Part shown: positions 1 through 64,000 of the stretch, in pieces | Position numbering within the stretch: position 1 is the first letter of the stretch | How the letters are laid out: each line of letters starts with the position of its first letter | NCBI GenBank assembly: GCA_004298385.1 | Contig: SCTX01000040.1 | Span: forward strand, 32,571-96,570 | Direction of reading: 5' to 3' | Source: Betaproteobacteria bacterium | GTDB taxonomy: Bacteria; Pseudomonadota; Gammaproteobacteria; Burkholderiales; SG8-39 | DNA length: 64,000 nucleotides | The notes under the pieces: model-generated | Told to the model about the DNA's origin: nothing | The model's input: the letters and a program-made list of their open reading frames with translations, nothing else | The model's database searches: none | Made by a program: the position numbers and the translations under genes

Positions 1-530
1 TCGCGGCGCCGGAGGTGGAATCCGCCCTGGGCCTGCGCGATCGCGCCATGCTGGAAATGCTCTACGCCACGGGGCTGCGCGTGTCCGAACTGGTGGCGCT
101 AAAGCTCATCGAGATCAACCAGGACATGGGCGTGGTGCGCGTGTTCGGCAAAGGCGGCAAGGAGCGCATGGTACCGATGGGCGAGGAGGCATCGGACTGG
201 CTCACGCGCTACCTGAAACAAGGGCGGCCGCGGTTGCTCGGGCGCGCGCAGTCCGACGCGGCCTTCGTCACCGCGCGCGGCGCGGCGATGACGCGCCAGG
301 CCTTCTGGTATCTGATCAAGAAGCATGCGCGCGCGGCGGTCCCGGGCAAGCCGATGTCGCCGCACACGCTGCGCCACGCCTTTGCCACCCACCTGCTAAA
401 CCACGGCGCCGACCTGCGCGTGGTGCAGATGCTGCTCGGCCATGCCGATATTTCGACCACGCAAATTTATACGCATGTCGCGCGCGAGCGCCTGAAGCTG
501 CTGCACCAGAAGCACCATCCGCGCGGATAG
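1..530 (+). CDS. xerD: Tyrosine recombinase XerD, C-terminal part (5' end outside window)
   Basis: ORF 15..530 is open to the window edge; catalytic C-terminus 'HTLRHAFATHLL..LLGHADISTTQIYTHV'. Confidence 0.85.
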   Translation, partial: AAPEVESALGLRDRAMLEMLYATGLRVSELVALKLIEINQDMGVVRVFGKGGKERMVPMGEEASDWLTRYLKQGRPRLLGRAQSDAAFVTARGAAMTRQAFWYLIKKHARAAVPGKPMSPHTLRHAFATHLLNHGADLRVVQMLLGHADISTTQIYTHVARERLKLLHQKHHPRG

Positions 531-567
531 CCTTCGCCTGGAATCTGTCATTCCGAGGGCAAGGCCC

Positions 568-600
568 GAGGAATCTGCTGTTCGAAAAAGCAGATTCCTC
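568..600. terminator. Stem-loop between convergent xerD and folB
   Basis: Perfect 12-bp arms gaggaatctgct / agcagattcctc with a 9-nt loop; no clear U-tract. Confidence 0.35.
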
Positions 601-659
601 GCAGAGTTCATCCCCGGAAGGGGACTCCGAACGACGGGATCGGGAGCAGTCGAAACGAA

Positions 660-1016
660 CTACTTTTCCCTGCCTCTCTCGATCACCACGCCGACGCGCC
701 GCGCGCTCGGCTGGGCGCCGATCTTGGCGATGCCGACGCGCACCCAGGGTGCGTGAAATTCATCCAGAATGATCTGCGCCACGTGCTCGGCCAGGTTCTC
801 CACCAGGCCGTAGTGCCGCTCGACCAGGGCAGCGCGGATGCGTTCGACCACCACCGCGTAGTCGATAGTATCGGCGATCTTGCCGCTTTTGAACACGCGC
901 TCGTCGGGCAGCGCGATGTCCAGGTCCAATTCCACCGTCTGGGTAATGGACTTCTCGCGCCGGTAGATGCCGATGCGCGCGTCCAGCCTGACTTCGCGCA
1001 AAAATATTATATCCAT
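660..1016 (-). CDS. folB: Dihydroneopterin aldolase
   Basis: ORF 660..1079; start set at the internal ATG giving 'MDIIFLREVRLDARIGIYRREK..', a FolB-type N-terminus. Confidence 0.8.
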   Translation of the reverse strand: MDIIFLREVRLDARIGIYRREKSITQTVELDLDIALPDERVFKSGKIADTIDYAVVVERIRAALVERHYGLVENLAEHVAQIILDEFHAPWVRVGIAKIGAQPSARRVGVVIERGREK

Positions 1017-1086
1017 GTCGGGGAAGGCGGGATGGGTGCTAGGGCGGGATTCGGATCCCGCGTAAAATGTGCAACGCATTCTAACA

Positions 1087-1113
1087 GGCCGTTTCGGAAT
1101 TACCGAAACGGCC
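1087..1113. promoter_or_regulatory. Perfect inverted repeat in the folB/plsY divergent intergenic region
   Basis: ggccgtttcgg-aatta-ccgaaacggcc (11-bp arms); function unknown. Confidence 0.2.
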
Positions 1114-1182
1114 CCCTGAACTAAGGGAGCATGAGGCAGGTTCCCCTCATTTTGTAATGAGCTTCAAGGCAATTCAATTCAG

Positions 1183-1800
1183 ATGGCGACCATAGTTTTC
1201 GTAGCCGCAGCGTATCTCATCGGCTCGCTTTCGTTCGCCGTGATCGTGAGCCGGATGTTCGGCCTGCCCGACCCGCACAGCTACGGCTCGGGCAACCCCG
1301 GCGCGACCAACGTGCTGCGCACCGGCAAACGGCCGGCGGCGGCGCTGACGCTCGCGGGCGATACCGGGAAAGGCGTGCTGGCGGTGGTCCTCGCCAGGCA
1401 TTTCGCCGCGGACTATGGCGTGGACATCACCGGCATCGCGCTGGTCGCGCTGGCGGTGTTCCTCGGCCACCTCTACCCGGTGTTTTTCCGCTTCAAAGGC
1501 GGCAAGGGCGTTGCGACCGCGCTCGGCATCCTGTGCGCCATCGACCTCTGGCTCGGCCTGGCGACGCTCGCAAGCTGGCTCGTCATCATGTTGTGCTTTC
1601 GCATGGTTTCGCTCGCCTCCATCATTGCCGCCGTGTTCGCGCCGTTTTACACCGGCTGGCTGTTCGGCGCGGCGAGCCCGCTGCTGCCGGCCGTGCTGGC
1701 GATAGCGGCGCTGCTGATCTACAGGCACAGGGAAAATATCCGGCGACTGTTCGCGGGGCAGGAGGCCCGCATCGGCGCGAAGAAGCAGGATTCGGCGTGA
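1183..1800 (+). CDS. plsY: Glycerol-3-phosphate acyltransferase PlsY
   Basis: 205 aa; 'SGNPGATNVLRTGK' and 'FKGGKGVAT' PlsY motifs; multi-TM. Confidence 0.9.
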   Translation: MATIVFVAAAYLIGSLSFAVIVSRMFGLPDPHSYGSGNPGATNVLRTGKRPAAALTLAGDTGKGVLAVVLARHFAADYGVDITGIALVALAVFLGHLYPVFFRFKGGKGVATALGILCAIDLWLGLATLASWLVIMLCFRMVSLASIIAAVFAPFYTGWLFGAASPLLPAVLAIAALLIYRHRENIRRLFAGQEARIGAKKQDSA

Positions 1801-2873
1801 GTTCGTCCCCCATTATTGTTGCGCTTCTGGGCTTCGGCTTGACGCTGGGCCTGATCCGCTTCCTCGCCCCCAGGGCGGAACGCTATGGCCTGATCGATCA
1901 TCCCGGCGGCGGGCGCAAGGATCACACCGACAATACCCCCACCGTGGGCGGGCTCGCGATCGTGGCCGGACTGGCGTTGACGGCGCTGCTCGCGCAATTC
2001 GCGGGCCAGGTGCACCCGGCGTTCTGGGCGGGACTTTTGATAGTCGCGCTCACCGGCGCGGCGGACGACATGTTCGACCTGCAACCCGCCATCAAATTCG
2101 CGGCGCAAATCGCGGCCGCGCTGCTGATGAGCTATTGGGGTGGGCTGATTTTGCTTTCCCTCGGCGATCTGGTGAGCGACAAGCCCCTGATGCTGGGCCG
2201 CTTCGCCGTGCCGCTCACGGCGTTTGCCGTAATCGGGGTGGTCAACGCGATCAATCTTTGTGACGGCGCCGACGGCCTTGCGGGCGGTCTGGTCTTCATC
2301 GCGGTGTTCTGGATCGCCCTGATGAGCGTGGTATCGGCGAATTCGGGCACGCATGCGCTCGCGCTCGGATTATTGGGCTGCATTGCGGCTTTCCTGGCGT
2401 TCAATCTGCGTACGCGGTGGCGCAGTCGTGCCGCAATTTTTCTTGGCGACGCCGGCAGCCTGTCGCTCGGATTCGTGCTGGCGTGGCTCACCGTGGATGC
2501 AGCGCAGTCGCGCACACCATTGTTCGCGCCCGTCACCGCGATCTGGCTGGTGGCGATTCCCATCAGCGACACCATAGTCTGCATGAGCCGGCGGTTGGCC
2601 AAAGGGCAAAATCCGTTTCGTCCCGATCGCACCCATCTGCACCATATACTGATCGATCTCGGCATGCCGGCGGGAGGCGCCGTCGCGCTGATTCTGCTCA
2701 TCGCGTTTGCGCTCGCCGCGGCGGGGGCCGCGGGCTGGGCGCTGCATATTCCGGAATATGTCATGTTCTACACCGCCATGGCGGTGTTCGCGCTTTATGT
2801 CCTCCTGGTGCAATCCGGCTTGCGGCGCGTAGCGGCGGGCCGGACAACAACCGCCGGCGTACACAAAATTTGA
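1797..2873 (+). CDS. MraY/WecA-family (GT4) polyprenyl-phosphate HexNAc-1-phosphate transferase
   Basis: GTG at 1797 overlaps the plsY stop (GTGA); 'GAADDMFDL' and 'NAINLCDGADGLAGG' motifs; the N-terminal 88 codons of ORF 1533..2873 overlap plsY and are discarded. Confidence 0.8.
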   Translation: MSSSPIIVALLGFGLTLGLIRFLAPRAERYGLIDHPGGGRKDHTDNTPTVGGLAIVAGLALTALLAQFAGQVHPAFWAGLLIVALTGAADDMFDLQPAIKFAAQIAAALLMSYWGGLILLSLGDLVSDKPLMLGRFAVPLTAFAVIGVVNAINLCDGADGLAGGLVFIAVFWIALMSVVSANSGTHALALGLLGCIAAFLAFNLRTRWRSRAAIFLGDAGSLSLGFVLAWLTVDAAQSRTPLFAPVTAIWLVAIPISDTIVCMSRRLAKGQNPFRPDRTHLHHILIDLGMPAGGAVALILLIAFALAAAGAAGWALHIPEYVMFYTAMAVFALYVLLVQSGLRRVAAGRTTTAGVHKI

Positions 2874-2982
2874 CAGTTGCCTATCCCGCGAAACAAGCGC
2901 TCGGAATATCCCCTAGACTAAAATTGTTTGCTTCAGTATCGGCCCGCCGCCGCAACCAGCGAAACACGAGAATCAAGGCGCA

Positions 2983-4269
2983 ATGCGCAAACGTGAATAC
3001 ATAAGTCCCGCGCTGCTGTTTGCACTGACGGGCATGGCGCTGCTGAGCCCGGCGAGCTTCGCGCAACAGCCGGGGCAGGTCTTGCCCGCCGGATCGGCGG
3101 ATCAGGCGAGACCAAATCCATCGACCGGTACTGCGGCATCCCAAAGCGGCGCCGCGCCGGCGGGAGCGATCACTCTGAAGCTGATGGATGTACTCATCAC
3201 GGCCTATCCCTCGGTGACGGCGGAGATGCAACACAACGACAATATTTACAGTACCCCGAACAACAAGACGGGCGACCGGATCCTGGTGCTGACCCCGGCG
3301 CTGCGCCTCGAGACCAAGCAAGCCGGCAACACCTTCAGCTTGCGCATGAGCTCGGCCATAGGCGAGTATCAAAATAATAAGTCGGAGAACTATACCAATA
3401 CCAGCCTCGGCGGCCTGGCCGGTCTCAATCTGGGCACGCGTCTGCGCGCCCGTGTGGAGGCCGAGTATCTCGACGGCGTGGACCCGCGCGGCTCTACCAA
3501 CAACTCCCTCTCGACGGCTCCCGACCATTACCGCCAAACCCGTGGCCAGGGCATTTTTTCCTATGGCGCCCAAGGCGCCCGCGGGCACCTTGACCTCGAA
3601 CTGGGGCAGGTCCGGCGCGAGTACTTGAACAACCGCGCGACCACCGTCGCCAGCGACCGCGTGGTCGACAACCTCGGCGCCACCCTCTACTGGCGTATCG
3701 GACCGAAGACCACGCTGCTGTTCCAGGGCAAGCATAGCAAGATTGATTACGTTCTCTCCACTTCCACTTTGGGCAGCATTGAAAACGCGTTCCTGGCGGG
3801 GGCGACCTGGGAGGCGAGCGCGAAAACCAGCGGCACGTTCAGGTTCGGCGCGACCAGAAAGGATTTCGATGACTCCGCCCGAGGCAGTTCGACGGGAATC
3901 AGTTGGACGGGACAGGTGCGTTGGAGCCCCCGCACCTATTCGCATGTCGATTTGAGCCTTAACCGGGCCCCGGCCGAGACCAGCGGCGGGGTGGGCAATT
4001 TCATCGACAGAACCTCCACCGGGGCGCGCTGGACGCACGCTTGGTCCACCACGTTCACCACCGAGGCCATGGCTTCCTACCTCACCGACGCCTACCAGGG
4101 CGCGGCCCGCACCGACAATACCCAGGACTATGGACTCAAGGCGAACTACAAAATGCGCCGCTGGCTGAGTTTCGGCGGGAACTACGCGCACACCATCCGC
4201 AATTCCGACGACGGCAATTTCGACTACAAGCGCAATGTGCTCATGCTGTTCCTCAATGCCACCCTCTGA
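2983..4269 (+). CDS. Outer-membrane beta-barrel protein, EPS-export associated (left copy)
   Basis: Signal peptide 'LLFALTGMALLSPASFAQQ'; alternating beta-strand pattern. Shares blocks with the 51913..53151 product: 'YLD.VDPRG', 'WTHAW', 'NFDY.RN.LM.FL..TL'. Confidence 0.6.
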   Translation: MRKREYISPALLFALTGMALLSPASFAQQPGQVLPAGSADQARPNPSTGTAASQSGAAPAGAITLKLMDVLITAYPSVTAEMQHNDNIYSTPNNKTGDRILVLTPALRLETKQAGNTFSLRMSSAIGEYQNNKSENYTNTSLGGLAGLNLGTRLRARVEAEYLDGVDPRGSTNNSLSTAPDHYRQTRGQGIFSYGAQGARGHLDLELGQVRREYLNNRATTVASDRVVDNLGATLYWRIGPKTTLLFQGKHSKIDYVLSTSTLGSIENAFLAGATWEASAKTSGTFRFGATRKDFDDSARGSSTGISWTGQVRWSPRTYSHVDLSLNRAPAETSGGVGNFIDRTSTGARWTHAWSTTFTTEAMASYLTDAYQGAARTDNTQDYGLKANYKMRRWLSFGGNYAHTIRNSDDGNFDYKRNVLMLFLNATL

Positions 4270-4300
4270 TAGAATTTTCCATTGTGGAGTACGGCTACCA

Positions 4301-4867
4301 ATGACACTTCTACGCCGTTTCATCTTCTTCGCCGGCCTGTGTCTGGTCTGCGCCTGCTCCTGGGCGCAGTCGGATACCGACACGTCCACGAAGAGCGAGA
4401 TGTTTTCCAAATATAAGCTGTCGACCGGCGACGTGATCAGCATCACGGTCCTCGGCGAAGACGATCTGAAAAAAGAAAAAGCGCGCCTCACCGACGCGGG
4501 CACCATTTCCTACCCGGTACTGGGCGAAATCGAAGTCCGCGGCAAAACCGTCGGCGACCTGGAAAAAATGATCACCGAGGGCCTGCGCGGGCGCTACCTG
4601 GTAAATCCGCGCGTATCGGTCACCATAGATGAGTACCGGCCGTTTTTCATCAACGGCCAGATTGAAAAAGGCGGGAGCTACCCGTACCAGCCTGGGCTGA
4701 CCGTGCGCAAGGCCGTCACTATTGCCGGCGGCTTCAAGGAGCGCGCCTCCCTGAGCAAGATTTTCATCGTGCGCGAAGGCGATCCAACGAATACGCCGAA
4801 GAAAGTCGATCTCAATGCCCCGATTCAACCCGGGGACATGATCACGGTGGAAGAGAGTTTTTTCTGA
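4301..4867 (+). CDS. Short Wza-like polysaccharide export (OPX) periplasmic protein (left copy)
   Basis: ATG 4301 with GGAG 11 nt upstream; 'IDEYRPFFINGQ', 'PGDMITVEESFF' (Poly_export/SLBB-like). About 188 aa, with no long C-terminal OM helix region. Confidence 0.75.
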   Translation: MTLLRRFIFFAGLCLVCACSWAQSDTDTSTKSEMFSKYKLSTGDVISITVLGEDDLKKEKARLTDAGTISYPVLGEIEVRGKTVGDLEKMITEGLRGRYLVNPRVSVTIDEYRPFFINGQIEKGGSYPYQPGLTVRKAVTIAGGFKERASLSKIFIVREGDPTNTPKKVDLNAPIQPGDMITVEESFF

Positions 4868-4874
4868 CGTCCTG

Positions 4875-5954
4875 TTAGCGCGCCGCCATCCATTCCAACA
4901 ATTTCCCCGCCTCCGCGACACCCTGCTTCTGCGCCCGCTCCAGCCAGAATAGCGCGGCGGCCCGGTCCGGCGCGGTTCCCCGGCCTTCGATATACGATCG
5001 CGCCAGATTGACCTGGCCGCTGCCCAGGCCCGCCTCGGCGGCGCGCTTGTACCAGGCAAAGGCTTCGCCGGCGTTCGCCGGCACGCCCCGTCCGGTTTCA
5101 TACAATTGTCCCACGTTGTTTTGCGCGGCGGCGTCGCCGAGCCTGGCCGCGTCCATCAAATAGCCAAACGCGCGCTTGTCGTCGCGCGCGACGAACTCCC
5201 CGGTCGAATAGGTCCAGCCAAGCAGACTCAGGGCGCCCGCCCGCCCCTGCGCGGCCGCCCGTCCGAGCCAGACAAGGCCGCATTCCACGTTCGGATTCCT
5301 GCCCAGGCATTGGCGGCCCTTCATTTCCTGCGCCAGCGGATGGCCTCCTTCCGCGGCGAGATCGAGCATGCGCAGGGCCGCCTCCGATTTCGGATCGCCG
5401 CAGGCCGATGCGTGAAACAGCGCCGCGACGTGCCCTTTCTGCGCCGCGCGCCGGTAGTAATCGCAGGCCTTGGTTTCGCCGCGCTCGGCCGCGATGCCCA
5501 AGCGGTACAAGCCGCCGAGCGTTGCGCTTGCACGCGCATCGCCGGCATTCGCGCGCCGGTCCAGGCGCCACAGCGTGTCGGACAAACCGGTCCGGTACCG
5601 ATCGGCCAGCGCCCGGCCGTAATCGAGGCGCACCAGCGCCTCGGCCATTTCGATCTGGGCGACGTAGTCCACCGCCAGATCGGAGAGCGCATTTCTGGCC
5701 TCTTCCATCTTCCTGCGCAGTTCGACCAGCGCGGCTTTGTTGCGTTTTTTCGCCCTGGCCTGTGCCGCCTCGGCGCGGTGCAAATCGACGATCTGTTTTC
5801 GCAGCCGGGTGATTTCAACCGCCGCTTTCTTATCGAATTGCAGGTCGAGCGCCGCCATCGGCTCGGCGGCATCTTGTGCCGCGGCGAATACCGGGCAGAT
5901 TGCCAGCAACAGCGTAGTCAGAATGCCGCTTGCGGTACGCCTGTTAGCTGCCAT
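4875..5954 (-). CDS. Sel1-repeat (SLR/TPR-like) periplasmic protein (left copy)
   Basis: Signal peptide 'ILTTLLLAICPVFAAAQD', Lys/Glu/Arg-rich helical N-region, then repeated 'A..WY.RAA.QG...A...LG..Y..G.GV' units. Confidence 0.75.
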   Translation of the reverse strand: MAANRRTASGILTTLLLAICPVFAAAQDAAEPMAALDLQFDKKAAVEITRLRKQIVDLHRAEAAQARAKKRNKAALVELRRKMEEARNALSDLAVDYVAQIEMAEALVRLDYGRALADRYRTGLSDTLWRLDRRANAGDARASATLGGLYRLGIAAERGETKACDYYRRAAQKGHVAALFHASACGDPKSEAALRMLDLAAEGGHPLAQEMKGRQCLGRNPNVECGLVWLGRAAAQGRAGALSLLGWTYSTGEFVARDDKRAFGYLMDAARLGDAAAQNNVGQLYETGRGVPANAGEAFAWYKRAAEAGLGSGQVNLARSYIEGRGTAPDRAAALFWLERAQKQGVAEAGKLLEWMAAR

Positions 5955-6144
5955 ATGAGACCCCCTCCGACGCGCCCCTCACCCCAACCAGTCGACGACG
6001 GTCAGGTCAGGTCGACATCCTGCGTATATCGCGGCTCACCCCGGCGCTGGAGCGCCAAGCCACCGATGAAGCAGAAGCGGAATCCCCCACGCGACAACTT
6101 TTGTTGCGCCTCCCATGCGGCGCCAATGACGCCTGCCGGGATGC

Positions 6145-6363
6145 TCATTTCAATTGACGAAAGAGCCGTTGTTGCTCCAGGAGGCCCGACTCTCGCGCAA
6201 TCCGTGCGGGCATGGGGCCGCTGAAAATGCGCGCGATGATCTTCCTCGCTTCGTCGTCAGTCATGGAACGCAGACCGGCGGCGCGTTCGCTCGCCAAGTG
6301 TGCGCCGGCAATATTCCAGGCGCGGGCCCAGCGCTGCAAATTGTCGAGAATCCGTTGGCTCAT
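6145..6363 (-). CDS. Hypothetical small protein (72 aa)
   Basis: Inner part of ORF 6145..6543 starting 'MSQRILDNLQRWARAW'; the upstream part of the ORF runs through REP-like repeat sequence. Confidence 0.3.
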   Translation of the reverse strand: MSQRILDNLQRWARAWNIAGAHLASERAAGLRSMTDDEARKIIARIFSGPMPARIARESGLLEQQRLFRQLK

Positions 6364-6784
6364 GCAGCGATTATAGGCGTTCGATGGAAGCTTGAATATG
6401 CAGGCTCCGTAGCGCGAGTAGCCGTAGGAGCGAGCTTTCCCACGAATCACATTGTTCGCGAGCAAGCTCGCATAGCCGCCGGCCCGGCGCCGCGCTTGCG
6501 GGTTTTTCTCCCTCGCCCCGCTTGCGGCGATGAGGCTGGACACACGACCGTATCTGCGTACGGTCGTGTGCCTGCCGAATCGGAGCGACTACGGCGCGAG
6601 GTGGAGAGACGGCCGGGGTGAGGGGTGAGGTGGAGAGGGTCAAGGTGAGGAGCGGGGACCTCGCACCACTCCCCAATACGCCTTCTGCCTACCCCCGCGA
6701 CGCAGAGCTGTGGATGATGAGCCACTTCGGCACACAAAAGGTCACCATCCTCTTGCAGAGCCAGTTGCAAAACAGTGATATTGA

Positions 6785-6814
6785 TTGACGCCACATAATT
6801 AATGTGGATACAAT
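6785..6814 (+). promoter_or_regulatory. Putative sigma70-type promoter with embedded palindrome upstream of or overlapping the brnT start
   Basis: TTGACG (6785-6790), 18-nt spacer containing ccacat-aatta-atgtgg (6791-6807), then TACAAT (6809-6814). Confidence 0.3.
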
Positions 6815-7106
6815 AAACCTTGTGATCTATGACTGGGACGAAACCAAGCGCGCCGACAATCTCGCCAAGCACGGCATTGATTTTGCGGTTGTCGAAGGGT
6901 TCGAGTGGGATACGGCCATCATGGCTGCCGACGCCAGGCGCGATTACCGCGAGCCGCGGTATTCAGCCTTTGGTCTGATCGAAGATCGTCTTTTTAACCT
7001 GGTATTCACGCCACGGGCGGGCAAGATTCGTGTCATCAGCCTGCGCCGTGCGAATCGTCGAGAGGTGCGTCAATATGTCGAGCAAACGCAAGATCAAGAC
7101 ACCTAG
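6804..7106 (+). CDS. brnT: BrnT-family (DUF497) ribonuclease toxin
   Basis: 'YDWDETKRADNLAKHGIDF..KIRVISLRRANRREVRQY'; start is GTG 6804 or GTG 6822. Confidence 0.8.
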   Translation: MDTINLVIYDWDETKRADNLAKHGIDFAVVEGFEWDTAIMAADARRDYREPRYSAFGLIEDRLFNLVFTPRAGKIRVISLRRANRREVRQYVEQTQDQDT

Positions 7107-7413
7107 CGCTGCGGAGGATGCGGCCATCAATGTGGGCATCACGGCCGACCCTGACAATCCGGAGTGGGGGCAGGTGGATTTCGCTCGCGCCGAACCCGCC
7201 GCAAAGGTATTGCCCCGCCTCTTTGGAAAGGTGGGCGCCGCCGAAATGCTGAAGCCGAAGAGGGGTCGTCCGATATCCACGAGTCCCAAGGCTCACGTAA
7301 ACATTCGGCTGGATTCGGATGTCGTCGAGCAGTTCCGCGCCACAGGACGTGGCTGGCAGACGCGCTTGAACGCGGCGCTAAAGGAATGGCTGAAGGCTCA
7401 TTCCCGAGCTTAG
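7075..7413 (+). CDS. brnA: BrnA-family antitoxin
   Basis: ATG 7075 inside ORF 7030..7413; 'KRGRP..VNIRLDSDVVEQFRATGRGWQTRLNAALKEWL'. Confidence 0.8.
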   Translation: MSSKRKIKTPSAAEDAAINVGITADPDNPEWGQVDFARAEPAAKVLPRLFGKVGAAEMLKPKRGRPISTSPKAHVNIRLDSDVVEQFRATGRGWQTRLNAALKEWLKAHSRA

Positions 7414-7446
7414 CAATGAACCAACCCTATGTGGCATTGCCGGCTT

Positions 7447-7520
7447 TTCGGCTGCGCCCAACCGGTGATGCCCGGCTTCACCTTGTGGCGCGGCATCGTG
7501 CCGCGTACCGGCCTGCGCTA
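7447..7520 (-). pseudogene. Relic of a bacterial sugar-transferase (WcaJ-like) 3' region
   Basis: Minus-strand reading 'RRPVRGTMPRHKVKPGITGWAQP', preceded by a stop. The DNA aligns with 13470-13545 of the intact gene ('LRHKVKPGITGWAQV'). Confidence 0.5.
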
Positions 7521-7582
7521 CAACGCCTCGAAGCCCCGCCTCCTGCCTAAGGCCGCGCCGCAGCGCCGGCGTTGATGCGCGA

Positions 7583-7819
7583 CTAGCCGGCGTGTTCCAA
7601 CTCGAGAATTCGCTTTGTTACCGCTCGCGGAAAGTCGGCGAACAGGAAATGACTCCCGTGGTATAGGTAGTCCTCGCCACTTTCATCCATGATACGCACC
7701 AAGTCGTCCTTGGCGGCACGCGGATCAGCAATGATCGGGTAGACCTTGCCCGGGATCAGCGATGCCTTGTAATCGGTGTTGTCTACACACAAAGCAAATG
7801 GCTTAGTCGGTTGTTTCAT
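7583..7819 (-). CDS. Hypothetical small protein (78 aa)
   Basis: Clean ORF 'MKQPTKPFALCVDNTDYKASLIPGKVY..RIMDESGEDYLY'; no family assigned. Confidence 0.5.
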   Translation of the reverse strand: MKQPTKPFALCVDNTDYKASLIPGKVYPIIADPRAAKDDLVRIMDESGEDYLYHGSHFLFADFPRAVTKRILELEHAG

Positions 7820-7926
7820 TTTTCGTTCAGGTATCTCTTGATCTTCAATTCTCGTTTTCCGATCCCGTGAGCTTCATACCAATGCAGTTCTACCTCGCGC
7901 CGGGCACCGTTTGGCAATCGGCCCGG

Positions 7927-8124
7927 TCAAGCCGCCTTCCGATCACCGCCCTCAAAGGGAATGAACCCCGCCTTAACCGCGTCCAGAATCACCAGTTCCA
8001 CGACGGACCCGTCCTCAGCATAGATGACATTAACATTCCAGTCTTGCGACACCTCACGGGCAACCGGCTTGTCACTCAAGCGGATTTCCAGAATATCGTC
8101 TTGCGGATAATAAATCGTCTTCAT
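7927..8124 (-). CDS. DUF2283-like small protein
   Basis: ATG 8124 inside ORF 7927..8385; 'MKTIYYPQDDILEIRLSDKPVARE..VVELVILDA'. Confidence 0.6.
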   Translation of the reverse strand: MKTIYYPQDDILEIRLSDKPVAREVSQDWNVNVIYAEDGSVVELVILDAVKAGFIPFEGGDRKAA

Positions 8125-8152
8125 GATCCCGTCCCCCAAGAGAAGTGATGCA

Positions 8153-8632
8153 TCAGTGCTTCCACAGCGCCGGGATGCCAAGCTCGGGCGCGAGCCGCAG
8201 CAGCGCCTTTTGCCCCTGCAGCGCCCGGCGCCGCCACCCCGGGCCACGGCCAAGCGCGTCGCGCCATGCCTGGTTGAATGCCCGGGCCTGCCCGCTTTGC
8301 GCGAAGTATTCAGCCAGTACGGTGGCCTGCAGGATATCCTTCGCCGCCTTTGCGCGCTCCGCCACCGGGCGCTCACCGTAGACAATGAGCTTGTGCACGG
8401 CGTACCGTTCTGGTGCAGGCAGATTCACAACGCAGGCGCCCGCGCGCCCGATCACACAGCCCTGCGTGGTCCCTTGAAGTGAAAATTCCATGAACTTGAG
8501 CGGCTCCAAGCCCAGATTCAGATCGGGCAACACAACCCACAATGCCGCCCTGCGTAACCATCCTGCGGCTGTTGCGCGAACAAGGGAAAAGTTGATGGAG
8601 TCAGGTCTTGCATTGACGCAAACGGCAGTCAT
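8153..8632 (-). CDS. Nucleotidyltransferase-fold (GSU2403/AbiEii-like) protein, probably C-terminal portion only
   Basis: 'PAPERYAVHKLIVYGERP..AKAAKDILQATVL' resembles the C-terminal half of this family; only 159 aa. Confidence 0.35.
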   Translation of the reverse strand: MTAVCVNARPDSINFSLVRATAAGWLRRAALWVVLPDLNLGLEPLKFMEFSLQGTTQGCVIGRAGACVVNLPAPERYAVHKLIVYGERPVAERAKAAKDILQATVLAEYFAQSGQARAFNQAWRDALGRGPGWRRRALQGQKALLRLAPELGIPALWKH

Positions 8633-8697
8633 GTCGAGGCAAATGCGTCAAGGCAAGACTTGACCCCGCGGATCCAGTTGATACACTGCCCTGCCCC

Positions 8698-9072
8698 ATG
8701 AATGCGACCACCCTTGCCCGCGTCACCAAACTCGCCCGCGCCGCCGCCGTGCTGCTGACGCTGGGTCTCTTTACCGTCAGCAGCATTCCGGCCGCGGGCC
8801 ACGCCTTTCCCGGCATTCTGCACTGGATTGCGCACATCGCCGCCTTCGCCCTCATTGCCTTAGCTTTTGGTCTGGGTTGGCCGTTGCGGCCGGCGCTGCA
8901 CATGGCGGTCCTCGTCGCCGCCATCGGCGCGATTCATGAAGCCACGCAGATCGTCACCCACAACCACGCGTTTGAAACCGGCGACGTCAGCGTAAACGCC
9001 ATCGGCGCCCTGCTCGGCATCGTGATTCAACGGGTGGCCGAAGGCATGCGAAGACCAGCTCCTCAATCCTGA
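8698..9072 (+). CDS. Small integral membrane protein (VanZ-like?)
   Basis: 124 aa with 3-4 hydrophobic segments; family call is tentative. Confidence 0.4.
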   Translation: MNATTLARVTKLARAAAVLLTLGLFTVSSIPAAGHAFPGILHWIAHIAAFALIALAFGLGWPLRPALHMAVLVAAIGAIHEATQIVTHNHAFETGDVSVNAIGALLGIVIQRVAEGMRRPAPQS

Positions 9073-9227
9073 CAGCGGTCCGGCTTGCGGCGCAGGCCCC
9101 GCGTAGAGCGCCGGGATTACCGGCAAGCGCCGTGCACGCCAATATGCAGGTCCGCCGGCAATGCGACTGATCCGCGTCTGCCGGCGTGCGCGAAGTCCAC
9201 ATCCGGGTTGGACGCAGCCCGCGCCCG

Positions 9228-9296
9228 GCGGCGAACGGGCCTGGTTGAGCCTTACGCGGCGAGACGCATGAGCGAGGCATCCATGCGCACCACAAC
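9228..9296. repeat. Direct repeat copy A (~65-70 bp)
   Basis: gcggcgaacgggcct..gagccttacgc..gacgcatgagcgaggcatccatgcgcaccacaac; near-identical to 12557-12621. Minus-strand reading '..VVVRMDASLMRLAA*'. Confidence 0.7.
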
Positions 9297-9364
9297 TGGA
9301 GGATGGCCCCGCCCACCTTTCCGCTCGATTGCGGCGGGACGGGATGAAACAAGCGCGCCGACGC

Positions 9365-10498
9365 TCAGGCGGCCAGTTCCGCAAGCCATTCTGCCGCGCG
9401 GACGATGGAAACTTCGCCGCGCTTTTCCTCCTGCCTGAGTTCGCGCACCACCTGGAACGCCTGGGCCTTCGGAAAACGCGCCGCCAAGCCTGCCATGAAC
9501 CGCGAGACCGCAGTGTCCGAATGACTGCACTCGGCCAGAAGGACGGGCACGTTGTTGCGGCAAAGGACCAGGTCCACCTCATTGCCTTCCTTGTCGCGAA
9601 TGTATTGCAGCGTGACGGCGCGACCTTCGACATCCTGCAGGTAATGAGCGTGCTTCAGCAGCATCGCCGCGCACGCGTTTTCGAAGCGCGCGCCTTCGTC
9701 GCCCGCCACCAGGGCGGTATCGAAAAAGTACACCTTGGGCGCCTTGAGCACCGCGCGCGCAAGATTGCGATGGTACGGGCGCACGGTGAAGACGACATAG
9801 AGCGCCTCCAGGATATCGAGGTACTTGGCGAGGGTCGTGGGCGACAGCTGCAGGTCGCGCGCAATCGAGGCCAGCGACAGCGGCGAGCCGACCCGCTCGC
9901 GCAGCATCTCGACGAACAGGCGCATGGCCCGGACCTCGTGGATTCGGGAGAACTCGACCACGTCCTCCCGAATCAAATCCTCCAGGTATTGCCGGCGCCA
10001 ACGATCCGCATCCGCCGCATCCTGCGCGAGAAAGGGCTCGGGAAAACCACCACGCTCGAGCAACCGGTCCAGCGCGTCCTCGGGCTTCGCCGCCGAAGCC
10101 GTGCACCATTCCCGCACGGAAACCGGATGCAGGCGCAAGCTGAAATAGCGGCCGGCGAGCGATTCGCCGCTCTGGCGAAAGGTATCCATGCGCGCACTGC
10201 CGGTAACGAGTATGGCCTGCCCCTCGGCCCGGCCGTCCCAGACGCCCTTGATGGCGGCCTTCCAGCCGCGCATCTTGTGCACTTCGTCCAGAACGACCAG
10301 CTTCGCGCGCGGACTCCAAGTCTGGCCTAGAATAATGCGGCTGTCGGCGGGGACATCCCAATTGAGGTATTGTGCCCGCGGGTAATGCGCCATCAGCGCC
10401 TTGGCAAGCGTTGTCTTCCCCACTTGGCGCGGGCCGACCAGGAAAACCAGCTTCTTGGCGAGATCCGCCCTTGCGGTCTTGACGAGGTAGCGCTCCAT
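9365..10498 (-). CDS. AAA_14 ATPase with DUF4143-type C-terminal domain (copy 1)
   Basis: Walker A 'GPRQVGKTT', Walker B 'LVVLDEVH'; C-terminus 'NEVDLVL..LLAECSHSD' (nuclease-like D..E.K with Lys replaced). Confidence 0.8.
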   Translation of the reverse strand: MERYLVKTARADLAKKLVFLVGPRQVGKTTLAKALMAHYPRAQYLNWDVPADSRIILGQTWSPRAKLVVLDEVHKMRGWKAAIKGVWDGRAEGQAILVTGSARMDTFRQSGESLAGRYFSLRLHPVSVREWCTASAAKPEDALDRLLERGGFPEPFLAQDAADADRWRRQYLEDLIREDVVEFSRIHEVRAMRLFVEMLRERVGSPLSLASIARDLQLSPTTLAKYLDILEALYVVFTVRPYHRNLARAVLKAPKVYFFDTALVAGDEGARFENACAAMLLKHAHYLQDVEGRAVTLQYIRDKEGNEVDLVLCRNNVPVLLAECSHSDTAVSRFMAGLAARFPKAQAFQVVRELRQEEKRGEVSIVRAAEWLAELAA

Positions 10499-10722
10499 AT
10501 GGCTATTATGGAGCGTATTGGAAAATAGTCAAGACTCGCTTCCAATTTGCGGTGAACTCAATCCCTTCAGCCTTCATGATCAGGCGCCCCTCCCGTGCCC
10601 TTGCGCAGGAACAGGAAATCCGCCTGTACTGCCTGGCCGCGGCGGTCGTAGGACGCGTTGTAAAACCCCTTGAGCAGTCAGTGCAGCGAGCGACCACACG
10701 ATGAACGCCGAGTCCACGCGGA

Positions 10723-11874
10723 TTATTGGAGGGTGGCCAAAAACTTTCCTGGGTCCTCGGACAGGAGAGGAAAATTATCCGGGGTCAGGATAACCGGGCT
10801 TGCCTCGGGAAAGTGCTTCAAGAACGCCCCAATCCCTTTGGCGGATTTTTTTCTGCCGGATTTGACTTCGAGCGCGTAGAGCCGCCCCTGATAACGGTAC
10901 ACGAAATCGACCTCGGCGTTCTTCTCGCGCCAGTAAAAAAGTTCTCCCGGCAGTTGCAGCAACTGGGCTCCCACCGCCAGCTCAAACACGCGTCCCCGCT
11001 GCTCCGGGTCGGCCAGCGCTTTTGGCCCGGCGGTCATGGTGCATAGGGCAGGACAGGCGGTGAGGATTTTGGGGCTGGAGGTGCGTGTCAGCCGGCCCTT
11101 TGCGGAATATTTTTCCAGTGAATAAATCAGAAACGCGCCACCATAGAGCTCGAGGTAATACTTGATCAAATCGGTATTGCCCTTGTCCTGCAACTGGCCA
11201 AGCAGCTTGGTGTAGCTTATTTCCTGGGCCGGATAACGGCAGAGGATTTCAAAAGCCTGCCGGAACAGGGCCGGATTGGCCACCTTGCGGTTCAGGAGGA
11301 TATCCTTGCCGATGACCGCCTCCACGATCGCATCTTTCAAATAGGCGTACCAGCGGTCATATTCGTCCTCATACGCCACCGAACCCGGATAGCCCCCATA
11401 CAAAAGATAGCGCTCGAGATCATAGCCAAACGCTGCTTTCAGCTCGGCAAAAGTCCAATGGTAAATCCGGGTCAACTCGAAACGACCGGCGAGGCTCTCG
11501 GTCAGTCCGGTCTGGATCTGCAGTGAACTGGAACCGAGCACCACCACCCGCAATCGGCGCGGATGCATGTCCCACATAGACTTGAGGGCCTCGGACCAGT
11601 TGGGAATCTTCTGCACCTCATCGATGACCAACAGCGCACCATCCCCCAGCAACACAGCCTTCTGCCATTGCTCCAGCAGCCAAGCGCGGTCGGTCACCAG
11701 CAAGTCATCGGCATTGGCATAGTGGTAATTGCCTGAAGTGCGGGCGAGAAGCTGGCGCATGCCGGTGGTCTTGCCCACCTGACGGGGGCCAACCAAGACC
11801 TGGATCAGCGGTGGTTCGCCACGAAGACGCGCTTCAAGCTGCGCCACAAAGGCGCGTTCGTAGGGGAATGACAT
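10723..11874 (-). CDS. AAA_14 ATPase with DUF4143-type C-terminal domain (copy 2)
   Basis: 'GPRQVGKTT', 'LLVIDEVQ'; C-terminus 'AEVDFVYRYQGRLYALEVKSG' (canonical PD-(D/E)xK-like). AT-rich promoter region with palindrome tctagta-ataa-tactaga at 11906-11923. Confidence 0.8.
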   Translation of the reverse strand: MSFPYERAFVAQLEARLRGEPPLIQVLVGPRQVGKTTGMRQLLARTSGNYHYANADDLLVTDRAWLLEQWQKAVLLGDGALLVIDEVQKIPNWSEALKSMWDMHPRRLRVVVLGSSSLQIQTGLTESLAGRFELTRIYHWTFAELKAAFGYDLERYLLYGGYPGSVAYEDEYDRWYAYLKDAIVEAVIGKDILLNRKVANPALFRQAFEILCRYPAQEISYTKLLGQLQDKGNTDLIKYYLELYGGAFLIYSLEKYSAKGRLTRTSSPKILTACPALCTMTAGPKALADPEQRGRVFELAVGAQLLQLPGELFYWREKNAEVDFVYRYQGRLYALEVKSGRKKSAKGIGAFLKHFPEASPVILTPDNFPLLSEDPGKFLATLQ

Positions 11875-12099
11875 GGAACGAGTATAATTTTATTTAAAAT
11901 GCTTGTCTAGTAATAATACTAGATGCAATTAGTAAAAATATCATTGGCGCCCGCCCCCCGCGGCTCGGCGAGCAAACGCGCCGCCTGCGGCAGACGCTCC
12001 AGCACCTGATTCTTGCCCAGGTTGCTCAAGTAGAACGCCACACCGCGCGGCGGGCGCGGGCCGGCCACGCTCACGCCGGCACTAGCGGGTTTATTGAGG

Positions 12100-12315
12100 T
12101 CAGGACTTACTGTGCAGCCCAAGAGCCGTTGCTTCAGCTTCAATCGCTGCGACCGCGCGAAAAAGCATTTCCGCAGACTCACGAGCTGACAACAGGGCTT
12201 GCAAAAACAGCAGGGTATCTGCCATGTACTCATGAACCAGCAGGTTTCTCAGCTTTCGGGCACCGATGAAGACTTCGGCGCTTTCGGCGTGCTCCGGCAG
12301 GTAACGCAGGCTCAT
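12100..12315 (-). CDS. HepT-like HEPN (DUF86) toxin, unusually short (71 aa)
   Basis: R-x4-H motif 'RNLLVHEY'; its ATG overlaps the stop of the upstream nucleotidyltransferase (ATGA). Confidence 0.6.
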   Translation of the reverse strand: MSLRYLPEHAESAEVFIGARKLRNLLVHEYMADTLLFLQALLSARESAEMLFRAVAAIEAEATALGLHSKS

Positions 12316-12533
12316 AGCCGAATCCCTGTACGTTTGGCAATTTCGAAAACGGGAGCAGGCGGGGTACCGGCGTCCATGAGAAGAACATCGATCTTGCGCT
12401 CTCCCAGCGCCAGGGTCAGTGCACCGTGCAACTGGCAAAGCACTTGGGCACGGTTCTCGAGCACGGCATCCGTTTCGAAAAGCAAGTCGATATCGCCGCC
12501 CTTGCGGTTATCCAGCGCCCTCGAGCCGAACAC
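12312..12533 (-). CDS. MntA-like minimal nucleotidyltransferase antitoxin, N-terminally short (73 aa)
   Basis: 'FGSRALDNRKGGDIDLL' (GS-x9-DxD). GTG start; the in-frame upstream sequence runs into repeat copy B. Confidence 0.6.
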   Translation of the reverse strand: MFGSRALDNRKGGDIDLLFETDAVLENRAQVLCQLHGALTLALGERKIDVLLMDAGTPPAPVFEIAKRTGIRL

Positions 12534-12556
12534 GCTGACCCGTGCGCCTGCACCCA

Positions 12557-12621
12557 GCGGCGAACGGGCCTTGAGCCTTACGCAGCGCGACGCATGAGCG
12601 AGGCATCCATGCGCACCACAA
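12557..12621. repeat. Direct repeat copy B (~65 bp)
   Basis: Matches 9228-9296; here it encodes the authentic C-terminus ('VVVRMDASLMRRAA*') of the 12578..12949 gene plus about 20 bp downstream. Confidence 0.7.
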
Positions 12622-12949
12622 CATCATCCCACGGCACAAGAACATGATCGCCGGCGTCCTTCTCGATCAAGCCATGCTCAATCAGTCGCCGCACGTCGGC
12701 GTGAACGTTGCTGTAGTTCCTGCCCATCATCTTCGCCAGCGCTCGAATGGAGAGCGGACCGGCTTTTTTCAGTACCTGTAACAGCTCCATGCGCTTCGGC
12801 GACAGTTCCGCCACCAGTTGTGCGGGCGTGGAGAACGAAAGCTGGAAATCGCCCTCATGCATTTTCTCCCCGGCATCCAGACGGCGAGCGAAATCCTTGC
12901 CTTCCTGGAAAAACCCGTCGAGGGACTGAACGCCAATAATCGCCTTCAT
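12578..12949 (-). CDS. Winged-helix (MarR/HVO_A0114-like) DNA-binding protein, putative antitoxin/regulator
   Basis: 123 aa; 'PKRMELLQVLKKAGPLSIRALAKMMGRNYSNVHADVRRLIEHGLI'. Confidence 0.6.
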   Translation of the reverse strand: MKAIIGVQSLDGFFQEGKDFARRLDAGEKMHEGDFQLSFSTPAQLVAELSPKRMELLQVLKKAGPLSIRALAKMMGRNYSNVHADVRRLIEHGLIEKDAGDHVLVPWDDVVVRMDASLMRRAA

Positions 12950-13058
12950 GACTCTACCTCCTGCAATATTCGCTGCACTTCAGCCTGAAAATCATCCATC
13001 AGCCGCTCCAGGGATACGAAGGCATAAGTTGATTCCTGGTCTCTGCAATGACGATGAT

Positions 13059-13115
13059 CTACCAATCCGGAATGTACTCATGCACCGGCAGGTTTCGCAG
13101 CTTCCTTGCGCAAAG
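13059..13115 (-). pseudogene. HEPN (HepT-like) gene relic
   Basis: Minus-strand reading 'ARKLRNLPVHEYIPDW*' parallels 'ARKLRNLLVHEYMAD' of 12100..12315; flanked by stops. Confidence 0.45.
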
Positions 13116-13225
13116 ACACGCCGAAGAGCGTCACGCGCGGGTCCGCGCGCCGCGCTTAAGGGCAGCAATCGACCCTCGCGGATTTCCCCGGTACGAATTT
13201 CGACAAAGGCTTCTCTGCACCTCTG

Positions 13226-13316
13226 TCAAAGACTGCCACGCAGCGGCGCATCATCGACAAGCCGGCGCAATCCTTCGGCCATCGCTTCGGGAGACTCCGA
13301 CAGAACCACCAGACCC
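13226..13316 (-). pseudogene. WcaI-like GT4 glycosyltransferase fragment (relic 1)
   Basis: Minus-strand reading 'GLVVLSESPEAMAEGLRRLVDDAPLRGSL*' versus 'GLVVPPESPELVAEGLRRLADDAPLRERL' at 14759..15199; abuts the wcaJ-like stop. Confidence 0.5.
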
Positions 13317-14729
13317 CTAATACGCCCCCGGCCCCGAAAATCCCCGCACCACCGTCAGCGCCACGATCTTCATATCCAGCGCGAGCGACCAATTGCGGAT
13401 GTAGTGCATGTCGTGCTCCACGCGCATTTGCATTTTTTCCACCGTGTCGGTCTCCCCGCGCCAGCCGTTCACCTGCGCCCAGCCGGTGATGCCCGGCTTC
13501 ACCTTGTGGCGCAGCATGTAACCGGGCACCAGCTTGCGGTACTGCTCGTTGTGCGCGACCGCGTGCGGCCGCGGACCGACCACCGACATATGCCCCTGCA
13601 ACACGTTGAAGAACTGCGGCAGCTCGTCCAGCGACGTTCTGCGCAAAAAGGCGCCGAAGCGCGTCACGCGCGGATCCCCGCGCCGCGCCTGCGGGATCTC
13701 GTCGCCATCCTCCTGCACGCCCATGCTGCGGAACTTCCACACCTCCACCACCTTGCCGCTCAAGCCGTAGCGGCGCTGGCGGAACAGCACCGGCCCGGGC
13801 GAGGAGAGCTTCACCCCAAGCGCGATCGCCAGCATCAGCGGCGCCGTCACCGTCAGCGCGGCCGCCGCGATCAGCAGATCCTCCATGCGCTTCAACGCCC
13901 CATCCACCCCGAGGAACGGCGTGTCGAACACCCTCACCAAGGGCATGCCGTCGATCTCCGTCCAGCGCGCCTGCAACATCTCGAATACAAAGAAATCCGG
14001 GACGAAGAACACCGAAGCCGTGGTATCGGAAAGATCGTGGATCAGCGCCTTGACCTGTTCCTCACCAGCCAGCGGCAGCGCGATATACACGTAGTCCACG
14101 CCACCCTCTCGGGCGAGCCGGACCAGCGCCTCGAGATCGCCCTGCACCGCGAGGTCCGGCCCATGCGGTAGATTCGTTCCAACTGGAACATCGTCGTCGA
14201 AATAACCGATCGGCCGCAGCCCGAGCGAACCGGTCGAGAGCACGCGCTCCGCCACCCGCTGCGCCAGCTCGCCCGCGCCGGCGATCGCGAGCGAGCGCGT
14301 GTTGCGCCCGCGCGCGCGGCTCGCCCGCAGCAACACCCGGATCACAAAACGCTCCACCGCCAGACCGGAAAACGCGAGCGTCCACCACAGCACCATCACC
14401 ACGCGCGAGTACTGGTCCGAGGTCTTGCTGACGAATGCGCCGGTGACCAGCAAGGCTCCAACTACCAGGCACGCCAGGGCGAGTTCGGACACTTCCTGCC
14501 GCAGGGTATACACCCGCCAGGACGCGTAGATTTGGGTAATCTCCCCCGCGACCTGCAAGCCCAGCACCGCGAGCAGACCCGCAAGCCAGTACGCGTCTTT
14601 CATTGCGCCGTCGTAGGCGGTCGCCGCGAATACGAGCGCAGACAGCACGATCACCGCATCGAGCAGGCGGTGAAACATCGCAAACTTCGGGTGATGCGGC
14701 CGAATCAGACCGCTGGATCTCGATGGCAT
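13317..14729 (-). CDS. Undecaprenyl-phosphate hexose-1-phosphate transferase (WcaJ/EPS sugar transferase family)
   Basis: ATG 14729 preceded by gagagga; N-terminal TM bundle; C-terminus 'VVGPRPH..KPGITGWAQVNGWRGETD..RVEHDMHYIRNWSLALD'. Confidence 0.85.
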   Translation of the reverse strand: MPSRSSGLIRPHHPKFAMFHRLLDAVIVLSALVFAATAYDGAMKDAYWLAGLLAVLGLQVAGEITQIYASWRVYTLRQEVSELALACLVVGALLVTGAFVSKTSDQYSRVVMVLWWTLAFSGLAVERFVIRVLLRASRARGRNTRSLAIAGAGELAQRVAERVLSTGSLGLRPIGYFDDDVPVGTNLPHGPDLAVQGDLEALVRLAREGGVDYVYIALPLAGEEQVKALIHDLSDTTASVFFVPDFFVFEMLQARWTEIDGMPLVRVFDTPFLGVDGALKRMEDLLIAAAALTVTAPLMLAIALGVKLSSPGPVLFRQRRYGLSGKVVEVWKFRSMGVQEDGDEIPQARRGDPRVTRFGAFLRRTSLDELPQFFNVLQGHMSVVGPRPHAVAHNEQYRKLVPGYMLRHKVKPGITGWAQVNGWRGETDTVEKMQMRVEHDMHYIRNWSLALDMKIVALTVVRGFSGPGAY

Positions 14730-14758
14730 GCCGTTCCTCTCAATCAAGGAAGTGGATT

Positions 14759-15300
14759 CTACCTTTGATCCAGCTTAGAGGGAGCCTCTCCCATCTCGCA
14801 TGCAAGGCACAATCTCTCCAAGAACCGCGCCAGTACTTGCTCCTGGCCCAGATGCTCCTCCGCATAAACCCGCCCCGCCGTACCCAAGCGCTCGCGCAGT
14901 GGCGCATCATCCGCCAGCCGGCGCAATCCTTCGGCCACCAATTCGGGGGACTCCGGCGGGACCACCAGGCCGCAGCCTTCCAATACATACGCAAGCTGGG
15001 TTTCCGGATTCGCCGTGGCGAGAATGGCCCGTCCGCTAGCGAGCATGCCAGTCAGTTTGCTCGGCATCACCAAATCGGCGGCGCCAGCGCGCCGCGGCAG
15101 CAGATGAATATCCGCCAGACCCAGCAAATCGTTCAAACGATCGACGAGCTGCAAATCCAGAAACCGCATATTGGGCAAACCGGCACAGCTTTGCGCCAAG
15201 TCGGACTTGCCCTTGCCCTATACAATGGGATGACCGCGGTAATAGCTAGCCAGTTCGATCTACCCAGTTCGGGAACAGCACCGCCGTGCTAGCGGCCACG
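14759..15300 (-). pseudogene. WcaI-like GT4 glycosyltransferase, degraded (relic 2)
   Basis: ORF 14759..15199 holds only the C-terminal half ('ADIHLLPRRAGAADLVMPSKLTGMLASGRAILATA'). Upstream pieces 'VLFPNWVD' and 'YYRGHPIV*GKGKSDL' are interrupted by stops or deletion. Confidence 0.6.
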
Positions 15301-15347
15301 CTTTTTCCTCCCACCAGCGTCCCAGATACCCGTCATACCTTGCCGGC

Positions 15348-16319
15348 TTACGTGCGCCGCTGCGCGCGTATCTGCCCTTCAATCCACGTATAGGTTTTTG
15401 CCAAGCCATCCACCAATGGTTGCGATGGCGCCCAGCCGAGCTGTTGCCGGTACAATCGATTGTCAGAGTTGCGCCCGCGCACTCCCAAAGGGCCTGGGAT
15501 ATGTCTGATTGACAGCTTCTTGCCAGCGATTTTCATTGCCATTTCGGCAAGCTGGTTGATCGTGACCATTTCTTCTGATCCGATATTGACCGGCCCAGTC
15601 CAGTCAGAGTCTGTCAAAAGACGCACAGCCTCGAGACATTCCTCGATATAGAGAAACGAGCGGGTCTGTTGACCATCACCCCACATTTCGAGTTCTCCGC
15701 CTTCCGCGGTTTCGGCTACTTTTCGGCACATCGCTGCAGGCGCTTTTTCTTTGCCTCCCGTCCACGTGCCCTCTGGCCCGAAGATATTGTGGAATCTGGC
15801 AACGCGCACCTGCATGCCGTAGTTTCTGCCAAACGCCAAATATAGCCGTTCACTAAACAGTTTTTCCCAACCATACTCGCTATCAGGGCTCGCGGGATAA
15901 GCGGAATCCTCTGCACAATTCGGGTTCAACGGATCAAGCTGGTTGTGCTCGGGATACATGCACGCAGAAGAAGAATAGAAAATGCGACTGATGTTGCGTC
16001 GGTGGCAAGATTCAAGAACGTTCAGGTTTATGAGCGCCGAGTTGTGCATGATGTCGGCATCATTCAGGCCGGTAAAAACATAGCCCGCGCCCCCCATGTC
16101 TGCGGCAAGCTGATACACCTGGTCAAAAGGTTGGTCAAAGACCTCGCGGCAAATTATCGGGTCACGCAAGTCACCCTTTACGAAGTCGTTGGCCGTCGTA
16201 GGCGAAAACTCGGGAAATTTCAGATCAGCCCCGCGCACCCAGTAGCCCTCCCGTTGAAGCCGCTTGACCAGGTGGCTACCTATAAATCCGCCAGCACCGC
16301 AAACCACGGCCTTCTTCAT
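15348..16319 (-). CDS. GDP-mannose 3,5-epimerase-like NAD-dependent epimerase
   Basis: 'GAGGFIGSH', 'LAADMGGAGY', 'SSACMYPE', 'YGWEKL', 'RFHNIFGPEGTWTGGKEKAPAAMCRK' closely parallel plant/bacterial GME. Confidence 0.8.
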   Translation of the reverse strand: MKKAVVCGAGGFIGSHLVKRLQREGYWVRGADLKFPEFSPTTANDFVKGDLRDPIICREVFDQPFDQVYQLAADMGGAGYVFTGLNDADIMHNSALINLNVLESCHRRNISRIFYSSSACMYPEHNQLDPLNPNCAEDSAYPASPDSEYGWEKLFSERLYLAFGRNYGMQVRVARFHNIFGPEGTWTGGKEKAPAAMCRKVAETAEGGELEMWGDGQQTRSFLYIEECLEAVRLLTDSDWTGPVNIGSEEMVTINQLAEMAMKIAGKKLSIRHIPGPLGVRGRNSDNRLYRQQLGWAPSQPLVDGLAKTYTWIEGQIRAQRRT

Positions 16320-17071
16320 AAACGATTCTCCTTAAGCGTTTCATTCATAATCATCGGTATAAGTTTGAACCCGCGAAGATAACGCGGTACAAAGCGCCTG
16401 TAGTCCGTCAGACAGCGCACCAGCCACCCCAGATACAGTCGATCCATTATCGGCGATATGGCGGCCTGTCTTCCTGTAAGAAACGCGATCGCGGCGCCAG
16501 TACAGATTATCGAGGGCGCATAAGAATCCAACTGCTTGCTCAGATAGATGGCCAACCTTTCCTGGACCCCTCCCCCCAGGTTGAGAATAATGTATCGCGG
16601 GCGCAGTTCCCTTAGCACTCGCAGCAGACGCGGGTCGCTGATTTCGCCGGCAGAATACATCGGCGCCAAATACTGGTGTGTCGTCTCTAGCGTATAACCC
16701 CATTTGGTGATGAGCGTGCGGTTAGCGTCGCTGTCGTCTGGTGTAGGGTCGATAAGAAAGACGGTGCCCGACTGAAGCTGGACAATATCACGCAAAAAAA
16801 GACGGAGGAAATCCAGTCCTGAAATTCTCCTGACAGAAACCCCCTTGAAAACGAGCAACAACAGACATAAGAGCCCGCTGTCAAAAATGGCAAAGCGACT
16901 CTCTTTCAGCGACGCATGGTAATGCTCGTCCTCACAAATAGTCGCAAGCGCCGGAGCCGCAGGGACGACCATCACGCCACCGCGATCAAGCTCTTGACGA
17001 ATCTCCTGGAAAGTACCGTCGAGAAAGCGAATACCAAATATGTAGATTTCACGCATCCTGTCTTTTGCCAT
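16316..17071 (-). CDS. WecB/TagA/CpsF-family (GT26) glycosyltransferase
   Basis: 251 aa; 'YIILNLGGGVQERLAIYL..IICTGAAIAFLTG'; 4-nt overlap with the downstream epimerase. Confidence 0.75.
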   Translation of the reverse strand: MAKDRMREIYIFGIRFLDGTFQEIRQELDRGGVMVVPAAPALATICEDEHYHASLKESRFAIFDSGLLCLLLLVFKGVSVRRISGLDFLRLFLRDIVQLQSGTVFLIDPTPDDSDANRTLITKWGYTLETTHQYLAPMYSAGEISDPRLLRVLRELRPRYIILNLGGGVQERLAIYLSKQLDSYAPSIICTGAAIAFLTGRQAAISPIMDRLYLGWLVRCLTDYRRFVPRYLRGFKLIPMIMNETLKENRL

Positions 17072-17117
17072 TGTCAGTCGTGGTCGTCAAGACCCATACA
17101 TGCATATTTTACCGGTA

Positions 17118-17309
17118 CTATCGACTATAGACCGAACTAGCCATCATTTCGCGTGCCGCTGACGGCAAGACTAGACCGAAATCTTCTAACAAGTACGAAA
17201 GCTGGGGTCCCGCACTTGCCGTTGCGACAACCGCCCGTCCACTGGCCAGCATGTCCATCACATTGTTCGGCGTCGCCAAATCGGCGGCGCGCAAAAGAAC
17301 GACGGACAT
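17118..17309 (-). pseudogene. WcaI-like GT4 glycosyltransferase fragment (relic 3)
   Basis: 'AADLATPNNVMDMLASGRAVVATASAGPQLSYLLEDFGLVLP' parallels 'AADLVMPSKLTGMLASGRAILATANPETQLAYVLEGCGLVVP'. Confidence 0.5.
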
Positions 17310-17379
17310 GACGGTACCGCTTACGATAGCTCGGGTACAATTTGTCGGTTGAAGCTAATGCGTTCTCCTCCGGCTAATA

Positions 17380-18135
17380 ATGTCTTCGTCCTTTTTTCTC
17401 ACCCAACTCATCAGCGCGGTCCTGCTCCCTCCGCTCAACCTGCTACTTACCGCACTGGCGGGATTGTTCGTCGCACGCTCGCATCCGCGACTTGGCAGGG
17501 CACTGCTCTTAGGCTCCTTCGCGCTGCTGTGGCTCTGTTCCACTCCTTTTTTTGCCGGGAATGCGCTGCGCCTGCTGGAACATTCTGTCAAAGCGATTGA
17601 TATGCAAACACAACCCGCCGACGCGATCATCGTACTAGGGGGTGGCACCTATTTTCATGCACCGGAATATGGCTCGGACACGGTGAACGATGCCACGCTC
17701 GTTCGCATGCGCTATGCCGCGAAAATACAGCGCGACACAGGCAAACCGCTATTGGTCACTGGTGGCAAACCGCAAGGCAACGATCTATCCGAAGCACAGC
17801 AAATGAAATCCGTGCTGGAACAGGAATTCAAGGTTGCGGTGCGCTGGACGGAAGACGCGTCCGACAACACGCTTCAGAACGCACGCTACAGCTACCAGAT
17901 GCTGCAAGAAGCCGGGATCAAACGCGTCTACTTGGTCACCCATGCGTGGCACATGCCGCGCTCGGTAATGGTATTTGAGTCCGCCGGGTTCGAAGTGATA
18001 CCCGCCCCCACCGGCTTTACCACGTATTACAGAATCACCTTGCTGAATTTCCTACCTGGAGCAGATGCGCTTGGACGCAGCTGGGTTTTCATACACGAGC
18101 TTATTGGGCTACTGTGGTTTCGGCTAAGAGCCTGA
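17380..18135 (+). CDS. YdcF/ElyC-family (DUF218) envelope protein
   Basis: N-terminal TMs; 'ADAIIVLGGG', 'LLVTGGKP', 'VYLVTHAWHMPRS'. Confidence 0.7.
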   Translation: MSSSFFLTQLISAVLLPPLNLLLTALAGLFVARSHPRLGRALLLGSFALLWLCSTPFFAGNALRLLEHSVKAIDMQTQPADAIIVLGGGTYFHAPEYGSDTVNDATLVRMRYAAKIQRDTGKPLLVTGGKPQGNDLSEAQQMKSVLEQEFKVAVRWTEDASDNTLQNARYSYQMLQEAGIKRVYLVTHAWHMPRSVMVFESAGFEVIPAPTGFTTYYRITLLNFLPGADALGRSWVFIHELIGLLWFRLRA

Positions 18136-18166
18136 CCAGGTAGTTACCCGTTCATATCTGCGAAAC

Positions 18167-19831
18167 TTACGATTTACGTTCAGCACTAATTTCCCAGAGC
18201 GTTACTGATGACGGCGCCAAGTCAACGCGCGGCAAGGTGACAACACCAGCGATTACCGGAAGAGATATTTCTTCGACCGTTGTCAGCCCAACATTCGCCT
18301 GGTCGATCGGCATTCCCTGCTGGTAGAAGTGATAGGCATTGCTATGGGTTGCATCCACCAAATACCGCACCACGCGTACCCGCGCCGCGGGAAAAGGCAA
18401 TCCGCTTATTCGGATCTCCATTCGCTCTGTAATTGCACGTTCCTTCGAATTGGAATAGTCCCAGTCTTGGTTGAAAGCGAGCACTCCCAATTTCGACTTG
18501 TCCGCGCTGGCCAATACGCCAATGGACCCTTCAGCGTCCGAGGCTCTTACGCGCTGGCCGGGCAACTTTGAGAACATGAGAGCGACATTGTAGAGTCCCT
18601 TCGGAGTCACGCCATCGGACAGCAGAAAGCTTGGCCAAGCCCAACCGTTCTCTAGCCGACGCGGGTCGAAGTGGTCACGAAGCGTTAACGCCATTCCCTC
18701 ATCTATCTTGCTTGCCGCCATTTCCATGAAAAACCGAGCGGTCCATGCGGCGCCAACTTGGTTGCCATTAATTATCCCTTCTGGGATGGCAGTCGTTACA
18801 TAGCTCGGTCCCCATTCCGTCAAATAGATTGGAACATTCCCTAGACCCGCAGTACTCAGACTGTTGCGGATAGTGTCGATTTGCACGGCAAAACTCGGGG
18901 AGCGCCCGAATGTCGGTAGCCCCGTAAGGGCCGCATTGTTACCATAGAAGTGGTACGAGAAAAAATCAAGGCGTAGCTTCTGCGCAGCCACATCCTTGGC
19001 GAAATGCTCGGCCCAGTTGAATTTGCCAAAAGAAAAAGTGTGGGGAGTTATGCTCGGACCGCCGATCCTGAGCTTAAGTTCAGGGTGTTCCCGGATAAGT
19101 TGATCTGCAGCCGTAGCCCACGCCCGATACAATTGAAAATAGGCCTCGTACATTGCCTGGGCGCCCATCGGAAGCTTTTCCGGCGTCAGCCACGAAGCGC
19201 CGTTAATATCCGGTTCGTTTGCCACCTCGAAATCGGCCTGCGAAAAGCCTTGTTCTACCATCACAAACTTCAAGAATGCGTAAGCGTATTCTTCGTAACG
19301 CGACCAATCGGATACGCCGTAACTGCTGCCGTCTTCTTGGATCACCAAGGCAATTTGCGGTCCTTGCCCAACGATAATATGAGGTCTGAGGCCGTAGTTC
19401 CGACAGTCCTGTAGCCCGGGCAAGAGTGAGGAAAAATTGAATTGCGGCCCCTTCTTCCCCGCTTCGAATTGCACCGCGCTACCGGATTCAACATTGATTA
19501 ATCGGATCTTGGATATGCCCAGCGGTCTAAGTTGCTGCCAAGTTTCCGACGAAATCGGTAACTCCCACGACGCTCCCTGGAAATATCGCCGAATCAACCT
19601 CAGATCATCTTGACCCGAAACGCTATGGTAAATTCCGGGCTCCACAGTAATAAGATGAATCGCGGTCTCACTACCAGCCTGTTGCGGCGCGGCGGACGAA
19701 ACGCTGAACAACACCGCAGTCGCCGCTGCAACGGCAATAAATGAACCCAAAGCCGGAATTGCCCGGTTGAGCTCGCAATTCACCATTGCAGTCTTTGCAA
19801 CGTTTGTTGAATCGCGTCGCTGACAAAACAT
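18167..19831 (-). CDS. Secreted clan GH-A glycoside hydrolase (PslG/GH39-like)
   Basis: Signal/TM 'IPALGSFIAVAAATAVLF'; candidate acid/base 'EVANEPD' and nucleophile 'IYLTEWGPS'; alternative start at 19786. Confidence 0.6.
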   Translation of the reverse strand: MFCQRRDSTNVAKTAMVNCELNRAIPALGSFIAVAAATAVLFSVSSAAPQQAGSETAIHLITVEPGIYHSVSGQDDLRLIRRYFQGASWELPISSETWQQLRPLGISKIRLINVESGSAVQFEAGKKGPQFNFSSLLPGLQDCRNYGLRPHIIVGQGPQIALVIQEDGSSYGVSDWSRYEEYAYAFLKFVMVEQGFSQADFEVANEPDINGASWLTPEKLPMGAQAMYEAYFQLYRAWATAADQLIREHPELKLRIGGPSITPHTFSFGKFNWAEHFAKDVAAQKLRLDFFSYHFYGNNAALTGLPTFGRSPSFAVQIDTIRNSLSTAGLGNVPIYLTEWGPSYVTTAIPEGIINGNQVGAAWTARFFMEMAASKIDEGMALTLRDHFDPRRLENGWAWPSFLLSDGVTPKGLYNVALMFSKLPGQRVRASDAEGSIGVLASADKSKLGVLAFNQDWDYSNSKERAITERMEIRISGLPFPAARVRVVRYLVDATHSNAYHFYQQGMPIDQANVGLTTVEEISLPVIAGVVTLPRVDLAPSSVTLWEISAERKS

Positions 19832-19834
19832 AAA

Positions 19835-20614
19835 TCAGTCTTCGTTTTCACTTTTCCCCTTGCGGCGGCGACAGTACAACGCGTCCATTTCCATGACTTC
19901 CCCAGTCAACGGTGAGATGTGAAAGTTCATGGGCCGCAGGAACTTGAAGCCCAGTTCATCCAACAAGTTGGATATGCTGCTGAAATCTTGCTCCCCGTCG
20001 TATAGATCCGCAAATGAAACCTCAACTAATACCCAATCCACCCCGCACAGGAAATTGCTTCCCCCACGAATCACTTTGTCTTCGAACCCTTGCACATCGA
20101 TCTTGACCAGTATCGGCCCCTCTACCCGCCGTTCATGAAAGAGAACGTCCAGGGTCGTGACTTTCACCGTGATTTCCTCGACCACCGTTGATCTCGGAAA
20201 CGCACGTATCCGGTCTCGCCCCAGTTCCAGAAGAGAACTCACCTGGGTATCTTTGTTGACGTGAAATCTTGCATCTCCGACGTAGTCGCCGATTGCCGAC
20301 ACCAAGACTTCAGTTTGTTTTTCTGCTCTGAGATTATGTCGCAAGACATCAGCCGTCCTCGAGTCAGGTTCAATGGACAGGACACGCACTCCGTTGAACA
20401 ATCGCGTCGCTGCAACCGCAAATTGGCCCACATTTGCGCCAATATCAACCACTAACTTTGGAGAGATTCCTGCGCGCTTCAGACGCGAAACGATGAGAAA
20501 TGACGCTAACGAAAATTTTGGCCAAGTCAGGATGGCCTGAATGGCGCCATCGAATTCCATCACTGTTAGCAGTCCCCGCAACCTAGCCAGAAACATTCCT
20601 TCCCCCACCATCAA
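19835..20614 (-). CDS. FkbM-family SAM-dependent methyltransferase
   Basis: 'VVDIGANVGQFAV..VLSIEPDSRTADVLRHNL'. Confidence 0.7.
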   Translation of the reverse strand: MMVGEGMFLARLRGLLTVMEFDGAIQAILTWPKFSLASFLIVSRLKRAGISPKLVVDIGANVGQFAVAATRLFNGVRVLSIEPDSRTADVLRHNLRAEKQTEVLVSAIGDYVGDARFHVNKDTQVSSLLELGRDRIRAFPRSTVVEEITVKVTTLDVLFHERRVEGPILVKIDVQGFEDKVIRGGSNFLCGVDWVLVEVSFADLYDGEQDFSSISNLLDELGFKFLRPMNFHISPLTGEVMEMDALYCRRRKGKSENED

Positions 20615-20644
20615 TCGAATCTCACGCGGACATCCAAGAAGTGC

Positions 20645-21628
20645 TCAATGAACCTCCCCTTGCTCCTTCAGCCAATCGACAGTAATGTCTACGCCCTGGG
20701 ACATTGAATAGGGCAATTCCCCGACAACCGACTTCAACGGCTCCATGTCATGTGTCATGGGCGTCAAAAGGTTGTCCAGTCGAAAGGATGTCAGCGGCGG
20801 GTTGCGCCAACCCAGGCTCTTCAAACTGTCGCCTACCCTGGATGCCGCCCGCAGTAAGCGGATATCCACCGATCTTATTGGTGACGCCTTCAATTTCCGC
20901 TGAATCGTATCAGCCATTTCACCCACTTCGATCGGCGGATAGTCCGCCAAATACAATGTGCGGCCGCCGACAGCAGAAGGCGAAGCATCAAGCAAGCGCT
21001 GCAACTGGTACACCGTATTCCCGATGAACCCAAACGATTTCTGGATACGCGCTTTTCCTGGGTGGAAATACCTTCCGCGGGCAATGGCCAGGAAAAACGT
21101 CTTGTAGGGCACGTCAAACCAGGGACCCCAAATCGAAGTGGGCCGAACGATTGTCCAAGTGTACCCAACGCACCCGGCAGTCTCGCGAACAAGTTCCTCG
21201 CCCACGACTTTGCTCTCTCCATAAGGCGTCGTCGGGCAATAATCACAATCATTCGCCGGCTGATATCCAATCCGGCATACCAAGCGGGAGGATGCAAACA
21301 CAACTCGCCGTATTGAGCTCACACCGTCAATCGCCGCAATAAGGTTCTGGACGCCAACTGTGTTGGCAGAATAATCCCCTACGGCACGACCATCGAGATC
21401 AGTCCTGGCCGCCATATGGAGAATTACGTCAGGCAGAAATCCGCGGATAGCGTTCCCTAGCCCATCGGCATCTAGAAGGTCGACCTTTTTCCAGTGCGCA
21501 TTGTGCGCATTGTTGCGGGGGGGGCGGATGTCCAGGTTAAGTACCTGATCACCATCGGTGACAAACTTTTCGACCAGATTCGTGCCGATAAATCCCGATC
21601 CCCCGGTAACGAGCACCCGAGAACTCAC
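20645..21628 (-). CDS. NAD-dependent epimerase/dehydratase (extended SDR)
   Basis: 'VTGGSGFIGTN', 'YGESKVVGE'. Confidence 0.7.
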   Translation of the reverse strand: MSSRVLVTGGSGFIGTNLVEKFVTDGDQVLNLDIRPPRNNAHNAHWKKVDLLDADGLGNAIRGFLPDVILHMAARTDLDGRAVGDYSANTVGVQNLIAAIDGVSSIRRVVFASSRLVCRIGYQPANDCDYCPTTPYGESKVVGEELVRETAGCVGYTWTIVRPTSIWGPWFDVPYKTFFLAIARGRYFHPGKARIQKSFGFIGNTVYQLQRLLDASPSAVGGRTLYLADYPPIEVGEMADTIQRKLKASPIRSVDIRLLRAASRVGDSLKSLGWRNPPLTSFRLDNLLTPMTHDMEPLKSVVGELPYSMSQGVDITVDWLKEQGEVH

Positions 21629-21691
21629 CTGTTGCTCCGGCTAGCAGCGACGATCGCTTCCGCCCGAATCGAATATATGAACGGAACCGGG

Positions 21692-22909
21692 TTACTGCTG
21701 CCCATGTCCGGCTCGCCTTTCCACAAGATTCTCATATATGTTTCGCATCAGCACTGCGATCGACGGCCACGTAAATTTATCATTGACCAACTGCTTTCCA
21801 CGCACTCCCATCTCGGCGGCAGCCGTCCGATCATCCAGTATCCTTCGTATCGCATTCGACGTCTGTAGTGCGTCACAGGGCACGACAAGCCCCGCCTGCG
21901 CCTCATCTACTTCTCGCCAGATATTCACTCTGTCGGAAACAACAACTGGCAAGCCAACGCTCATCGCCTCGACCACAGTGAGCCCAAAGTTCTCCGTATA
22001 GGACGACAACACGAATACATCAGCCGAAGCATAGGCAGCCGCTTTAGCTTCCCCCGTCAACATATCGATCACGGTAGTGCGATCGCGCACATTTTCCTGT
22101 TCGATCCAATCCTTGACCTTCTTTCCGTACCCTTCGTTGTCAGGCCCCACGATGAGCAAATGCACGGCAGGATCAATTCGCGCAAGCAATCCAAATGCCT
22201 TCACCAGAATATCCAGGCCTTTTTTGAAATTGATTCTGCCCAAAAACAATATGACCTTCTTTCCTTCGAGTTGAGGGTAATCCTGCTGCAACCTGTAAGA
22301 TGGCTTCCCAATCGGCGTAATCCCTTCAGCAACCACGACGCCACTAGGCACGATAACCTTTGCCGTGCCGCCGGCGCCACGAAATATCCCGGTACTTATC
22401 GCAAGCACCTTTTCCTCTTCGGAGGTGAAGTGCAATGCCGCTGCATTCCTGAACGCAGGACGTTCAAAAAACCACTCGTGAGCAACTTTCCGCCATCTGC
22501 GTCGAACAAATAGAAAGGGGTCTAGACTGCCATGCGGCTTGACGACCATCGGGATGCCATATTTGGATGCGAAATGCATACAAATGGGCAGATGACTTCG
22601 ATACAGGGAGTGAACATGGAGCACATCAAACTCGGGTAGCCGATCCCGAAGGGCGGTATATAAGCCCCAACTGAACCAATAATAGTCAAACCCGACCTTA
22701 GGGAAGAAGCTCACTTCCACACCGTGGTAATTAACAATGCCCCCACGCGGATTTCCCCAGTGCGGGACCTCGATTGTTGTTGTGTAAATGCTGGTGTTTA
22801 CGCCGATCGCCGCGATCGCCTCGCAAAGCTCCAGGCACGCGACCGTAGATCCGCCGAAACGCGGCCCCAACGTAGGGATCACATGAAGGACCTTCAGAAG
22901 AATCTCCAC
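21692..22909 (-). CDS. Glycosyltransferase family 4 (GT-B)
   Basis: 405 aa; 'LFLGRINFKKGLDIL', 'SYTENFGLTVVEAMSVGLPVVVSD' (E-x7-E region). Confidence 0.75.
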   Translation of the reverse strand: MEILLKVLHVIPTLGPRFGGSTVACLELCEAIAAIGVNTSIYTTTIEVPHWGNPRGGIVNYHGVEVSFFPKVGFDYYWFSWGLYTALRDRLPEFDVLHVHSLYRSHLPICMHFASKYGIPMVVKPHGSLDPFLFVRRRWRKVAHEWFFERPAFRNAAALHFTSEEEKVLAISTGIFRGAGGTAKVIVPSGVVVAEGITPIGKPSYRLQQDYPQLEGKKVILFLGRINFKKGLDILVKAFGLLARIDPAVHLLIVGPDNEGYGKKVKDWIEQENVRDRTTVIDMLTGEAKAAAYASADVFVLSSYTENFGLTVVEAMSVGLPVVVSDRVNIWREVDEAQAGLVVPCDALQTSNAIRRILDDRTAAAEMGVRGKQLVNDKFTWPSIAVLMRNIYENLVERRAGHGQQ

Positions 22910-22969
22910 TGCGACGGTATCGATGCAAAACGAATAGCCTCACTCGAACGCCACATTCCTGGTCGTCCG

Positions 22970-24154
22970 CTAAACTGGACCAAGCTGTCCACGTCGCCAC
23001 AGCGAGGTACACGGAATCTTAGTGCGATCGCACCGCGATGCATACCGTACCGCTACATCCGTGACCTCCTCGAGCAGGCCGTCTCTTAGAGTGGTTGGTT
23101 GGAGCCCCAAATCAATCAACGCGGCATTCTCCACGATGAGTTCGTTCTCATCGGCTTCGACACGCGGATTGGGCAGGTTCTCTATTAGCGCCCCCGTAAG
23201 ACGCGATACCAACGCCGCCAAATCTCGAATTCGATGCGTCTCCGTCATTTGATTCATGATCTTGACCCGGTCGCCCAATCCTGGCGGATTGCGCAGCGCC
23301 AACTCAATACAACGCACCGTGTCCCGAATATGAATGAATGCCCTAGTCTGCCCGCCACTGCCGTGAACGGTAAGAGGGTATTCAATCGCAGCCTGCATCA
23401 GAAATCGGTTCAACACGGTTCCATAGTCGCCGTCGTAATCGAAGCGATTGATTAACCTTTCGTCCATCGAAGTCTCTCGCGTTTGCGTGCCCCAGACTAT
23501 GCCCTGGTGCAAGTCGGTGACGCGGATTCCGTCGTTCCTGTTGTAGAACTCGAAAAGCAGCTGATCCTGCGCCTTCGACATGTGATAAACGCTCCCGGGG
23601 CGGGTCGGATACAGGATCTCCCGCTCGATGCTCTCGCCCTGTTCTCCCTGCAAGCGAACTTTCAGATAACCTTCCGGAATCGGCGCTCCGCTTGTGCCAT
23701 ACCCATATACTCCCATCGTGCCCAAATGAACCACATGCACGTCAAGCCGTGCTTCCACGATAGCTGCAAGCAACGAGTTTGTTGCGTTCAGGTTGTTGGA
23801 AACCGTATACCGCTTGTGGAATGCGCTCTTCATTGAATAGGGCGCAGAGCGCTGCTCTGCAAAATGAACGATCCCATGCGGTTTGAACTCGGCTATCGTT
23901 TCCAGCAGCCCGCGATAATCCAGCCCGACGTCGAAATTCGCAAAGCCGATCACCTTCCCGCTGATTTCCTTCCACGCTTTAGCACGCGCCGTAATCGGTT
24001 GTATGGGTGTAAGCGAAGAGCATTCCAGTTCATTGTCGATATTGCGGCGGGACAAATTATCTATGATCAATACCTCACAGCCGGCGGCCGACAGGTGAAG
24101 CGCGGTTGGCCATCCGCAAAATCCGTCACCGCCTAAGATAAGCACTCTCACCAT
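22970..24154 (-). CDS. sqdB: UDP-sulfoquinovose synthase homologue (SQD1/SqdB/Agl3 family)
   Basis: 'GGDGFCGWPTALHLS', 'HFAEQRSAPYSM', 'HLGTMGVYG', 'YHMSKAQD', 'TDLHQGIVWGTQTRET', 'LNRFLMQAAIEYPLTVHGSGGQTRAFIHIRDTVRCIELAL' track SQD1 blocks along the whole length. Confidence 0.85.
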   Translation of the reverse strand: MVRVLILGGDGFCGWPTALHLSAAGCEVLIIDNLSRRNIDNELECSSLTPIQPITARAKAWKEISGKVIGFANFDVGLDYRGLLETIAEFKPHGIVHFAEQRSAPYSMKSAFHKRYTVSNNLNATNSLLAAIVEARLDVHVVHLGTMGVYGYGTSGAPIPEGYLKVRLQGEQGESIEREILYPTRPGSVYHMSKAQDQLLFEFYNRNDGIRVTDLHQGIVWGTQTRETSMDERLINRFDYDGDYGTVLNRFLMQAAIEYPLTVHGSGGQTRAFIHIRDTVRCIELALRNPPGLGDRVKIMNQMTETHRIRDLAALVSRLTGALIENLPNPRVEADENELIVENAALIDLGLQPTTLRDGLLEEVTDVAVRYASRCDRTKIPCTSLWRRGQLGPV

Positions 24155-24246
24155 ACCGTCCTATATCCACAACAATCTAAGCCACCTGTGATTCCCTCAT
24201 TCCCGCGGGTATTTCCGATCGTGAGGCCCTATCAAATCATCCGTAC

Positions 24247-25062
24247 TCATTCGGCTCTCCCGTATATTGGCCCCTTGCGAATACGCTCCACCAAAGCTAT
24301 GGGATTTGACAGATGCTTATACAACCGCATTGACCAAAATATAGGAATATCCAATGCACACCAGTCTCTTCCCATAATCTTGCGAAATATCCGGAGACGA
24401 TATTCACGCGCCGCCTGGTCGAGCCGTCGTGATGACGTAATGCTATTGACATGCAGCCGGTAACAACTCCAGAAGTCGTCTACTAAAGCGAACTCCGCTC
24501 CATTAAGTGCCATATCGACAAACAGCTCGCCATCCCATGCCACCCCGTTATCGACATTAAACCCTCCGACCGCTCTGAACGCCTTCGCCCTAAAAAACGT
24601 TGAAGGCTGCATCAAGATGGATGCTTGATATGCATTTCGAAACGCCGAGAACGGCTCACTAAAGCACCGTCGGATTTGGTGGTCATACCGATCAATAATC
24701 ATCGAGTGTGCCGATACCACGGAAATCTCCGGTGCATTGGCGAGAAAGCGAGCCGCTTTGCTTACCGCTTGGGGAAGCAAGAGGTCGTCTGCGTTCAAGA
24801 AACCAAATACGTTGCCCGAAGCGAGGGCGAAACCCTTGTTCAATCCGTTCGCCGGCCCCTGATCAGGTTCAAGCACTACTTGGTCGATCTTGTCGCGGTA
24901 ACGCTCGATAATTTCCCGGCTGCCGTCAGTGGAGCCAGGATCGACAACTATGTACTCGATATCCTCGTGATTCTGCTCGAGGACGGAAAGTATTGCACGC
25001 TCCAAGAATTCGGCCTGGTTATAAGAAATCGTAACTATCGAGACGCTCAAGTGCAAGCTCAT
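24247..25062 (-). CDS. Glycosyltransferase family 2
   Basis: 'VSIVTISYNQAEFLERAILSVLEQ..IEYIVVDPGSTDGS..FLNADD'. Confidence 0.8.
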   Translation of the reverse strand: MSLHLSVSIVTISYNQAEFLERAILSVLEQNHEDIEYIVVDPGSTDGSREIIERYRDKIDQVVLEPDQGPANGLNKGFALASGNVFGFLNADDLLLPQAVSKAARFLANAPEISVVSAHSMIIDRYDHQIRRCFSEPFSAFRNAYQASILMQPSTFFRAKAFRAVGGFNVDNGVAWDGELFVDMALNGAEFALVDDFWSCYRLHVNSITSSRRLDQAAREYRLRIFRKIMGRDWCALDIPIFWSMRLYKHLSNPIALVERIRKGPIYGRAE

Positions 25063-25228
25063 CTAGAACTGCCGTAGCCTACGTCGTCCTCTGGCTCAAC
25101 TAACTTTTCTCAGATTATGTCGAATTGTTATGAGCTGAGACCAATCATCGTCACGCCGGAAACTCACATCAGGCCGGGTACTAACTTGGGAATCCATCAA
25201 GCCCGGTCACTGTCACCTCAACCTTCAA

Positions 25229-26623
25229 TTACGTCCGAGATACTCCCGACGCCGTTCGCAATCCAGAGTAACCGAGCATCAAACCAAATGATACCCAAAG
25301 TATGGGATCAACGTAACTACCGTACCTTCCCAGTGCCCCTAGCAGCACACCAGAGAACGATGCAGTGAGAAGACATAGCCTGGTCTGCTCTTTGGAAGAT
25401 GTGAGCCTGCCATTGCCAGATCTTACGAACTTGAAGACATGGAGGATTGGTACCACCAGCGCCCCTATAAATAGAGCCGTACCAGCCAGACCGGTCTCCG
25501 AGAGCAGTCTTATTAGGAGTCCAGACCCATCCATCGCGTTGAGCTCCAACGAGCCCCCAGAATCACCTAGGAAAAGAGGTGCCTGCGTCATATATGAAAT
25601 TGGATGGCACCCGATTCCGACCCCTAACAAAATGTTCTCCTTAAGGCTTTCCAGCATGACCTCTCTGTTCGTGGCGATTGCTAAAGAGCTTACCGAATCG
25701 GTAGAGATATACTCCCATCGATTTCCTCCAGAAAATACGATATCGATCGTACCTAACCGTTCAGATGCGTCCTCACCGAAGTACAAGAAGAATATCGCAA
25801 TCAGCACGCAACCAAAAAGCAATTGCCACAATAGTAATTTAATTGTTCCGATCCCACCGCGTCCAATTAGCGTCCAGGCAACGACCATGACCACGAAAAG
25901 CTCAAAGATTCCTATCAAAGAGCCAGCGACAAAATATGCAAGAACAGTAACGATCGCTACCGGTAGTGATACTAGCTCAGCTACCGAAAGGCGAACGCGC
26001 CTCCCGAATGCTCCGACCCGCGCCAGCACGATTCCCAACACGGGCCCTAATACTCGAATCAGGTGTGCGGGCTCGCTCAGAACACTACTCACCCTGGCGA
26101 GACCTCCAGTTGAGCCGGGGAACCGCCAGATTTCCCCACCTGCTATTTCATTAAGGAATCCAAAGGTAAGCAGGTCCTCCCTCCCTGCAAGATTCCATGC
26201 TACAGACTGTGCCACCGCTATAGATGCCGTCAGCGCCATAACCCAACTGAGCCGCCTAATTAGCAGCTTGGAATCGACTAGCCATCGGCGCAGACAAGAA
26301 GCAAGCACGATCGCGAACGTAGCAGCTACAGCGATTCCAAACAATTGGTACCAGGGTCTCGCACCCATCTCTTCAAACGAGTATGGCCCAGCCAGAATGC
26401 CGATCAACGAAAACGCTGCAAATGTTGCCATCAATTTCGTCGACAAAACTGGGCTGCGCCAGCCCCAGCTTTCCGGCAAAATCCGCTGGTTCCCAAACAA
26501 GCAGGTTATGTCAGCGGTAAACATCGCCACATATGCCGCTGCCATGTACGGACCGAAGGCAAACGTTCCAATGGTTTGAATTGGAGCTAGGAAACACGCC
26601 AGCGAAATAAAAAATGTTACCAA
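25229..26623 (-). CDS. Polytopic membrane protein, candidate Wzy-type repeat-unit polymerase
   Basis: 464 aa, strongly hydrophobic throughout, located inside the glycan cassette. ORF begins with TTG, so the true start is uncertain. Confidence 0.5.
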   Translation of the reverse strand: MVTFFISLACFLAPIQTIGTFAFGPYMAAAYVAMFTADITCLFGNQRILPESWGWRSPVLSTKLMATFAAFSLIGILAGPYSFEEMGARPWYQLFGIAVAATFAIVLASCLRRWLVDSKLLIRRLSWVMALTASIAVAQSVAWNLAGREDLLTFGFLNEIAGGEIWRFPGSTGGLARVSSVLSEPAHLIRVLGPVLGIVLARVGAFGRRVRLSVAELVSLPVAIVTVLAYFVAGSLIGIFELFVVMVVAWTLIGRGGIGTIKLLLWQLLFGCVLIAIFFLYFGEDASERLGTIDIVFSGGNRWEYISTDSVSSLAIATNREVMLESLKENILLGVGIGCHPISYMTQAPLFLGDSGGSLELNAMDGSGLLIRLLSETGLAGTALFIGALVVPILHVFKFVRSGNGRLTSSKEQTRLCLLTASFSGVLLGALGRYGSYVDPILWVSFGLMLGYSGLRTASGVSRT

Positions 26624-26741
26624 GCTCTTCTCAGAATAAATTTAGCAACGAAAGTCAACGACGGTAACAACGGCTCTTGTCGCCGTCAATTAATGCACAG
26701 AAAGGTAGTCCCAGTTGTTAGGACAGGTCTATCCGATGACG

Positions 26742-27728
26742 TTAAGCGACCAAACTTTCAAAGATCTGTTTCAATTCGAGAGAAATGAGATCTGGATGAC
26801 ATTCCGCCATTAACGTCTTGGATGGAGTATAGCTTTCGGGACGTAATCGAATCTCGGTCAGACCATTAGCGATCGAAGAAACCGATGTCGCTGTCGCTAG
26901 ATAGGCGCCACGAAAGTACTTCTGGTAAGCATAGGGCCGATCCCCTAGTAACAGTGGCTTCCCCATCGCCGAGCCTTCAAATGCGCATCCGGGCTGTGTT
27001 TCGGTGAAACTGGGCAAGGCCACTCCGATCGCGTTAAAGTAGACTCGCCGAATATCCTCAAAGGAAACCCACTTGTACCATCGAAAAAATGGAGTTGTAC
27101 GCACTAATTCCTCAAATTCCGCGGTATAGCTTTCCTCGCCGCCCATAGTGTTACCAATGAACATCATTGGACATTTTACTTGTCTTGCAGCTTTAGCCAA
27201 ACGGACCTGATTCTTGCGTGGCCAGATATTGCCAACACAGGCGACATAGTCGCGCAGGTCATCGAATGGTCGTTCTGGTTGAGGAGAAAAGAAGAACGGA
27301 TCGAGAATGCTGGGAATGATCGCGACCTTCTCCCGCGGCACCCAGAACATCCTAACGGCCGTTTCAACTTGAAGGTCGTTGTGGACTAGGAGCTTGTCGG
27401 TGTGCCGCAAGATGTCGAGGAGGGATCTTCGCACACCGATAGCTAAAGATGCGAAGTGACGCAGCCAAGTTTCAACATTCATATATGGCAGTAACGCCGA
27501 CAGAACAACTTTCTTGCCATGCGCTTTGGCGATTCGGACCACCTCTTGGTGCCCCTTGCCCAGGCCCCACAGATGGAGTACATCCCAATCGTTGTCTTTG
27601 CTCCAAAAGTCGAGGGGTTGCGCGTCAATCCCGTGACGACGAAGCAACTCGTGAGTGCGATGCATTTGTATATCGAATCCACCAAAGTGGAAGCAATGTG
27701 GTTGGACAGGTATGGTCCGAACTTTCAT
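26742..27728 (-). CDS. Glycosyltransferase (GT-B, GT4-like)
   Basis: 328 aa; 'VACVGNIWPRKNQVRL', 'SFTETQPGCAFEGSAMGKPLL'. Confidence 0.55.
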   Translation of the reverse strand: MKVRTIPVQPHCFHFGGFDIQMHRTHELLRRHGIDAQPLDFWSKDNDWDVLHLWGLGKGHQEVVRIAKAHGKKVVLSALLPYMNVETWLRHFASLAIGVRRSLLDILRHTDKLLVHNDLQVETAVRMFWVPREKVAIIPSILDPFFFSPQPERPFDDLRDYVACVGNIWPRKNQVRLAKAARQVKCPMMFIGNTMGGEESYTAEFEELVRTTPFFRWYKWVSFEDIRRVYFNAIGVALPSFTETQPGCAFEGSAMGKPLLLGDRPYAYQKYFRGAYLATATSVSSIANGLTEIRLRPESYTPSKTLMAECHPDLISLELKQIFESLVA

Positions 27729-27770
27729 TCAACCTCTACAATATAGGAATAGGTCAACAGCAAATGGTCG

Positions 27771-28523
27771 CTAGCGGCAGCGATCACGTTGTCCTTCTAG
27801 ATCCGATTGCGGGTGGCTGAGATAAGCTTCCAAATCCGCCAATCCGTCATGGGACCCGACCTCATAAAAACGTTTGCTAATTTCGAACCCTAACAAACGA
27901 CCATCAATGCTTAATCTGTAAAAGACTGCCGCAAGGTCCATTACTTTTCCAGGAGAAACAAACTCATCAATTACGCTGCGCGTCAATACGGACATTCCAT
28001 AGTCAATATGTCGCATTCCAACCTGACCTGCGTCAATACGCCCCTTCTCGTACAATTCAACGATCCCATCGACATATCGGACGTTGCTCTTATCCCACTC
28101 GTCATCATTTCGAAATACAGTCATCAACGGCTTCTGCCCTTCATCAGATGCTATCCAAACGGGCAAAATGTCAATCGGCAAGAATGAGTCGCCATAAAGC
28201 ACTAGGAATCCAGAATCTAGCAGTCCTTTATCCAATGCAAGGCGAATCGCTCCAGCAGTTCCTTTTAGCTCCATGCCCTCGTCGGCATAAGATACCGACA
28301 GACCCCATCGGCTGCCATCACCAACAAAATCTCGTACCATTTCGCCCAAATAGCCGAGCGAGTAAACAACATTCCTTACGCCTTGACGCGCCAACCAGGA
28401 AAGCTGGTGGTGTGCGAATGGCATTCCAGCCACTTCAACTAGCGTCTTTGGAATTGTTTGCGTAATAGGACGCAGTCGCTTACCAAGTCCTCCAGCCAAA
28501 ATAAGGCACTGCACGTATATCAC
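27771..28523 (-). CDS. hddC: Sugar-1-phosphate nucleotidyltransferase, HddC-like (D-glycero-alpha-D-manno-heptose-1-P guanylyltransferase)
   Basis: 'ILAGGLGKRLRPIT..PKTLVEV'; clustered with the hddA/gmhB/gmhA homologues. Confidence 0.7.
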   Translation of the reverse strand: MIYVQCLILAGGLGKRLRPITQTIPKTLVEVAGMPFAHHQLSWLARQGVRNVVYSLGYLGEMVRDFVGDGSRWGLSVSYADEGMELKGTAGAIRLALDKGLLDSGFLVLYGDSFLPIDILPVWIASDEGQKPLMTVFRNDDEWDKSNVRYVDGIVELYEKGRIDAGQVGMRHIDYGMSVLTRSVIDEFVSPGKVMDLAAVFYRLSIDGRLLGFEISKRFYEVGSHDGLADLEAYLSHPQSDLEGQRDRCR

Positions 28524-29500
28524 CCTCTAAGCAGAACAGTGGAACCGTCAAAGTCGAAACCGACCTCCATTTCATGTAGTCCAATTTCGTTCATTGCTCT
28601 GCGAAGTCGACGGCGATCACGCGTATAGAACAACAGAAAGCCGCCGCCACCCGCTCCCACAAGCTTTCCACCGATAGCACCGTGCGCGCGGCCATGCTCG
28701 TAGGCGTCGTCTATTTGTTGGCTGGACATGCTTGCCGAACGCCGTTTCTTATGAAGCCAGTGCTCGTGCATTAGTTCGCCGAATGCATCAGGATTATTGT
28801 TTTCTAGCGCATCCTTGATCCTAAGACCTAAGCTCTTCACGAAATGAAGGTTATCTAGCATCTGAGAGTCATTATTCAGCGATTTCGATTTCTGGTCCCG
28901 CAACAACTCCGAGGCGTTACGGCTATAACCAGTAAAGAACAGCATCAAACCTTCCCGTAACTCGCGGACGGCCACGTCGCTCATCCCTAGCGATGAAATT
29001 TTGACCGAACCGTCTGCAAAATATTCTTGGCAGGTAAGACCCCCGTAGGCGGCGATGTACTGGTCCTGCTTACCCACTGGTTCGCTCAGACGGTTCATCT
29101 CTATTTCAACTGCCTCTTTCGCCAGAGTCTCCGCGTCCACCGGACGCTGCTTAAGTGCATGAAGCGCGTGAACAAGACCTACAGTGAAGCTTCCAGACGA
29201 CCCTAGTCCTGTGCCGGCCGGCACGTCGGCAACAGATACCATCTCAATACCGGGTTGAATCTCATGCATGCGGAATGCTTCGCGGATGATTCGATGTTCG
29301 ATGCCATCTATCGTGTCAGTCAATTCCAGCTTGGAATACTTAAGCCGATAATCTGGCGTAAAGCTGCGGCTTAGCGCAATGTAGACGTAGCGATTGATTG
29401 CCGCCGATATTACAAAGCCGCCATGCTTTTGGTAATAGCTAGGAAGATCCGTTCCGCCACCAGCGATCGAGATCCTTAGAGGAGTCCGCGTTATTAACAT
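28520..29500 (-). CDS. hddA: GHMP sugar kinase, HddA-like (D-glycero-alpha-D-manno-heptose-7-P kinase)
   Basis: ATG 29500 gives 'MLITRTPLRISIAGGGTDLPSYY'; GHMP motif 'PAGTGLGSSGS'. Confidence 0.75.
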   Translation of the reverse strand: MLITRTPLRISIAGGGTDLPSYYQKHGGFVISAAINRYVYIALSRSFTPDYRLKYSKLELTDTIDGIEHRIIREAFRMHEIQPGIEMVSVADVPAGTGLGSSGSFTVGLVHALHALKQRPVDAETLAKEAVEIEMNRLSEPVGKQDQYIAAYGGLTCQEYFADGSVKISSLGMSDVAVRELREGLMLFFTGYSRNASELLRDQKSKSLNNDSQMLDNLHFVKSLGLRIKDALENNNPDAFGELMHEHWLHKKRRSASMSSQQIDDAYEHGRAHGAIGGKLVGAGGGGFLLFYTRDRRRLRRAMNEIGLHEMEVGFDFDGSTVLLRG

Positions 29501-29558
29501 ATTCTTGAAGATATTTTGTTTTCGGCAACCCCCGGGAAACTTAGTGGCCACACACCAC

Positions 29559-30275
29559 TTATAATTTGAACCCAGCAGCGACGGCATCATCGTAGAACAT
29601 CTTCACCGTTTCCAGGGAGAACTGACTGAGATCCTTACCTAGGCCACGAAGCTTGGCGATTAGGTCGTTGGTAACGGTAATTATGTGGCAGCCAAGTTCA
29701 TCGGCCTGTACAACATTCAACACCTCACGGGGGCTGGCCCAAATCATTTCCTGCTGCGGGCGACTCGCCATCAGCGCGAGCGCGTCGCGCACTAAGGGAG
29801 TGGGATCGCGACCCGTATCGGCGATGCGGCCGGCAAACACTGAGATGTAGCACGGCGGCGCGTCAGCCAGAACTTCGGAAACCTCTCGAACCTGTTCCAA
29901 CGTCATGATAGCCGTAACGTTGAGCTTTACGCCCTTGGCAGAGAGTTTGGCAAGCAGCGCAGCGGCGCTTTCGCCCCGAGTGTTGGTCACCGGGATTTTG
30001 ACATAGACATTCTCACCCCACCCGTTGATCTTCAGCGCTTGGCGTTCCATGTCATCGAATTCGTCGGAGAAGACCTCAAGTGAAATTGGGCGGTCAGTGA
30101 TCTCGCTAAGAATGTCGCGAGCAAATCCTTCGTAGTCGGAAATGCCAGACTTCCGCATCAAGGTTGGGTTCGTGGTGAACCCCTTGATTAGGGGGTTGCG
30201 GTAGTTTGCGAGCAGTCCTGCCTTGTCCGCGCCGTCCGCAAAAATCTTTATCTTCAACTTGCCCAGTGCTTTCAT
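29559..30275 (-). CDS. Transaldolase-family protein (short TalC/Fsa-like)
   Basis: ATG 30275; 'KIKIFADGAD', 'GFTTNPTLM', 'VYVKIPVT'. Confidence 0.75.
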   Translation of the reverse strand: MKALGKLKIKIFADGADKAGLLANYRNPLIKGFTTNPTLMRKSGISDYEGFARDILSEITDRPISLEVFSDEFDDMERQALKINGWGENVYVKIPVTNTRGESAAALLAKLSAKGVKLNVTAIMTLEQVREVSEVLADAPPCYISVFAGRIADTGRDPTPLVRDALALMASRPQQEMIWASPREVLNVVQADELGCHIITVTNDLIAKLRGLGKDLSQFSLETVKMFYDDAVAAGFKL

Positions 30276-30279
30276 TTCT

Positions 30280-30852
30280 CTACTCCGTCGTAAGTTCGCT
30301 CTTCCAACATCCCATGTTTTTTGCTCCCGCAAAAGACAAAACCCAGGGAACGGCAGCGGCCAGATTCGAAACAATCAGGTCCGGCGCGGGCGGCCGACGT
30401 TCCTGATAGCCGCGATCGACGAAAACAGTACGGCAGCCTGCGGCCTGACCAGCGGCGATATCGCGCCAGCGATCACCGATCATAATGCTGCCGCGGAGTT
30501 CAATACCCATACTCTCGGCCGCCTGAGTCAAAAGACCTGGCTTGGGCTTCCGGCAAGCACAGCTGTCATTGTCATCGTGGTAGCAAACAAGAACCGCGTC
30601 GAGGCGTAAACGCGCTACCAGAACCTCGTTGATCGCCTCGACCCGCTCGCGCGATTGGCTTCCCCGTGCGACGTCCGGCTGGTTGGTGACACAGACAAGG
30701 GTCAAGCCTGCATTGCGCAAGCGTTCGCAGGCGTCCTCGACACCCGGCAAAATAGCTAATTCCTCGACTCCGCGCGGAGGATAGGTACGACCATCCCGCA
30801 AGATGGTCTCATTTAGCACGCCATCGCGATCCAAAAATACTGCTGCGCGCAT
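30280..30852 (-). CDS. gmhB: D,D-heptose 1,7-bisphosphate phosphatase (HAD)
   Basis: ATG 30852 gives 'MRAAVFLDRDGVLN'; 'VCVTNQPDVARG', 'CRKPKPG', 'IGDRWRDIAAG'. Confidence 0.8.
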   Translation of the reverse strand: MRAAVFLDRDGVLNETILRDGRTYPPRGVEELAILPGVEDACERLRNAGLTLVCVTNQPDVARGSQSRERVEAINEVLVARLRLDAVLVCYHDDNDSCACRKPKPGLLTQAAESMGIELRGSIMIGDRWRDIAAGQAAGCRTVFVDRGYQERRPPAPDLIVSNLAAAVPWVLSFAGAKNMGCWKSELTTE

Positions 30853-30856
30853 GCTC

Positions 30857-31843
30857 TTAGAGCCTCCCTGCTCGGGCATCTTCGATCAGCGCCATCAAGG
30901 ACGAGCGCAATGCAGCACGGCAATTATTCCTGCAGGTCCAGCCGAGGCTCTCGATGCGATCGGTATTGAGTCGCACCATCGGCACGTCGCCCTTCCAACC
31001 GCGACTACCGCCGCTGTATTCGAAGCGGACATGCTCCAATTGCAGGCAATCAACCGCTAGTTCGGCGATTTCGGTGACGGTGATGTAGTCGCCGGTGGCG
31101 ACGTTAAAGACATCGAAACGCTTGGGACTTGTGCGATGGGCGTGCAGCACGGCCGAAACCACGTCTTCGATGTGAATGTAAGACTTGCTCTGAGAACCAT
31201 CACCCAGGATCGACAGTCGTTCGGGCTCGCGCAGCAAACGCCGCACGAAGTCGAACCCGACGCCGTGTGTCTGCCTCGGTCCGACCACATTACCGAAGCG
31301 GAAGGCGCAGCCGGACAAATCGAACATCGCGCAATAGGACATGATCAAAGCTTCACCGGATAGCTTGCTGGCCCCATAAGTGGACACCGGGAGCAACGGC
31401 CCCCAGTCCTCGTGGGCTGCGATCTCGCCCAAATCACCGTAGACACCACTACCTGAGGCGTAAAGGATGCGGTGGCAGTCACTTCTGCGCATCGCCTCAA
31501 CGACGTTGTTGGTCAGCAAAGTGCCCTCGTAGAAATCCACCTGTGGGTCGATGGCAGCACGGGCGATGTCGGGGTTGGAGGCAAGGTGAATGCAGATGTC
31601 ATGCCCGGCCATGGTCGCTTCCAGCAGCGAAAGATCCTTCACATCACCGCGGACCGCGTTGAATCTAGAATCCTTCAGATGATGTTCGTAGTGCCATTCA
31701 CGGCCGGATGAGAAGTTGTCGTAAATCGTCACTTTTCTCGTTTCCGAATCGCCCAACAGCCGATCGCAGAAATGACTGCCGATGAACCCTGCCCCGCCAA
31801 CAATGATGTAGCGCTTGCCGTCAACGGCCCAGGCAAAGCTCAC
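30857..31843 (-). CDS. NAD-dependent epimerase/dehydratase (heptose-tailoring candidate)
   Basis: GTG 31843 overlaps the gmhA stop (GTGA); 'GGAGFIGSH', 'YGASKLSGE'. Confidence 0.7.
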   Translation of the reverse strand: MSFAWAVDGKRYIIVGGAGFIGSHFCDRLLGDSETRKVTIYDNFSSGREWHYEHHLKDSRFNAVRGDVKDLSLLEATMAGHDICIHLASNPDIARAAIDPQVDFYEGTLLTNNVVEAMRRSDCHRILYASGSGVYGDLGEIAAHEDWGPLLPVSTYGASKLSGEALIMSYCAMFDLSGCAFRFGNVVGPRQTHGVGFDFVRRLLREPERLSILGDGSQSKSYIHIEDVVSAVLHAHRTSPKRFDVFNVATGDYITVTEIAELAVDCLQLEHVRFEYSGGSRGWKGDVPMVRLNTDRIESLGWTCRNNCRAALRSSLMALIEDARAGRL

Positions 31844-32439
31844 TGTTGCGATTCCCACATAGTCTGCGACGCCTTTAGCGCCGGATGTGTGACCAGTAGG
31901 TGCCAGATTACGGCGGCTAAGCCTTCTGTGTGGGGTGTAACTCGCTCCTCGTTGACCACCGGGACGACAACGCAAGTATTCGCCACCTTGGCGGTGTAAC
32001 CGCCGTCGCGGCCGACAATACCGAAGATCTCGGCACCCACCGCCTGGGCCAATTCGATAGCCAGAACCAAGTTGACCGAGATATTCTTCTCTCGATTACC
32101 ACCGCCGACGGAGAAGATCAGCAAAGCATCGCTAGCCTTCAGGCGCGATCCTCTTAGCCAATTGTTAAAGGTGGTATCCCAACCTTCATCGTTAGTGCGA
32201 GCGGTCAACTCCGATACATTGTCCGTCGGACTGTAGGCTTCGAATCCGCAAATTTTGCGGAAGTCATTGACTGCATGGCTGGCATGCCCGGCCGAGCCAC
32301 CGACGCCAAGAATGAACAGCCGGCCGCCGTTGTCACGCACTCGGCGCAAATCTTCCGCCAATTTCTCAATTGCTGACCGATCCAACCGGGCGATAATCTC
32401 CACAGTTTCGCTTAAGAAATCATCCGTGAATCCTGTCAT
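31840..32439 (-). CDS. gmhA: SIS-domain sedoheptulose-7-phosphate isomerase (GmhA-like)
   Basis: 'LFILGVGGSAGHASHAVNDF', 'LLIFSVGGG'; context with hddA/gmhB/hddC. Confidence 0.65.
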   Translation of the reverse strand: MTGFTDDFLSETVEIIARLDRSAIEKLAEDLRRVRDNGGRLFILGVGGSAGHASHAVNDFRKICGFEAYSPTDNVSELTARTNDEGWDTTFNNWLRGSRLKASDALLIFSVGGGNREKNISVNLVLAIELAQAVGAEIFGIVGRDGGYTAKVANTCVVVPVVNEERVTPHTEGLAAVIWHLLVTHPALKASQTMWESQQ

Positions 32440-32521
32440 GACATCCCTCCTTCAACATGGGACGACGTATTCCATCCGTTTCTCCCGAAACGCCGGCCCC
32501 AGACTCGCACCTGGTGCACGA

Positions 32522-33523
32522 TCATGAAGCCGGTCGGGTTACGGCTGCAGCATATGCAGCTTCCACGATCCTAAGGGCTTCGCAACCATCTTCAGCGGTG
32601 GACAAGACGCTGTCAGGTGTGCCATCCAGCACCTTGCGCAGAAAAGCCCGAGTTTCCAGTTCGAAGGACATATCAGGCGTGCCGAAATCTTGCAGACTCC
32701 GCCGGTCCTTGCCGTTCCAAAACCACCGATTGACATATTCGACCGTCTGAACGCCGTAATTTCCGCCTCGGCCGTTCAACAAGATCAGGCCGTCACGTCC
32801 GAAAGCTTCTATGGAAAATAGGTTCTTCCACGACGTGAGACTGACGTCGATAGTCACTTCCGCTGAACCGATGCGTAGCCGCAGCGAACAATTGTCTTCG
32901 ACGTCGACGTTCCAGAACCGACGTCGGAGGTCGCAATCGACTACCTCGGGCTCGCCGAACAAGTGGCGAACCAGATCAACCAGATGAATACCCGGATCGA
33001 TAAGGGCGCCGCCGCCAGCGCGCTTCCTCTGCAGCTTCCATTCTGCCTCCATGCCTGGCCGACCGCCGTGGGCCATGCAGATACGAACCCGGTGGAGATC
33101 ACCCAGCCCGCCCTCACGTAGCAAATCACGCATGGCTGCCACGCCGGAAAGGAAGCGATAATTAAAGCCGGCACATAGATGCAATCCCGCAGCTTTGGAC
33201 TGCGAGCGAATGGCCCCAGCCTCGGCGAGAGTTATGCCCAGCGGCTTTTCACATAGGACATGCGCCTTTCGTTCTAGGGCCCACCGGCAGGCGGAATGGG
33301 CCAGATCGTGGGGAATTGCAATGAAGATGGCGTCGACCGGACCTTGCTCCACCGTGTTTAACTCGGCGATGCTGGAGGCATAGTGGCAGCCCTCGACTTG
33401 CAGCGAAGCCCACCGCGCCGGGTCAGGATCAATGGCGAATGCGATGCGGCACCCCATCTTCTGAGCGATGTGGAATCGCCTCGCGCCGATCAACCCAAGT
33501 CCGACGAATCCGACGCTTATCAC
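32522..33523 (-). CDS. Gfo/Idh/MocA-family oxidoreductase
   Basis: 'VGFVGLGLIG', 'VLCEKPLG'. Confidence 0.7.
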   Translation of the reverse strand: MISVGFVGLGLIGARRFHIAQKMGCRIAFAIDPDPARWASLQVEGCHYASSIAELNTVEQGPVDAIFIAIPHDLAHSACRWALERKAHVLCEKPLGITLAEAGAIRSQSKAAGLHLCAGFNYRFLSGVAAMRDLLREGGLGDLHRVRICMAHGGRPGMEAEWKLQRKRAGGGALIDPGIHLVDLVRHLFGEPEVVDCDLRRRFWNVDVEDNCSLRLRIGSAEVTIDVSLTSWKNLFSIEAFGRDGLILLNGRGGNYGVQTVEYVNRWFWNGKDRRSLQDFGTPDMSFELETRAFLRKVLDGTPDSVLSTAEDGCEALRIVEAAYAAAVTRPAS

Positions 33524-34329
33524 CGCTTTTCAGTCCTTCTCAGTTTTAGAAGGTCGGGGGTGTCAAACAGCCCGATATCGCGCCAATCATCACGCGAGTG
33601 GATAAATCGCCCGTTGATGTGCGCGGAGTCAGGTCCCGCCAGGAATGTCACCAAACGAACCGGTTCGGAAATATCAACCAATGTACGCACCTCGCCTCCG
33701 TAACGACGGATTTCCGCAAGCATATCGGTATCGACCGCCCCCGGGGCGATGATGTTGATGGTAACGTTTGGAGCCTGGATCTCGTCACCGATAATTTCAG
33801 TCATCCGCACCAGCGCGGCTTTGGAAGCGCCATATGGCGAGAACATCGGATAGGAATAGGCAGCACCGCCACCGGCGAAGTTGATGATTCGGCCGAACCC
33901 GGCGCGCTCCATGCCTCCCAACGTCCAACGAATGAAATTACAAGCGCCAACAAGGTTCACGTTGAGAACGTCAATAAAAGCCGACATTGAGCCTTCGCTG
34001 AATCGCCCCCAAGGGCCGATAATAGCAGCGGCATTTACCAGAATATCCACCTGCCCATCCCTAGACACTATCTCCTCGATAACGGACCGCGCAAAGGATT
34101 CGTTTGCCACTGAGCCGACATGGCCATGCGCCCGTCCGCCGGTCGCTACGATGTCTTGCGCTACCTGGATTGCGTTGTCGGAGCGAGAAACAATATGAAC
34201 GCAGACTCCAAGTCGGGCGAATTCAAGCGCGACCGCCCGGCCAATGCCACGCCCGCCGCCCGTAACGATCGCACACTTGCCGTGTAAAGACTTCACTAAA
34301 TCAGGGGCGGAGCTATTTTCTGCAGCCAT
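33520..34329 (-). CDS. Short-chain dehydrogenase/reductase
   Basis: 'VTGGGRGIGRA', 'YGASKAAL'. Confidence 0.8.
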   Translation of the reverse strand: MAAENSSAPDLVKSLHGKCAIVTGGGRGIGRAVALEFARLGVCVHIVSRSDNAIQVAQDIVATGGRAHGHVGSVANESFARSVIEEIVSRDGQVDILVNAAAIIGPWGRFSEGSMSAFIDVLNVNLVGACNFIRWTLGGMERAGFGRIINFAGGGAAYSYPMFSPYGASKAALVRMTEIIGDEIQAPNVTINIIAPGAVDTDMLAEIRRYGGEVRTLVDISEPVRLVTFLAGPDSAHINGRFIHSRDDWRDIGLFDTPDLLKLRRTEKR

Positions 34330-34388
34330 TCTAATTGTACTGTGCTATGGAATCTCTGATTAAGTCCACCGAAGTGAACGGGTAAACG

Positions 34389-35270
34389 TCAACTCTGCGC
34401 TTGCCATTGCCGGGGCGCTTCCCACGCCGACCGCCGGACGATCACATCATGCCTTTTGGCCTGCTCTCGAAAGCGGGCGGGTTCGAGCCGGCGCCGCTCG
34501 TCATTCCAGCTCCAGAATCGATATCCCAATTCCGCCAGGAAGCTCTCGACCGCGTCCTGATGCTTGGTGCATTCCAGAAGTAGTGTCAATTCTTTCTGCG
34601 CCAATATGGCTCGCGCCCCCTGGAGCACCGCCAACTCGGCGCCTTCGACGTCGACGATCATAAGTTCGACTGTCGACAGTTCCCGAGGCCGGAGAGATCC
34701 GAAGTAATCGTCAAGGGTAAGCGCTTCAACTAACTCGTCGGAATCGAGCGGATGGTCCACCGCTTCGATTCGCTCGACGAAGCGATGGCCGTCGTAGGAT
34801 GGGTGCATTGGATCGGCGCGCAGAAAGAGCTTTCCCGATGCACTCGAAAGTGCTGCTCGATTGGCACTGACGTTGCGGCACCGATTGAGTTCGAGGTTCC
34901 TGATGAGGCGAGCGTACGTGGTTGCGGAGGGTTCGAAGGCATGCACCTCCCCTTCATGTCCCACAAGCGTCGAAGCCATCACGACATAAAGCCCGACATT
35001 TGCCCCAACGTTTACCACCCGCATCCCGGGCTTGAGGTATGCCTCGACGAAATTACGCTCGAGCGACTCAAAATTGCCTTTCCACAATTGTTCGGCAATC
35101 TGACCTTCCGGATGCAGCCGGACGGTCACGTTTCCGGCACGATACAGCACCGGGCGCCGACTTGCGCAAATGAGGCGCCATCGAAGATCTAGATACCCAA
35201 GCCACCAGGGAAGGAGGCACTCGCGTATCCGCGGATGGCGACGTATCTTATGCTGCAACCAACTTGGCAT
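34389..35270 (-). CDS. FkbM-family methyltransferase
   Basis: 'VVNVGANVGLYVVMAS..VHAFEPSATTYARLIRNL'. Confidence 0.7.
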   Translation of the reverse strand: MPSWLQHKIRRHPRIRECLLPWWLGYLDLRWRLICASRRPVLYRAGNVTVRLHPEGQIAEQLWKGNFESLERNFVEAYLKPGMRVVNVGANVGLYVVMASTLVGHEGEVHAFEPSATTYARLIRNLELNRCRNVSANRAALSSASGKLFLRADPMHPSYDGHRFVERIEAVDHPLDSDELVEALTLDDYFGSLRPRELSTVELMIVDVEGAELAVLQGARAILAQKELTLLLECTKHQDAVESFLAELGYRFWSWNDERRRLEPARFREQAKRHDVIVRRSAWEAPRQWQAQS

Positions 35271-35356
35271 AGTTGTCTATCCTGCAAGAAGATGCGGCGG
35301 GCACACAAAGCGCCAATGCCTCGACTGGTATGAGCGAATACCAAATGCCGCTGCCC

Positions 35357-36226
35357 TCATACGCGCTTTAGCACGGAAAGGAATACCTCGTACCGATTGA
35401 TCGGCGACGTGACGACAACTTGCCGATAGACGGCCCAGAATGCTTGGAACAACACCCCTAAGAAACGCAAATATAGCAAGCGGGGCATGCGCTCATGGTC
35501 GTATTTTGCGAATACGCGGCGGGATAGCGACCGCGGCGCAAACACTTGAAAGACCCCCCTTAGCACGGGCGCGATCACGCGCTCGGCGGCCGATGGTGTG
35601 CCTTCGAAGTTCCATTTGCCCGTAAGAACATCGAAGGAGCGCGAGGGGCTGTTTAGGATTACCTGATGCAGCTTCCATTTTTCTTCGATCCAATGAACTT
35701 CCGTTGTAGCAAGACCGAACTGCCGAGCAAGCTGATCGAGAGTGACGGGGTCGACCCAGCACGTATGCTCAGGATTTACGATGATATCGTTCTTGAAGGC
35801 CGAATAAAAATATTGCTCTGTATAGAACGGGTTCGGCGTGGATATGAGCGCGCATCCACCGGGCTTAAGCAGCCGCCCGATGTTCAGCATCAAACCCTCG
35901 AAGGACGACAGATGCTCGATAAGGTGTCCAACGACGATAACGTCGAAGCGCTCTTCGATCTCGATAGGCTTGTTGACGTCGGCGGCTATTACGCGATACC
36001 CGCGCTTGGCGAGTTCCTGGACCTCATCCTCGAGGTAATCGAGGCCCAAAACGCTTTCGGCCACCTCGGTGATCGCGCGGTGAATCCAGCCGCGATCCTC
36101 GACGTGCTCCAGATTGTGGTTCACGCAACCGATGTCGAGGACTGCCATTCCTCGACAGTAGTGCTTTGTTATCTCGATCCGTGAGACCGGGCGGCGCAAA
36201 TTCGCCCGGAGCATTTCCCTATGCAT
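35357..36226 (-). CDS. Class I SAM-dependent methyltransferase
   Basis: ATG 36226 ('MHREMLRANL'); 'VLDIGCVNH', 'DVIVVGHLIEHL', 'LLKPGG'. Confidence 0.65.
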   Translation of the reverse strand: MHREMLRANLRRPVSRIEITKHYCRGMAVLDIGCVNHNLEHVEDRGWIHRAITEVAESVLGLDYLEDEVQELAKRGYRVIAADVNKPIEIEERFDVIVVGHLIEHLSSFEGLMLNIGRLLKPGGCALISTPNPFYTEQYFYSAFKNDIIVNPEHTCWVDPVTLDQLARQFGLATTEVHWIEEKWKLHQVILNSPSRSFDVLTGKWNFEGTPSAAERVIAPVLRGVFQVFAPRSLSRRVFAKYDHERMPRLLYLRFLGVLFQAFWAVYRQVVVTSPINRYEVFLSVLKRV

Positions 36227-36385
36227 TACACCGTGCTCCGCCAAAACCGCGACCGCTCCAACCGAGCGCCCGCACGACCACCCGTTACGCGACGTTTTGC
36301 AGGAGCGCTCCCCGCGAACTTTCGCCAACAAGCCGCATTCGGAAGGCGTTCATCGCGAACTCTCGGCACAAATCGATCGAAAATA

Positions 36386-37357
36386 TTAATATCCAAACAC
36401 AGTCCTTATGAAATATCTAATCCTGCCGGCGATCCTCCGCTTCCAACCGTAGCTGGCGACTAAGTCGGAGTAGCTCGACTCCCAAGCCGCCAATGCTTCC
36501 TTTCTCTCACTATCGCTCGTCAATTGCACGACTTCGAAAACCTCAGTTGTCTCTCCGTTCGCGGCGAAGGCGGCAAGCTCCTTCGCATGCCACTCACGTA
36601 CTCTCGCCATGTTCCGCTCGATCATCGGACTGACAGGGGCATGCTCCTTTGCTCGAGTGCCGCCCCAATCGAGGTCCGAACGGAAGCGTATTGCGAACAC
36701 GCCGTTTCGATAACCTGCACTGAGACAGCGAAGGGCATATTCCGTATCATCATGTGCATAGGGAGCGAGCTTCTCTTCGAGTAAGCCGATTTCCCGAACC
36801 AACTTGAATGGTAGGCAAACGGGGCTCTTGATCGGCACATGACGGTAGGTGAAGTGGCCAGGCATCACTATCTGGGAATTATCACTGAAGTGCGCGTACG
36901 CGTTTTCCGCGAATTCGACGAGCGGAACCGGGACTTTAGAGGTCGCGGCGTCCTTCGCGAAATTCGCGCCAAAGCGGAGCGATATATAGCCGAGTCGGCT
37001 CCCCGCCCATTCATACAATGCGGCGATCTTTTGTTCGAGCAGAAAATCCTCCAGCAGCACGTCGTCCTGGAGGATAATGTTGAACCCGTCTCCCTCTTGG
37101 CTGGCGGCGCGGAGTCCGGCGTTGATCGACAGTAGCTCGTGGACATCTGGCGCATAAACTTTCGTGATTGGAATGCCCGAAAAACTTTCGATCACACGAT
37201 CGATGACCTTTTCCGTCCCATCCGTACACCCGTCAAGTACCGGATAGACATGGCTGGCGTCGCGAGCGCAAATAAGAACGCACATCAGCACCTGCTCTAT
37301 TAGGTCTTCCTTGTTATGGATAGTAATAATGTAATTAAATCTTCGTCTCATACACAT
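36386..37357 (-). CDS. Glycosyltransferase family 2-like
   Basis: 'YIITIHNKEDLIEQVL..VLDGCTDGT', 'ILQDDV'. Confidence 0.7.
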   Translation of the reverse strand: MCMRRRFNYIITIHNKEDLIEQVLMCVLICARDASHVYPVLDGCTDGTEKVIDRVIESFSGIPITKVYAPDVHELLSINAGLRAASQEGDGFNIILQDDVLLEDFLLEQKIAALYEWAGSRLGYISLRFGANFAKDAATSKVPVPLVEFAENAYAHFSDNSQIVMPGHFTYRHVPIKSPVCLPFKLVREIGLLEEKLAPYAHDDTEYALRCLSAGYRNGVFAIRFRSDLDWGGTRAKEHAPVSPMIERNMARVREWHAKELAAFAANGETTEVFEVVQLTSDSERKEALAAWESSYSDLVASYGWKRRIAGRIRYFIRTVFGY

Positions 37358-38382
37358 CTCTTTACGATAGTTTTGCGGCGTCTAACGCTGGCTGAAAGCA
37401 AGAACTGTTCATATAAGTGGATGTTTTCGGAGGATATAGAGCCATCAGAACAGAGCGTTGCCAAGGCCATGCGGAAGCACTCGGCGGCGTTAGTCCCACC
37501 TAGTCCTTTTAGGCGACGAGACCAAGCGTCAGCGTTCTGATAAATTGGGATTTCTTGCTGGAAATCCCTAAGAAGGTCATGCTTGTTACGCTTCTGATAT
37601 ACGATCGGACTGGAATAGGCGACGGTTCTTTCATGTTTCCAAAGGCATGCCAAGGCTAAGTATCCGCGCAATATATCGGTTACCCGGTCTGATACCCCGA
37701 GCGGAAAGAACATCAACGGAAAAGCCTCGGAAAGCCAAAGGGTAGCCTGCGAATTAAACGGGCAAAAGGTCCCTTCCTCTAGAAAAAACATCTTCTGCCT
37801 TGAAAAATAGACAGGCTCCCCACTAACTATCCGATAGATTGCGTCCACGTCCGGGTCCGCATCTGCTAGAAATTGCATTACTCCCCACGGCTTGCGATCA
37901 AAGCCCTCCTGACCAGACGGCTTATCCTGGTTAATATACTCAATAGGGAAGCCACGCGGCCAACAACGCGGTGCTCCGAAATTAGCATAAATGTTTACCC
38001 ATCCCGCATCGCTCTTGATCCGTTCGCCAGATGCTCTATCTGCTGCTGAGAGAAGCGTGCCTATCGTGGCAGCAGCATCTCGATAGGGGATATTGTCGTC
38101 GTCAGTTTCAAAGATTGTCGTCGCCCCTCTCTGCATCGCATATAGGTATCCCAACATTTTGCGCGTATACGTATTTTCTGGAATCGCGCTTGCTAGTTCT
38201 GGAAACTCGTCATATTGTTGATCTATTCCAAGATAGGTCACGCCATCGCATTGCCACCCTTCAGGGGTTTTTCTGTCACCCACCACAATAACGTGCCAAC
38301 CTGACCAGCGTGCAAACTCGTAGATAGCCTCGCTCGGCCTGTTAATACTCGTAATAACCACGAATCGCTCTTGCTCGACCAT
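37348..38382 (-). CDS. DUF288/STELLO-like putative glycosyltransferase
   Basis: 'FVVITSINRPSEAIYEFARWSGWHVIVVGDRKTPEGW', 'RKMLGYLYAMQRGATTIFETDDDNIPY' resemble the STELLO/DUF288 pattern (recalled from memory). Confidence 0.5.
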   Translation of the reverse strand: MVEQERFVVITSINRPSEAIYEFARWSGWHVIVVGDRKTPEGWQCDGVTYLGIDQQYDEFPELASAIPENTYTRKMLGYLYAMQRGATTIFETDDDNIPYRDAAATIGTLLSAADRASGERIKSDAGWVNIYANFGAPRCWPRGFPIEYINQDKPSGQEGFDRKPWGVMQFLADADPDVDAIYRIVSGEPVYFSRQKMFFLEEGTFCPFNSQATLWLSEAFPLMFFPLGVSDRVTDILRGYLALACLWKHERTVAYSSPIVYQKRNKHDLLRDFQQEIPIYQNADAWSRRLKGLGGTNAAECFRMALATLCSDGSISSENIHLYEQFLLSASVRRRKTIVKRCV

Positions 38383-38418
38383 GCATCCACCTTTCTGAAA
38401 TATTAATGTGCAAACTAA

Positions 38419-39882
38419 TCAAGCCCGCGAGACCAGCTCGTCGTGGCGTCTCATCGACCCTTCCTTCAACATACTTCGGGCAAGCAATGCCGCCGGAATA
38501 ATGTAAATTATCCCGTACCCGATCACCGTGGCCCATACCACGCCCGGAATGCCTATCGTCCACGCCAAAACAATCTTCAGAACCAGCGCTGTGAGCGATG
38601 CTGCCCCGTAGAACACCGCCTGCTTACGCAGCAGTTTCCCGTTATTTAGAAGCACTGACATGACTCCGCCATAGCTCGCTAGCAGCATCCATCCGGCTAA
38701 AGCCGCGAGTAGACCTGAAGAAGGAACCAATTCCGGCCCCACCCACACCGCAACGATCCATTTTCCAAACACCAGCAGAGGTAGCACCGCAAGGATGCCA
38801 ATTCCCAAGCTCAGTACCAGCGCTCTCCTGAGTGCGTGCCTTACCCACGTATAGTCGCTACGCTCTAGCGCATCGCCGAAGGCGGGCCAAAGCGGGGCTA
38901 TAAAAAACTGGGCGACAAGCGCGATCGAAAAAAGCTTCTGTGCAATTGTATACTGGGCCACCGCACGGGGGCCCATAATCTGAGCGAGCACAAGGCCGTC
39001 GCTCGCGTTTCCGATCAGTGTGAACACCTGGAGGAGCAGGAACACTGAGCCTGCAGCAATAATCTTCTGACTCGCATTCCACTCAAAACTCTTCCACCTT
39101 GGAAGCAGCCACGGACGCGACCAGCAGAACTGAACAATCCAGTTGAAGCACGTGACGATCACAGGGGCGCCAGCCATCGCAAGTACCAGCCAGGGCAGAC
39201 CGGCTTCCAGATATATTCCGAGAATTACACCGCCCAGTCCGAGAATGCTTCCCGCGCACTGCCACAGGTTGCTCTGAAGGCCTTCCTGATAACCCATTTG
39301 CACGCGCTGCACGACACCCAGCGGGAGGCTGCACGCAAAACAGGCGACGAACACCGCTACCGCCGGACCAGATTCCTTTGTGGCGAGCTCCGATGTCACG
39401 TTGAATACCTTTGACCAGGGGACTATAGCGTAGACCGTACTAAATAGGGCGATTACCGCGACGCCTATGCCGAAAAGCATGAAAAACGCGCTGGACGTAT
39501 GCCTATGTGCAGCCTCACGATCATCCTTGCCGTTAGCCTCGATGATGGCGTTCATCAAGCCATTTCCCATACCCAGGTCGGCGAACGCGATAATCGCAAT
39601 TACCGAAGCAATCGTCATCCACAGCCCGTACCGTTCCGCTCCGAGGTAACCCACCGCAAGGGGCACTGAGACGAGCCCAGCCAGCAGCGCAACGACTTTC
39701 GCCAAGGCTGACGCAAGGGTGGCAAGCATAACCCGCCGATATCGTTCCCTTGAACGGCCTTCCGGTGTTGCCACGTCGAACGGCGTCAGACTCATCAACG
39801 ACCGAAGCTTTTGGCTATGGATATTGAATGAGCGCAACACCGCCACGAAGGAATTCATGGAACTAGGCCTGGAATGTGTCAA
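38419..39882 (-). CDS. Wzx-type oligosaccharide flippase (MOP superfamily)
   Basis: 487 aa, about 12-14 hydrophobic segments; 'LATLASALAKVVALLAGLVSVPLAVGYLGAERYGLW'. Confidence 0.7.
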   Translation of the reverse strand: MTHSRPSSMNSFVAVLRSFNIHSQKLRSLMSLTPFDVATPEGRSRERYRRVMLATLASALAKVVALLAGLVSVPLAVGYLGAERYGLWMTIASVIAIIAFADLGMGNGLMNAIIEANGKDDREAAHRHTSSAFFMLFGIGVAVIALFSTVYAIVPWSKVFNVTSELATKESGPAVAVFVACFACSLPLGVVQRVQMGYQEGLQSNLWQCAGSILGLGGVILGIYLEAGLPWLVLAMAGAPVIVTCFNWIVQFCWSRPWLLPRWKSFEWNASQKIIAAGSVFLLLQVFTLIGNASDGLVLAQIMGPRAVAQYTIAQKLFSIALVAQFFIAPLWPAFGDALERSDYTWVRHALRRALVLSLGIGILAVLPLLVFGKWIVAVWVGPELVPSSGLLAALAGWMLLASYGGVMSVLLNNGKLLRKQAVFYGAASLTALVLKIVLAWTIGIPGVVWATVIGYGIIYIIPAALLARSMLKEGSMRRHDELVSRA

Positions 39883-40032
39883 TGACGTCTTCGAGACACC
39901 TGGTTCGGCGATGTCCCATCCGCGGTTGCGCGTCTAGTGTTGTGCACAATGATTGGAAATGGCCTAAAGAGGCCATCAACAATCTTGGCGGCGATATTAC
40001 AGGTATATTGGAAAGTGGAAGAAAAGAGATAC

Positions 40033-40299
40033 ATGGACACCTTAAGTTTCGATACGGACATGCTCAGCTATCACGACGGATTCGCCCAAGGCGATAACGT
40101 GCATTCGTCTATCATTAAACAGGGTGAAACGGCGACACATCCTCTAGTGTCCATAATGATACCAACGTGCCGACGCCCATCTCAATTAAGAGAAGCTATT
40201 GTGTCAGCGCTTGCACAAGACACGGATATTCCATATGAGGTGGTGGTTGTTGATAACGATTCGGAAGGGATGTGTAACGTTGAGCTGAGCTCCATTTAA
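40033..40299 (+). pseudogene. Truncated GT2 glycosyltransferase (5' fragment only)
   Basis: 'VSIMIPTCRRPSQLREAIVSALAQ..YEVVVVDNDSEG' then a stop about 35 residues into the GT2 domain. Lies at the AT-rich/GC-rich boundary. Confidence 0.6.
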
Positions 40300-40324
40300 A
40301 GGGGTGGGGCTTAAGCTCGAACAC

Positions 40325-41658
40325 TTAGAAATTCACGCCAAAGAAGGCTTCAATTCTTCCGGCTACAAAATCTAACATCTCTTCACTCAAGCCTGGGTAT
40401 ACGCCGATCCAGAGAGTGTCGTTCATCACCTTGTCGGAATTATTGAGTTCGCCGTTGATGCGATAGTGCGGCCTTCGAAGTACGGCTGGCGAGTGAGGTT
40501 GCCAGCGAACAGCAGGCGCGTGCCGATCTTGTATTGATCCAGGTATTTGATCAATTCAACCCGCGCTATTCCTGCCGATTCGCGCAACGTTATCGGAAAG
40601 CCGAACCAGGATGGCTCGCTGCCTGCGGTGGCTTCCGGCAGAATCAAGGATTCCTCACACGATTGCAAACGTTCTTTGAGTAACGCGAAGTTGTGCCTCC
40701 GCGCTTTGACGAATCCTGGCAGTCGATCCATCTGTGCCAGACCGCATGCCGCCTGCATGTCGGAGATCTTGAGGTTGTAGCCGAGGTGGGAGTAGGTGTA
40801 CTTGTGGTCGTAGCCTTGCGGCAAGTTGCCGAGTTGCCAACCGAAGCGCTTGCCGCAGGTATTGTCTTTGCCGGGCGCGCAATAGCAGTCGCGCCCCCAG
40901 TCGCGGTAGGACTCGGCAATCCGCTTGAGTTCCGGATTGTTGGTGAACACCGCGCCACCCTCGCCCATGGTGATGTGGTGGGCCGGGTAAAAACTCAAGG
41001 TGCCGATGTCGCCGAAGGTGCCGACCAGTTGGCCGTTGTAGGTCGAGCCGAGGGCGTCGCAGCAATCCTCGATCAGCCAGAGATTGTATTTCCGGCACAG
41101 CGCGGTAATCACATCCAGGTTGTAGGGATTGCCCAGGGTATGGGCCAGCATGACTGCACGGGTCTTCGGACCGATCGCGGCTTCGACCTTGGCGGCGTCG
41201 ATGTTGTAGGTGCCGAGTTCGATATCGACGAAAACGGGAACTGCGCCGAATTGCAGGATGGGGTTGACCGTGGTCGGGAAACCGGCGGCTACGGCGATGA
41301 CTTCATCTCCGGGCTTGATCGCGCGCTCGCCGAGGCTGGGTGAGGTCAGGGTGGAGAACGCGACCAGGTTGGCCGAGGAGCCGGAATTGACGGTGATCAG
41401 ATAGTTCACGCCGAGAAATTTCGCCAGCCGCTGCTCGAACTCGTCATTGAAACGGCCGGTGGTGAGCCAGCCGTCTAGCGAGGCTTCGACCATGTTCTTG
41501 AGCTCGGCCGCGCCGATCAGCTTGCCGGAGGGGGGGATAGGCGTCACGCCGGCCTCGAAGGGCCGCGGCGCGTGCGCCAGCTCCGCATACTCGGTGACGA
41601 GTCCTGCGATTTGTTGTCTCAGCGCGGCAGCGCGGGGGGAATCAGACACCGGTTTCAC
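40325..41658 (-). pseudogene. rfbH: RfbH/DdhC-like CDP-6-deoxy-4-hexulose 3-dehydrase (DegT/DnrJ fold), frameshifted near the 3' end
   Basis: ORF 40426..41658 ends '..[18 protein letters not shown]'. The adjacent frame continues '[47 protein letters not shown]' (stop 40325-40327). The 1-nt shift is at about 40468-40473. Confidence 0.8.
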
Positions 41659-41708
41659 TCCCTTGCTTTACCTATTGCTCGATCTGGTCGCACGCAGCGG
41701 CGCAAACA

Positions 41709-41972
41709 TCATCGGGGGAATAGCCCGGCCTGCCCACTACGAAATAGCGTGAGGAGCGGCGAGGCATTGACTACGACCTTGTCAATCCGCATCGCGCAGT
41801 TCGTCGTCCAACTCGCCTTCGGAATATTGGAAGGGGGTAACGCAATAGCGCGATAGCGCCGTACCTGGCCGAATTCGTCTGGCGCCTGATGCAGGCTCGC
41901 GAACACGGATTCGGGAACCTGCAATACCAATTGCGTCATGCGTTTCTCCTGCCTCAACCAGGGACCGACCAC
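41709..41972 (-). pseudogene. Decayed UPF0175-like antitoxin and DUF3368 (PIN-like) toxin remnant
   Basis: 'MTQLVLQVPESVFASLHQAPDEFGQ' (antitoxin N-terminus). Another frame gives '..TPFQYSEGELDDELRDAD*' (antitoxin C-terminus). Then 'IDKVVVNASPLLTLFRSGQAGLF..*' is a toxin N-terminus of only about 25 codons. Confidence 0.45.
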
Positions 41973-42024
41973 GGTCTTTCCGGTGGAACTTGGCGCTCTT
42001 CAGTTCGACGACAAGTACCTTTGT

Positions 42025-42240
42025 TCATGGCTTATTGGCGCGATTCAGAGAGTCGGCAAGCTTGTTTGCCGCCGTGGATATTTCCTCGACAGTCATTTCA
42101 GGCAGGCCGGTTCGGCGCCACTCGGTGTAGTCAAACTTGTCCCGAGACACAGCGACAAGAAAACGCTCGGCCTCTACCAGCCCGAGTGCGCTAATCAATG
42201 CTTGCATTCCTTTCATTCGAATTTCGGCTTCAGTTTTCAT
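42025..42240 (-). CDS. Small protein downstream of the PIN gene (putative partner/antitoxin)
   Basis: ATG 42240 gives 'MKTEAEIRMKGMQALISALGLVEAERFL'; overlaps the PIN gene end by 11 nt. Confidence 0.4.
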   Translation of the reverse strand: MKTEAEIRMKGMQALISALGLVEAERFLVAVSRDKFDYTEWRRTGLPEMTVEEISTAANKLADSLNRANKP

Positions 42241-42679
42241 ACCAGTTCTCCAGAAACGCCAATGCTTCGCCCGGCAGCATGACGGGCAATCCACCGACTT
42301 CGCGCATTTTCTTGATCAGACGGTCATCCGTTGTGACTAACAGATCTGCTTTTCCTGCCATTGCAGAAGCGACATGCAACGCGTCGTAGTGGCCGATCCC
42401 GTGTTCAGACAGTTTGAGCGCCACGGAAACCACAGAACGATCTGCCATGACTACCAACACAGCAAGGGTTCGCCATTGCTGTATGGCATGGCGGTGCTCT
42501 TCGTAAGGATTGTTGCTGCATTCGAAATCAAGCGCGGCTGACCAAACGAGGTCGCATTCAGCGTCTTTTATTTTTTGCTGCAACAGTACTTTCGCCTCGG
42601 TTTCCAAACGGATTCTGGCTGGACCTTGATCGTCGTAGGGACGATTGAAACAGCACATATCAAGATAAATGCGCATCAC
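42230..42679 (-). CDS. PIN-domain protein
   Basis: 'RIYLDMCCFNRPYDDQ', 'DALHVASAMAGKADLLVTTDDRL'. Confidence 0.65.
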   Translation of the reverse strand: MMRIYLDMCCFNRPYDDQGPARIRLETEAKVLLQQKIKDAECDLVWSAALDFECSNNPYEEHRHAIQQWRTLAVLVVMADRSVVSVALKLSEHGIGHYDALHVASAMAGKADLLVTTDDRLIKKMREVGGLPVMLPGEALAFLENWYEN

Positions 42680-42818
42680 ACTCCCATGCTTTCATGTGCT
42701 GGCCGACATTGGCGATTGCGGGATACGACCCGAGCGTCAATGCATATTGTAAGGCCTGTAAGGCCGCAACGAACTACGCGCTATTTCCTGCGCGCCAACC
42801 AGATTCGACGGTAGGCCG

Positions 42819-43175
42819 TCAATGCGAATGGCTTTCCTGGTAACCGGCGATTTGTCGCAGCGACACCGTTTGCATATTGTCGCCCGAAAGCATCTGCTTA
42901 TGCCAGCGGACAATACCCGCGAGCGCGGTCGGCAGGTCCCAGCGCGGATGCCAGCCCATCCTGGCGCGGGCTTTGGCGCAGTCGAGTTTGAGGGTGTGCG
43001 CTTCGTGCGGATGCGCATTGGCATCGAGTTGCCAGGACACGCCTTCGCCCCATTGGGCGGTGAGCTGCTCGACGATCCATTGCACCGGCCGCGCGTCGGT
43101 GTCGGGCGGGCCGAAATTCCAGCCTTCGGCATAGGCCGGGCCTTCGGTGCAGAGCTTCTCGGCGAGGGTACCTGA
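42819..43175 (-). pseudogene. rfbG: CDP-glucose 4,6-dehydratase (RfbG/DdhB) C-terminal fragment
   Basis: 'LAEKLCTEGPAYAEGWNFGPPDTDARPVQWIVEQLTAQWGEGVSWQLD..HPHEAHTLKLDCAKARARMGWHPRWDL'; about two thirds of the gene (5' part) is absent. Confidence 0.7.
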
Positions 43176-43330
43176 AGAACCGCGTCCTTATTGGCTTTCC
43201 GGCAGACCGATGAATATTCCGATGGCGACAAGAGCACGCTGGATGCTGATGTTCTGGAGTTGCGGGACCGCTATACTGTCGCTGGCCCAGGCGGGCGCTA
43301 GAAGGTCTCAGACTCAGGCCGCCTGGCGCT

Positions 43331-43537
43331 TCATGCCACATCATCGGAAATGGCGGCCTTTACCTGGTTTTTCTCGGAGCGATGTTGTTCCGCGAATTTG
43401 AAACCCAATGCGCGACAATGCGCCTCGGCTGCCAAGGAATAAGCAAGCAAGTCGTTTTGAAACTGGCTAGCGAGCCGCTCGCGAATAACATGGATTTCGG
43501 CGACGATAGGGTCGTGCCGGACCGCTGATTCTTTCAT
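43331..43537 (-). CDS. Small protein (68 aa), putative partner of the adjacent PIN-like fragment
   Basis: 'HDPIVAEIHVIRERLASQFQNDLLAY'; ATGA overlap with the upstream ORF. Confidence 0.45.
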   Translation of the reverse strand: MKESAVRHDPIVAEIHVIRERLASQFQNDLLAYSLAAEAHCRALGFKFAEQHRSEKNQVKAAISDDVA

Positions 43538-43818
43538 GGTGAAACCTCCATCAATTCAAATGGCGTAACCAATTCGGGCAAAGTGTAGCCCCTCGCGGCG
43601 CACAGGCCGCGCATCACCGGCAATCGTTCCGGATTGGCGATATGGGTACAGTTCCACGTTCGCAGCACATCGATGTCGTGATAGGTGGCACATGCAACAT
43701 GCAGCGCGTCAATGCGCGCACTCGCGGGTATCGTCTCGCTGCGCGGCGGCCCTGCACGGTGATGAAAGATTGTACGACGCTTGCTTCGCATTTGGTCAGG
43801 TCCGATCGGGCAACACAC
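43534..43818 (-). pseudogene. PIN-like toxin, C-terminal fragment
   Basis: 'DALHVACATYHDIDVLRTWNCTHIANPERL..GYTLPELVTPFELM' is the C-terminal third of a family that is normally much longer. The N-terminal part of the ORF reads through repeat sequence. Confidence 0.5.
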
Positions 43819-43856
43819 AGCTCGCGCTGGCGATCTAAAGCGCAGAAACGGCCAGG

Positions 43857-44149
43857 CTAGAACCCGGCTTCACGCTGGTGACGCACGGCAAGGATTGATA
43901 TCTGACGGCCGTCAAAGCGGTACAGAACGACATACCCGCTATCGCCGGATTCAATCGGCCAGAGGTGCGGTATTCGGGGTCGGTGTCTGCCAAAGCGCGT
44001 CCAACCTCGGGCTGGTCTTGCAGAATGCGGACTTGGCTGCGTATCGCGCCGACCGCCCGACGCGCGGCGTCCTGGCTCTTCAATGCCGGGAATTGATACA
44101 GGCGATGTATGTCGGCTAGGGTCGGGCCCGTCCAGATTAACCGTGGCAT
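43857..44149 (-). pseudogene. ParE/RelE-family toxin, frameshifted
   Basis: N-terminus 'MPRLIWTGPTLADIHRLYQF..DPEYR' in one frame, C-terminus 'LWPIESGDSGYVVLYRFDGRQISILAVRHQREAGF*' in another; shift at about 43960-43972. Confidence 0.65.
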
Positions 44150-44415
44150 TCAGGCGGATTGACGTTGTTGCCAGCTTCCAACTGTGCGAGCCACGCATCG
44201 GCCTCTTCGCCGGTAACGTGCTGGCCGGTCGCCTGATAGTGTTCCCAGGCTTCTCTTCCCGCCTGCAGAAATGCCTGGCGCTTCTCCTCACGATCGACAT
44301 ATTGCTCGATTGCCTCGCGCATCAGCCAATGTGCCGACCGTTGGCGCTGGCCCGCCAACGCAGTGATCCGCTCCTTGATGGTTTCGTCCAATCGAACGCT
44401 GACGGGTGTGGTCAT
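44137..44415 (-). CDS. CopG/RHH antitoxin (ParD-like)
   Basis: 'VSVRLDETIKERITALAGQRQRSAHWLMREAIEQYV'; overlaps the toxin start. Confidence 0.7.
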   Translation of the reverse strand: MTTPVSVRLDETIKERITALAGQRQRSAHWLMREAIEQYVDREEKRQAFLQAGREAWEHYQATGQHVTGEEADAWLAQLEAGNNVNPPECHG

Positions 44416-44651
44416 TGCGTACCTCAGTGGTGTAGTGCAGGTGACTACAGCGTGTTACTTTGGCGCCGATTATGCAAATGCTATCGTCTCGCCGTTCGGC
44501 GGGCCTGCACGGTGATGAACCGTGGTACGACGCTTCCGGCACGACGTCCGCGCCAGCTATGGTTAGCGGCCAATTCTCGACTGCCAGTAGCCTGGGCGGC
44601 GACGTTGGTGTGCAACAACTTCGATGCGCAGGACATCAGACGCGACTGGAA

Positions 44652-45021
44652 TCATCCCTCAAGGGGTAGGATCCTGGCGCGGGCTCTCGCCGGATCAACC
44701 GAGATCAGTGCGCCTCGCTCCAATCCATCTTGGAAGCGACGGATCGCTGCTATTACGGCATCGCCCGCGCCTTCCGGCAGCACATTTTCGGCCCGAATTT
44801 GGATCACGCTTGGCCCGCTTGCTTGCGTCGCTGCAAGAATGGCCCCGAAATCCAGATCGTGGGTAAAGACAATGCAACCATTGCTTCGGGCTCCATTCGA
44901 GAATGGAGCGGTCGGTTGCGCGAGGATCACCAATCGCGGACCAGTGAGTCGCATCCAACCCCGCCCCCATGAAGACCTCCACCCACTTGGGTGAAAGATT
45001 CATGTCGATGAGAAATTTCAT
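44652..45021 (-). pseudogene. DUF5615 (PIN-like) toxin, frameshifted
   Basis: 'MKFLIDMNLSPKWVEVF..DRSILEW' then, in another frame, 'ARSNGCIVFTHDLDFGAILAATQASGPSVIQIR..'; shift at about 44888-44895. Confidence 0.65.
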
Positions 45022-45284
45022 CAGGAAGCGAGAGGCAGTTCTTTCTCTTCAGCACGCCAGGCCGCATAGGTCAGCGCTTCCAGCACGTCTTGCCTCTCGA
45101 TATAAGGATACGCAGCCAGCACTTCGTCAATGGTCTTGCCCGATGCCATCAATCCTACCAATGTGCCCACGGTCACCCGCATATTCCTGATGCAGGGCTT
45201 GCCGCCCATCACTTGGGGATCCATCGTAATCCGACTCAATTTCTGCACGAGGCCCTCCGTTTCGGTTTGGGTTGATATTAGCAT
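45021..45284 (-). CDS. DUF433 antitoxin-like protein
   Basis: 'ITMDPQVMGGKPCIRNMRVTVGTLVGLMASGKTIDEVLAAYPYIERQDVLEAL'. Confidence 0.7.
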   Translation of the reverse strand: MLISTQTETEGLVQKLSRITMDPQVMGGKPCIRNMRVTVGTLVGLMASGKTIDEVLAAYPYIERQDVLEALTYAAWRAEEKELPLAS

Positions 45285-45381
45285 GGGCGCCGGCGGCGCT
45301 CTTACCGGAAACCTCCGATGTGGAGGGTCTCGGGCACGCTACCGCCCTGCAACATTGTGATCACCGAGTTCGCGCCGACGC

Positions 45382-45687
45382 TTACGCCATTTTGACTGGA
45401 TGTATTTCGTCAAAGCTGATCGATATCTTTTTACCTATGGCCTTTGCCGCTTTGGCGATCGTGGACAGCGTGACCGACGAATTCGCGGGATCGAGAAGAC
45501 GATCGAGTTGGGTGCGGCTCGTGCCCATCCGGCGCGCCATTTCGCTCTTGGTGATGTGCGTTTCCGCCATCGCTTGTTCGATCATGCAGGCCAACACTTT
45601 CTTGATCGCGGCCGCCTCCACTTCCTCGAAAATCCCCTCTTCCCGGAGGAACTCGTCAAAGTCCGATCCTATGTATGGGTTGCTCAT
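45382..45687 (-). CDS. XRE-family HTH antitoxin (HigA-like)
   Basis: 'ITKSEMARRMGTSRTQLDRLLDP'; 4-nt overlap with the upstream toxin. Confidence 0.7.
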   Translation of the reverse strand: MSNPYIGSDFDEFLREEGIFEEVEAAAIKKVLACMIEQAMAETHITKSEMARRMGTSRTQLDRLLDPANSSVTLSTIAKAAKAIGKKISISFDEIHPVKMA

Positions 45688-46094
45688 TTCGTACCTCTCA
45701 TTCGTTTCAAACGATCCTTCGCAAGATCCAGATCCGGTTTCGGCGTCTTCCTGTCCTTCTTGATGAACCCATGCAGAAGCACCATCGTAGTTCCTGCCCC
45801 CAAGGGGGGACGCGCCTCCATGGCGTCGACAACGAACAGCACTCGCGCAATTCGATTGGCCAGCCGAGTGCGCACTTCCCAGATATCGCCATCGATGTGA
45901 TCAACCAGCGGTAACCCAAGAGGCCAGCCAAATTGCACGGCCTTGATATCCTCACCGATCGCCTTTTTCTCGTCCAAAGGCAACGCTTTTAACCAATTCC
46001 TGACGGGTTCAGAGCCTGACGCACCTTGCTGGAAGAACTTGACCGCCAGCTTGGGCTCGTTCTTGACTGCCTTGACCGTATTGGATTGTACCAT
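45684..46094 (-). CDS. RelE/HigB (Gp49-like) toxin
   Basis: ATG 46094; 'IWEVRTRLANRIARVLFVV..MVLLHGFIKKDRKTPKPDLDLAKDRLKRM'; contains an atypical insert 'DAMEARPPLGAGTT'. Confidence 0.65.
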   Translation of the reverse strand: MVQSNTVKAVKNEPKLAVKFFQQGASGSEPVRNWLKALPLDEKKAIGEDIKAVQFGWPLGLPLVDHIDGDIWEVRTRLANRIARVLFVVDAMEARPPLGAGTTMVLLHGFIKKDRKTPKPDLDLAKDRLKRMRGTK

Positions 46095-46320
46095 TTTAGG
46101 TGCATCTCGCCACAATTAGTTCGAATTGCGCGCGCGGAGCGTAAGGGCAGGAGCATTGCCGGCGATGAGTTCGTCGATGCGGATTTGCATTGCATTTATC
46201 AGATCCGATCCGGCACGCTACCGCCCTGCAACACACTTGCGTGTTTCGCATAGATTTTGTTCTGCCGCGGTTGCTACATCGCGTCGTTCCTGCCTTCGGC
46301 GACGACTCGCTACGCCGCTA

Positions 46321-46475
46321 TTGCCCCTCCCTCGCAGGGCGCGCGTCCCGCTGCATCCCCCAAGGGGACTTCCTTCGGGGCGTCGGGACGCCGCTCGGCG
46401 AGCGGGCAGCCATGCTGCCCGAAACCCTCGCCTCGCCCCCGGCCCTCTCCCCGCAAGCGGGGCGAGGGAGAAATT
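46321..46475. repeat. Composite REP-like palindromic element, copy A (modules a-b-c)
   Basis: a: cccgctgcatcccccaaggggacttccttcggggcgtcgggacgcc; b: gctcggcgagcgggcagccatgctgcccgaaaccc; c: tcgcctcgcccccggccctctccccgcaagcggggcgaggg. Each module contains a hairpin. Confidence 0.7.
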
Positions 46476-46864
46476 CAACTGCGCTTGCCGAGTCGGCTGA
46501 CCTCGCGCTGCAATTGCTCGATCTCCGCCTTGAGCGATTCGTATTCGGCCATTTTGCGCTTGAGAAACTGTACCGTGATGGTGGCTTTGCTCTCGATGCC
46601 CCGCGGCGTGAGCAGGTAAGCGTAGGCCAGTTTGTTGTTGCTGTTGCGAAAGTTGCGCACCTTGACCAGGCCCTTGTCGATGAGGGCATTCAGGCAGTAG
46701 TTGACCTTGCCCAGGCTGGTGCCGAGTTCGCGGGCGAGATCGCGCTGGCTCAACTCGGGCCGGGCTTCGATCAGCCGCAGCAGGCGCAGATGGGTGTCTT
46801 CCATGGACCGCTCAATCATGGCGGGCTGATTGGAGTCGGCGGCGTCTTGGAGCGTGGAGGCCAT
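46475..46864 (-). CDS. MarR-family EPS-associated transcriptional regulator
   Basis: 129 aa; '[63 protein letters not shown]'. Confidence 0.75.
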
Positions 46865-46876
46865 GGTCAGGTGTGT

Positions 46877-46895
46877 GCGTTCAAGGCGTGAACGC
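46877..46895. promoter_or_regulatory. Palindrome directly upstream of the MarR gene (candidate auto-operator)
   Basis: gcgttca-aggcg-tgaacgc, 13 nt from the start codon; conserved in the duplicated copy at 48036-48054. A second IR cggatt-N8-aatccg lies at 46895-46914. Confidence 0.3.
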
Positions 46896-47161
46896 GGATT
46901 AGAGAACGAATCCGGGGGGATGTCAATTGGCAGGGGGTTGCTTGCGGCGTGCCTTAAAACGTACCCTCATTGCGATCGACGTGATATGCACGCGGGGTGA
47001 ACTCCTTTGCACCATGAAATACTCCCTAACCCGCGCCCAGTAAGGCTAAGGCTTATCAGGACCCCAATTCAACTGCCGTTTAGTGGTTGATAGATTGGCT
47101 ATTTGGTGCTATGGTGTTTTGGTGCAACTGTCCTACTTTGCACGCTTAATGGAGAAAACGA

Positions 47162-47410
47162 ATGAGCAGGCTGACTATCACGCTGGACGATTCACTGCAT
47201 CAGGCGCTGAAAGAAGCATCGGCAAGGCAGGGGCGCTCGATTGCGAAGATTATTGAGGAGGGACTGTTGCTTCGCGGAATCAAACCGGTGGAAAGCGCAA
47301 GGCATCTGGTGGCGCGTGCGCGTTTGCAATCGCGTCTCAGCGAAGAGGATGCGGTGAACCTGGCGGTCGAGGAAACGCGGGCCGAGAGGAAGTCTGAAAG
47401 GGCTGCTTGA
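47162..47410 (+). CDS. RHH (CopG/VapB-like) antitoxin
   Basis: 'MSRLTITLDDSLHQALKEASARQGRSIAKIIEEGL'. Confidence 0.7.
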   Translation: MSRLTITLDDSLHQALKEASARQGRSIAKIIEEGLLLRGIKPVESARHLVARARLQSRLSEEDAVNLAVEETRAERKSERAA

Positions 47411-47838
47411 TGCCGCCGGTGTTCATTGTCGATACCAATGTGGTGGTTGCGGCGCTGATCACGTCGCAGGTCGAGAGCCCCACCGCCAGGCTATTGGATG
47501 CGATGGTGAATGGCCGCCTGATTTATCTGTTGTCGCCGGCATTGCTTGGCGAGTATCGGGCCGTCTTGTTGCGGCCGCGTCTTATCCGCGCGCATGGGCT
47601 GGCGGAAGCCGAGATTGATACATTGCTGACGGAACTTACCGCCAATGCCATCTGGCGGGAGCCGCCCGCGGACGCCGAGCATCAGGCGCCTGACCCGAAT
47701 GACGCGCATTTGTGGGCGCTTCTGGCGTGCGAACCCGCTGCCGTGCTGGTGACGGGCGACCTATTGCTTCTGGATAATCCGCGCCCGGGCAGGTCGCTGA
47801 TTTCTCCGGCCACATGGGCTGGCGATCTGGTGGATTGA
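47407..47838 (+). CDS. PIN-domain toxin (VapC-like)
   Basis: 'VFIVDTNVVVAAL', 'DPNDAHLWALL', 'LVTGDLLLL'; ATGA overlap with the antitoxin. Confidence 0.75.
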   Translation: MMPPVFIVDTNVVVAALITSQVESPTARLLDAMVNGRLIYLLSPALLGEYRAVLLRPRLIRAHGLAEAEIDTLLTELTANAIWREPPADAEHQAPDPNDAHLWALLACEPAAVLVTGDLLLLDNPRPGRSLISPATWAGDLVD

Positions 47839-47840
47839 AG

Positions 47841-48023
47841 TCACAGTACGATGAAAAATTTCATCAGGAAGCGAGAGGCAGTTCTTTCGCGCGCGAGATC
47901 GCGCTGGCTCAGCTCGGGCCTGGCTTCGATCAGCCGCAGCAGGCGCAGATGGGTGTCTTCCATGGGCCGCTCAATCATGGCGGGCTGATTGGGGTCGGCG
48001 GCGTTTTGGAGTATGGAAACCAT
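47841..48023 (-). pseudogene. Duplicated 5' fragment of the MarR-EPS gene fused to a DUF433-tail/DUF5615-head junction
   Basis: '[46 protein letters not shown]' then 'RTASRFLMKFFIVL*'. 47848-47888 matches 45005-45045. Confidence 0.7.
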
Positions 48024-48190
48024 GGTCAGTTGTGTGCGTTCAAGTCGTGAACGCGGATTAGAGAACGAATCCGGGGGGATGTCAATTGGCAAGCGGTTAT
48101 CGTTGGGGGGCGAAGTAAGGGCCTTCATGACCCGCTCCCCACCAGCCACACCCATTTAAGGCAAAGACACCCGTAATTCGACAGAACTGT

Positions 48191-48424
48191 TCACGGATGT
48201 GGCGTGATCGCGATGATCGTTATCTCGCTCTTCCTTGGACCGTAGCACCGGAAGACGCGGTAGGCACCGGGTGTGTGGTTCTGAACGTATGCCTCGAAGA
48301 CCTTCGTGTCAGGATCGTAGGGATTCTCGATCGAGTTGTATTATTCGTGGGTCTTGAGGCCCGGGTGGCGAGGGTTGCCGGCCCGCTTTCCCGGTTCCAT
48401 CGTGATGATGTTGCGGTAGTCCAT
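48191..48424 (-). pseudogene. Decayed remnants: DUF433-like 5' piece and RelE/ParE-like 3' piece
   Basis: 'MDYRNIITMEPGKRAGNPRHPGLKTHE*' followed in the same frame by 'YNSIENPYDPDTKVFEAYVQNHTPGAYRVFRCYGPRKSEITIIAITPHP*'. Confidence 0.3.
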
Positions 48425-48566
48425 GACTGCGCCTTCGAGAACCTGTTGCCGCTCATCTTACCCGAGAAGCGAATTGCGCGAAATCGGTTCCAATAGCGGT
48501 TAGTGCTCAAGGGCGCGTCCTACGCGGGCCGCTTCGCCGGTGGGTGTGGCTGTTCTATGACTCCGG

Positions 48567-49709
48567 CTACATCTTTTGACTGCCTCGCCGGCCGGGCTTT
48601 GCTGACTGACGCTTTTGGCGGGCTTGCTCTTTTTGCATGAATTCGTCGAGCCGTTGTTCAAAACCCTGTGCCCGGTCCACCGGGACGAGCAGCGGCATGG
48701 TGGCGGAGGCGTTGATCAACGCATAGTTATAGGCGGGGTTCAATGCCTTGAACTCCTCGAACCGCATTTGGGCGAACCGCGCCGCCTGGGCCAGGTCGAC
48801 CTTGGCCGATCTCGCCACCACGGTGAAGTATCTCAGGTTCGGCACTGCGGGCAGTGCGACTTGGAACGATGATGGACTCATCACGATCTGTTTCACCGCC
48901 ATCAGCCGCGGGACGTAGTTGCGCGTTTCGGCGGGCAGTTGCAGGCTCGCAAAATCCGCGGGAAGCCCTTTGGCGCGGTTGCGCTCGATCGCACGCGCGA
49001 TCTGGTCCTCACCCCAGTTGTAGGCGGCAAGCGCCAGATGCCAGTCGCCGAACTGCAAGTGCAGGTCTTGCAGGTAGTCGAGCGCGGCGGTGGTCGAAGC
49101 GACGATGTCGCGGCGGGCATCGTAGTCGTTGTTCTGCGGCAGCTTGTAGCGGCTCGCGGTGCCGGGAATAAACTGCCACAGCCCGGAGGCCTGCGCCGGG
49201 GACAGCGCGAACGGGTCGAAGCCGCTTTCGACGAAAGGCAGCAGCGCAAGTTCCGTCGGCATGCCGCGCTTCTCGATTTCTTCGATGATATGGAACAGGT
49301 AATAGCGGCTGCGCTCGAGGATTTTCGTCACCCGCTCGGGGTGCGATGCGTACCAGGCTTCGGACTGCGCTGCTTCCTTGCTCTCGATTCGTGGCAGCGC
49401 GAAGCCGGCGCGGATGCGGTCCCAGACGTCGGCGAAATGGAGTTTGGCGTTGCGCGGGTCGTTGGGGTCCGGGAGGAAATTTAGGACCAAGGCGGGAAGT
49501 TGCGCTTCGTTTGTGTTTGCCTTAGCGTCTTGCGGCTGCGCTTCGGGAGAAGCGACCGGACGCAGCGCGGCTAGTTCGGGGTCAGGAGTTACGTTGAGGA
49601 AGGGGGACGCGAAAGAGAGCGACGACGCGCATATTAGAAGTACGATTGAAAATCGTGAGAATAGGTGACAAGCTCTCCCCTCCCTTGCAGGGCGCGCGTC
49701 CCGCTGCAT
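48567..49709 (-). CDS. Lytic transglycosylase (MltD-like SLT domain)
   Basis: 'LALLPFVESGFDPFALSPAQASGLWQFIPGTA', 'AAYNWGEDQIARAI'. The only in-frame ATG (49709) lies inside REP copy B, so the start is uncertain; hydrophobic 'FSIVLLICASSLSFASP' follows. Confidence 0.7.
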   Translation of the reverse strand: MQRDARPAREGRACHLFSRFSIVLLICASSLSFASPFLNVTPDPELAALRPVASPEAQPQDAKANTNEAQLPALVLNFLPDPNDPRNAKLHFADVWDRIRAGFALPRIESKEAAQSEAWYASHPERVTKILERSRYYLFHIIEEIEKRGMPTELALLPFVESGFDPFALSPAQASGLWQFIPGTASRYKLPQNNDYDARRDIVASTTAALDYLQDLHLQFGDWHLALAAYNWGEDQIARAIERNRAKGLPADFASLQLPAETRNYVPRLMAVKQIVMSPSSFQVALPAVPNLRYFTVVARSAKVDLAQAARFAQMRFEEFKALNPAYNYALINASATMPLLVPVDRAQGFEQRLDEFMQKEQARQKRQSAKPGRRGSQKM

Positions 49710-49923
49710 CCTCCAAGGGGACTTCCTTCGGGGCGTCGGGACGCCGCTCGGCGAGCGGGCAGCATGTTGCCCGAAACCCTCGCCTCGCCCCCGGCCCTCT
49801 CCCCGCAAGCGGGGCGATGGAGAAGAACACCGTCGTTCCGGAGAGCGCTGTGAGGAAATATCTTTCTGCGACCAGCGGCGCGCGAGGAGGGTCTCCTCCT
49901 CTCCCCGCAAGCGGGGCAAGGAG
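49672..49923. repeat. Composite REP-like element, copy B (a-b-c plus an extra c hairpin)
   Basis: 49700-49819 is collinear with copy A; a second 'ctccccgcaagcggggc' hairpin lies at 49893-49923. Confidence 0.7.
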
Positions 49924-49985
49924 ACGCACTTAGGCGAGCTGGGCGAGGGAGTTTGTATGGCACTCGTGCGGTCTTGGCGCATCGC

Positions 49986-51383
49986 TCAGAACTTTCCGAA
50001 TTTCAACTTGCCGAAGGGGTCGCCGTCGCGCTCGAGGATTTTCATCAATCGCTGGATCACTTGATTGGCTTCGGCGTGGCCGCGTTCGGCGGCTTTTGCG
50101 TACCATTCCAGCGCGAGGCGGCTGTCTCGTTTCACGCCCAGCCCTTCGTCGTGGAGAACGGCAATCCGGTACAGCGCCTCGGGGTATCCGGCGTCGGCGG
50201 CGCGCTCGTAGCGGCGCAGCGCTTGTGCGTAGTCTCGCTCGACGCCCTTGCCCGCTTCGTAGAGCAGCCCAAGGCGCAAGTCGGCGTTGCGCCAACCCGC
50301 GGCGGACGCTTTTTCGTACCATGCGGACGCCTCCCTGGGCGAGCGCAACACGGGCGGACCTTCGTCGAGCAATATCGCCAGGCGCAGCCCGGCTTCTGCA
50401 TCGCCGCGTATCGCCGCTTCGCGGTACCAGCGAACCGCTGCATGCGGATCTTTGGCGGCGCCGACGCCATATTCCAGGAACGATCCAACCACTCGCTCGG
50501 CCGCAGGCAATCCCGCGTATGCGGCGGCCATGGCTAACCGCATCGCGCGGGGCTCGTCGGCGGCTTTGAATCCGTCTCCGGCAAGCTGCAATGCAAGCAG
50601 GTGCTGCGCCAGAGGATTGCCTTGCGCGGCCGACTTTTCGATCCAAGCTATTCCTTGAACCGGGTCGCGCGCGACGCCCTTGCCTTCGTAGAGCGCCTTG
50701 CCCAGCTTGTATTGGGCCATGTCGTGCCCACCCTGCGCGGCTTTTTCATACCACTCAAGCGCAGCCGCCGGTTTGGGCACATTCTGTTCCGGCGCATTGG
50801 CCGCGCGCTCGCGCAATGCCACATTCGGCACACCCTGTTCCGGCGCAATGGTCCCGCTCTCGTATAGAAGACCGACGTGATAGGCCGCGATTCCACTTCC
50901 CGCTGCCGCCGCCTTGGTGTACCAGCTTAGGGCCTGTTCGATGCTGCGCTGCACCCCCCGGCCTTCCTGGTAGAGCCGGCCGAGGTTGTACTGCGCTTCG
51001 CCATCGCCCGCGGCGGCGGCACGTTCGTACCAGAACGCCGCTTCCTGCTCGTTCTTCGCCACGCCGAGCCCGTTCTCCAGCATGAAGCCGAAAGCGTTTT
51101 GCGCGCCCGCATGGCTTTTGGTGGCCGCGCGCTTGAAGAGACCGGCCGCTTGCTCATGGTCCCTGCGCACGAGCTTTCCCTCGAAGGCCAGCGTTGCAAG
51201 ACGATAAAGGGATTCGGGGTCGTGGCGTTCGGCGGCTTGCTTGAGGCGCTCGAGCGTGACGGCGCCGCCTTCAGCAGTTGGGCTGACAATGGCTTCCGTC
51301 ATATCTGGCGTTGCCGCGGCCGCGAGGAATGGCTGCCCGAGAAATAGGACTGCGACTACTGCAATGTTGCGAAAATACAACAT
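49986..51383 (-). CDS. Sel1-repeat periplasmic protein (right copy)
   Basis: Start set at 'MLYFRNIAVVAVLFLGQPFLAAAATP' (the ORF extends to 51449). It has about 10 Sel1-type units, e.g. 'A..WY.KAA..G...AQY.LG..Y..G.GV..D'. Confidence 0.75.
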   Translation of the reverse strand: MLYFRNIAVVAVLFLGQPFLAAAATPDMTEAIVSPTAEGGAVTLERLKQAAERHDPESLYRLATLAFEGKLVRRDHEQAAGLFKRAATKSHAGAQNAFGFMLENGLGVAKNEQEAAFWYERAAAAGDGEAQYNLGRLYQEGRGVQRSIEQALSWYTKAAAAGSGIAAYHVGLLYESGTIAPEQGVPNVALRERAANAPEQNVPKPAAALEWYEKAAQGGHDMAQYKLGKALYEGKGVARDPVQGIAWIEKSAAQGNPLAQHLLALQLAGDGFKAADEPRAMRLAMAAAYAGLPAAERVVGSFLEYGVGAAKDPHAAVRWYREAAIRGDAEAGLRLAILLDEGPPVLRSPREASAWYEKASAAGWRNADLRLGLLYEAGKGVERDYAQALRRYERAADAGYPEALYRIAVLHDEGLGVKRDSRLALEWYAKAAERGHAEANQVIQRLMKILERDGDPFGKLKFGKF

Positions 51384-51648
51384 AGGAGATTTCCGCCGGC
51401 AATCGTCTCTGTACCGTTTTGCCATAGTCTGAAATCGTGACCGCTCCATCTATGGCCGCTCATTCTTGTCAGCTTACCACAGGCATTATTATGGTTGCCG
51501 TGGGAAACGTTAAATTAGGCGAAGTTCTGGATACTTTACTTTTTACGCGAAATGTGTCTAATATGTTATTGAGATCGTTGTCATTTTATTGAGACGTGCG
51601 GAGGTGGGTGAAAGGCTTCCCCCTCATCCTAGCCCTCTCCCCGCAAGC

Positions 51649-51747
51649 GGGGCGAAGGAACATGGCGTCTCTGCCGACAAACGGGGTAAGGGAACATGAC
51701 GTCACTGCCGACAAAAGTGGGGCGAGGAAACATGACGTTATTTCCGG
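51649..51747. repeat. ~35-bp tandem repeat, 2.8 copies, in the divergent promoter region
   Basis: Units start at 51649, 51683 and 51719: ggggcgaaggaacatggcgtctctgccgacaaac / ggggtaagggaacatgacgtcactgccgacaaaagt / ggggcgaggaaacatgacgttatttcc. Unit 2 contains the palindrome tgacgtca. Confidence 0.6.
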
Positions 51748-51912
51748 TATGCAAAGGGAGGAACAGTTTAGCTTCCCACAAAGCTTTTAATTGCATAGAA
51801 TATCTGTCCTCCTGAAGAATAAGAAGAAACTGAGTACTGAATTTTTATTGCGCATGTCGCATGTATATTAAGGCTTGCAATAGCAAGAGGTCGACGAGAT
51901 CGCGTACGGAGA

Positions 51913-53151
51913 ATGAAAATGCTGACAACAAATTCGCTTGTGACACGCCGGATGTTTTCGAAGTTCGGATTCTTGCTGAGTGCATTGGCCGCGAACGCGA
52001 TCGCGCAGAGTCCTCCGGGCTCGATCCCTGTCGGGCCGATGTTCGCTTACCCGGAACTGGAAGTTGCCGCCAAGAGGGACAGCAATATCGCGCTCGTGCC
52101 GGACGCGCTGCGCAAAGCGGACACGATCTGGTACCTGCGCCCCACGGTGCGCCTAGAAGCCAAACAAGGGGTCAACATTTACGACGTGGGTTATCGCGGC
52201 GAATACGGCCGCTTTGACAGCCAGAAGACCGACGATTTCGAGAACCACGATTTCTTTGCGAACGCGAACGTGACGCTCGATGCGCGAAACAACGTCAAGC
52301 TCGGGGTCCAATATCTGGACAAAGTGGATCCGCGCGGTACCCTGAATCTGGCCGCTACGCCGACGCCGAACCAGTACCGCCAGCCCATCGTCACGGGGCT
52401 GTACACCTACGGCGCCGAAGATGCCAAAGGGAAACTGGAATTGAAAGGCGGCTACTATGACAAGCGTTACGTCAACAATCGCGATTTGGGGACCTCTGCG
52501 CTCGACCACACCAATACCGACTATGGCGGCACCTTCCTTTGGAGGGTGATGCCGAAAACCTACGCCACCTTCAATCTCCGCCAGGAAATCTACGACTACA
52601 AGCAATCGACGGTTACCCTGGACAGCACGAACACCTACGCACTCGTCGGTCTACGCTGGGAGGCTACTGCGGCCACATCGGGCAGGTTCTCGCTAGGCAA
52701 TCTGAGGAAGAAATTCGACGCGGCCGGACAAAACGCCGGGCGCCGCGACTTCTCTGGGTTTGCGTGGACGGGCGGGATCAACTGGAAACCGCTGCGCTAT
52801 TCCAGCGTCGATTTCAATACGCAGCGCAATGCTAACGACTCCACCGGTTTGGGAAATTTCACCATCAACCAGACCTATCAACTCGGTTGGACGCATGCCT
52901 GGACTAGCCGCGTCAGCTCGAATGTGACGGGAAGCTATTCGAACGACAAGTTCAACGCAGCGCCCGTCGCGGCCGCCGGTGGCGCCGACCGGGAAGACAG
53001 CACCAAATCCATAGGGCTGGGCCTCACTTATAGCGTACAGCGCTGGCTGAAAGTCGGCGCCGACTATACCCATGGCTTGCGCGACTCCAATGACAACAAC
53101 TTCGATTACAGGCGCAACCAGTTGATGTTCTTCCTTCGGGGCACGCTGTAG
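51913..53151 (+). CDS. Outer-membrane beta-barrel protein, EPS-export associated (right copy)
   Basis: Signal peptide 'FGFLLSALAANAIAQS'; paralogue of 2983..4269; start at 51913 or 51919. Confidence 0.6.
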   Translation: MKMLTTNSLVTRRMFSKFGFLLSALAANAIAQSPPGSIPVGPMFAYPELEVAAKRDSNIALVPDALRKADTIWYLRPTVRLEAKQGVNIYDVGYRGEYGRFDSQKTDDFENHDFFANANVTLDARNNVKLGVQYLDKVDPRGTLNLAATPTPNQYRQPIVTGLYTYGAEDAKGKLELKGGYYDKRYVNNRDLGTSALDHTNTDYGGTFLWRVMPKTYATFNLRQEIYDYKQSTVTLDSTNTYALVGLRWEATAATSGRFSLGNLRKKFDAAGQNAGRRDFSGFAWTGGINWKPLRYSSVDFNTQRNANDSTGLGNFTINQTYQLGWTHAWTSRVSSNVTGSYSNDKFNAAPVAAAGGADREDSTKSIGLGLTYSVQRWLKVGADYTHGLRDSNDNNFDYRRNQLMFFLRGTL

Positions 53152-53287
53152 CAAAAGCCCGGAAAATTGCTCTAAAATAACTGTTGTTGGTTATTGGCGC
53201 ACCTTGGGCGGGTGGGGCGGCGGGGTTTGTTTGGGCCGACCCGACCGCTCGTCAATGCGGTCTAATTAGGACATTCGAAGTAACACC

Positions 53288-53842
53288 ATGGGGCGACGCG
53301 TTTGGTACGTACTTGCCATAGGCTTGTTGGTCTTTTTGCCGAGGCTGGTGCATGCGCAGGCGGGCGATGATCTGCTGTCGCGCTATCGCCTGGCGTCGGG
53401 GGACGTCATTTCCATCTATGTGCTCGGCGAAGAAGAGCTCAAACGCGAAAAAGTGCGCCTCACCGACGCCGGCACCATCCAGTATGCCGTGCTCGGCGAA
53501 ATCCGCATCAAGGGGCTGACCGCGGGGGAACTGGAGCAGAAGATCACTTCCGGCCTCATCGAAAAACGCTATCTCCTGACTCCCAAGGTCAGCGTCAGCA
53601 TCGACGAATACCGCCCGTTTTTCATCAACGGCGAAGTGTACAAGCCCGGCGGCTATCCTTATGTTCCCGGGCTCACAGTGCTCAAGGCGGTATCGATCGC
53701 CGGGGGATTCAAGGATCGCGCATCCAAGAGAAACATGTTCGTGGTGCGCGACGGCGCCGCGAACGAACAGCGCAAGAAAGTGGAACTGGACACCGCGATC
53801 TATCCGGGCGATATCCTGACGGTCGAAGAAAGCTTCTTTTAG
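53288..53842 (+). CDS. Short Wza-like polysaccharide export (OPX) periplasmic protein (right copy)
   Basis: 'VLAIGLLVFLPRLVHAQAG' signal with no Cys (no lipobox); 'IDEYRPFFINGE', 'PGDILTVEESFF'. Confidence 0.8.
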   Translation: MGRRVWYVLAIGLLVFLPRLVHAQAGDDLLSRYRLASGDVISIYVLGEEELKREKVRLTDAGTIQYAVLGEIRIKGLTAGELEQKITSGLIEKRYLLTPKVSVSIDEYRPFFINGEVYKPGGYPYVPGLTVLKAVSIAGGFKDRASKRNMFVVRDGAANEQRKKVELDTAIYPGDILTVEESFF

Positions 53843-53853
53843 CAAAGCCAAAC

Positions 53854-56097
53854 ATGAAGATCGAGCAGCTTCCCGACGAAGTTTCCACCACCGATGCGCA
53901 CCCGGCGGATGCGCTATCCAGCCAACTGCGCTTCTGGCGCCGCAGCTTGGAGAAGCGCAAATGGGCGATCGCGCTGCTCACTTTGCTGATCGGCGCGGTC
54001 ACGACCTTCGTCGTCTACTCGCTCACGCCCGTCTATCGCGCGACCGCCACGCTTTACATCGAACCGGCGAAAAACAAGGTCGTCTCCATCGAGGAGGTAT
54101 ATGGCGGCGTCAGCGGCAACCGCGAGCATATCCAGACCCAGGTGGAGATACTCAAATCGCGGGAACTGGTGGACAAACTCGTCAAACGTCTGAAGCTCGC
54201 CACCGATCCGGCTATCGACCCGAGGCAAAAACCTCCTGCTCTGAATCTATCGATTCCCTGGCGCGAATGGGTTCCGGCCGGCTGGCTGCCCGAGCAGCCC
54301 GTTCCGTCCGAGGAAGCGTTGACGGATAGCGTAATCCGCTCGGTCCGTTCCAACCTCGACGTGCAACTGGTGCGTCTGAGCTTTTTGATCCGGGTGAGCT
54401 TCGAATCCACCGACAAGGTCCTCGCGGCCAAGGTGGCCAACACGCTGGGCGAGCTCTATATCGAGAACGACCTGGAGGCGCGGCTGCAGATGACGCAGAA
54501 GGCCGCTTCCTGGCTGACCGGCCGGGTCAAGGGCCTGAGAGAAACGGTCGAGAATTCCGAGCGCGCATTGCAGCAGTTCCGCGACCGGGAGAAGATCGTC
54601 GATGCAAAGGGAGTGGCGCTCGGCGCCAGCAGCCAGCTCAATACCCTGACCACCGCCATGGTCGCGGCGCGGCAGAAAGTCGCGGAGTTTGAAAACGCCT
54701 ATCGCCAGGTCCAGGCCGTGCTGAAAGGCGAATCGCGGGCGACGCTGGAGTCGATCCCGGCGGTGCTGCGCAGCCCCAGCGTCCTGCCGCTGAAGTCGGC
54801 CGAAGCCGAAGCCGAGCGCAAGCTCGCGGAACTCAGCAACCGCTACGGCGCCAATCACCCGCGCATCATCGCCGCGGAGTCCGATTTGCGCGCGGCCAAG
54901 GAAAACACGCAGAAGGCGGTCGATTCCGTGGTGTCGAGCATCACCCGCGAGTACGAGGTCGCCAAGGCGACCGAAAAAAGCATGCAATCGTCGCTGGACC
55001 GGTCGAAAACGGAAATCCAGGACATCAGCCGCAAGGAATTCCAGTTGGCGGCGCTGGAGCGCGATGTGCAAACCAACCGGCAGCTCTACGATCTGTTCGT
55101 CAACCGGGCGAAGGAGACGGGCCTCACGGGCGACCTGCAATCGACGATAGCGCGCGTGGTCGATCCGGCGATCGTGTCCGGGGTTCCGGTGAAGCCGCAG
55201 AAGTCCCTGATCATCGCGATTTCCCTGTTGATCGGATTGATGCTGGGAATCTTCCTCGCGCTGCTGCTGGAGTATCTCGACAACACCGTGCGTTCCACCG
55301 AAGATGTCGCGCTCAAGCTCGAGGTTCCGTTATTGGGGATGTTGCCCTGGGTGCCGGGCAAGCACCGCAATTTCGAGTTGCAGCGCGGATTTCTGCAGAA
55401 TTTCAGCCCGGCGTTCAGCGAAGCAGTGCGCACGCTGCGCACCGGGATTCTGATGTCGGCGCTCGACAATCCACACAAGGTCGTGTTGATCACGTCTTCG
55501 GTGCCCGAGGAAGGCAAGACCTCGGTGTCGATGAATCTTGCCTTCGCTCTGGCACAGGTCAAACGCACCTGCCTGATCGACGCGGACATGCGCCGGCCCT
55601 CGGTGTACCGGGTCATGGGCGGCGACGTCAATATGGCGGGCCTGTCCAATCTGGTGGCGAACACCGAGCCCGTGAACAAATGCGTATACGAACATGAATC
55701 GGGGCTGTTCTATATCCCCTCCGGCCCGATCCCGCCGAACCCGTCGGAACTGCTGTCGTCGAAGCGATTCAGCGACGTTCTGAAGACGCTCGAGGGGATG
55801 TTCGACGTCATCCTGATCGATTCGCCGCCGGTGCAACTGGTGAGCGATGCCACCATCCTGGCCGGCGTCGCGAACGCGCTGGTGTTCGTGGTGCGCGCCG
55901 ACGCGACGCCCTACCAGGTGGCAAAGGGCGCGATCGAGCAACTGAAGAAAGGCAAGGCGCAGTTGCTGGGCGTGGTGCTGAACCGGCTGGATGTGGAAAA
56001 GGCCGAGCGCTACTACGGTTACGGAAGATATTTCAGCTACGGCGGCAAGTACAAATATTACAAGGGTTCCGGCTATTACGGCAGCAAGAAGAGGTAA
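53854..56097 (+). CDS. Wzc-type polysaccharide co-polymerase fused to a BY-tyrosine kinase
   Basis: Two TMs flank a long, probably helical (charged-residue-rich) periplasmic domain. Walker A 'SSVPEEGKTS', A' 'LIDADMRRP', B 'VILIDSPP'; Tyr-rich tail 'RYYGYGRYFSYGGKYKYYKGSGYYGS'. Confidence 0.85.
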   Translation: MKIEQLPDEVSTTDAHPADALSSQLRFWRRSLEKRKWAIALLTLLIGAVTTFVVYSLTPVYRATATLYIEPAKNKVVSIEEVYGGVSGNREHIQTQVEILKSRELVDKLVKRLKLATDPAIDPRQKPPALNLSIPWREWVPAGWLPEQPVPSEEALTDSVIRSVRSNLDVQLVRLSFLIRVSFESTDKVLAAKVANTLGELYIENDLEARLQMTQKAASWLTGRVKGLRETVENSERALQQFRDREKIVDAKGVALGASSQLNTLTTAMVAARQKVAEFENAYRQVQAVLKGESRATLESIPAVLRSPSVLPLKSAEAEAERKLAELSNRYGANHPRIIAAESDLRAAKENTQKAVDSVVSSITREYEVAKATEKSMQSSLDRSKTEIQDISRKEFQLAALERDVQTNRQLYDLFVNRAKETGLTGDLQSTIARVVDPAIVSGVPVKPQKSLIIAISLLIGLMLGIFLALLLEYLDNTVRSTEDVALKLEVPLLGMLPWVPGKHRNFELQRGFLQNFSPAFSEAVRTLRTGILMSALDNPHKVVLITSSVPEEGKTSVSMNLAFALAQVKRTCLIDADMRRPSVYRVMGGDVNMAGLSNLVANTEPVNKCVYEHESGLFYIPSGPIPPNPSELLSSKRFSDVLKTLEGMFDVILIDSPPVQLVSDATILAGVANALVFVVRADATPYQVAKGAIEQLKKGKAQLLGVVLNRLDVEKAERYYGYGRYFSYGGKYKYYKGSGYYGSKKR

Positions 56098-56104
56098 CGC
56101 GCCA

Positions 56105-56327
56105 CCATGGACGCCGCTTCACTTGCAGAGCGCGGCGTCCCGACGCCCCGAAGGAAGTCCCCTTGGGGGATGCAGCGGGCTCGCCGCTCGGCGAGCGGGC
56201 AGCATGCTGCCCGAAACCCGCGCCTCGCCTCCAGCCCGCTGCCGCGTTGCCGGTGGATAGAGAGAAAACCCCCTCGCCCCGCTTGCGGGGACAGGGCTGG
56301 GGTGAGGGGACAACTGAAACGCAGTTG
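56105..56327. repeat. Composite REP-like element, copy C (modules a and c inverted, b direct)
   Basis: 56134-56179 is the reverse complement of module a; 56180-56219 is module b; 56270-56310 is the reverse complement of module c. An extra hairpin caactg-aaacg-cagttg follows. Confidence 0.7.
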
Positions 56328-56351
56328 TGTAATTTCCGATAGAACGCCTGC

Positions 56352-57092
56352 ATGATCGATGTCCACTGCCACCTCTTTCCAGGCATTGACGACGGGCCGG
56401 AGACGCTCGATGCCGCGATCGCGCTTGCCCGGCATGCCGTAGCCAGCGGCATCGGCACTGCGATCGTCACGCCGCACATCCTTCCGCGGCGCTATGACAA
56501 CACGCTTTCCGGCATCCACGAGGCGGCGAAGCGTTTCCGCGCAGAACTCGATGCCAGGAACATTCCACTTGCGATCGGCTACGCCGCCGAGGTGCGCATC
56601 GGCGCGGAAGTCATTGCGCTCGCCGAGGAGCAAACGCTGCCGCTGCTGGGATACGCCGACGGCTACGGCATCGTGCTGCTGGAGTTTCCCGACAGCCACA
56701 TTCTCCCGGGCAGCGACAAGCTCGCCGCGTGGCTTCTCGGCCGCAACATCCGGCCGATGATCGCCCATCCCGAGCGCAACAAGGAAGTCATGCGCAACGT
56801 CGATGCCATCGCGCCGTTCGTGCAGATGGGCTGCTGGCTGCAGCTCACCGCGGGCTCGGTGACCGGCGTGTTCGGCCCGCGCTGCCGCGAGCGTTCGCGC
56901 CAGTTGCTCGAGCGCGGCTGGGTGTACATGCTCGCCTCCGACGCGCACGACACGCCGGCGAGAATGCCGGAGCTGGAACCGGGGCGCGCCGCCGCCGCGG
57001 AGATCGTCGGCGAAGTGGAGTCCTGGCGCCTGGTGCGCGACCGCCCCGCCGCCCTCGCCGCCACCAATTGCGCGTTTGCCGAAGCGGCGTAG
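56352..57092 (+). CDS. PHP-family protein-tyrosine phosphatase (CpsB/YwqE-like)
   Basis: 'MIDVHCHLFPGIDDGP', 'IVTPH', 'IAHPERN', 'LASDAHD'. Confidence 0.8.
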   Translation: MIDVHCHLFPGIDDGPETLDAAIALARHAVASGIGTAIVTPHILPRRYDNTLSGIHEAAKRFRAELDARNIPLAIGYAAEVRIGAEVIALAEEQTLPLLGYADGYGIVLLEFPDSHILPGSDKLAAWLLGRNIRPMIAHPERNKEVMRNVDAIAPFVQMGCWLQLTAGSVTGVFGPRCRERSRQLLERGWVYMLASDAHDTPARMPELEPGRAAAAEIVGEVESWRLVRDRPAALAATNCAFAEAA

Positions 57093-57211
57093 ACGTGACA
57101 CGACGACCGCATTCGCGAGTCCCCCAAGGGGATTTCCTCCGGGGCACAAGCTCGCTCCCGCAAAAGCAGCGTTGCAGAAGCGCGCTTGCTCGCGAATGCG
57201 CAATCGCACTC

Positions 57212-57886
57212 ATGCTGCTGCTCGGATTGTTCGCTTACAAAGCAAGCACGGAAGGGCTGTCGAATTTCTACGCGCAGTCGGCGCAGCTCGAAATCGAGCG
57301 CTGGTCGAAACCCGGGCAAACACTGCGTGGGGACGAGGGGACGCGCGTGATGCAATACCTCGGAAGCAGCCTGGACCACTCGCCGAACAATCCCTGGCCT
57401 CTGGAAGTCATGGGAACGCTGCAATTGCGCAGCATGAGCGCCGCCAAGGATCCGCAGCTCGCCATGGCGGCCGCTCGCGGCGCCAACGTGAACTTCCGCA
57501 TGGCGCTGGCGCAGAGGCCGACTTCGCCTTTTGCGTGGGCAAGCCTCGCGCTGACCAAGCTTTATCTTGGCGAGCAGGACGAGGAACTGTTCCGGGCGCT
57601 CGAGCGCGCGGAGGAACTGGGCCCCTGGGAGCCCGAGGTCCAGCAAGCGGTGGTCTTCGTCGGCCTCACGCTGTGGAATCGGCTGAACCCGGCCCAACAG
57701 GCCACGGTGGTCCGGGCGATGGACCGAGGCGCGCGACGCAATCCCGGTAAAATTGCCGAAATTGCCAAAACTTTCGATCGTATTGACCTGTTTTGTGGTT
57801 TAAGCTACAGTGATTCTCAGGGTAGGGAAGTCTGTAGTTCAATCAGCAAGTCCGGGTTCGCAAAAAAGCGCGACCGACAACAATGA
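57212..57886 (+). CDS. Hypothetical membrane-anchored protein with helical-repeat-like domain
   Basis: ATG 57212 ('MLLLGLFAYKAS..'). An alternative GTG at 57095, 3 nt after the phosphatase stop, would add a basic N-terminus encoded partly by REP-like sequence. Confidence 0.45.
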   Translation: MLLLGLFAYKASTEGLSNFYAQSAQLEIERWSKPGQTLRGDEGTRVMQYLGSSLDHSPNNPWPLEVMGTLQLRSMSAAKDPQLAMAAARGANVNFRMALAQRPTSPFAWASLALTKLYLGEQDEELFRALERAEELGPWEPEVQQAVVFVGLTLWNRLNPAQQATVVRAMDRGARRNPGKIAEIAKTFDRIDLFCGLSYSDSQGREVCSSISKSGFAKKRDRQQ

Positions 57887-57899
57887 AGGGGCAAATGCC

Positions 57900-60062
57900 A
57901 TGACATTTTCCAAATCGAGCCGCTCGGTGCAGCAATCAGCCGTCTGGTGGTTGTTCGCGATGCTTGCGCTCATGTCGAACCTTGCATGGGGCGCGGTCGG
58001 TTACGTGCATGAGGCCTCGGGTGACGTGCGCGTGCAAAACGGCAGCGCCACCCCCAGGACGGTCAAGCCCGGCGATACTTTCGATCCCGGGGTAACGTTT
58101 CAGACCTCCGGAAACGGCAACGCCGTGATCAAGTTCGAGGACGGCCAGCTCGCGAAGCTGCAGCCCAATACCCTTTTCAAAGTCGATCAATACAGCTTCA
58201 ATGCGAACAATCCCAAGGCGGGCAATTCGGCGGTAAGACTTCTTCAGGGCGCGATGCGTTTCGTGACGGGCCTGATCGGTTCGACCAACCGTAATAATGT
58301 ACGCTTGGCCGCGGGCACTGCGACCATCGGCATACGCGGCTCGGACATGACGCTGGTCGTCAGTGCGGCGGGCGCGGTCGAGGCCGCGACGGTTGTTCAC
58401 GGCGGGATTGTCTTGCAGACGCCGGCAGGCGCAACCAACGTAAACGCCGGACAGTTTTCCGCGGCCCCTGTCGGACAGGCTCCGACACCGGTGGCGCCCA
58501 TTGCAGCCGCGCCGGCGGCGGTTCAGGCCGTGGTGAATACGACGGCCGCAGCGGTGCTCCCGGTGAATACGCCTGTCGCGGTCCAGGCGGCGGCGAATGC
58601 GGCGAACGCTGTCGCCGCGGCCCAGGCGGCGATAGCCGCTTCAGCTAACGCAACGGCGGCAGCGGCAGCGGCCAAGGGTGCCCCGCCGGCAGTCGCGGCA
58701 GCGGCGGCAGCCCAGGCAGCCCAGGCTTCAGCCGTAGCGGCCGCGGCGCAAGCCACGGCGGCCACGGCGCAAGTGCAGGCGAATACCCAGGCGCAGGCTG
58801 TCGTGGCTACCGCCTTCCAGGCAGGTGCGGCGCCGGCGGCGCCGCCTGCGCCGCCGGCAGCTTCGGCTGTGGCGCAGGTGGTCGCGGCAGCGGCGGCCCC
58901 GGTGGCGACGGTCGCCACGGTGCAGGCCGCGGCAGCCGCGGCGACGCAGGTGGCGGCGACTGCGGCGACGGTGGCGCAGACGGCATCGGCCCAGGCGACC
59001 AGCGCGGCGACCGCGGCGACAACGGCGGCAACGCAGGCCTCGACGGCGGCGACGCCCGCGGCGGCGCAAGCGGCAGCGGCAGCGGCGCAGACGGCGGCCA
59101 GTGCGGCCGGCGCGCAGGCGACAGCGGCAACAGCACAGGTTACGGTCGCCGCGGCGGCGACCTCGACGACGCAAGCCTCGGTGCAGGCGACGGCGCAGGC
59201 GGCGGCGACTCAGGCCACCAGCCAAGCGCAAGCAGCGACGGCGCAGGTGCAGGTGGCGGCTACCGCGGCAACGCAGGCGGCAACGGCGACGACGCCAGCA
59301 GCGGCGCAGGCGGCGGCCAGTGCGGCCAATGCGGCGGCCAGTGCGGCCAGCGCGCAAGCGGCGGCGACGACGGCGCAGGCGGCGGTAGCGTCGGTAGCGA
59401 CGACACAGGTGACGCAACAGACCGGGGCGGTGATCCAGGCGGCGCAGGCGGCGGCGACCCAGGCGAGTACGCAGGCGCAAGCGGCGACGGTGCAGTCGCA
59501 AGCGGCGACGACCGCGGCAACGCAGGCAGCAACGGCGACAACCGCGGCGGGGGCGCAGGCGGCGGCTAGCGCGGCGCAGGCGGCGGCCAGTGCGGCCGGC
59601 GCGCAAGCGTCGGCGGCGACGGCGCAGGCGACGGTGGTGGTGGCGCAGGTGACAGGACAGACTGCCCAGGCGGTGGTGGCGCAGGCGGCGGCGGCGCAGG
59701 CGACGACCGCGGCGGCCACGGCAACCCAGTCGGCAACGCAAGCGACTACGGCCGCCACCCAGGCGGTGACGGCGCCGAATGCAACAGCAGCGGCAGCAGC
59801 GGCGGCGACGGCGGGGCAAGCGGCGGTGGGCGCCGCGGCTTCGGCAGCACAGGCGGCGGCGGCGGCGCCTACAGCGGCGCCTACGGTGCCTCTGCCATTC
59901 GTCGCTCCGGCACCAGCTCCGGCGCCGGTTGTGGCACCGCCGGTTGTGGCACCGCCGGTTGTGGCACCGCCGGTTGTGGCACCGCCGGTTGTGGCACCGC
60001 CGGTGATCATCCCGCCGCCGGTCACGCCTCCGCCGATTCTGTGCGGCGGTAGTCCCTGCTGA
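57900..60062 (+). CDS. Secreted FecR-domain protein with giant Ala/Gln/Thr/Ser periodic repeat, PVVAP repeats and Cys-containing C-terminus
   Basis: ATG 57900 with gaagggg upstream; signal 'WWLFAMLALMSNLAWGAVG'; FecR-like 'GDVRVQNG..VKPGDTF..GAMRFVTG..IGIRGSDM'. Low-complexity region about 58500-59880, then (PVVAP)x5 and '..ILCGGSPC*'. Confidence 0.7.
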   Translation: MTFSKSSRSVQQSAVWWLFAMLALMSNLAWGAVGYVHEASGDVRVQNGSATPRTVKPGDTFDPGVTFQTSGNGNAVIKFEDGQLAKLQPNTLFKVDQYSFNANNPKAGNSAVRLLQGAMRFVTGLIGSTNRNNVRLAAGTATIGIRGSDMTLVVSAAGAVEAATVVHGGIVLQTPAGATNVNAGQFSAAPVGQAPTPVAPIAAAPAAVQAVVNTTAAAVLPVNTPVAVQAAANAANAVAAAQAAIAASANATAAAAAAKGAPPAVAAAAAAQAAQASAVAAAAQATAATAQVQANTQAQAVVATAFQAGAAPAAPPAPPAASAVAQVVAAAAAPVATVATVQAAAAAATQVAATAATVAQTASAQATSAATAATTAATQASTAATPAAAQAAAAAAQTAASAAGAQATAATAQVTVAAAATSTTQASVQATAQAAATQATSQAQAATAQVQVAATAATQAATATTPAAAQAAASAANAAASAASAQAAATTAQAAVASVATTQVTQQTGAVIQAAQAAATQASTQAQAATVQSQAATTAATQAATATTAAGAQAAASAAQAAASAAGAQASAATAQATVVVAQVTGQTAQAVVAQAAAAQATTAAATATQSATQATTAATQAVTAPNATAAAAAAATAGQAAVGAAASAAQAAAAAPTAAPTVPLPFVAPAPAPAPVVAPPVVAPPVVAPPVVAPPVVAPPVIIPPPVTPPPILCGGSPC
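59925..59999 (+). repeat. Perfect 15-bp tandem repeat x5 (plus a partial sixth) encoding PVVAP
   Basis: ccggttgtggcaccg repeated head-to-tail at 59925, 59940, 59955, 59970 and 59985; ccggtg continues at 60000. Confidence 0.9.
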
Positions 60063-60081
60063 TCCGGCAGAGCGCAATCCG

Positions 60082-60120
60082 CAGGCCAGGTAGCGAAAGC
60101 TACCCGGCCTGTTTCTTTTC
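60082..60120 (+). terminator. Rho-independent-type terminator directly abutting the next start codon
   Basis: caggccaggtagc-gaaa-gctacccggcctg (13-bp arms, 1 mismatch) followed by tttcttttc; ATG of the next gene at 60121. Confidence 0.5.
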
Positions 60121-61614
60121 ATGAACGCCGATTACGAGCGGCCTTGGGCAAATCGGTGGCTCTTTGTCTTCTATCTGGCGTTGCTCGTGTGGGTCCCGAT
60201 TCCGCTGGGGAGCAACCGGCCCTGGGCCTGGGCGATTCTCGAGCTTTGGGTGTTTGCGCTCGCCATCTGGTGGCTGCTCGATTTTGCGCGAGGCAAGACC
60301 CAGCCTAGTCAGGCTCTCAAGGGCGCCCGGCCGGCGTTGCTCTGCGCTTCGCTATGGCTCGGATACGTCTGGCTGCAACTGTTGCCGCTGCCGCCCGGAC
60401 TGCTGCAAGCGCTTTCGCCTGAAGCCGCGCGCGCACACGCCGCTGCGGCGTGGCCGGTCGCGACGAGCGCCGCGCCGCTGACACTGGACCAATCGGGAAC
60501 GCTCGGCGGCGCGCTGAAAAGCGCCGCGTACGTCGCGTTTTTCGCGCTGAGCCTCGCCCTGCTCGACCGGCCCGCGCGCATCGCAGTCGCCGCATACACC
60601 CTGGTCATTTCAGGCTTCGCGCAGGCGATGTACGCGGGACTTTCCGCCCTCTCTGAAGGCGGCGCGTCGGCGCACGGATCGTTCGCCAACCGCGATCACT
60701 TGGCGGGCTACCTGGTGATGTGCCTGTCCCTCGGGCTGGGGTTGTTAATTTCGAATTTGACCGGCGAGGTGTCGCGCAGTTGGAAGCAATTTTTCAGGAA
60801 CATTATCGCCTGGATCCTGAGCCCGAGGATGCTGCTGCGCCTGGCGCTGGTGGTGATGGTGACTGCCTTGGTGCTCACGCACTCGCGCATGGGCAACACT
60901 TCGTTTTTCGTGAGCCTGCTGGTCGCCGGCGCGATCGGCCTGCTGCTGGCAAAACGCGCGACCAAGTCGATGGTGGTTCTGATCGCGAGCCTGATCGTGA
61001 TCGACATTTTCATCGTCGGCGCCTATTTCGGGGTGCAGCGCGTGCTGGACCGGATCGAGCAGACGACGATGCAAGCCGAAGATCGCGACGAAATAGCCAT
61101 CGATGCGCTTCGCATGTGGAAGGACTATCCGGTATTCGGCTCGGGACTGGGTTCGTTCCAGGTGGTATTTCCGCGCTATTCGCAACAGGACCTCGGCGTG
61201 CTCTACACCCACGCGCACAACGATTACCTGCAGCTCGCCGCTGAAACCGGCGTCGTCGGGATAACGCTGCTCGGCCTGCTGGTGTTCACGTCGCTTCTGG
61301 CGGCATTGCGCGCGCAGATCATGCGCCACGACCCGCTCATGCGCGCGATTTCCTTCGCCGCGATGATGGCGATCATCGCGCTGGGAATGCACAGCGCGGT
61401 GGATTTCAATCTCCAGATCCCGGCGAATGCATTGACCTTCATGCTGCTGCTCGCGTTCGCCTGGATCTCCCTGTATCACCGGTATGACGGCGAAGCGCAA
61501 GCGGAGCCCGGTTCCCGGCGGGCCGGCGTGTCCGACCGAGGTATCGGTTCGGGACCTAATCAGTCCTCGCGACGCGGAAGCCGATATAGAAGTCGCGGTC
61601 GTCCGAGCCGATAA
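60121..61614 (+). CDS. Wzy_C-domain membrane protein (O-antigen ligase / PglL-type O-oligosaccharyltransferase family)
   Basis: Polytopic; 'GSGLGSFQVVFPRY..YTHAHNDYLQLAAETGVVG'. Arg/Ser-rich tail overlaps the convergent 61556..62554 gene by 59 nt. Confidence 0.75.
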   Translation: MNADYERPWANRWLFVFYLALLVWVPIPLGSNRPWAWAILELWVFALAIWWLLDFARGKTQPSQALKGARPALLCASLWLGYVWLQLLPLPPGLLQALSPEAARAHAAAAWPVATSAAPLTLDQSGTLGGALKSAAYVAFFALSLALLDRPARIAVAAYTLVISGFAQAMYAGLSALSEGGASAHGSFANRDHLAGYLVMCLSLGLGLLISNLTGEVSRSWKQFFRNIIAWILSPRMLLRLALVVMVTALVLTHSRMGNTSFFVSLLVAGAIGLLLAKRATKSMVVLIASLIVIDIFIVGAYFGVQRVLDRIEQTTMQAEDRDEIAIDALRMWKDYPVFGSGLGSFQVVFPRYSQQDLGVLYTHAHNDYLQLAAETGVVGITLLGLLVFTSLLAALRAQIMRHDPLMRAISFAAMMAIIALGMHSAVDFNLQIPANALTFMLLLAFAWISLYHRYDGEAQAEPGSRRAGVSDRGIGSGPNQSSRRGSRYRSRGRPSR

Positions 61615-62554
61615 AGAAGCGGAAGTCATAGCGAACGAAAGCCGGACTATCGACCCACGCGCCCCCGCGCAGCACGCGCCGGCCACACTCCCCGCTCGAG
61701 CGGTCGCCATCATCGGCGGGCGCGCCTGTGGACTCTTCGTTCAAGCAATCTTCGGTCCATTCCCAGGCATTGCCCAACATGTCGTACAGACCGAACGCGT
61801 TGGGCCGGTAGCTGCCGACCGGTGCCGTGTAGGCGTGCTTATCGTTGCATTCGTGGAATGTCCAGCTAGCAGTACCGGGGACATCGCGCTTCGCGGCCGC
61901 ATCGGCCACGTTGGCGTAACGGCAGGCAGCGCCCGGATTGTCGTCCCAGGGCCGGGACGTCGGATTGCCCGCGCGCGCGGCGTATTCCCACTCCATCTCG
62001 GTAGGCAGGCGATAGCGTTTGCCCGTTTTCTTCGTCAGCCACTCGGTGTAAGCCTTGGCATCATTCCAGTTGACGCAGACCACCGGCTCCTTATCCGTTT
62101 GCGCAAAGCCCGGATTGCGCCAGTCCTTGGACGCATCCTGCTGGTACCCGCCGCCGTTCCAGGCAAAGCAGCCGCCGCTTGGCGTATGGCCGCTTTCCCG
62201 CGCGAAACGCGCGAACTGCGCCCTGGTCACTTCGTATTTGCCCACGCCGATCGCGCTCGGTATCGCCACCGACTGCTGCGACTCTCCGCGATCCATGCGT
62301 CCCGCCTCGTTTTCGGACGAGCCCACGCTCAAGTTCCCCGGCGGGATCACCACTACCTCCGGGCAAGCGGCGCAGTCGCGAAACACCGTCCCCGCCGCGA
62401 GGCGCTGCAAATTGTGCTGCCGCGTCTGCACCGTCGCCGGCGCGACCCCGGGATTGCGTTGCTGCGCGAGTAGATGCGAACTGCCCAGTGCCAGCAGTAG
62501 TGCGGCAAGTATCCAGTGGAGAATGCCGGAAAACAGGGTGGCCTCCCTGACCAC
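61556..62554 (-). CDS. Secreted formylglycine-generating-enzyme-family (SUMF1/FGE-sulfatase domain) protein
   Basis: Signal 'ILHWILAALLLALGSSHLLAQQ'; 'YRLPTEMEWEYAARAG', 'RVLRGGAWVDSP'. Confidence 0.8.
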   Translation of the reverse strand: MVREATLFSGILHWILAALLLALGSSHLLAQQRNPGVAPATVQTRQHNLQRLAAGTVFRDCAACPEVVVIPPGNLSVGSSENEAGRMDRGESQQSVAIPSAIGVGKYEVTRAQFARFARESGHTPSGGCFAWNGGGYQQDASKDWRNPGFAQTDKEPVVCVNWNDAKAYTEWLTKKTGKRYRLPTEMEWEYAARAGNPTSRPWDDNPGAACRYANVADAAAKRDVPGTASWTFHECNDKHAYTAPVGSYRPNAFGLYDMLGNAWEWTEDCLNEESTGAPADDGDRSSGECGRRVLRGGAWVDSPAFVRYDFRFFIGSDDRDFYIGFRVARTD

Positions 62555-62765
62555 GTTTGTTATGCCGTCATGTTGGCATTATTGGGGCGGCGGTTCAAGA
62601 AGTTTGGCGCGATGGTTTTCCGCGAAGCAAAAAGAATCCCCGGAAAAGCGGTGAAACAGCATGAATCGGGCCCCCGCCGCGGAGGTCGAAGATGGGGAGT
62701 AGCGCGGCATTCTCTTGCCGACGCCCGCTCGCGCGATGCCCCGTCCGCGCGCAATGGACGATCTT

Positions 62766-62797
62766 TAAAGAACCCGTTTTCCTCATTCTGAAACGGG
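62766..62797 (-). terminator. Weak stem-loop terminator after the hydrolase gene
   Basis: Minus strand: cccgttt-N11-aaacggg followed by ttcttt. Confidence 0.3.
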
Positions 62798-62800
62798 CTC

Positions 62801-63589
62801 TTATCTTGCAGCGCGGTCGAGGAATTCGCCCAGCGTCTGGTTGAACGCGTCCGGCTGCTCCAGGTTGGATAGATGCGCGGCGGAGGGAATGATCACCAAC
62901 TTCGAGCCCGGCAGCGCCTGGTGGATTTCCTCGGCCATTGCCACCGGCGTGCCGGGATCGTCCTTGCCGACGATGACCACGGCCGGACAGCGGATTTCCT
63001 TCAAGCGCGCGGTCAGATCGATTTTCGGGATGGCGTGGCTGCAGCCGATATAGCCCGCCGCGGGCGTGGTCCGGATCGTGGCCGCCACTTTCTCCATCAG
63101 TTCCGGGCGCGCTTTCCTGAACGGCTCGGTGAACCAGCGCTCAAGGGTAGGCGCGACCAGCGGCTCCATGCCCCGGATCTCGACGGTCTTGATGCGCTCG
63201 GCCCACAGGCCCGCGGCCTCGGCGGGATAGCGGCTGGTGGTGTCGCACAAAGCCAGGCTCTTGAACATGCCCGGGTACTTGAGCGCAAAAGTCTGGCCTA
63301 TCATCCCACCCATGGACAAGCCGACAAAATGGGTGGACTGCACGCCCAGCGCCCGTAGCAGGCAGTGCAGGTCGTCAGCCAGCAGATCCAGTGTATAGGC
63401 GCCGGCGGGCGCGCTGCTCTCGCCGTGGCCGCGGGTGTCGTAGCGCAGCACCTTGTAGCGCCTCGACAGGCGCTTCGCCTCCTCGTCCCACATGTGCAGA
63501 TCGCAGGCAAGGGAGTGGCTCAGAGTGAGCCATGGGCCTTTGCCCTCGAAGGCGTAATTGATACCGATGCCGTTGGCGCTGACTTTCAT
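62801..63589 (-). CDS. Alpha/beta hydrolase (3-oxoadipate enol-lactonase-like)
   Basis: 'HSLACDLHMWD', 'RYDTRGHGES', nucleophile elbow 'GLSMGG'. Confidence 0.75.
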   Translation of the reverse strand: MKVSANGIGINYAFEGKGPWLTLSHSLACDLHMWDEEAKRLSRRYKVLRYDTRGHGESSAPAGAYTLDLLADDLHCLLRALGVQSTHFVGLSMGGMIGQTFALKYPGMFKSLALCDTTSRYPAEAAGLWAERIKTVEIRGMEPLVAPTLERWFTEPFRKARPELMEKVAATIRTTPAAGYIGCSHAIPKIDLTARLKEIRCPAVVIVGKDDPGTPVAMAEEIHQALPGSKLVIIPSAAHLSNLEQPDAFNQTLGEFLDRAAR

Positions 63590-63624
63590 GTCGGTTCCCT
63601 GTGTCGTAGCCGGAGGTTAAGTTC

Positions 63625-64000
63625 TCAACCCCTCATCCGCGCGATGCGGATGACCTCGGCTATGTGGCGCAGACCGCGCATGATGCGCGCCAGGTGCAGG
63701 CGGTCGGTGACCTGTAGCGTGAACTGCATGCCGGTGTAGGCGCTGTGGTCCTCGTCCATGCTGACATTGTCGATGTTGGAGCCCTGTTCCGCAATCGCCG
63801 CCGCCACCTTCGCCAGCACGCCGCGCTGGTTTACCACCGTCACGCGGATGCTGGCCACGAACGTGCGCCCGGCCTCCGGCGCCCATTCCACGTCGAGCCA
63901 TTTGTCCGGATCGGGGCGCAACCTGGCCACGGTCGGGCAGTCGTGAGTGTGAACCACCATACCCTGGCCCTTTTTTATGAAGCCGATGATGGCGTCGCCG
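63625..64000 (-). CDS. spoT: Bifunctional (p)ppGpp synthase/hydrolase, C-terminal ACT region (5' part outside window)
   Basis: 'DVEWAPEAGRTFVASIRVTVVNQRGVLAKVAAAIAEQGSNI..DRLHLARIMRGLRHIAEVIRIARMRG' parallels the SpoT C-terminus better than RelA (from memory). Confidence 0.7.
   Translation of the reverse strand, partial: GDAIIGFIKKGQGMVVHTHDCPTVARLRPDPDKWLDVEWAPEAGRTFVASIRVTVVNQRGVLAKVAAAIAEQGSNIDNVSMDEDHSAYTGMQFTLQVTDRLHLARIMRGLRHIAEVIRIARMRG

Follow-up and report, generated by a model that had tools for sequence, protein, structure and literature searches.

A stalk protein and a Wzy_C enzyme at the end of an export gene block

Within the window (the whole 64,000-nucleotide stretch of DNA analysed), export genes at 51913..57092 form one strand block with the genes for a 720-residue FecR-domain protein, here termed the stalk protein, and for a Wzy_C membrane enzyme (Table 1). 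The order of the export genes matches that of loci L002-L007, of a Vibrio locus (L163) and of V. cholerae (L164), and the operon order agrees with that of Vibrio sp. THAF64 and V. cholerae. The VpsP-like product matches V. cholerae VpsP at E 2e-16. A second Wzy-like gene lies inside the glycosyltransferase operon; its product aligns weakly, and in colinear order, with the motif region of Wzy_C, finds no match in Pfam and is nearly an orphan, with only 2 relatives among 5.8e9 proteins.

Table 1. Positions of the genes and features in the window
Feature	Positions	Strand	Evidence or remark
Initiating transferase	13317-14747		Same cluster as the Wzy-like gene at 25229..26623
Second polytopic Wzy-like protein, candidate repeat-unit polymerase	25229..26623	-	At least 9 TM, large loop
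Wzx	38419-39882		Same cluster as the Wzy-like gene at 25229..26623
VpsM/EpsL-like barrel	51913-53151	+	Pfam/NCBIfam
Short Wza	53288-53842	+	Pfam/NCBIfam
Wzc	53854-56097	+	Pfam/NCBIfam
CpsB phosphatase	56352-57092	+	Pfam/NCBIfam
VpsP-like protein, start codon uncertain	57212..57886	+	NCBIfam VpsP, 80 bits (below cutoff 125)
Promoter-like site TTGACC-17-TACAGT	57783..57811	+	Consensus scan only
FecR-tail (stalk) protein gene, 720 aa	57900..60062	+	ORF and RBS, 127 homologs
Signal peptide, aa 1-31, predicted cleavage between AWG and A	57900..57992	+	Sequence features, helix 8-26 in model
FecR-type beta-sandwich domain, aa 32-197	57993..58490	+	PF04773, Foldseek, profile match
Family-conserved helix and A/Q-rich helical hairpin with NTPV motif, aa 198-307	58491..58820	+	Models, conservation
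Lineage-specific expanded A/Q/T stalk, aa 323-654	58866..59861	+	TRF, unit alignment, AF2, autocorrelation
Disordered Pro/Val/Ala tail, aa 655-714	59862..60041	+	TRF, pLDDT 36-52
C-terminal motif CGGSPC, S718 candidate attachment site	60042..60059	+	Ser -3 counts
Intrinsic-terminator-like hairpin (GAAA loop) and U-tract	60081..60120	+	dG -32.5 kcal/mol, z -5.1
RbmD-family Wzy_C membrane enzyme, 497 aa, ~12 TM	60121..61614	+	PF04932, RbmD homology

The stalk-protein ORF runs from the ATG at 57900 to a stop codon at 60060-60062, with gaagggg 7 nt 5' of the start. The frame is preserved in orthologs L002 and L004 and is supported by orthologs with complete ORFs (716 and 1062 residues) that likewise end in CGGSPC. 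Most members of the family, which comprises 127 homologs, have 250-350 residues. The promoter-like site is placed ~90 nt upstream of the ATG, within the 3' end of the VpsP-like gene.

Architecture of the stalk protein

A sequence-only reading had divided this ORF into a signal peptide, a FecR-like domain, an A/Q/T stalk and an end with PVVAP repeats and ILCGGSPC, and this observation holds. The N-terminus, MTFSKSSRSVQQSAVWWLFAMLALMSNLAWG followed by AV, looks like a Sec-type signal as judged from its residues. The FecR domain is real, but Pfam finds it only when the N-domain is scanned alone (PF04773, aa 67-168, E 2e-7, 31.7 bits where the cutoff is 24); the full-length protein gave no match in Pfam or NCBIfam. 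The FecR type is confirmed by the predicted fold of a 68%-identical homolog, whose best PDB matches are the PupR CCSSD structures 6ovk and 4m0n (Foldseek, E 5e-6 to 1e-5), and the RG[TS]D motif is conserved in the family. The N-domain also gave a profile match (E 2e-7) to 5ix9, the 'cell surface anchoring domain' of MpIBP, with 62 residues superposing at 1.3 Å and 27% identity.

The segment that follows the FecR domain is predicted with high confidence (pLDDT 87-96 in the model of the window protein, 96-98 in that of homolog P0003), its N223, P225 and Ala positions are invariant, and the homologous short segment is a confident helical hairpin in AlphaFold2. The A/Q/T region of ~460 residues, by comparison, is found in the closest relatives only (716, >542 and 1062 aa) and is absent from most homologs. 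Its composition (aa 196-660) is A 51%, T 15%, Q 12.5%, V 8.6%, S 4.5% and P 3.7%, and K259 is the sole charged residue within aa 191-720. The three periodic units reported earlier from the nucleotide sequence stand: their starts at 59031, 59271 and 59520 keep the reading frame (aa 378, 458 and 541), the units measure 80-83 residues with 60-67% protein and 68-72% DNA identity, and TRF returns a tandem array of period 249 with 2.8 copies at 59013-59693. AlphaFold2 folds aa 323-654 into five helices of 27-80 residues, four of them of 60-80, with breaks at T-P/T-T-A and pLDDT 62-77; autocorrelation peaks at lag 83 and at lag 7, the latter fitting helices. Between the window protein and L002 the stalk shows 98.6% identity, which argues that it is not evolving as a loose linker. 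In the disordered tail, the PVVAP codon repeats are indeed perfect (15 bp, 5.5 copies, 100% identity, 59923-60004), with five full copies compared to three in L002.

The enzyme is a homolog of RbmD

The Wzy_C assignment of the downstream gene was borne out (PF04932, E 1.5e-23). The product has ~12 hydrophobic segments and carries YTHAHNDYLQLAAETG at aa 362-377, and residues R256 (SRMGN), R311, H366 (AHNDY) and H424 are invariant in 20 orthologs; across the subfamily, identities range from 35 to 88%, with invariant Arg/His. By sequence it is a clear homolog of V. cholerae RbmD, sharing 36% identity over 422 residues (E 2e-84) with the protein at the rbmD position. The PglL_A domain (PF15864), which the earlier reading had proposed scanning for, was not found in Pfam scans up to E = 10, and two PDB sequence searches gave no match. 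NCBIfam scores were low for TfpM (27.6, cutoff 600) and for an EPS polymerase model (27 bits).

Between the two genes sits the terminator-like hairpin. Of 25 FecR-tail loci, 18 have a hairpin with U-tract at the equivalent place, the stems being unrelated in sequence, and a hairpin follows the tail gene in 4 of 6 gammaproteobacterial loci examined, with a clear U-run in three and a weaker one in V. cholerae.

The pair is a counterpart of the Vibrio rbmEF-rbmD module

The sequence-only reading knew of no described protein with this architecture. [quoted passage not shown] The enzymes are homologous, the neighbours (VpsM-like barrel, Wza/VpsN, Wzc/VpsO and VpsP) correspond, and each enzyme gene is directly preceded by one for a protein that has a signal peptide, a tail of low complexity and Ser at -3; a hairpin comes after this gene in both, its U-run weaker in V. 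cholerae than in other loci. The stalk-protein gene lies where the Vibrio operon has its tail-protein gene, and this position and the C-terminal motif make its product the RbmEF equivalent. The two differ in build. The Vibrio protein has ~200 residues, helical repeats, a TAAG motif and a ...GGGTASPN end, whereas the window protein has the FecR beta-sandwich, helical hairpin, 330-residue A/Q/T expansion, (PVVAP)5 and CGGSPC end; homology between RbmEF-like proteins and the C-terminal half of FecR-tail proteins was not found (hhalign probability 2.7%). The CpsB-type phosphatase of the window locus is a further difference from V. cholerae.

Co-occurrence of tail gene and enzyme

The pairing noted in this one locus proved to be conserved: 31 of 80 FecR-tail loci have a Wzy_C homolog within 8 kb, mostly directly downstream, and VpsP adjoins the FecR-tail gene in 50 of the 80. 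A reciprocal scan covered 52 metagenome enzyme loci with upstream flank. Directly 5' of the enzyme, 27 encode a signal-peptide protein with a low-complexity tail (10 of FecR type, 17 not), 5 more have VpsP directly 5' of or fused to the enzyme (fusions in L097 and L110), and ~20 have no tail gene there. VpsP is the most constant neighbour of the RbmD-family enzyme, ahead of the tail protein; in L084, a 74-75%-identical enzyme directly follows VpsP. Conversely, 14 tail loci of the Sel1-VpsP-FecR type (e.g. L011, L013, L017 and L018) have no enzyme in the flank, which extends up to 8 kb. The association across Beta- and Gammaproteobacteria is therefore frequent, not obligatory.

A conserved serine near the C-terminus

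Among the tail proteins upstream of the enzyme the N-domain varies (FecR or helical repeats), while the low-complexity tail is constant. Serine occupies position -3 in 90 of 110 stalk-protein homologs, against a background of 6-9% Ser, as well as in 41 of 45 FecR loci that are EPS-linked, compared to 9 of 28 FecR paralogs without EPS genes (background 6%). The non-FecR tail proteins have it at -3 in 12 of 17 and within -3 to -5 in all 17. Endings with Ser at -3 include GSPC, TASPN and ASGS, and ...GGGTASPN is common to Vibrio RbmEF-like (non-FecR) and betaproteobacterial FecR-tail proteins. The Ala-Ser-Pro context resembles the Ala/Ser/Pro acceptor contexts of PglL-type oligosaccharyltransferases (OTases), and the Ser of CGGSPC, within a short two-Cys loop, is reminiscent of the pilin disulfide loop. 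In AniA, a proline beside the target Ser is key (PMC3643930). Across unrelated N-domains, it is this tail that accompanies the enzyme, and the conserved Ser, not the stalk, is the likely target and candidate site.

Proposed function and alternatives

The stalk and Wzy_C genes close a vps-2-like exopolysaccharide export operon of the Wzx/Wzy-dependent kind, which runs in the order VpsM/EpsL barrel, short Wza, Wzc, CpsB, VpsP-like, stalk protein and Wzy_C. In the mechanism that we propose, the stalk protein would be exported by Sec and made in excess over the enzyme, the stalk gene having a promoter-like site to itself and being separated from the enzyme gene by a putatively leaky terminator. 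The RbmD-like enzyme would then transfer undecaprenyl-PP-linked polysaccharide or repeat unit to the hydroxyl of S718, much as TfpO and TfpM modify a Ser/Thr at the C-terminus of a pilin whose gene immediately precedes their own. The FecR beta-sandwich and the helical part may anchor the conjugate in the envelope, with the uncharged A/Q/T helices and Pro-rich tail as spacer; the 460-residue stalk stems from recent tandem duplication of the 80-83-residue units and would not itself be an acceptor. We hold the central step, ligation of exopolysaccharide to the C-terminal Ser of the exported protein, only tentatively, at slightly below an even chance.

A competing possibility, which we consider rather unlikely, is that the neighbouring protein is not what the enzyme acts on. 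The enzyme could be a second polymerase or a chain terminator, or it could ligate glycan to a different lipid or wall acceptor, and the stalk protein would be an unglycosylated periplasmic or matrix scaffold whose C-terminal peptide serves for docking or sorting. This would accommodate the constancy of VpsP as neighbour, including the fusions, the many enzyme loci without a tail gene and the weak match to the EPS polymerase model. [quoted passage not shown] On the other hand, the glycan operon has its separate orphan Wzy-like gene, and rbmD deletion changes biofilm architecture, in a manner dependent on vps-I, without abolishing the biofilm (PMC6901666), so the enzyme is probably not the locus polymerase. 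Its conservation, set against the orphan state of the other Wzy-like gene of the locus, is more in keeping with a ligase that has a conserved acceptor than with a polymerase specific for one repeat unit, and a docking signal leaves the invariant hydroxyl residue in its Ala-Ser-Pro context unexplained.

The original proposal, that the A/Q/T/S stalk is a massively multivalent, mucin-like array for a PglL-like transferase, now appears improbable. Aa 196-720 do hold 93 Ser/Thr, the gene adjoins that of the enzyme, and typical PglL targets are Ala/Ser/Pro-rich low-complexity regions (PMC3643930). Against this, the stalk is confined to the closest relatives in a family of mostly short proteins, it is nearly identical to that of L002, the structure prediction called for earlier gave long helices and a confident hairpin for the conserved core, the lag-7 periodicity fits helices, and the enzyme lacks PF15864; the stalk is probably a spacer. 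A WaaL-type ligase to lipid A-core (K-LPS-like), with an unrelated stalk protein, is more doubtful still: WaaL shares the Wzy_C domain and conserved Arg/His, but the gene lies outside a core-LPS cluster, drew no match in the PDB searches and consistently occurs alongside export genes of the vps-2 type and genes for tail proteins. It is scarcely credible that the protein is an anti-sigma regulator of cell-surface signalling, as its FecR domain might suggest. PF04773, the PupR-like fold and RG[TS]D are shared with FecR/PupR periplasmic domains, but a predicted cleavable signal peptide replaces the cytoplasmic anti-sigma domain and TM segment, the context is an EPS operon without an STN-type partner, and no ECF sigma factor or TonB-dependent transducer is present among the scanned genes either side; the domain architecture effectively refutes this reading.

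Comparison with other known systems

An O-OTase gene directly 3' of its acceptor gene is a known pattern, and TfpO and TfpM glycosylate C-terminal Ser/Thr, TfpM transferring long polymers (PMC3643930, PMC9829042). This enzyme-after-acceptor arrangement supports the pairing of the Wzy_C enzyme with the stalk protein. TfpO (PilO) and TfpM are similar in having a Wzy_C domain only, ~420-470 residues, a gene immediately 3' of the acceptor gene and an acceptor hydroxyl at the C-terminal end. They differ in that the window acceptor candidate is not a type IV pilin, its Ser is at -3 and not the last residue, and the enzyme belongs to a Wzc/Wza export operon. PglL shares the Wzy_C core with conserved Arg/His, but the window enzyme (497 aa) is shorter than PglL (550-600 aa) and is without PF15864. 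PglL acceptor Ser residues lie in flexible Ala/Pro-rich regions, with target genes adjacent in many genomes (PMC3643930).

The match of the N-domain to 5ix9 recalls the N-terminal retention module of LapA/MpIBP, which is under LapG/LapD control. Unlike LapA, the window protein has a Sec signal, lacks RTX/T1SS features and scores 25 against a cutoff of 50 for NCBIfam retention_LapA; lapG and lapD are absent from the window, and the FecR-tail family has no conserved TAAG after the hairpin. LapG cuts di-alanine sites such as PAAG and AAAG (PMC6890996). A [PQA]TA[AG]G motif is present in equivalent tail proteins of Gammaproteobacteria, and in some versions the gene directly follows lapG-lapD, which suggests that some of these proteins undergo regulated release.

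The stalk protein combines a FecR-type domain with a lineage-restricted stalk

The 720-residue stalk protein is translated from an ATG preceded by gaagggg, with its stop codon at 60060-60062. Every part listed by the sequence-only reading is present: an N-terminus resembling a Sec signal (cleavage predicted from the sequence between AWG and A), a FecR N-domain, a biased stalk whose three repeat-unit starts are all in frame, PVVAP repeats and the terminus ILCGGSPC. PF04773 (FecR) matched residues 1-217 scanned alone (31.7 bits versus a gathering threshold of 24), while Pfam and NCBIfam scans of the full-length protein gave no match because of its compositional bias. Residues 196-660 consist of 51% Ala, 15% Thr, 12.5% Gln, 8.6% Val, 4.5% Ser and 3.7% Pro, and K259 is the sole charged residue from position 191 to the end. 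TRF resolved 2.8 copies of a 249-bp period, the units being 60-67% identical as protein, and 5.5 copies of the 15-bp PVVAP unit with zero mismatches.

AlphaFold2 models the window protein as the family core plus five helices that span 27-80 residues each (60-80 in four of them), with breaks that coincide with T-P sites bounding the repeats; residues 323-654 are modelled as helices at pLDDT 62-77, and predicted disorder is confined to residues 655-720. A long stalk is found only in the closest relatives (716 aa in L002, more than 542 aa in L003 and 1062 aa in L004). It thus represents a helical element that expanded recently in tandem, is no family trait, and is probably a spacer. The stalk (58821-59861) is 98.6% identical to that of L002 at the protein level and the FecR domain 90.3%, so that the low-complexity part is, unexpectedly, better conserved than the globular one. 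The DNA shows a modest excess (94-97% identity in the stalk versus 86-93% in the flanks), and recent transfer was considered as the source of the likeness. Five full PVVAP copies are present in the window and three in L002. Antisense and out-of-frame ORFs over the repeat are artefacts of GC-rich repeats, the relatives keeping the plus frame only; the occurrence of AAG and TAAG within the window stalk was given no weight, such strings being expected by chance at 51% Ala.

A search with the N-domain returned 127 relatives, nearly all of 250-350 aa, which share a signal peptide, a FecR domain, an NTPVV motif, an Ala/Gln-rich segment and a Pro/Thr/Gly-rich low-complexity tail. One 344-residue member was modelled by AlphaFold2 at pLDDT 89 from 68 sequences, as a beta-sandwich (residues 41-196), a helix, a helical hairpin (235-295, pLDDT 96-98) and a disordered tail. 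Foldseek groups the sandwich of this homolog, P0003, with the FecR-type domains of PupR and BDI_1681, a FecR/PupR-type fold matching 6ovk and 4m0n (E 5e-6 to 1.6e-4). The first ~60 residues of the sandwich align in Foldseek to the 'cell surface anchoring domain' of MpIBP (5ix9), which the family sequence profile also matches (E 2e-7). We rejected a role as a FecR-type anti-sigma regulator: in place of a cytoplasmic anti-sigma domain, one transmembrane segment and ECF sigma or TonB-transducer neighbours, the protein has a signal peptide and EPS export neighbours. In FecR-type anti-sigma factors, FoxR among them, self-cleavage takes place at a conserved Gly-Thr; at the RGSD of the window protein, R146 and G147 are invariant across the family, and T148 and D149 nearly so.

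Coordinates of features in the window
Feature	Position	Strand	Remarks
AAA_14/DUF4143 ATPase genes	9365-11874		Two, adjoining, at the edge of the polysaccharide locus
Glycan genes	13-40 kb	minus	Initiating transferase, glycosyltransferases, sugar-modifying enzymes, Wzx
Polytopic Wzy-like ORF	25229-26623	minus	Two relatives only among 5.8 billion proteins
Export genes		plus	In order: BBP2_2 barrel, short Wza, Wzc, CpsB phosphatase, VpsP-like, stalk protein, Wzy_C enzyme
Counterparts of VpsM barrel, VpsN, VpsO and VpsP	51913-57886	plus
26-nt element, four copies	46356-46381, 49709-49734, 56145-56170, 57120-57145
Start region of VpsP-like gene	57185-57215	plus	First in-frame ATG at 57212
Promoter-like site	57783-57811
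Stalk-protein ORF	57900-60062	plus	ATG at 57900
AAG string in 'RLxAGTATIG' segment	58299-58310	plus	aa 134-137 (RLAA), then G138
RGSD	58335-58346	plus	aa 146-149
Spurious ORF over repeat	58728-60122	minus	Arg-rich
Wzy_C enzyme	60121-61614	plus	497 aa
FGE-sulfatase-family gene	61556-62554	minus	Convergent; overlaps enzyme 3' end by 59 bp (61556-61614)

The downstream enzyme belongs to the RbmD family

The product of the next gene is a Wzy_C protein, as had been read from its signature (PF04932, E 1.5e-23, 83.7 bits versus a threshold of 31.7), with about 12 hydrophobic segments and a loop (303-377) that carries H366. It is 36% identical over 422 aa to RbmD of V. cholerae (L164:9782-11095; E 2e-84), and this full-length homology, together with co-location with counterparts of the VpsM barrel, VpsN, VpsO and VpsP, places it in the RbmD family. 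The suggestion that it is PglL-like found no support in Pfam, where PglL_A (PF15864) had no match even at E up to 10. A WaaL O-antigen ligase is improbable, since PDB searches with the single sequence and with a 20-sequence profile found neither WaaL nor any other relative and the gene lies in an EPS export operon, not a core-LPS cluster. Assignment to TfpO/TfpM by NCBIfam equivalog also failed (TfpM 27.6 bits versus a cutoff of 600); the EPS polymerase and TfpM models scored equally weakly, at an uninformative 27 bits each.

The locus contains a second Wzy-like ORF, lying within the glycan operon and having no Pfam match, and the enzyme beside the stalk gene is therefore not the sole polymerase candidate. 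The enzyme is probably not the Wzy polymerase of the locus, on this ground and because it has more than 548 relatives versus two for the other ORF; by homology, retention of biofilm upon rbmD deletion also argues against polymerase function. A highly conserved enzyme, in a locus whose other Wzy-like gene is an orphan, fits a conserved acceptor. The last ~17 basic residues of the enzyme (SSRRGSRYRSRGRPSR) have no counterpart in the aligned relatives, an observation that is only suggestive since most rows are tblastn segments.

The enzyme tracks with a C-terminal tail ending in a near-terminal serine

A genome scan for the FecR-tail family yielded 80 loci, all from betaproteobacterial MAGs. VpsP adjoins the FecR-tail gene in 50 of these, and a Wzy_C homolog lies within 8 kb in 31, mostly directly downstream and in three operon arrangements. 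The reciprocal scan of metagenomes with a 20-sequence enzyme alignment returned the more than 548 relatives, from which 52 loci with upstream flank were kept. Directly upstream of the enzyme, 27 of the 52 encode a signal-peptide protein with a low-complexity tail (10 of the FecR type and 17 with unrelated helical-repeat N-parts), in five VpsP occupies this position or is fused to the enzyme, and about 20 have neither. The pairing noticed in the window thus recurs, but the association of tail gene and enzyme is frequent rather than obligatory. In L097 (3477-5966) and L110 (2521-4605) VpsP and RbmD-family profiles both match single ORFs, and these gene fusions argue that VpsP works directly with the enzyme. 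In L093 (3770-5771), two proteins with PEP-CTERM-like ends, a hydrophobic stretch and then an Arg-rich one, lie upstream of an RbmD-family enzyme.

The tails have a common feature at their ends. Serine occupies the third position from the C-terminus, Ser(-3), in 41 of 45 EPS-linked FecR loci (GSPC, TASPN, ASPS, ASGS, ASNR and others), with the preceding tail only 6% Ser; in the window it is S718, and no other window ORF has a C-terminus of this type. FecR paralogs without EPS genes have Ser(-3) in 9 of 28 cases. Among the 17 non-FecR upstream proteins, Ser lies at -3 in 12 and within -3 to -5 in all. It is the C-terminal tail that goes with the enzyme, rather than the FecR domain or the stalk. 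The sequence-only reading was right in what it observed, which is of more interest than an isolated oddity, for a reason other than the one it proposed: it is the final six residues and the gene pair that are informative.

The FecR paralogs of Gallionella, Nitrosomonadales and Sulfuricella genomes (L028, L035, L037, L044, L046, L047, L051, L056, L057, L064 and L074; and L053, L060, L070 and L078) have two types of C-terminus, a Gly/Ala/Val hydrophobic stretch with a short polar end (TTTHH, SSTTNH and similar) or a heme-binding-like CLTCH(N/A)K motif (CxxCH). No EPS genes were found near them, and they therefore represent different uses of the same N-domain.

The pair is a betaproteobacterial variant of the Vibrio vps-2/rbmDEF module

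The same operon turned up in Vibrio sp. THAF64 when annotated replicons were searched, comprising a barrel, Wza, Wzc, VpsP (genuine at 238 bits versus a cutoff of 125), a tail protein of 191 aa with the terminus GGGTASPN, and a Wzy_C enzyme. Homologs of this tail protein, all annotated as hypothetical, occur in V. coralliilyticus, V. mimicus, V. anguillarum, V. vulnificus and V. cholerae. In the last, the tail and enzyme genes sit between vpsL-M-N-O-P-Q and rbmC-rbmB-rbmA, the position of rbmF/rbmE and rbmD. [quoted passage not shown] The window protein resembles RbmEF in its signal peptide, its gene directly upstream of an RbmD-type enzyme, its low-complexity tail and its Ser(-3). The N-domains differ, being a FecR sandwich in the window protein and helical repeats in the Vibrio tail protein, and aligning RbmEF-like proteins with FecR-tail C-halves revealed no homology (hhalign probability 2.7%). 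The two window genes make up a betaproteobacterial form of the vps-2/rbmDEF module, a module that tolerates exchange of the N-domain and growth of a charge-free helical spacer to 330-870 residues.

RbmD has been called OTase-like without a known substrate, and RbmE and RbmF are without assigned function. The OTase activity of RbmD is unconfirmed, and UndPP-diNAcBac is not used; rbmD deletion alters biofilm architecture without abolishing the biofilm, and the effect of RbmD on RbmA needs vps-I (PMC6901666). The mechanism was still called unclear in 2021 (PMC8295476). Literature searches on VpsP, on LapG with O-antigen ligase and on FecR with ligase found nothing relevant.

Possible roles of the enzyme and the tail protein

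We tentatively propose, at slightly less than an even chance, that the RbmD-type enzyme would transfer an Und-PP-linked glycan onto Ser(-3) of the tail protein. The proposal follows the precedent of TfpO and TfpM, Wzy_C-only enzymes that are encoded just downstream of their acceptors and modify a C-terminal Ser/Thr; long polymers can be transferred by TfpM (PMC9829042, PMC3643930). Their acceptors are type IV pilin-like and modified at the last residue, whereas the candidate acceptor in the window is a FecR-domain protein with Ser at -3. Signals around the stalk gene also bear on the pair. A promoter-like site precedes it, and a hairpin separates it from the enzyme gene (13-bp stem with 12 paired and one bulge on each side, GAAA loop and U-tract; dG -32.5 kcal/mol, z -5.1). 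In 18 of 25 FecR-tail loci the corresponding position holds a hairpin with U-tract, the stem sequences being unrelated, and a hairpin follows four of six gammaproteobacterial tail genes examined, three with a clear U-run and V. cholerae with a weaker one. Hairpin and promoter-like site suggest that more tail protein is made than enzyme, the pattern expected of a substrate and its modifying enzyme.

Against transfer to Ser(-3) stand the non-obligatory association of the two genes and the failure to demonstrate homology between RbmEF and the FecR-tail C-halves; that the stalk protein is instead an unglycosylated scaffold, with the enzyme acting elsewhere, we regard as rather unlikely. The sequence-only reading had taken the Ala/Gln/Thr/Ser stalk for a mucin-like glycosylated array. 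We now consider this very improbable, given that the long stalk is restricted to the closest relatives and that the enzyme tracks with the C-terminal tail. Starting from the window, the comparison points to a single conserved residue, to a single conserved gene pair and, for some lineages, to a neighbouring LapG/LapD switch, and transfer to the near-terminal serine is a testable hypothesis for RbmD and RbmEF. Were RbmD to place VPS on the C-terminal Ser of RbmEF, the two would make up a transferase-acceptor pair of a fifth O-linking class, located within a Wzc/Wza export operon; this would give a tether of exopolysaccharide to cells and a short C-terminal tag that might serve in bioconjugates. 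Otherwise an explanation for the conserved C-terminal motif is still wanted.

lapG and lapD precede the pair in some gammaproteobacterial loci

In at least eight gammaproteobacterial loci (L116, L117, L119, L132, L137, L144, L147 and Pseudoalteromonas THAF3) the tail and enzyme genes directly follow lapG and lapD, and Pfam confirmed Peptidase_C93 and LapD_MoxY_N+GGDEF+EAL in all four loci scanned (L117, L137, L144 and L147). The tail proteins of this group have a [PQA]TA[AG]G motif just ahead of the tail; LapG cleaves di-alanine sites such as PAAG and AAAG (PMC6890996). Among the loci with the order lapG, lapD, small TAAG-like tail protein and RbmD-family enzyme, L162 lies beside vps-1-like genes; L135 has a partial lapD, and L116 a convergent VpsP-CpsB-Wzc. 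The window contains no lapG or lapD homolog, betaproteobacterial loci have them only in L087 and as a weak match in L046, and the FecR-tail family has no conserved TAAG at the corresponding position. The window protein differs from the LapA-type retention module (NF033682, 25 bits versus a cutoff of 50) and has a Sec signal, its likeness being the partial structural and sequence similarity to 5ix9. The AAG within the conserved 'RLxAGTATIG' segment sits ~30 residues past the stretch aligning to the LapA/MpIBP anchoring domain; it is conceivable as a LapG-like site, but is a beta-strand in the model and has no lapG nearby.

These arrangements would accommodate a protein leash, which as a complete scheme we hold to be distinctly unlikely. 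The RbmD-family enzyme would link the C-terminal Ser of the tail protein covalently to the exopolysaccharide, and the uncharged low-complexity tail would trail the polymer out through the Wza/VpsM-type outer-membrane pore. The folded N-domain would remain periplasmic and serve as a stopper, much as happens in LapA retention, tethering matrix polysaccharide to the cell. In Gammaproteobacteria, falling c-di-GMP would lead LapG/LapD to cut the TAAG site and release the polymer. If true, the leash would give a function to RbmD, RbmE and RbmF, which have belonged since 2007 to the most thoroughly studied of bacterial biofilm gene clusters but have lacked a mechanism, and would explain the cell association of VPS-type polymers.

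The surrounding polysaccharide locus

The window holds a complete Wzx/Wzy-type polysaccharide locus. GC content is 50-54% over 16000-30000, the glycosyltransferase operon, whereas most of the remaining window lies at 59-64% and the stalk bin reaches 73.5%; low GC and the near-orphan Wzy-like gene suggest that this operon is a serotype-like glycan cassette, exchanged horizontally, next to an export operon that is conserved. The VpsP-like protein gives E 2e-16 to VpsP. No canonical start codon precedes the predicted membrane segment in its gene; initiation at the first in-frame ATG would cut into that segment, and just upstream lies a REP-like copy. This is one of four copies of a 26-nt, partly palindromic element (GCCCCGAAGGAAGTCCCCTTGGGGGA; chance expectation none) that looks like a REP-type repeat. 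Two inverted copies flank the CpsB gene, and identity to L002 collapses in the bins containing them (16.7% in 56101-56400 and 62.9% in 57001-57300), which suggests insertions in the window.
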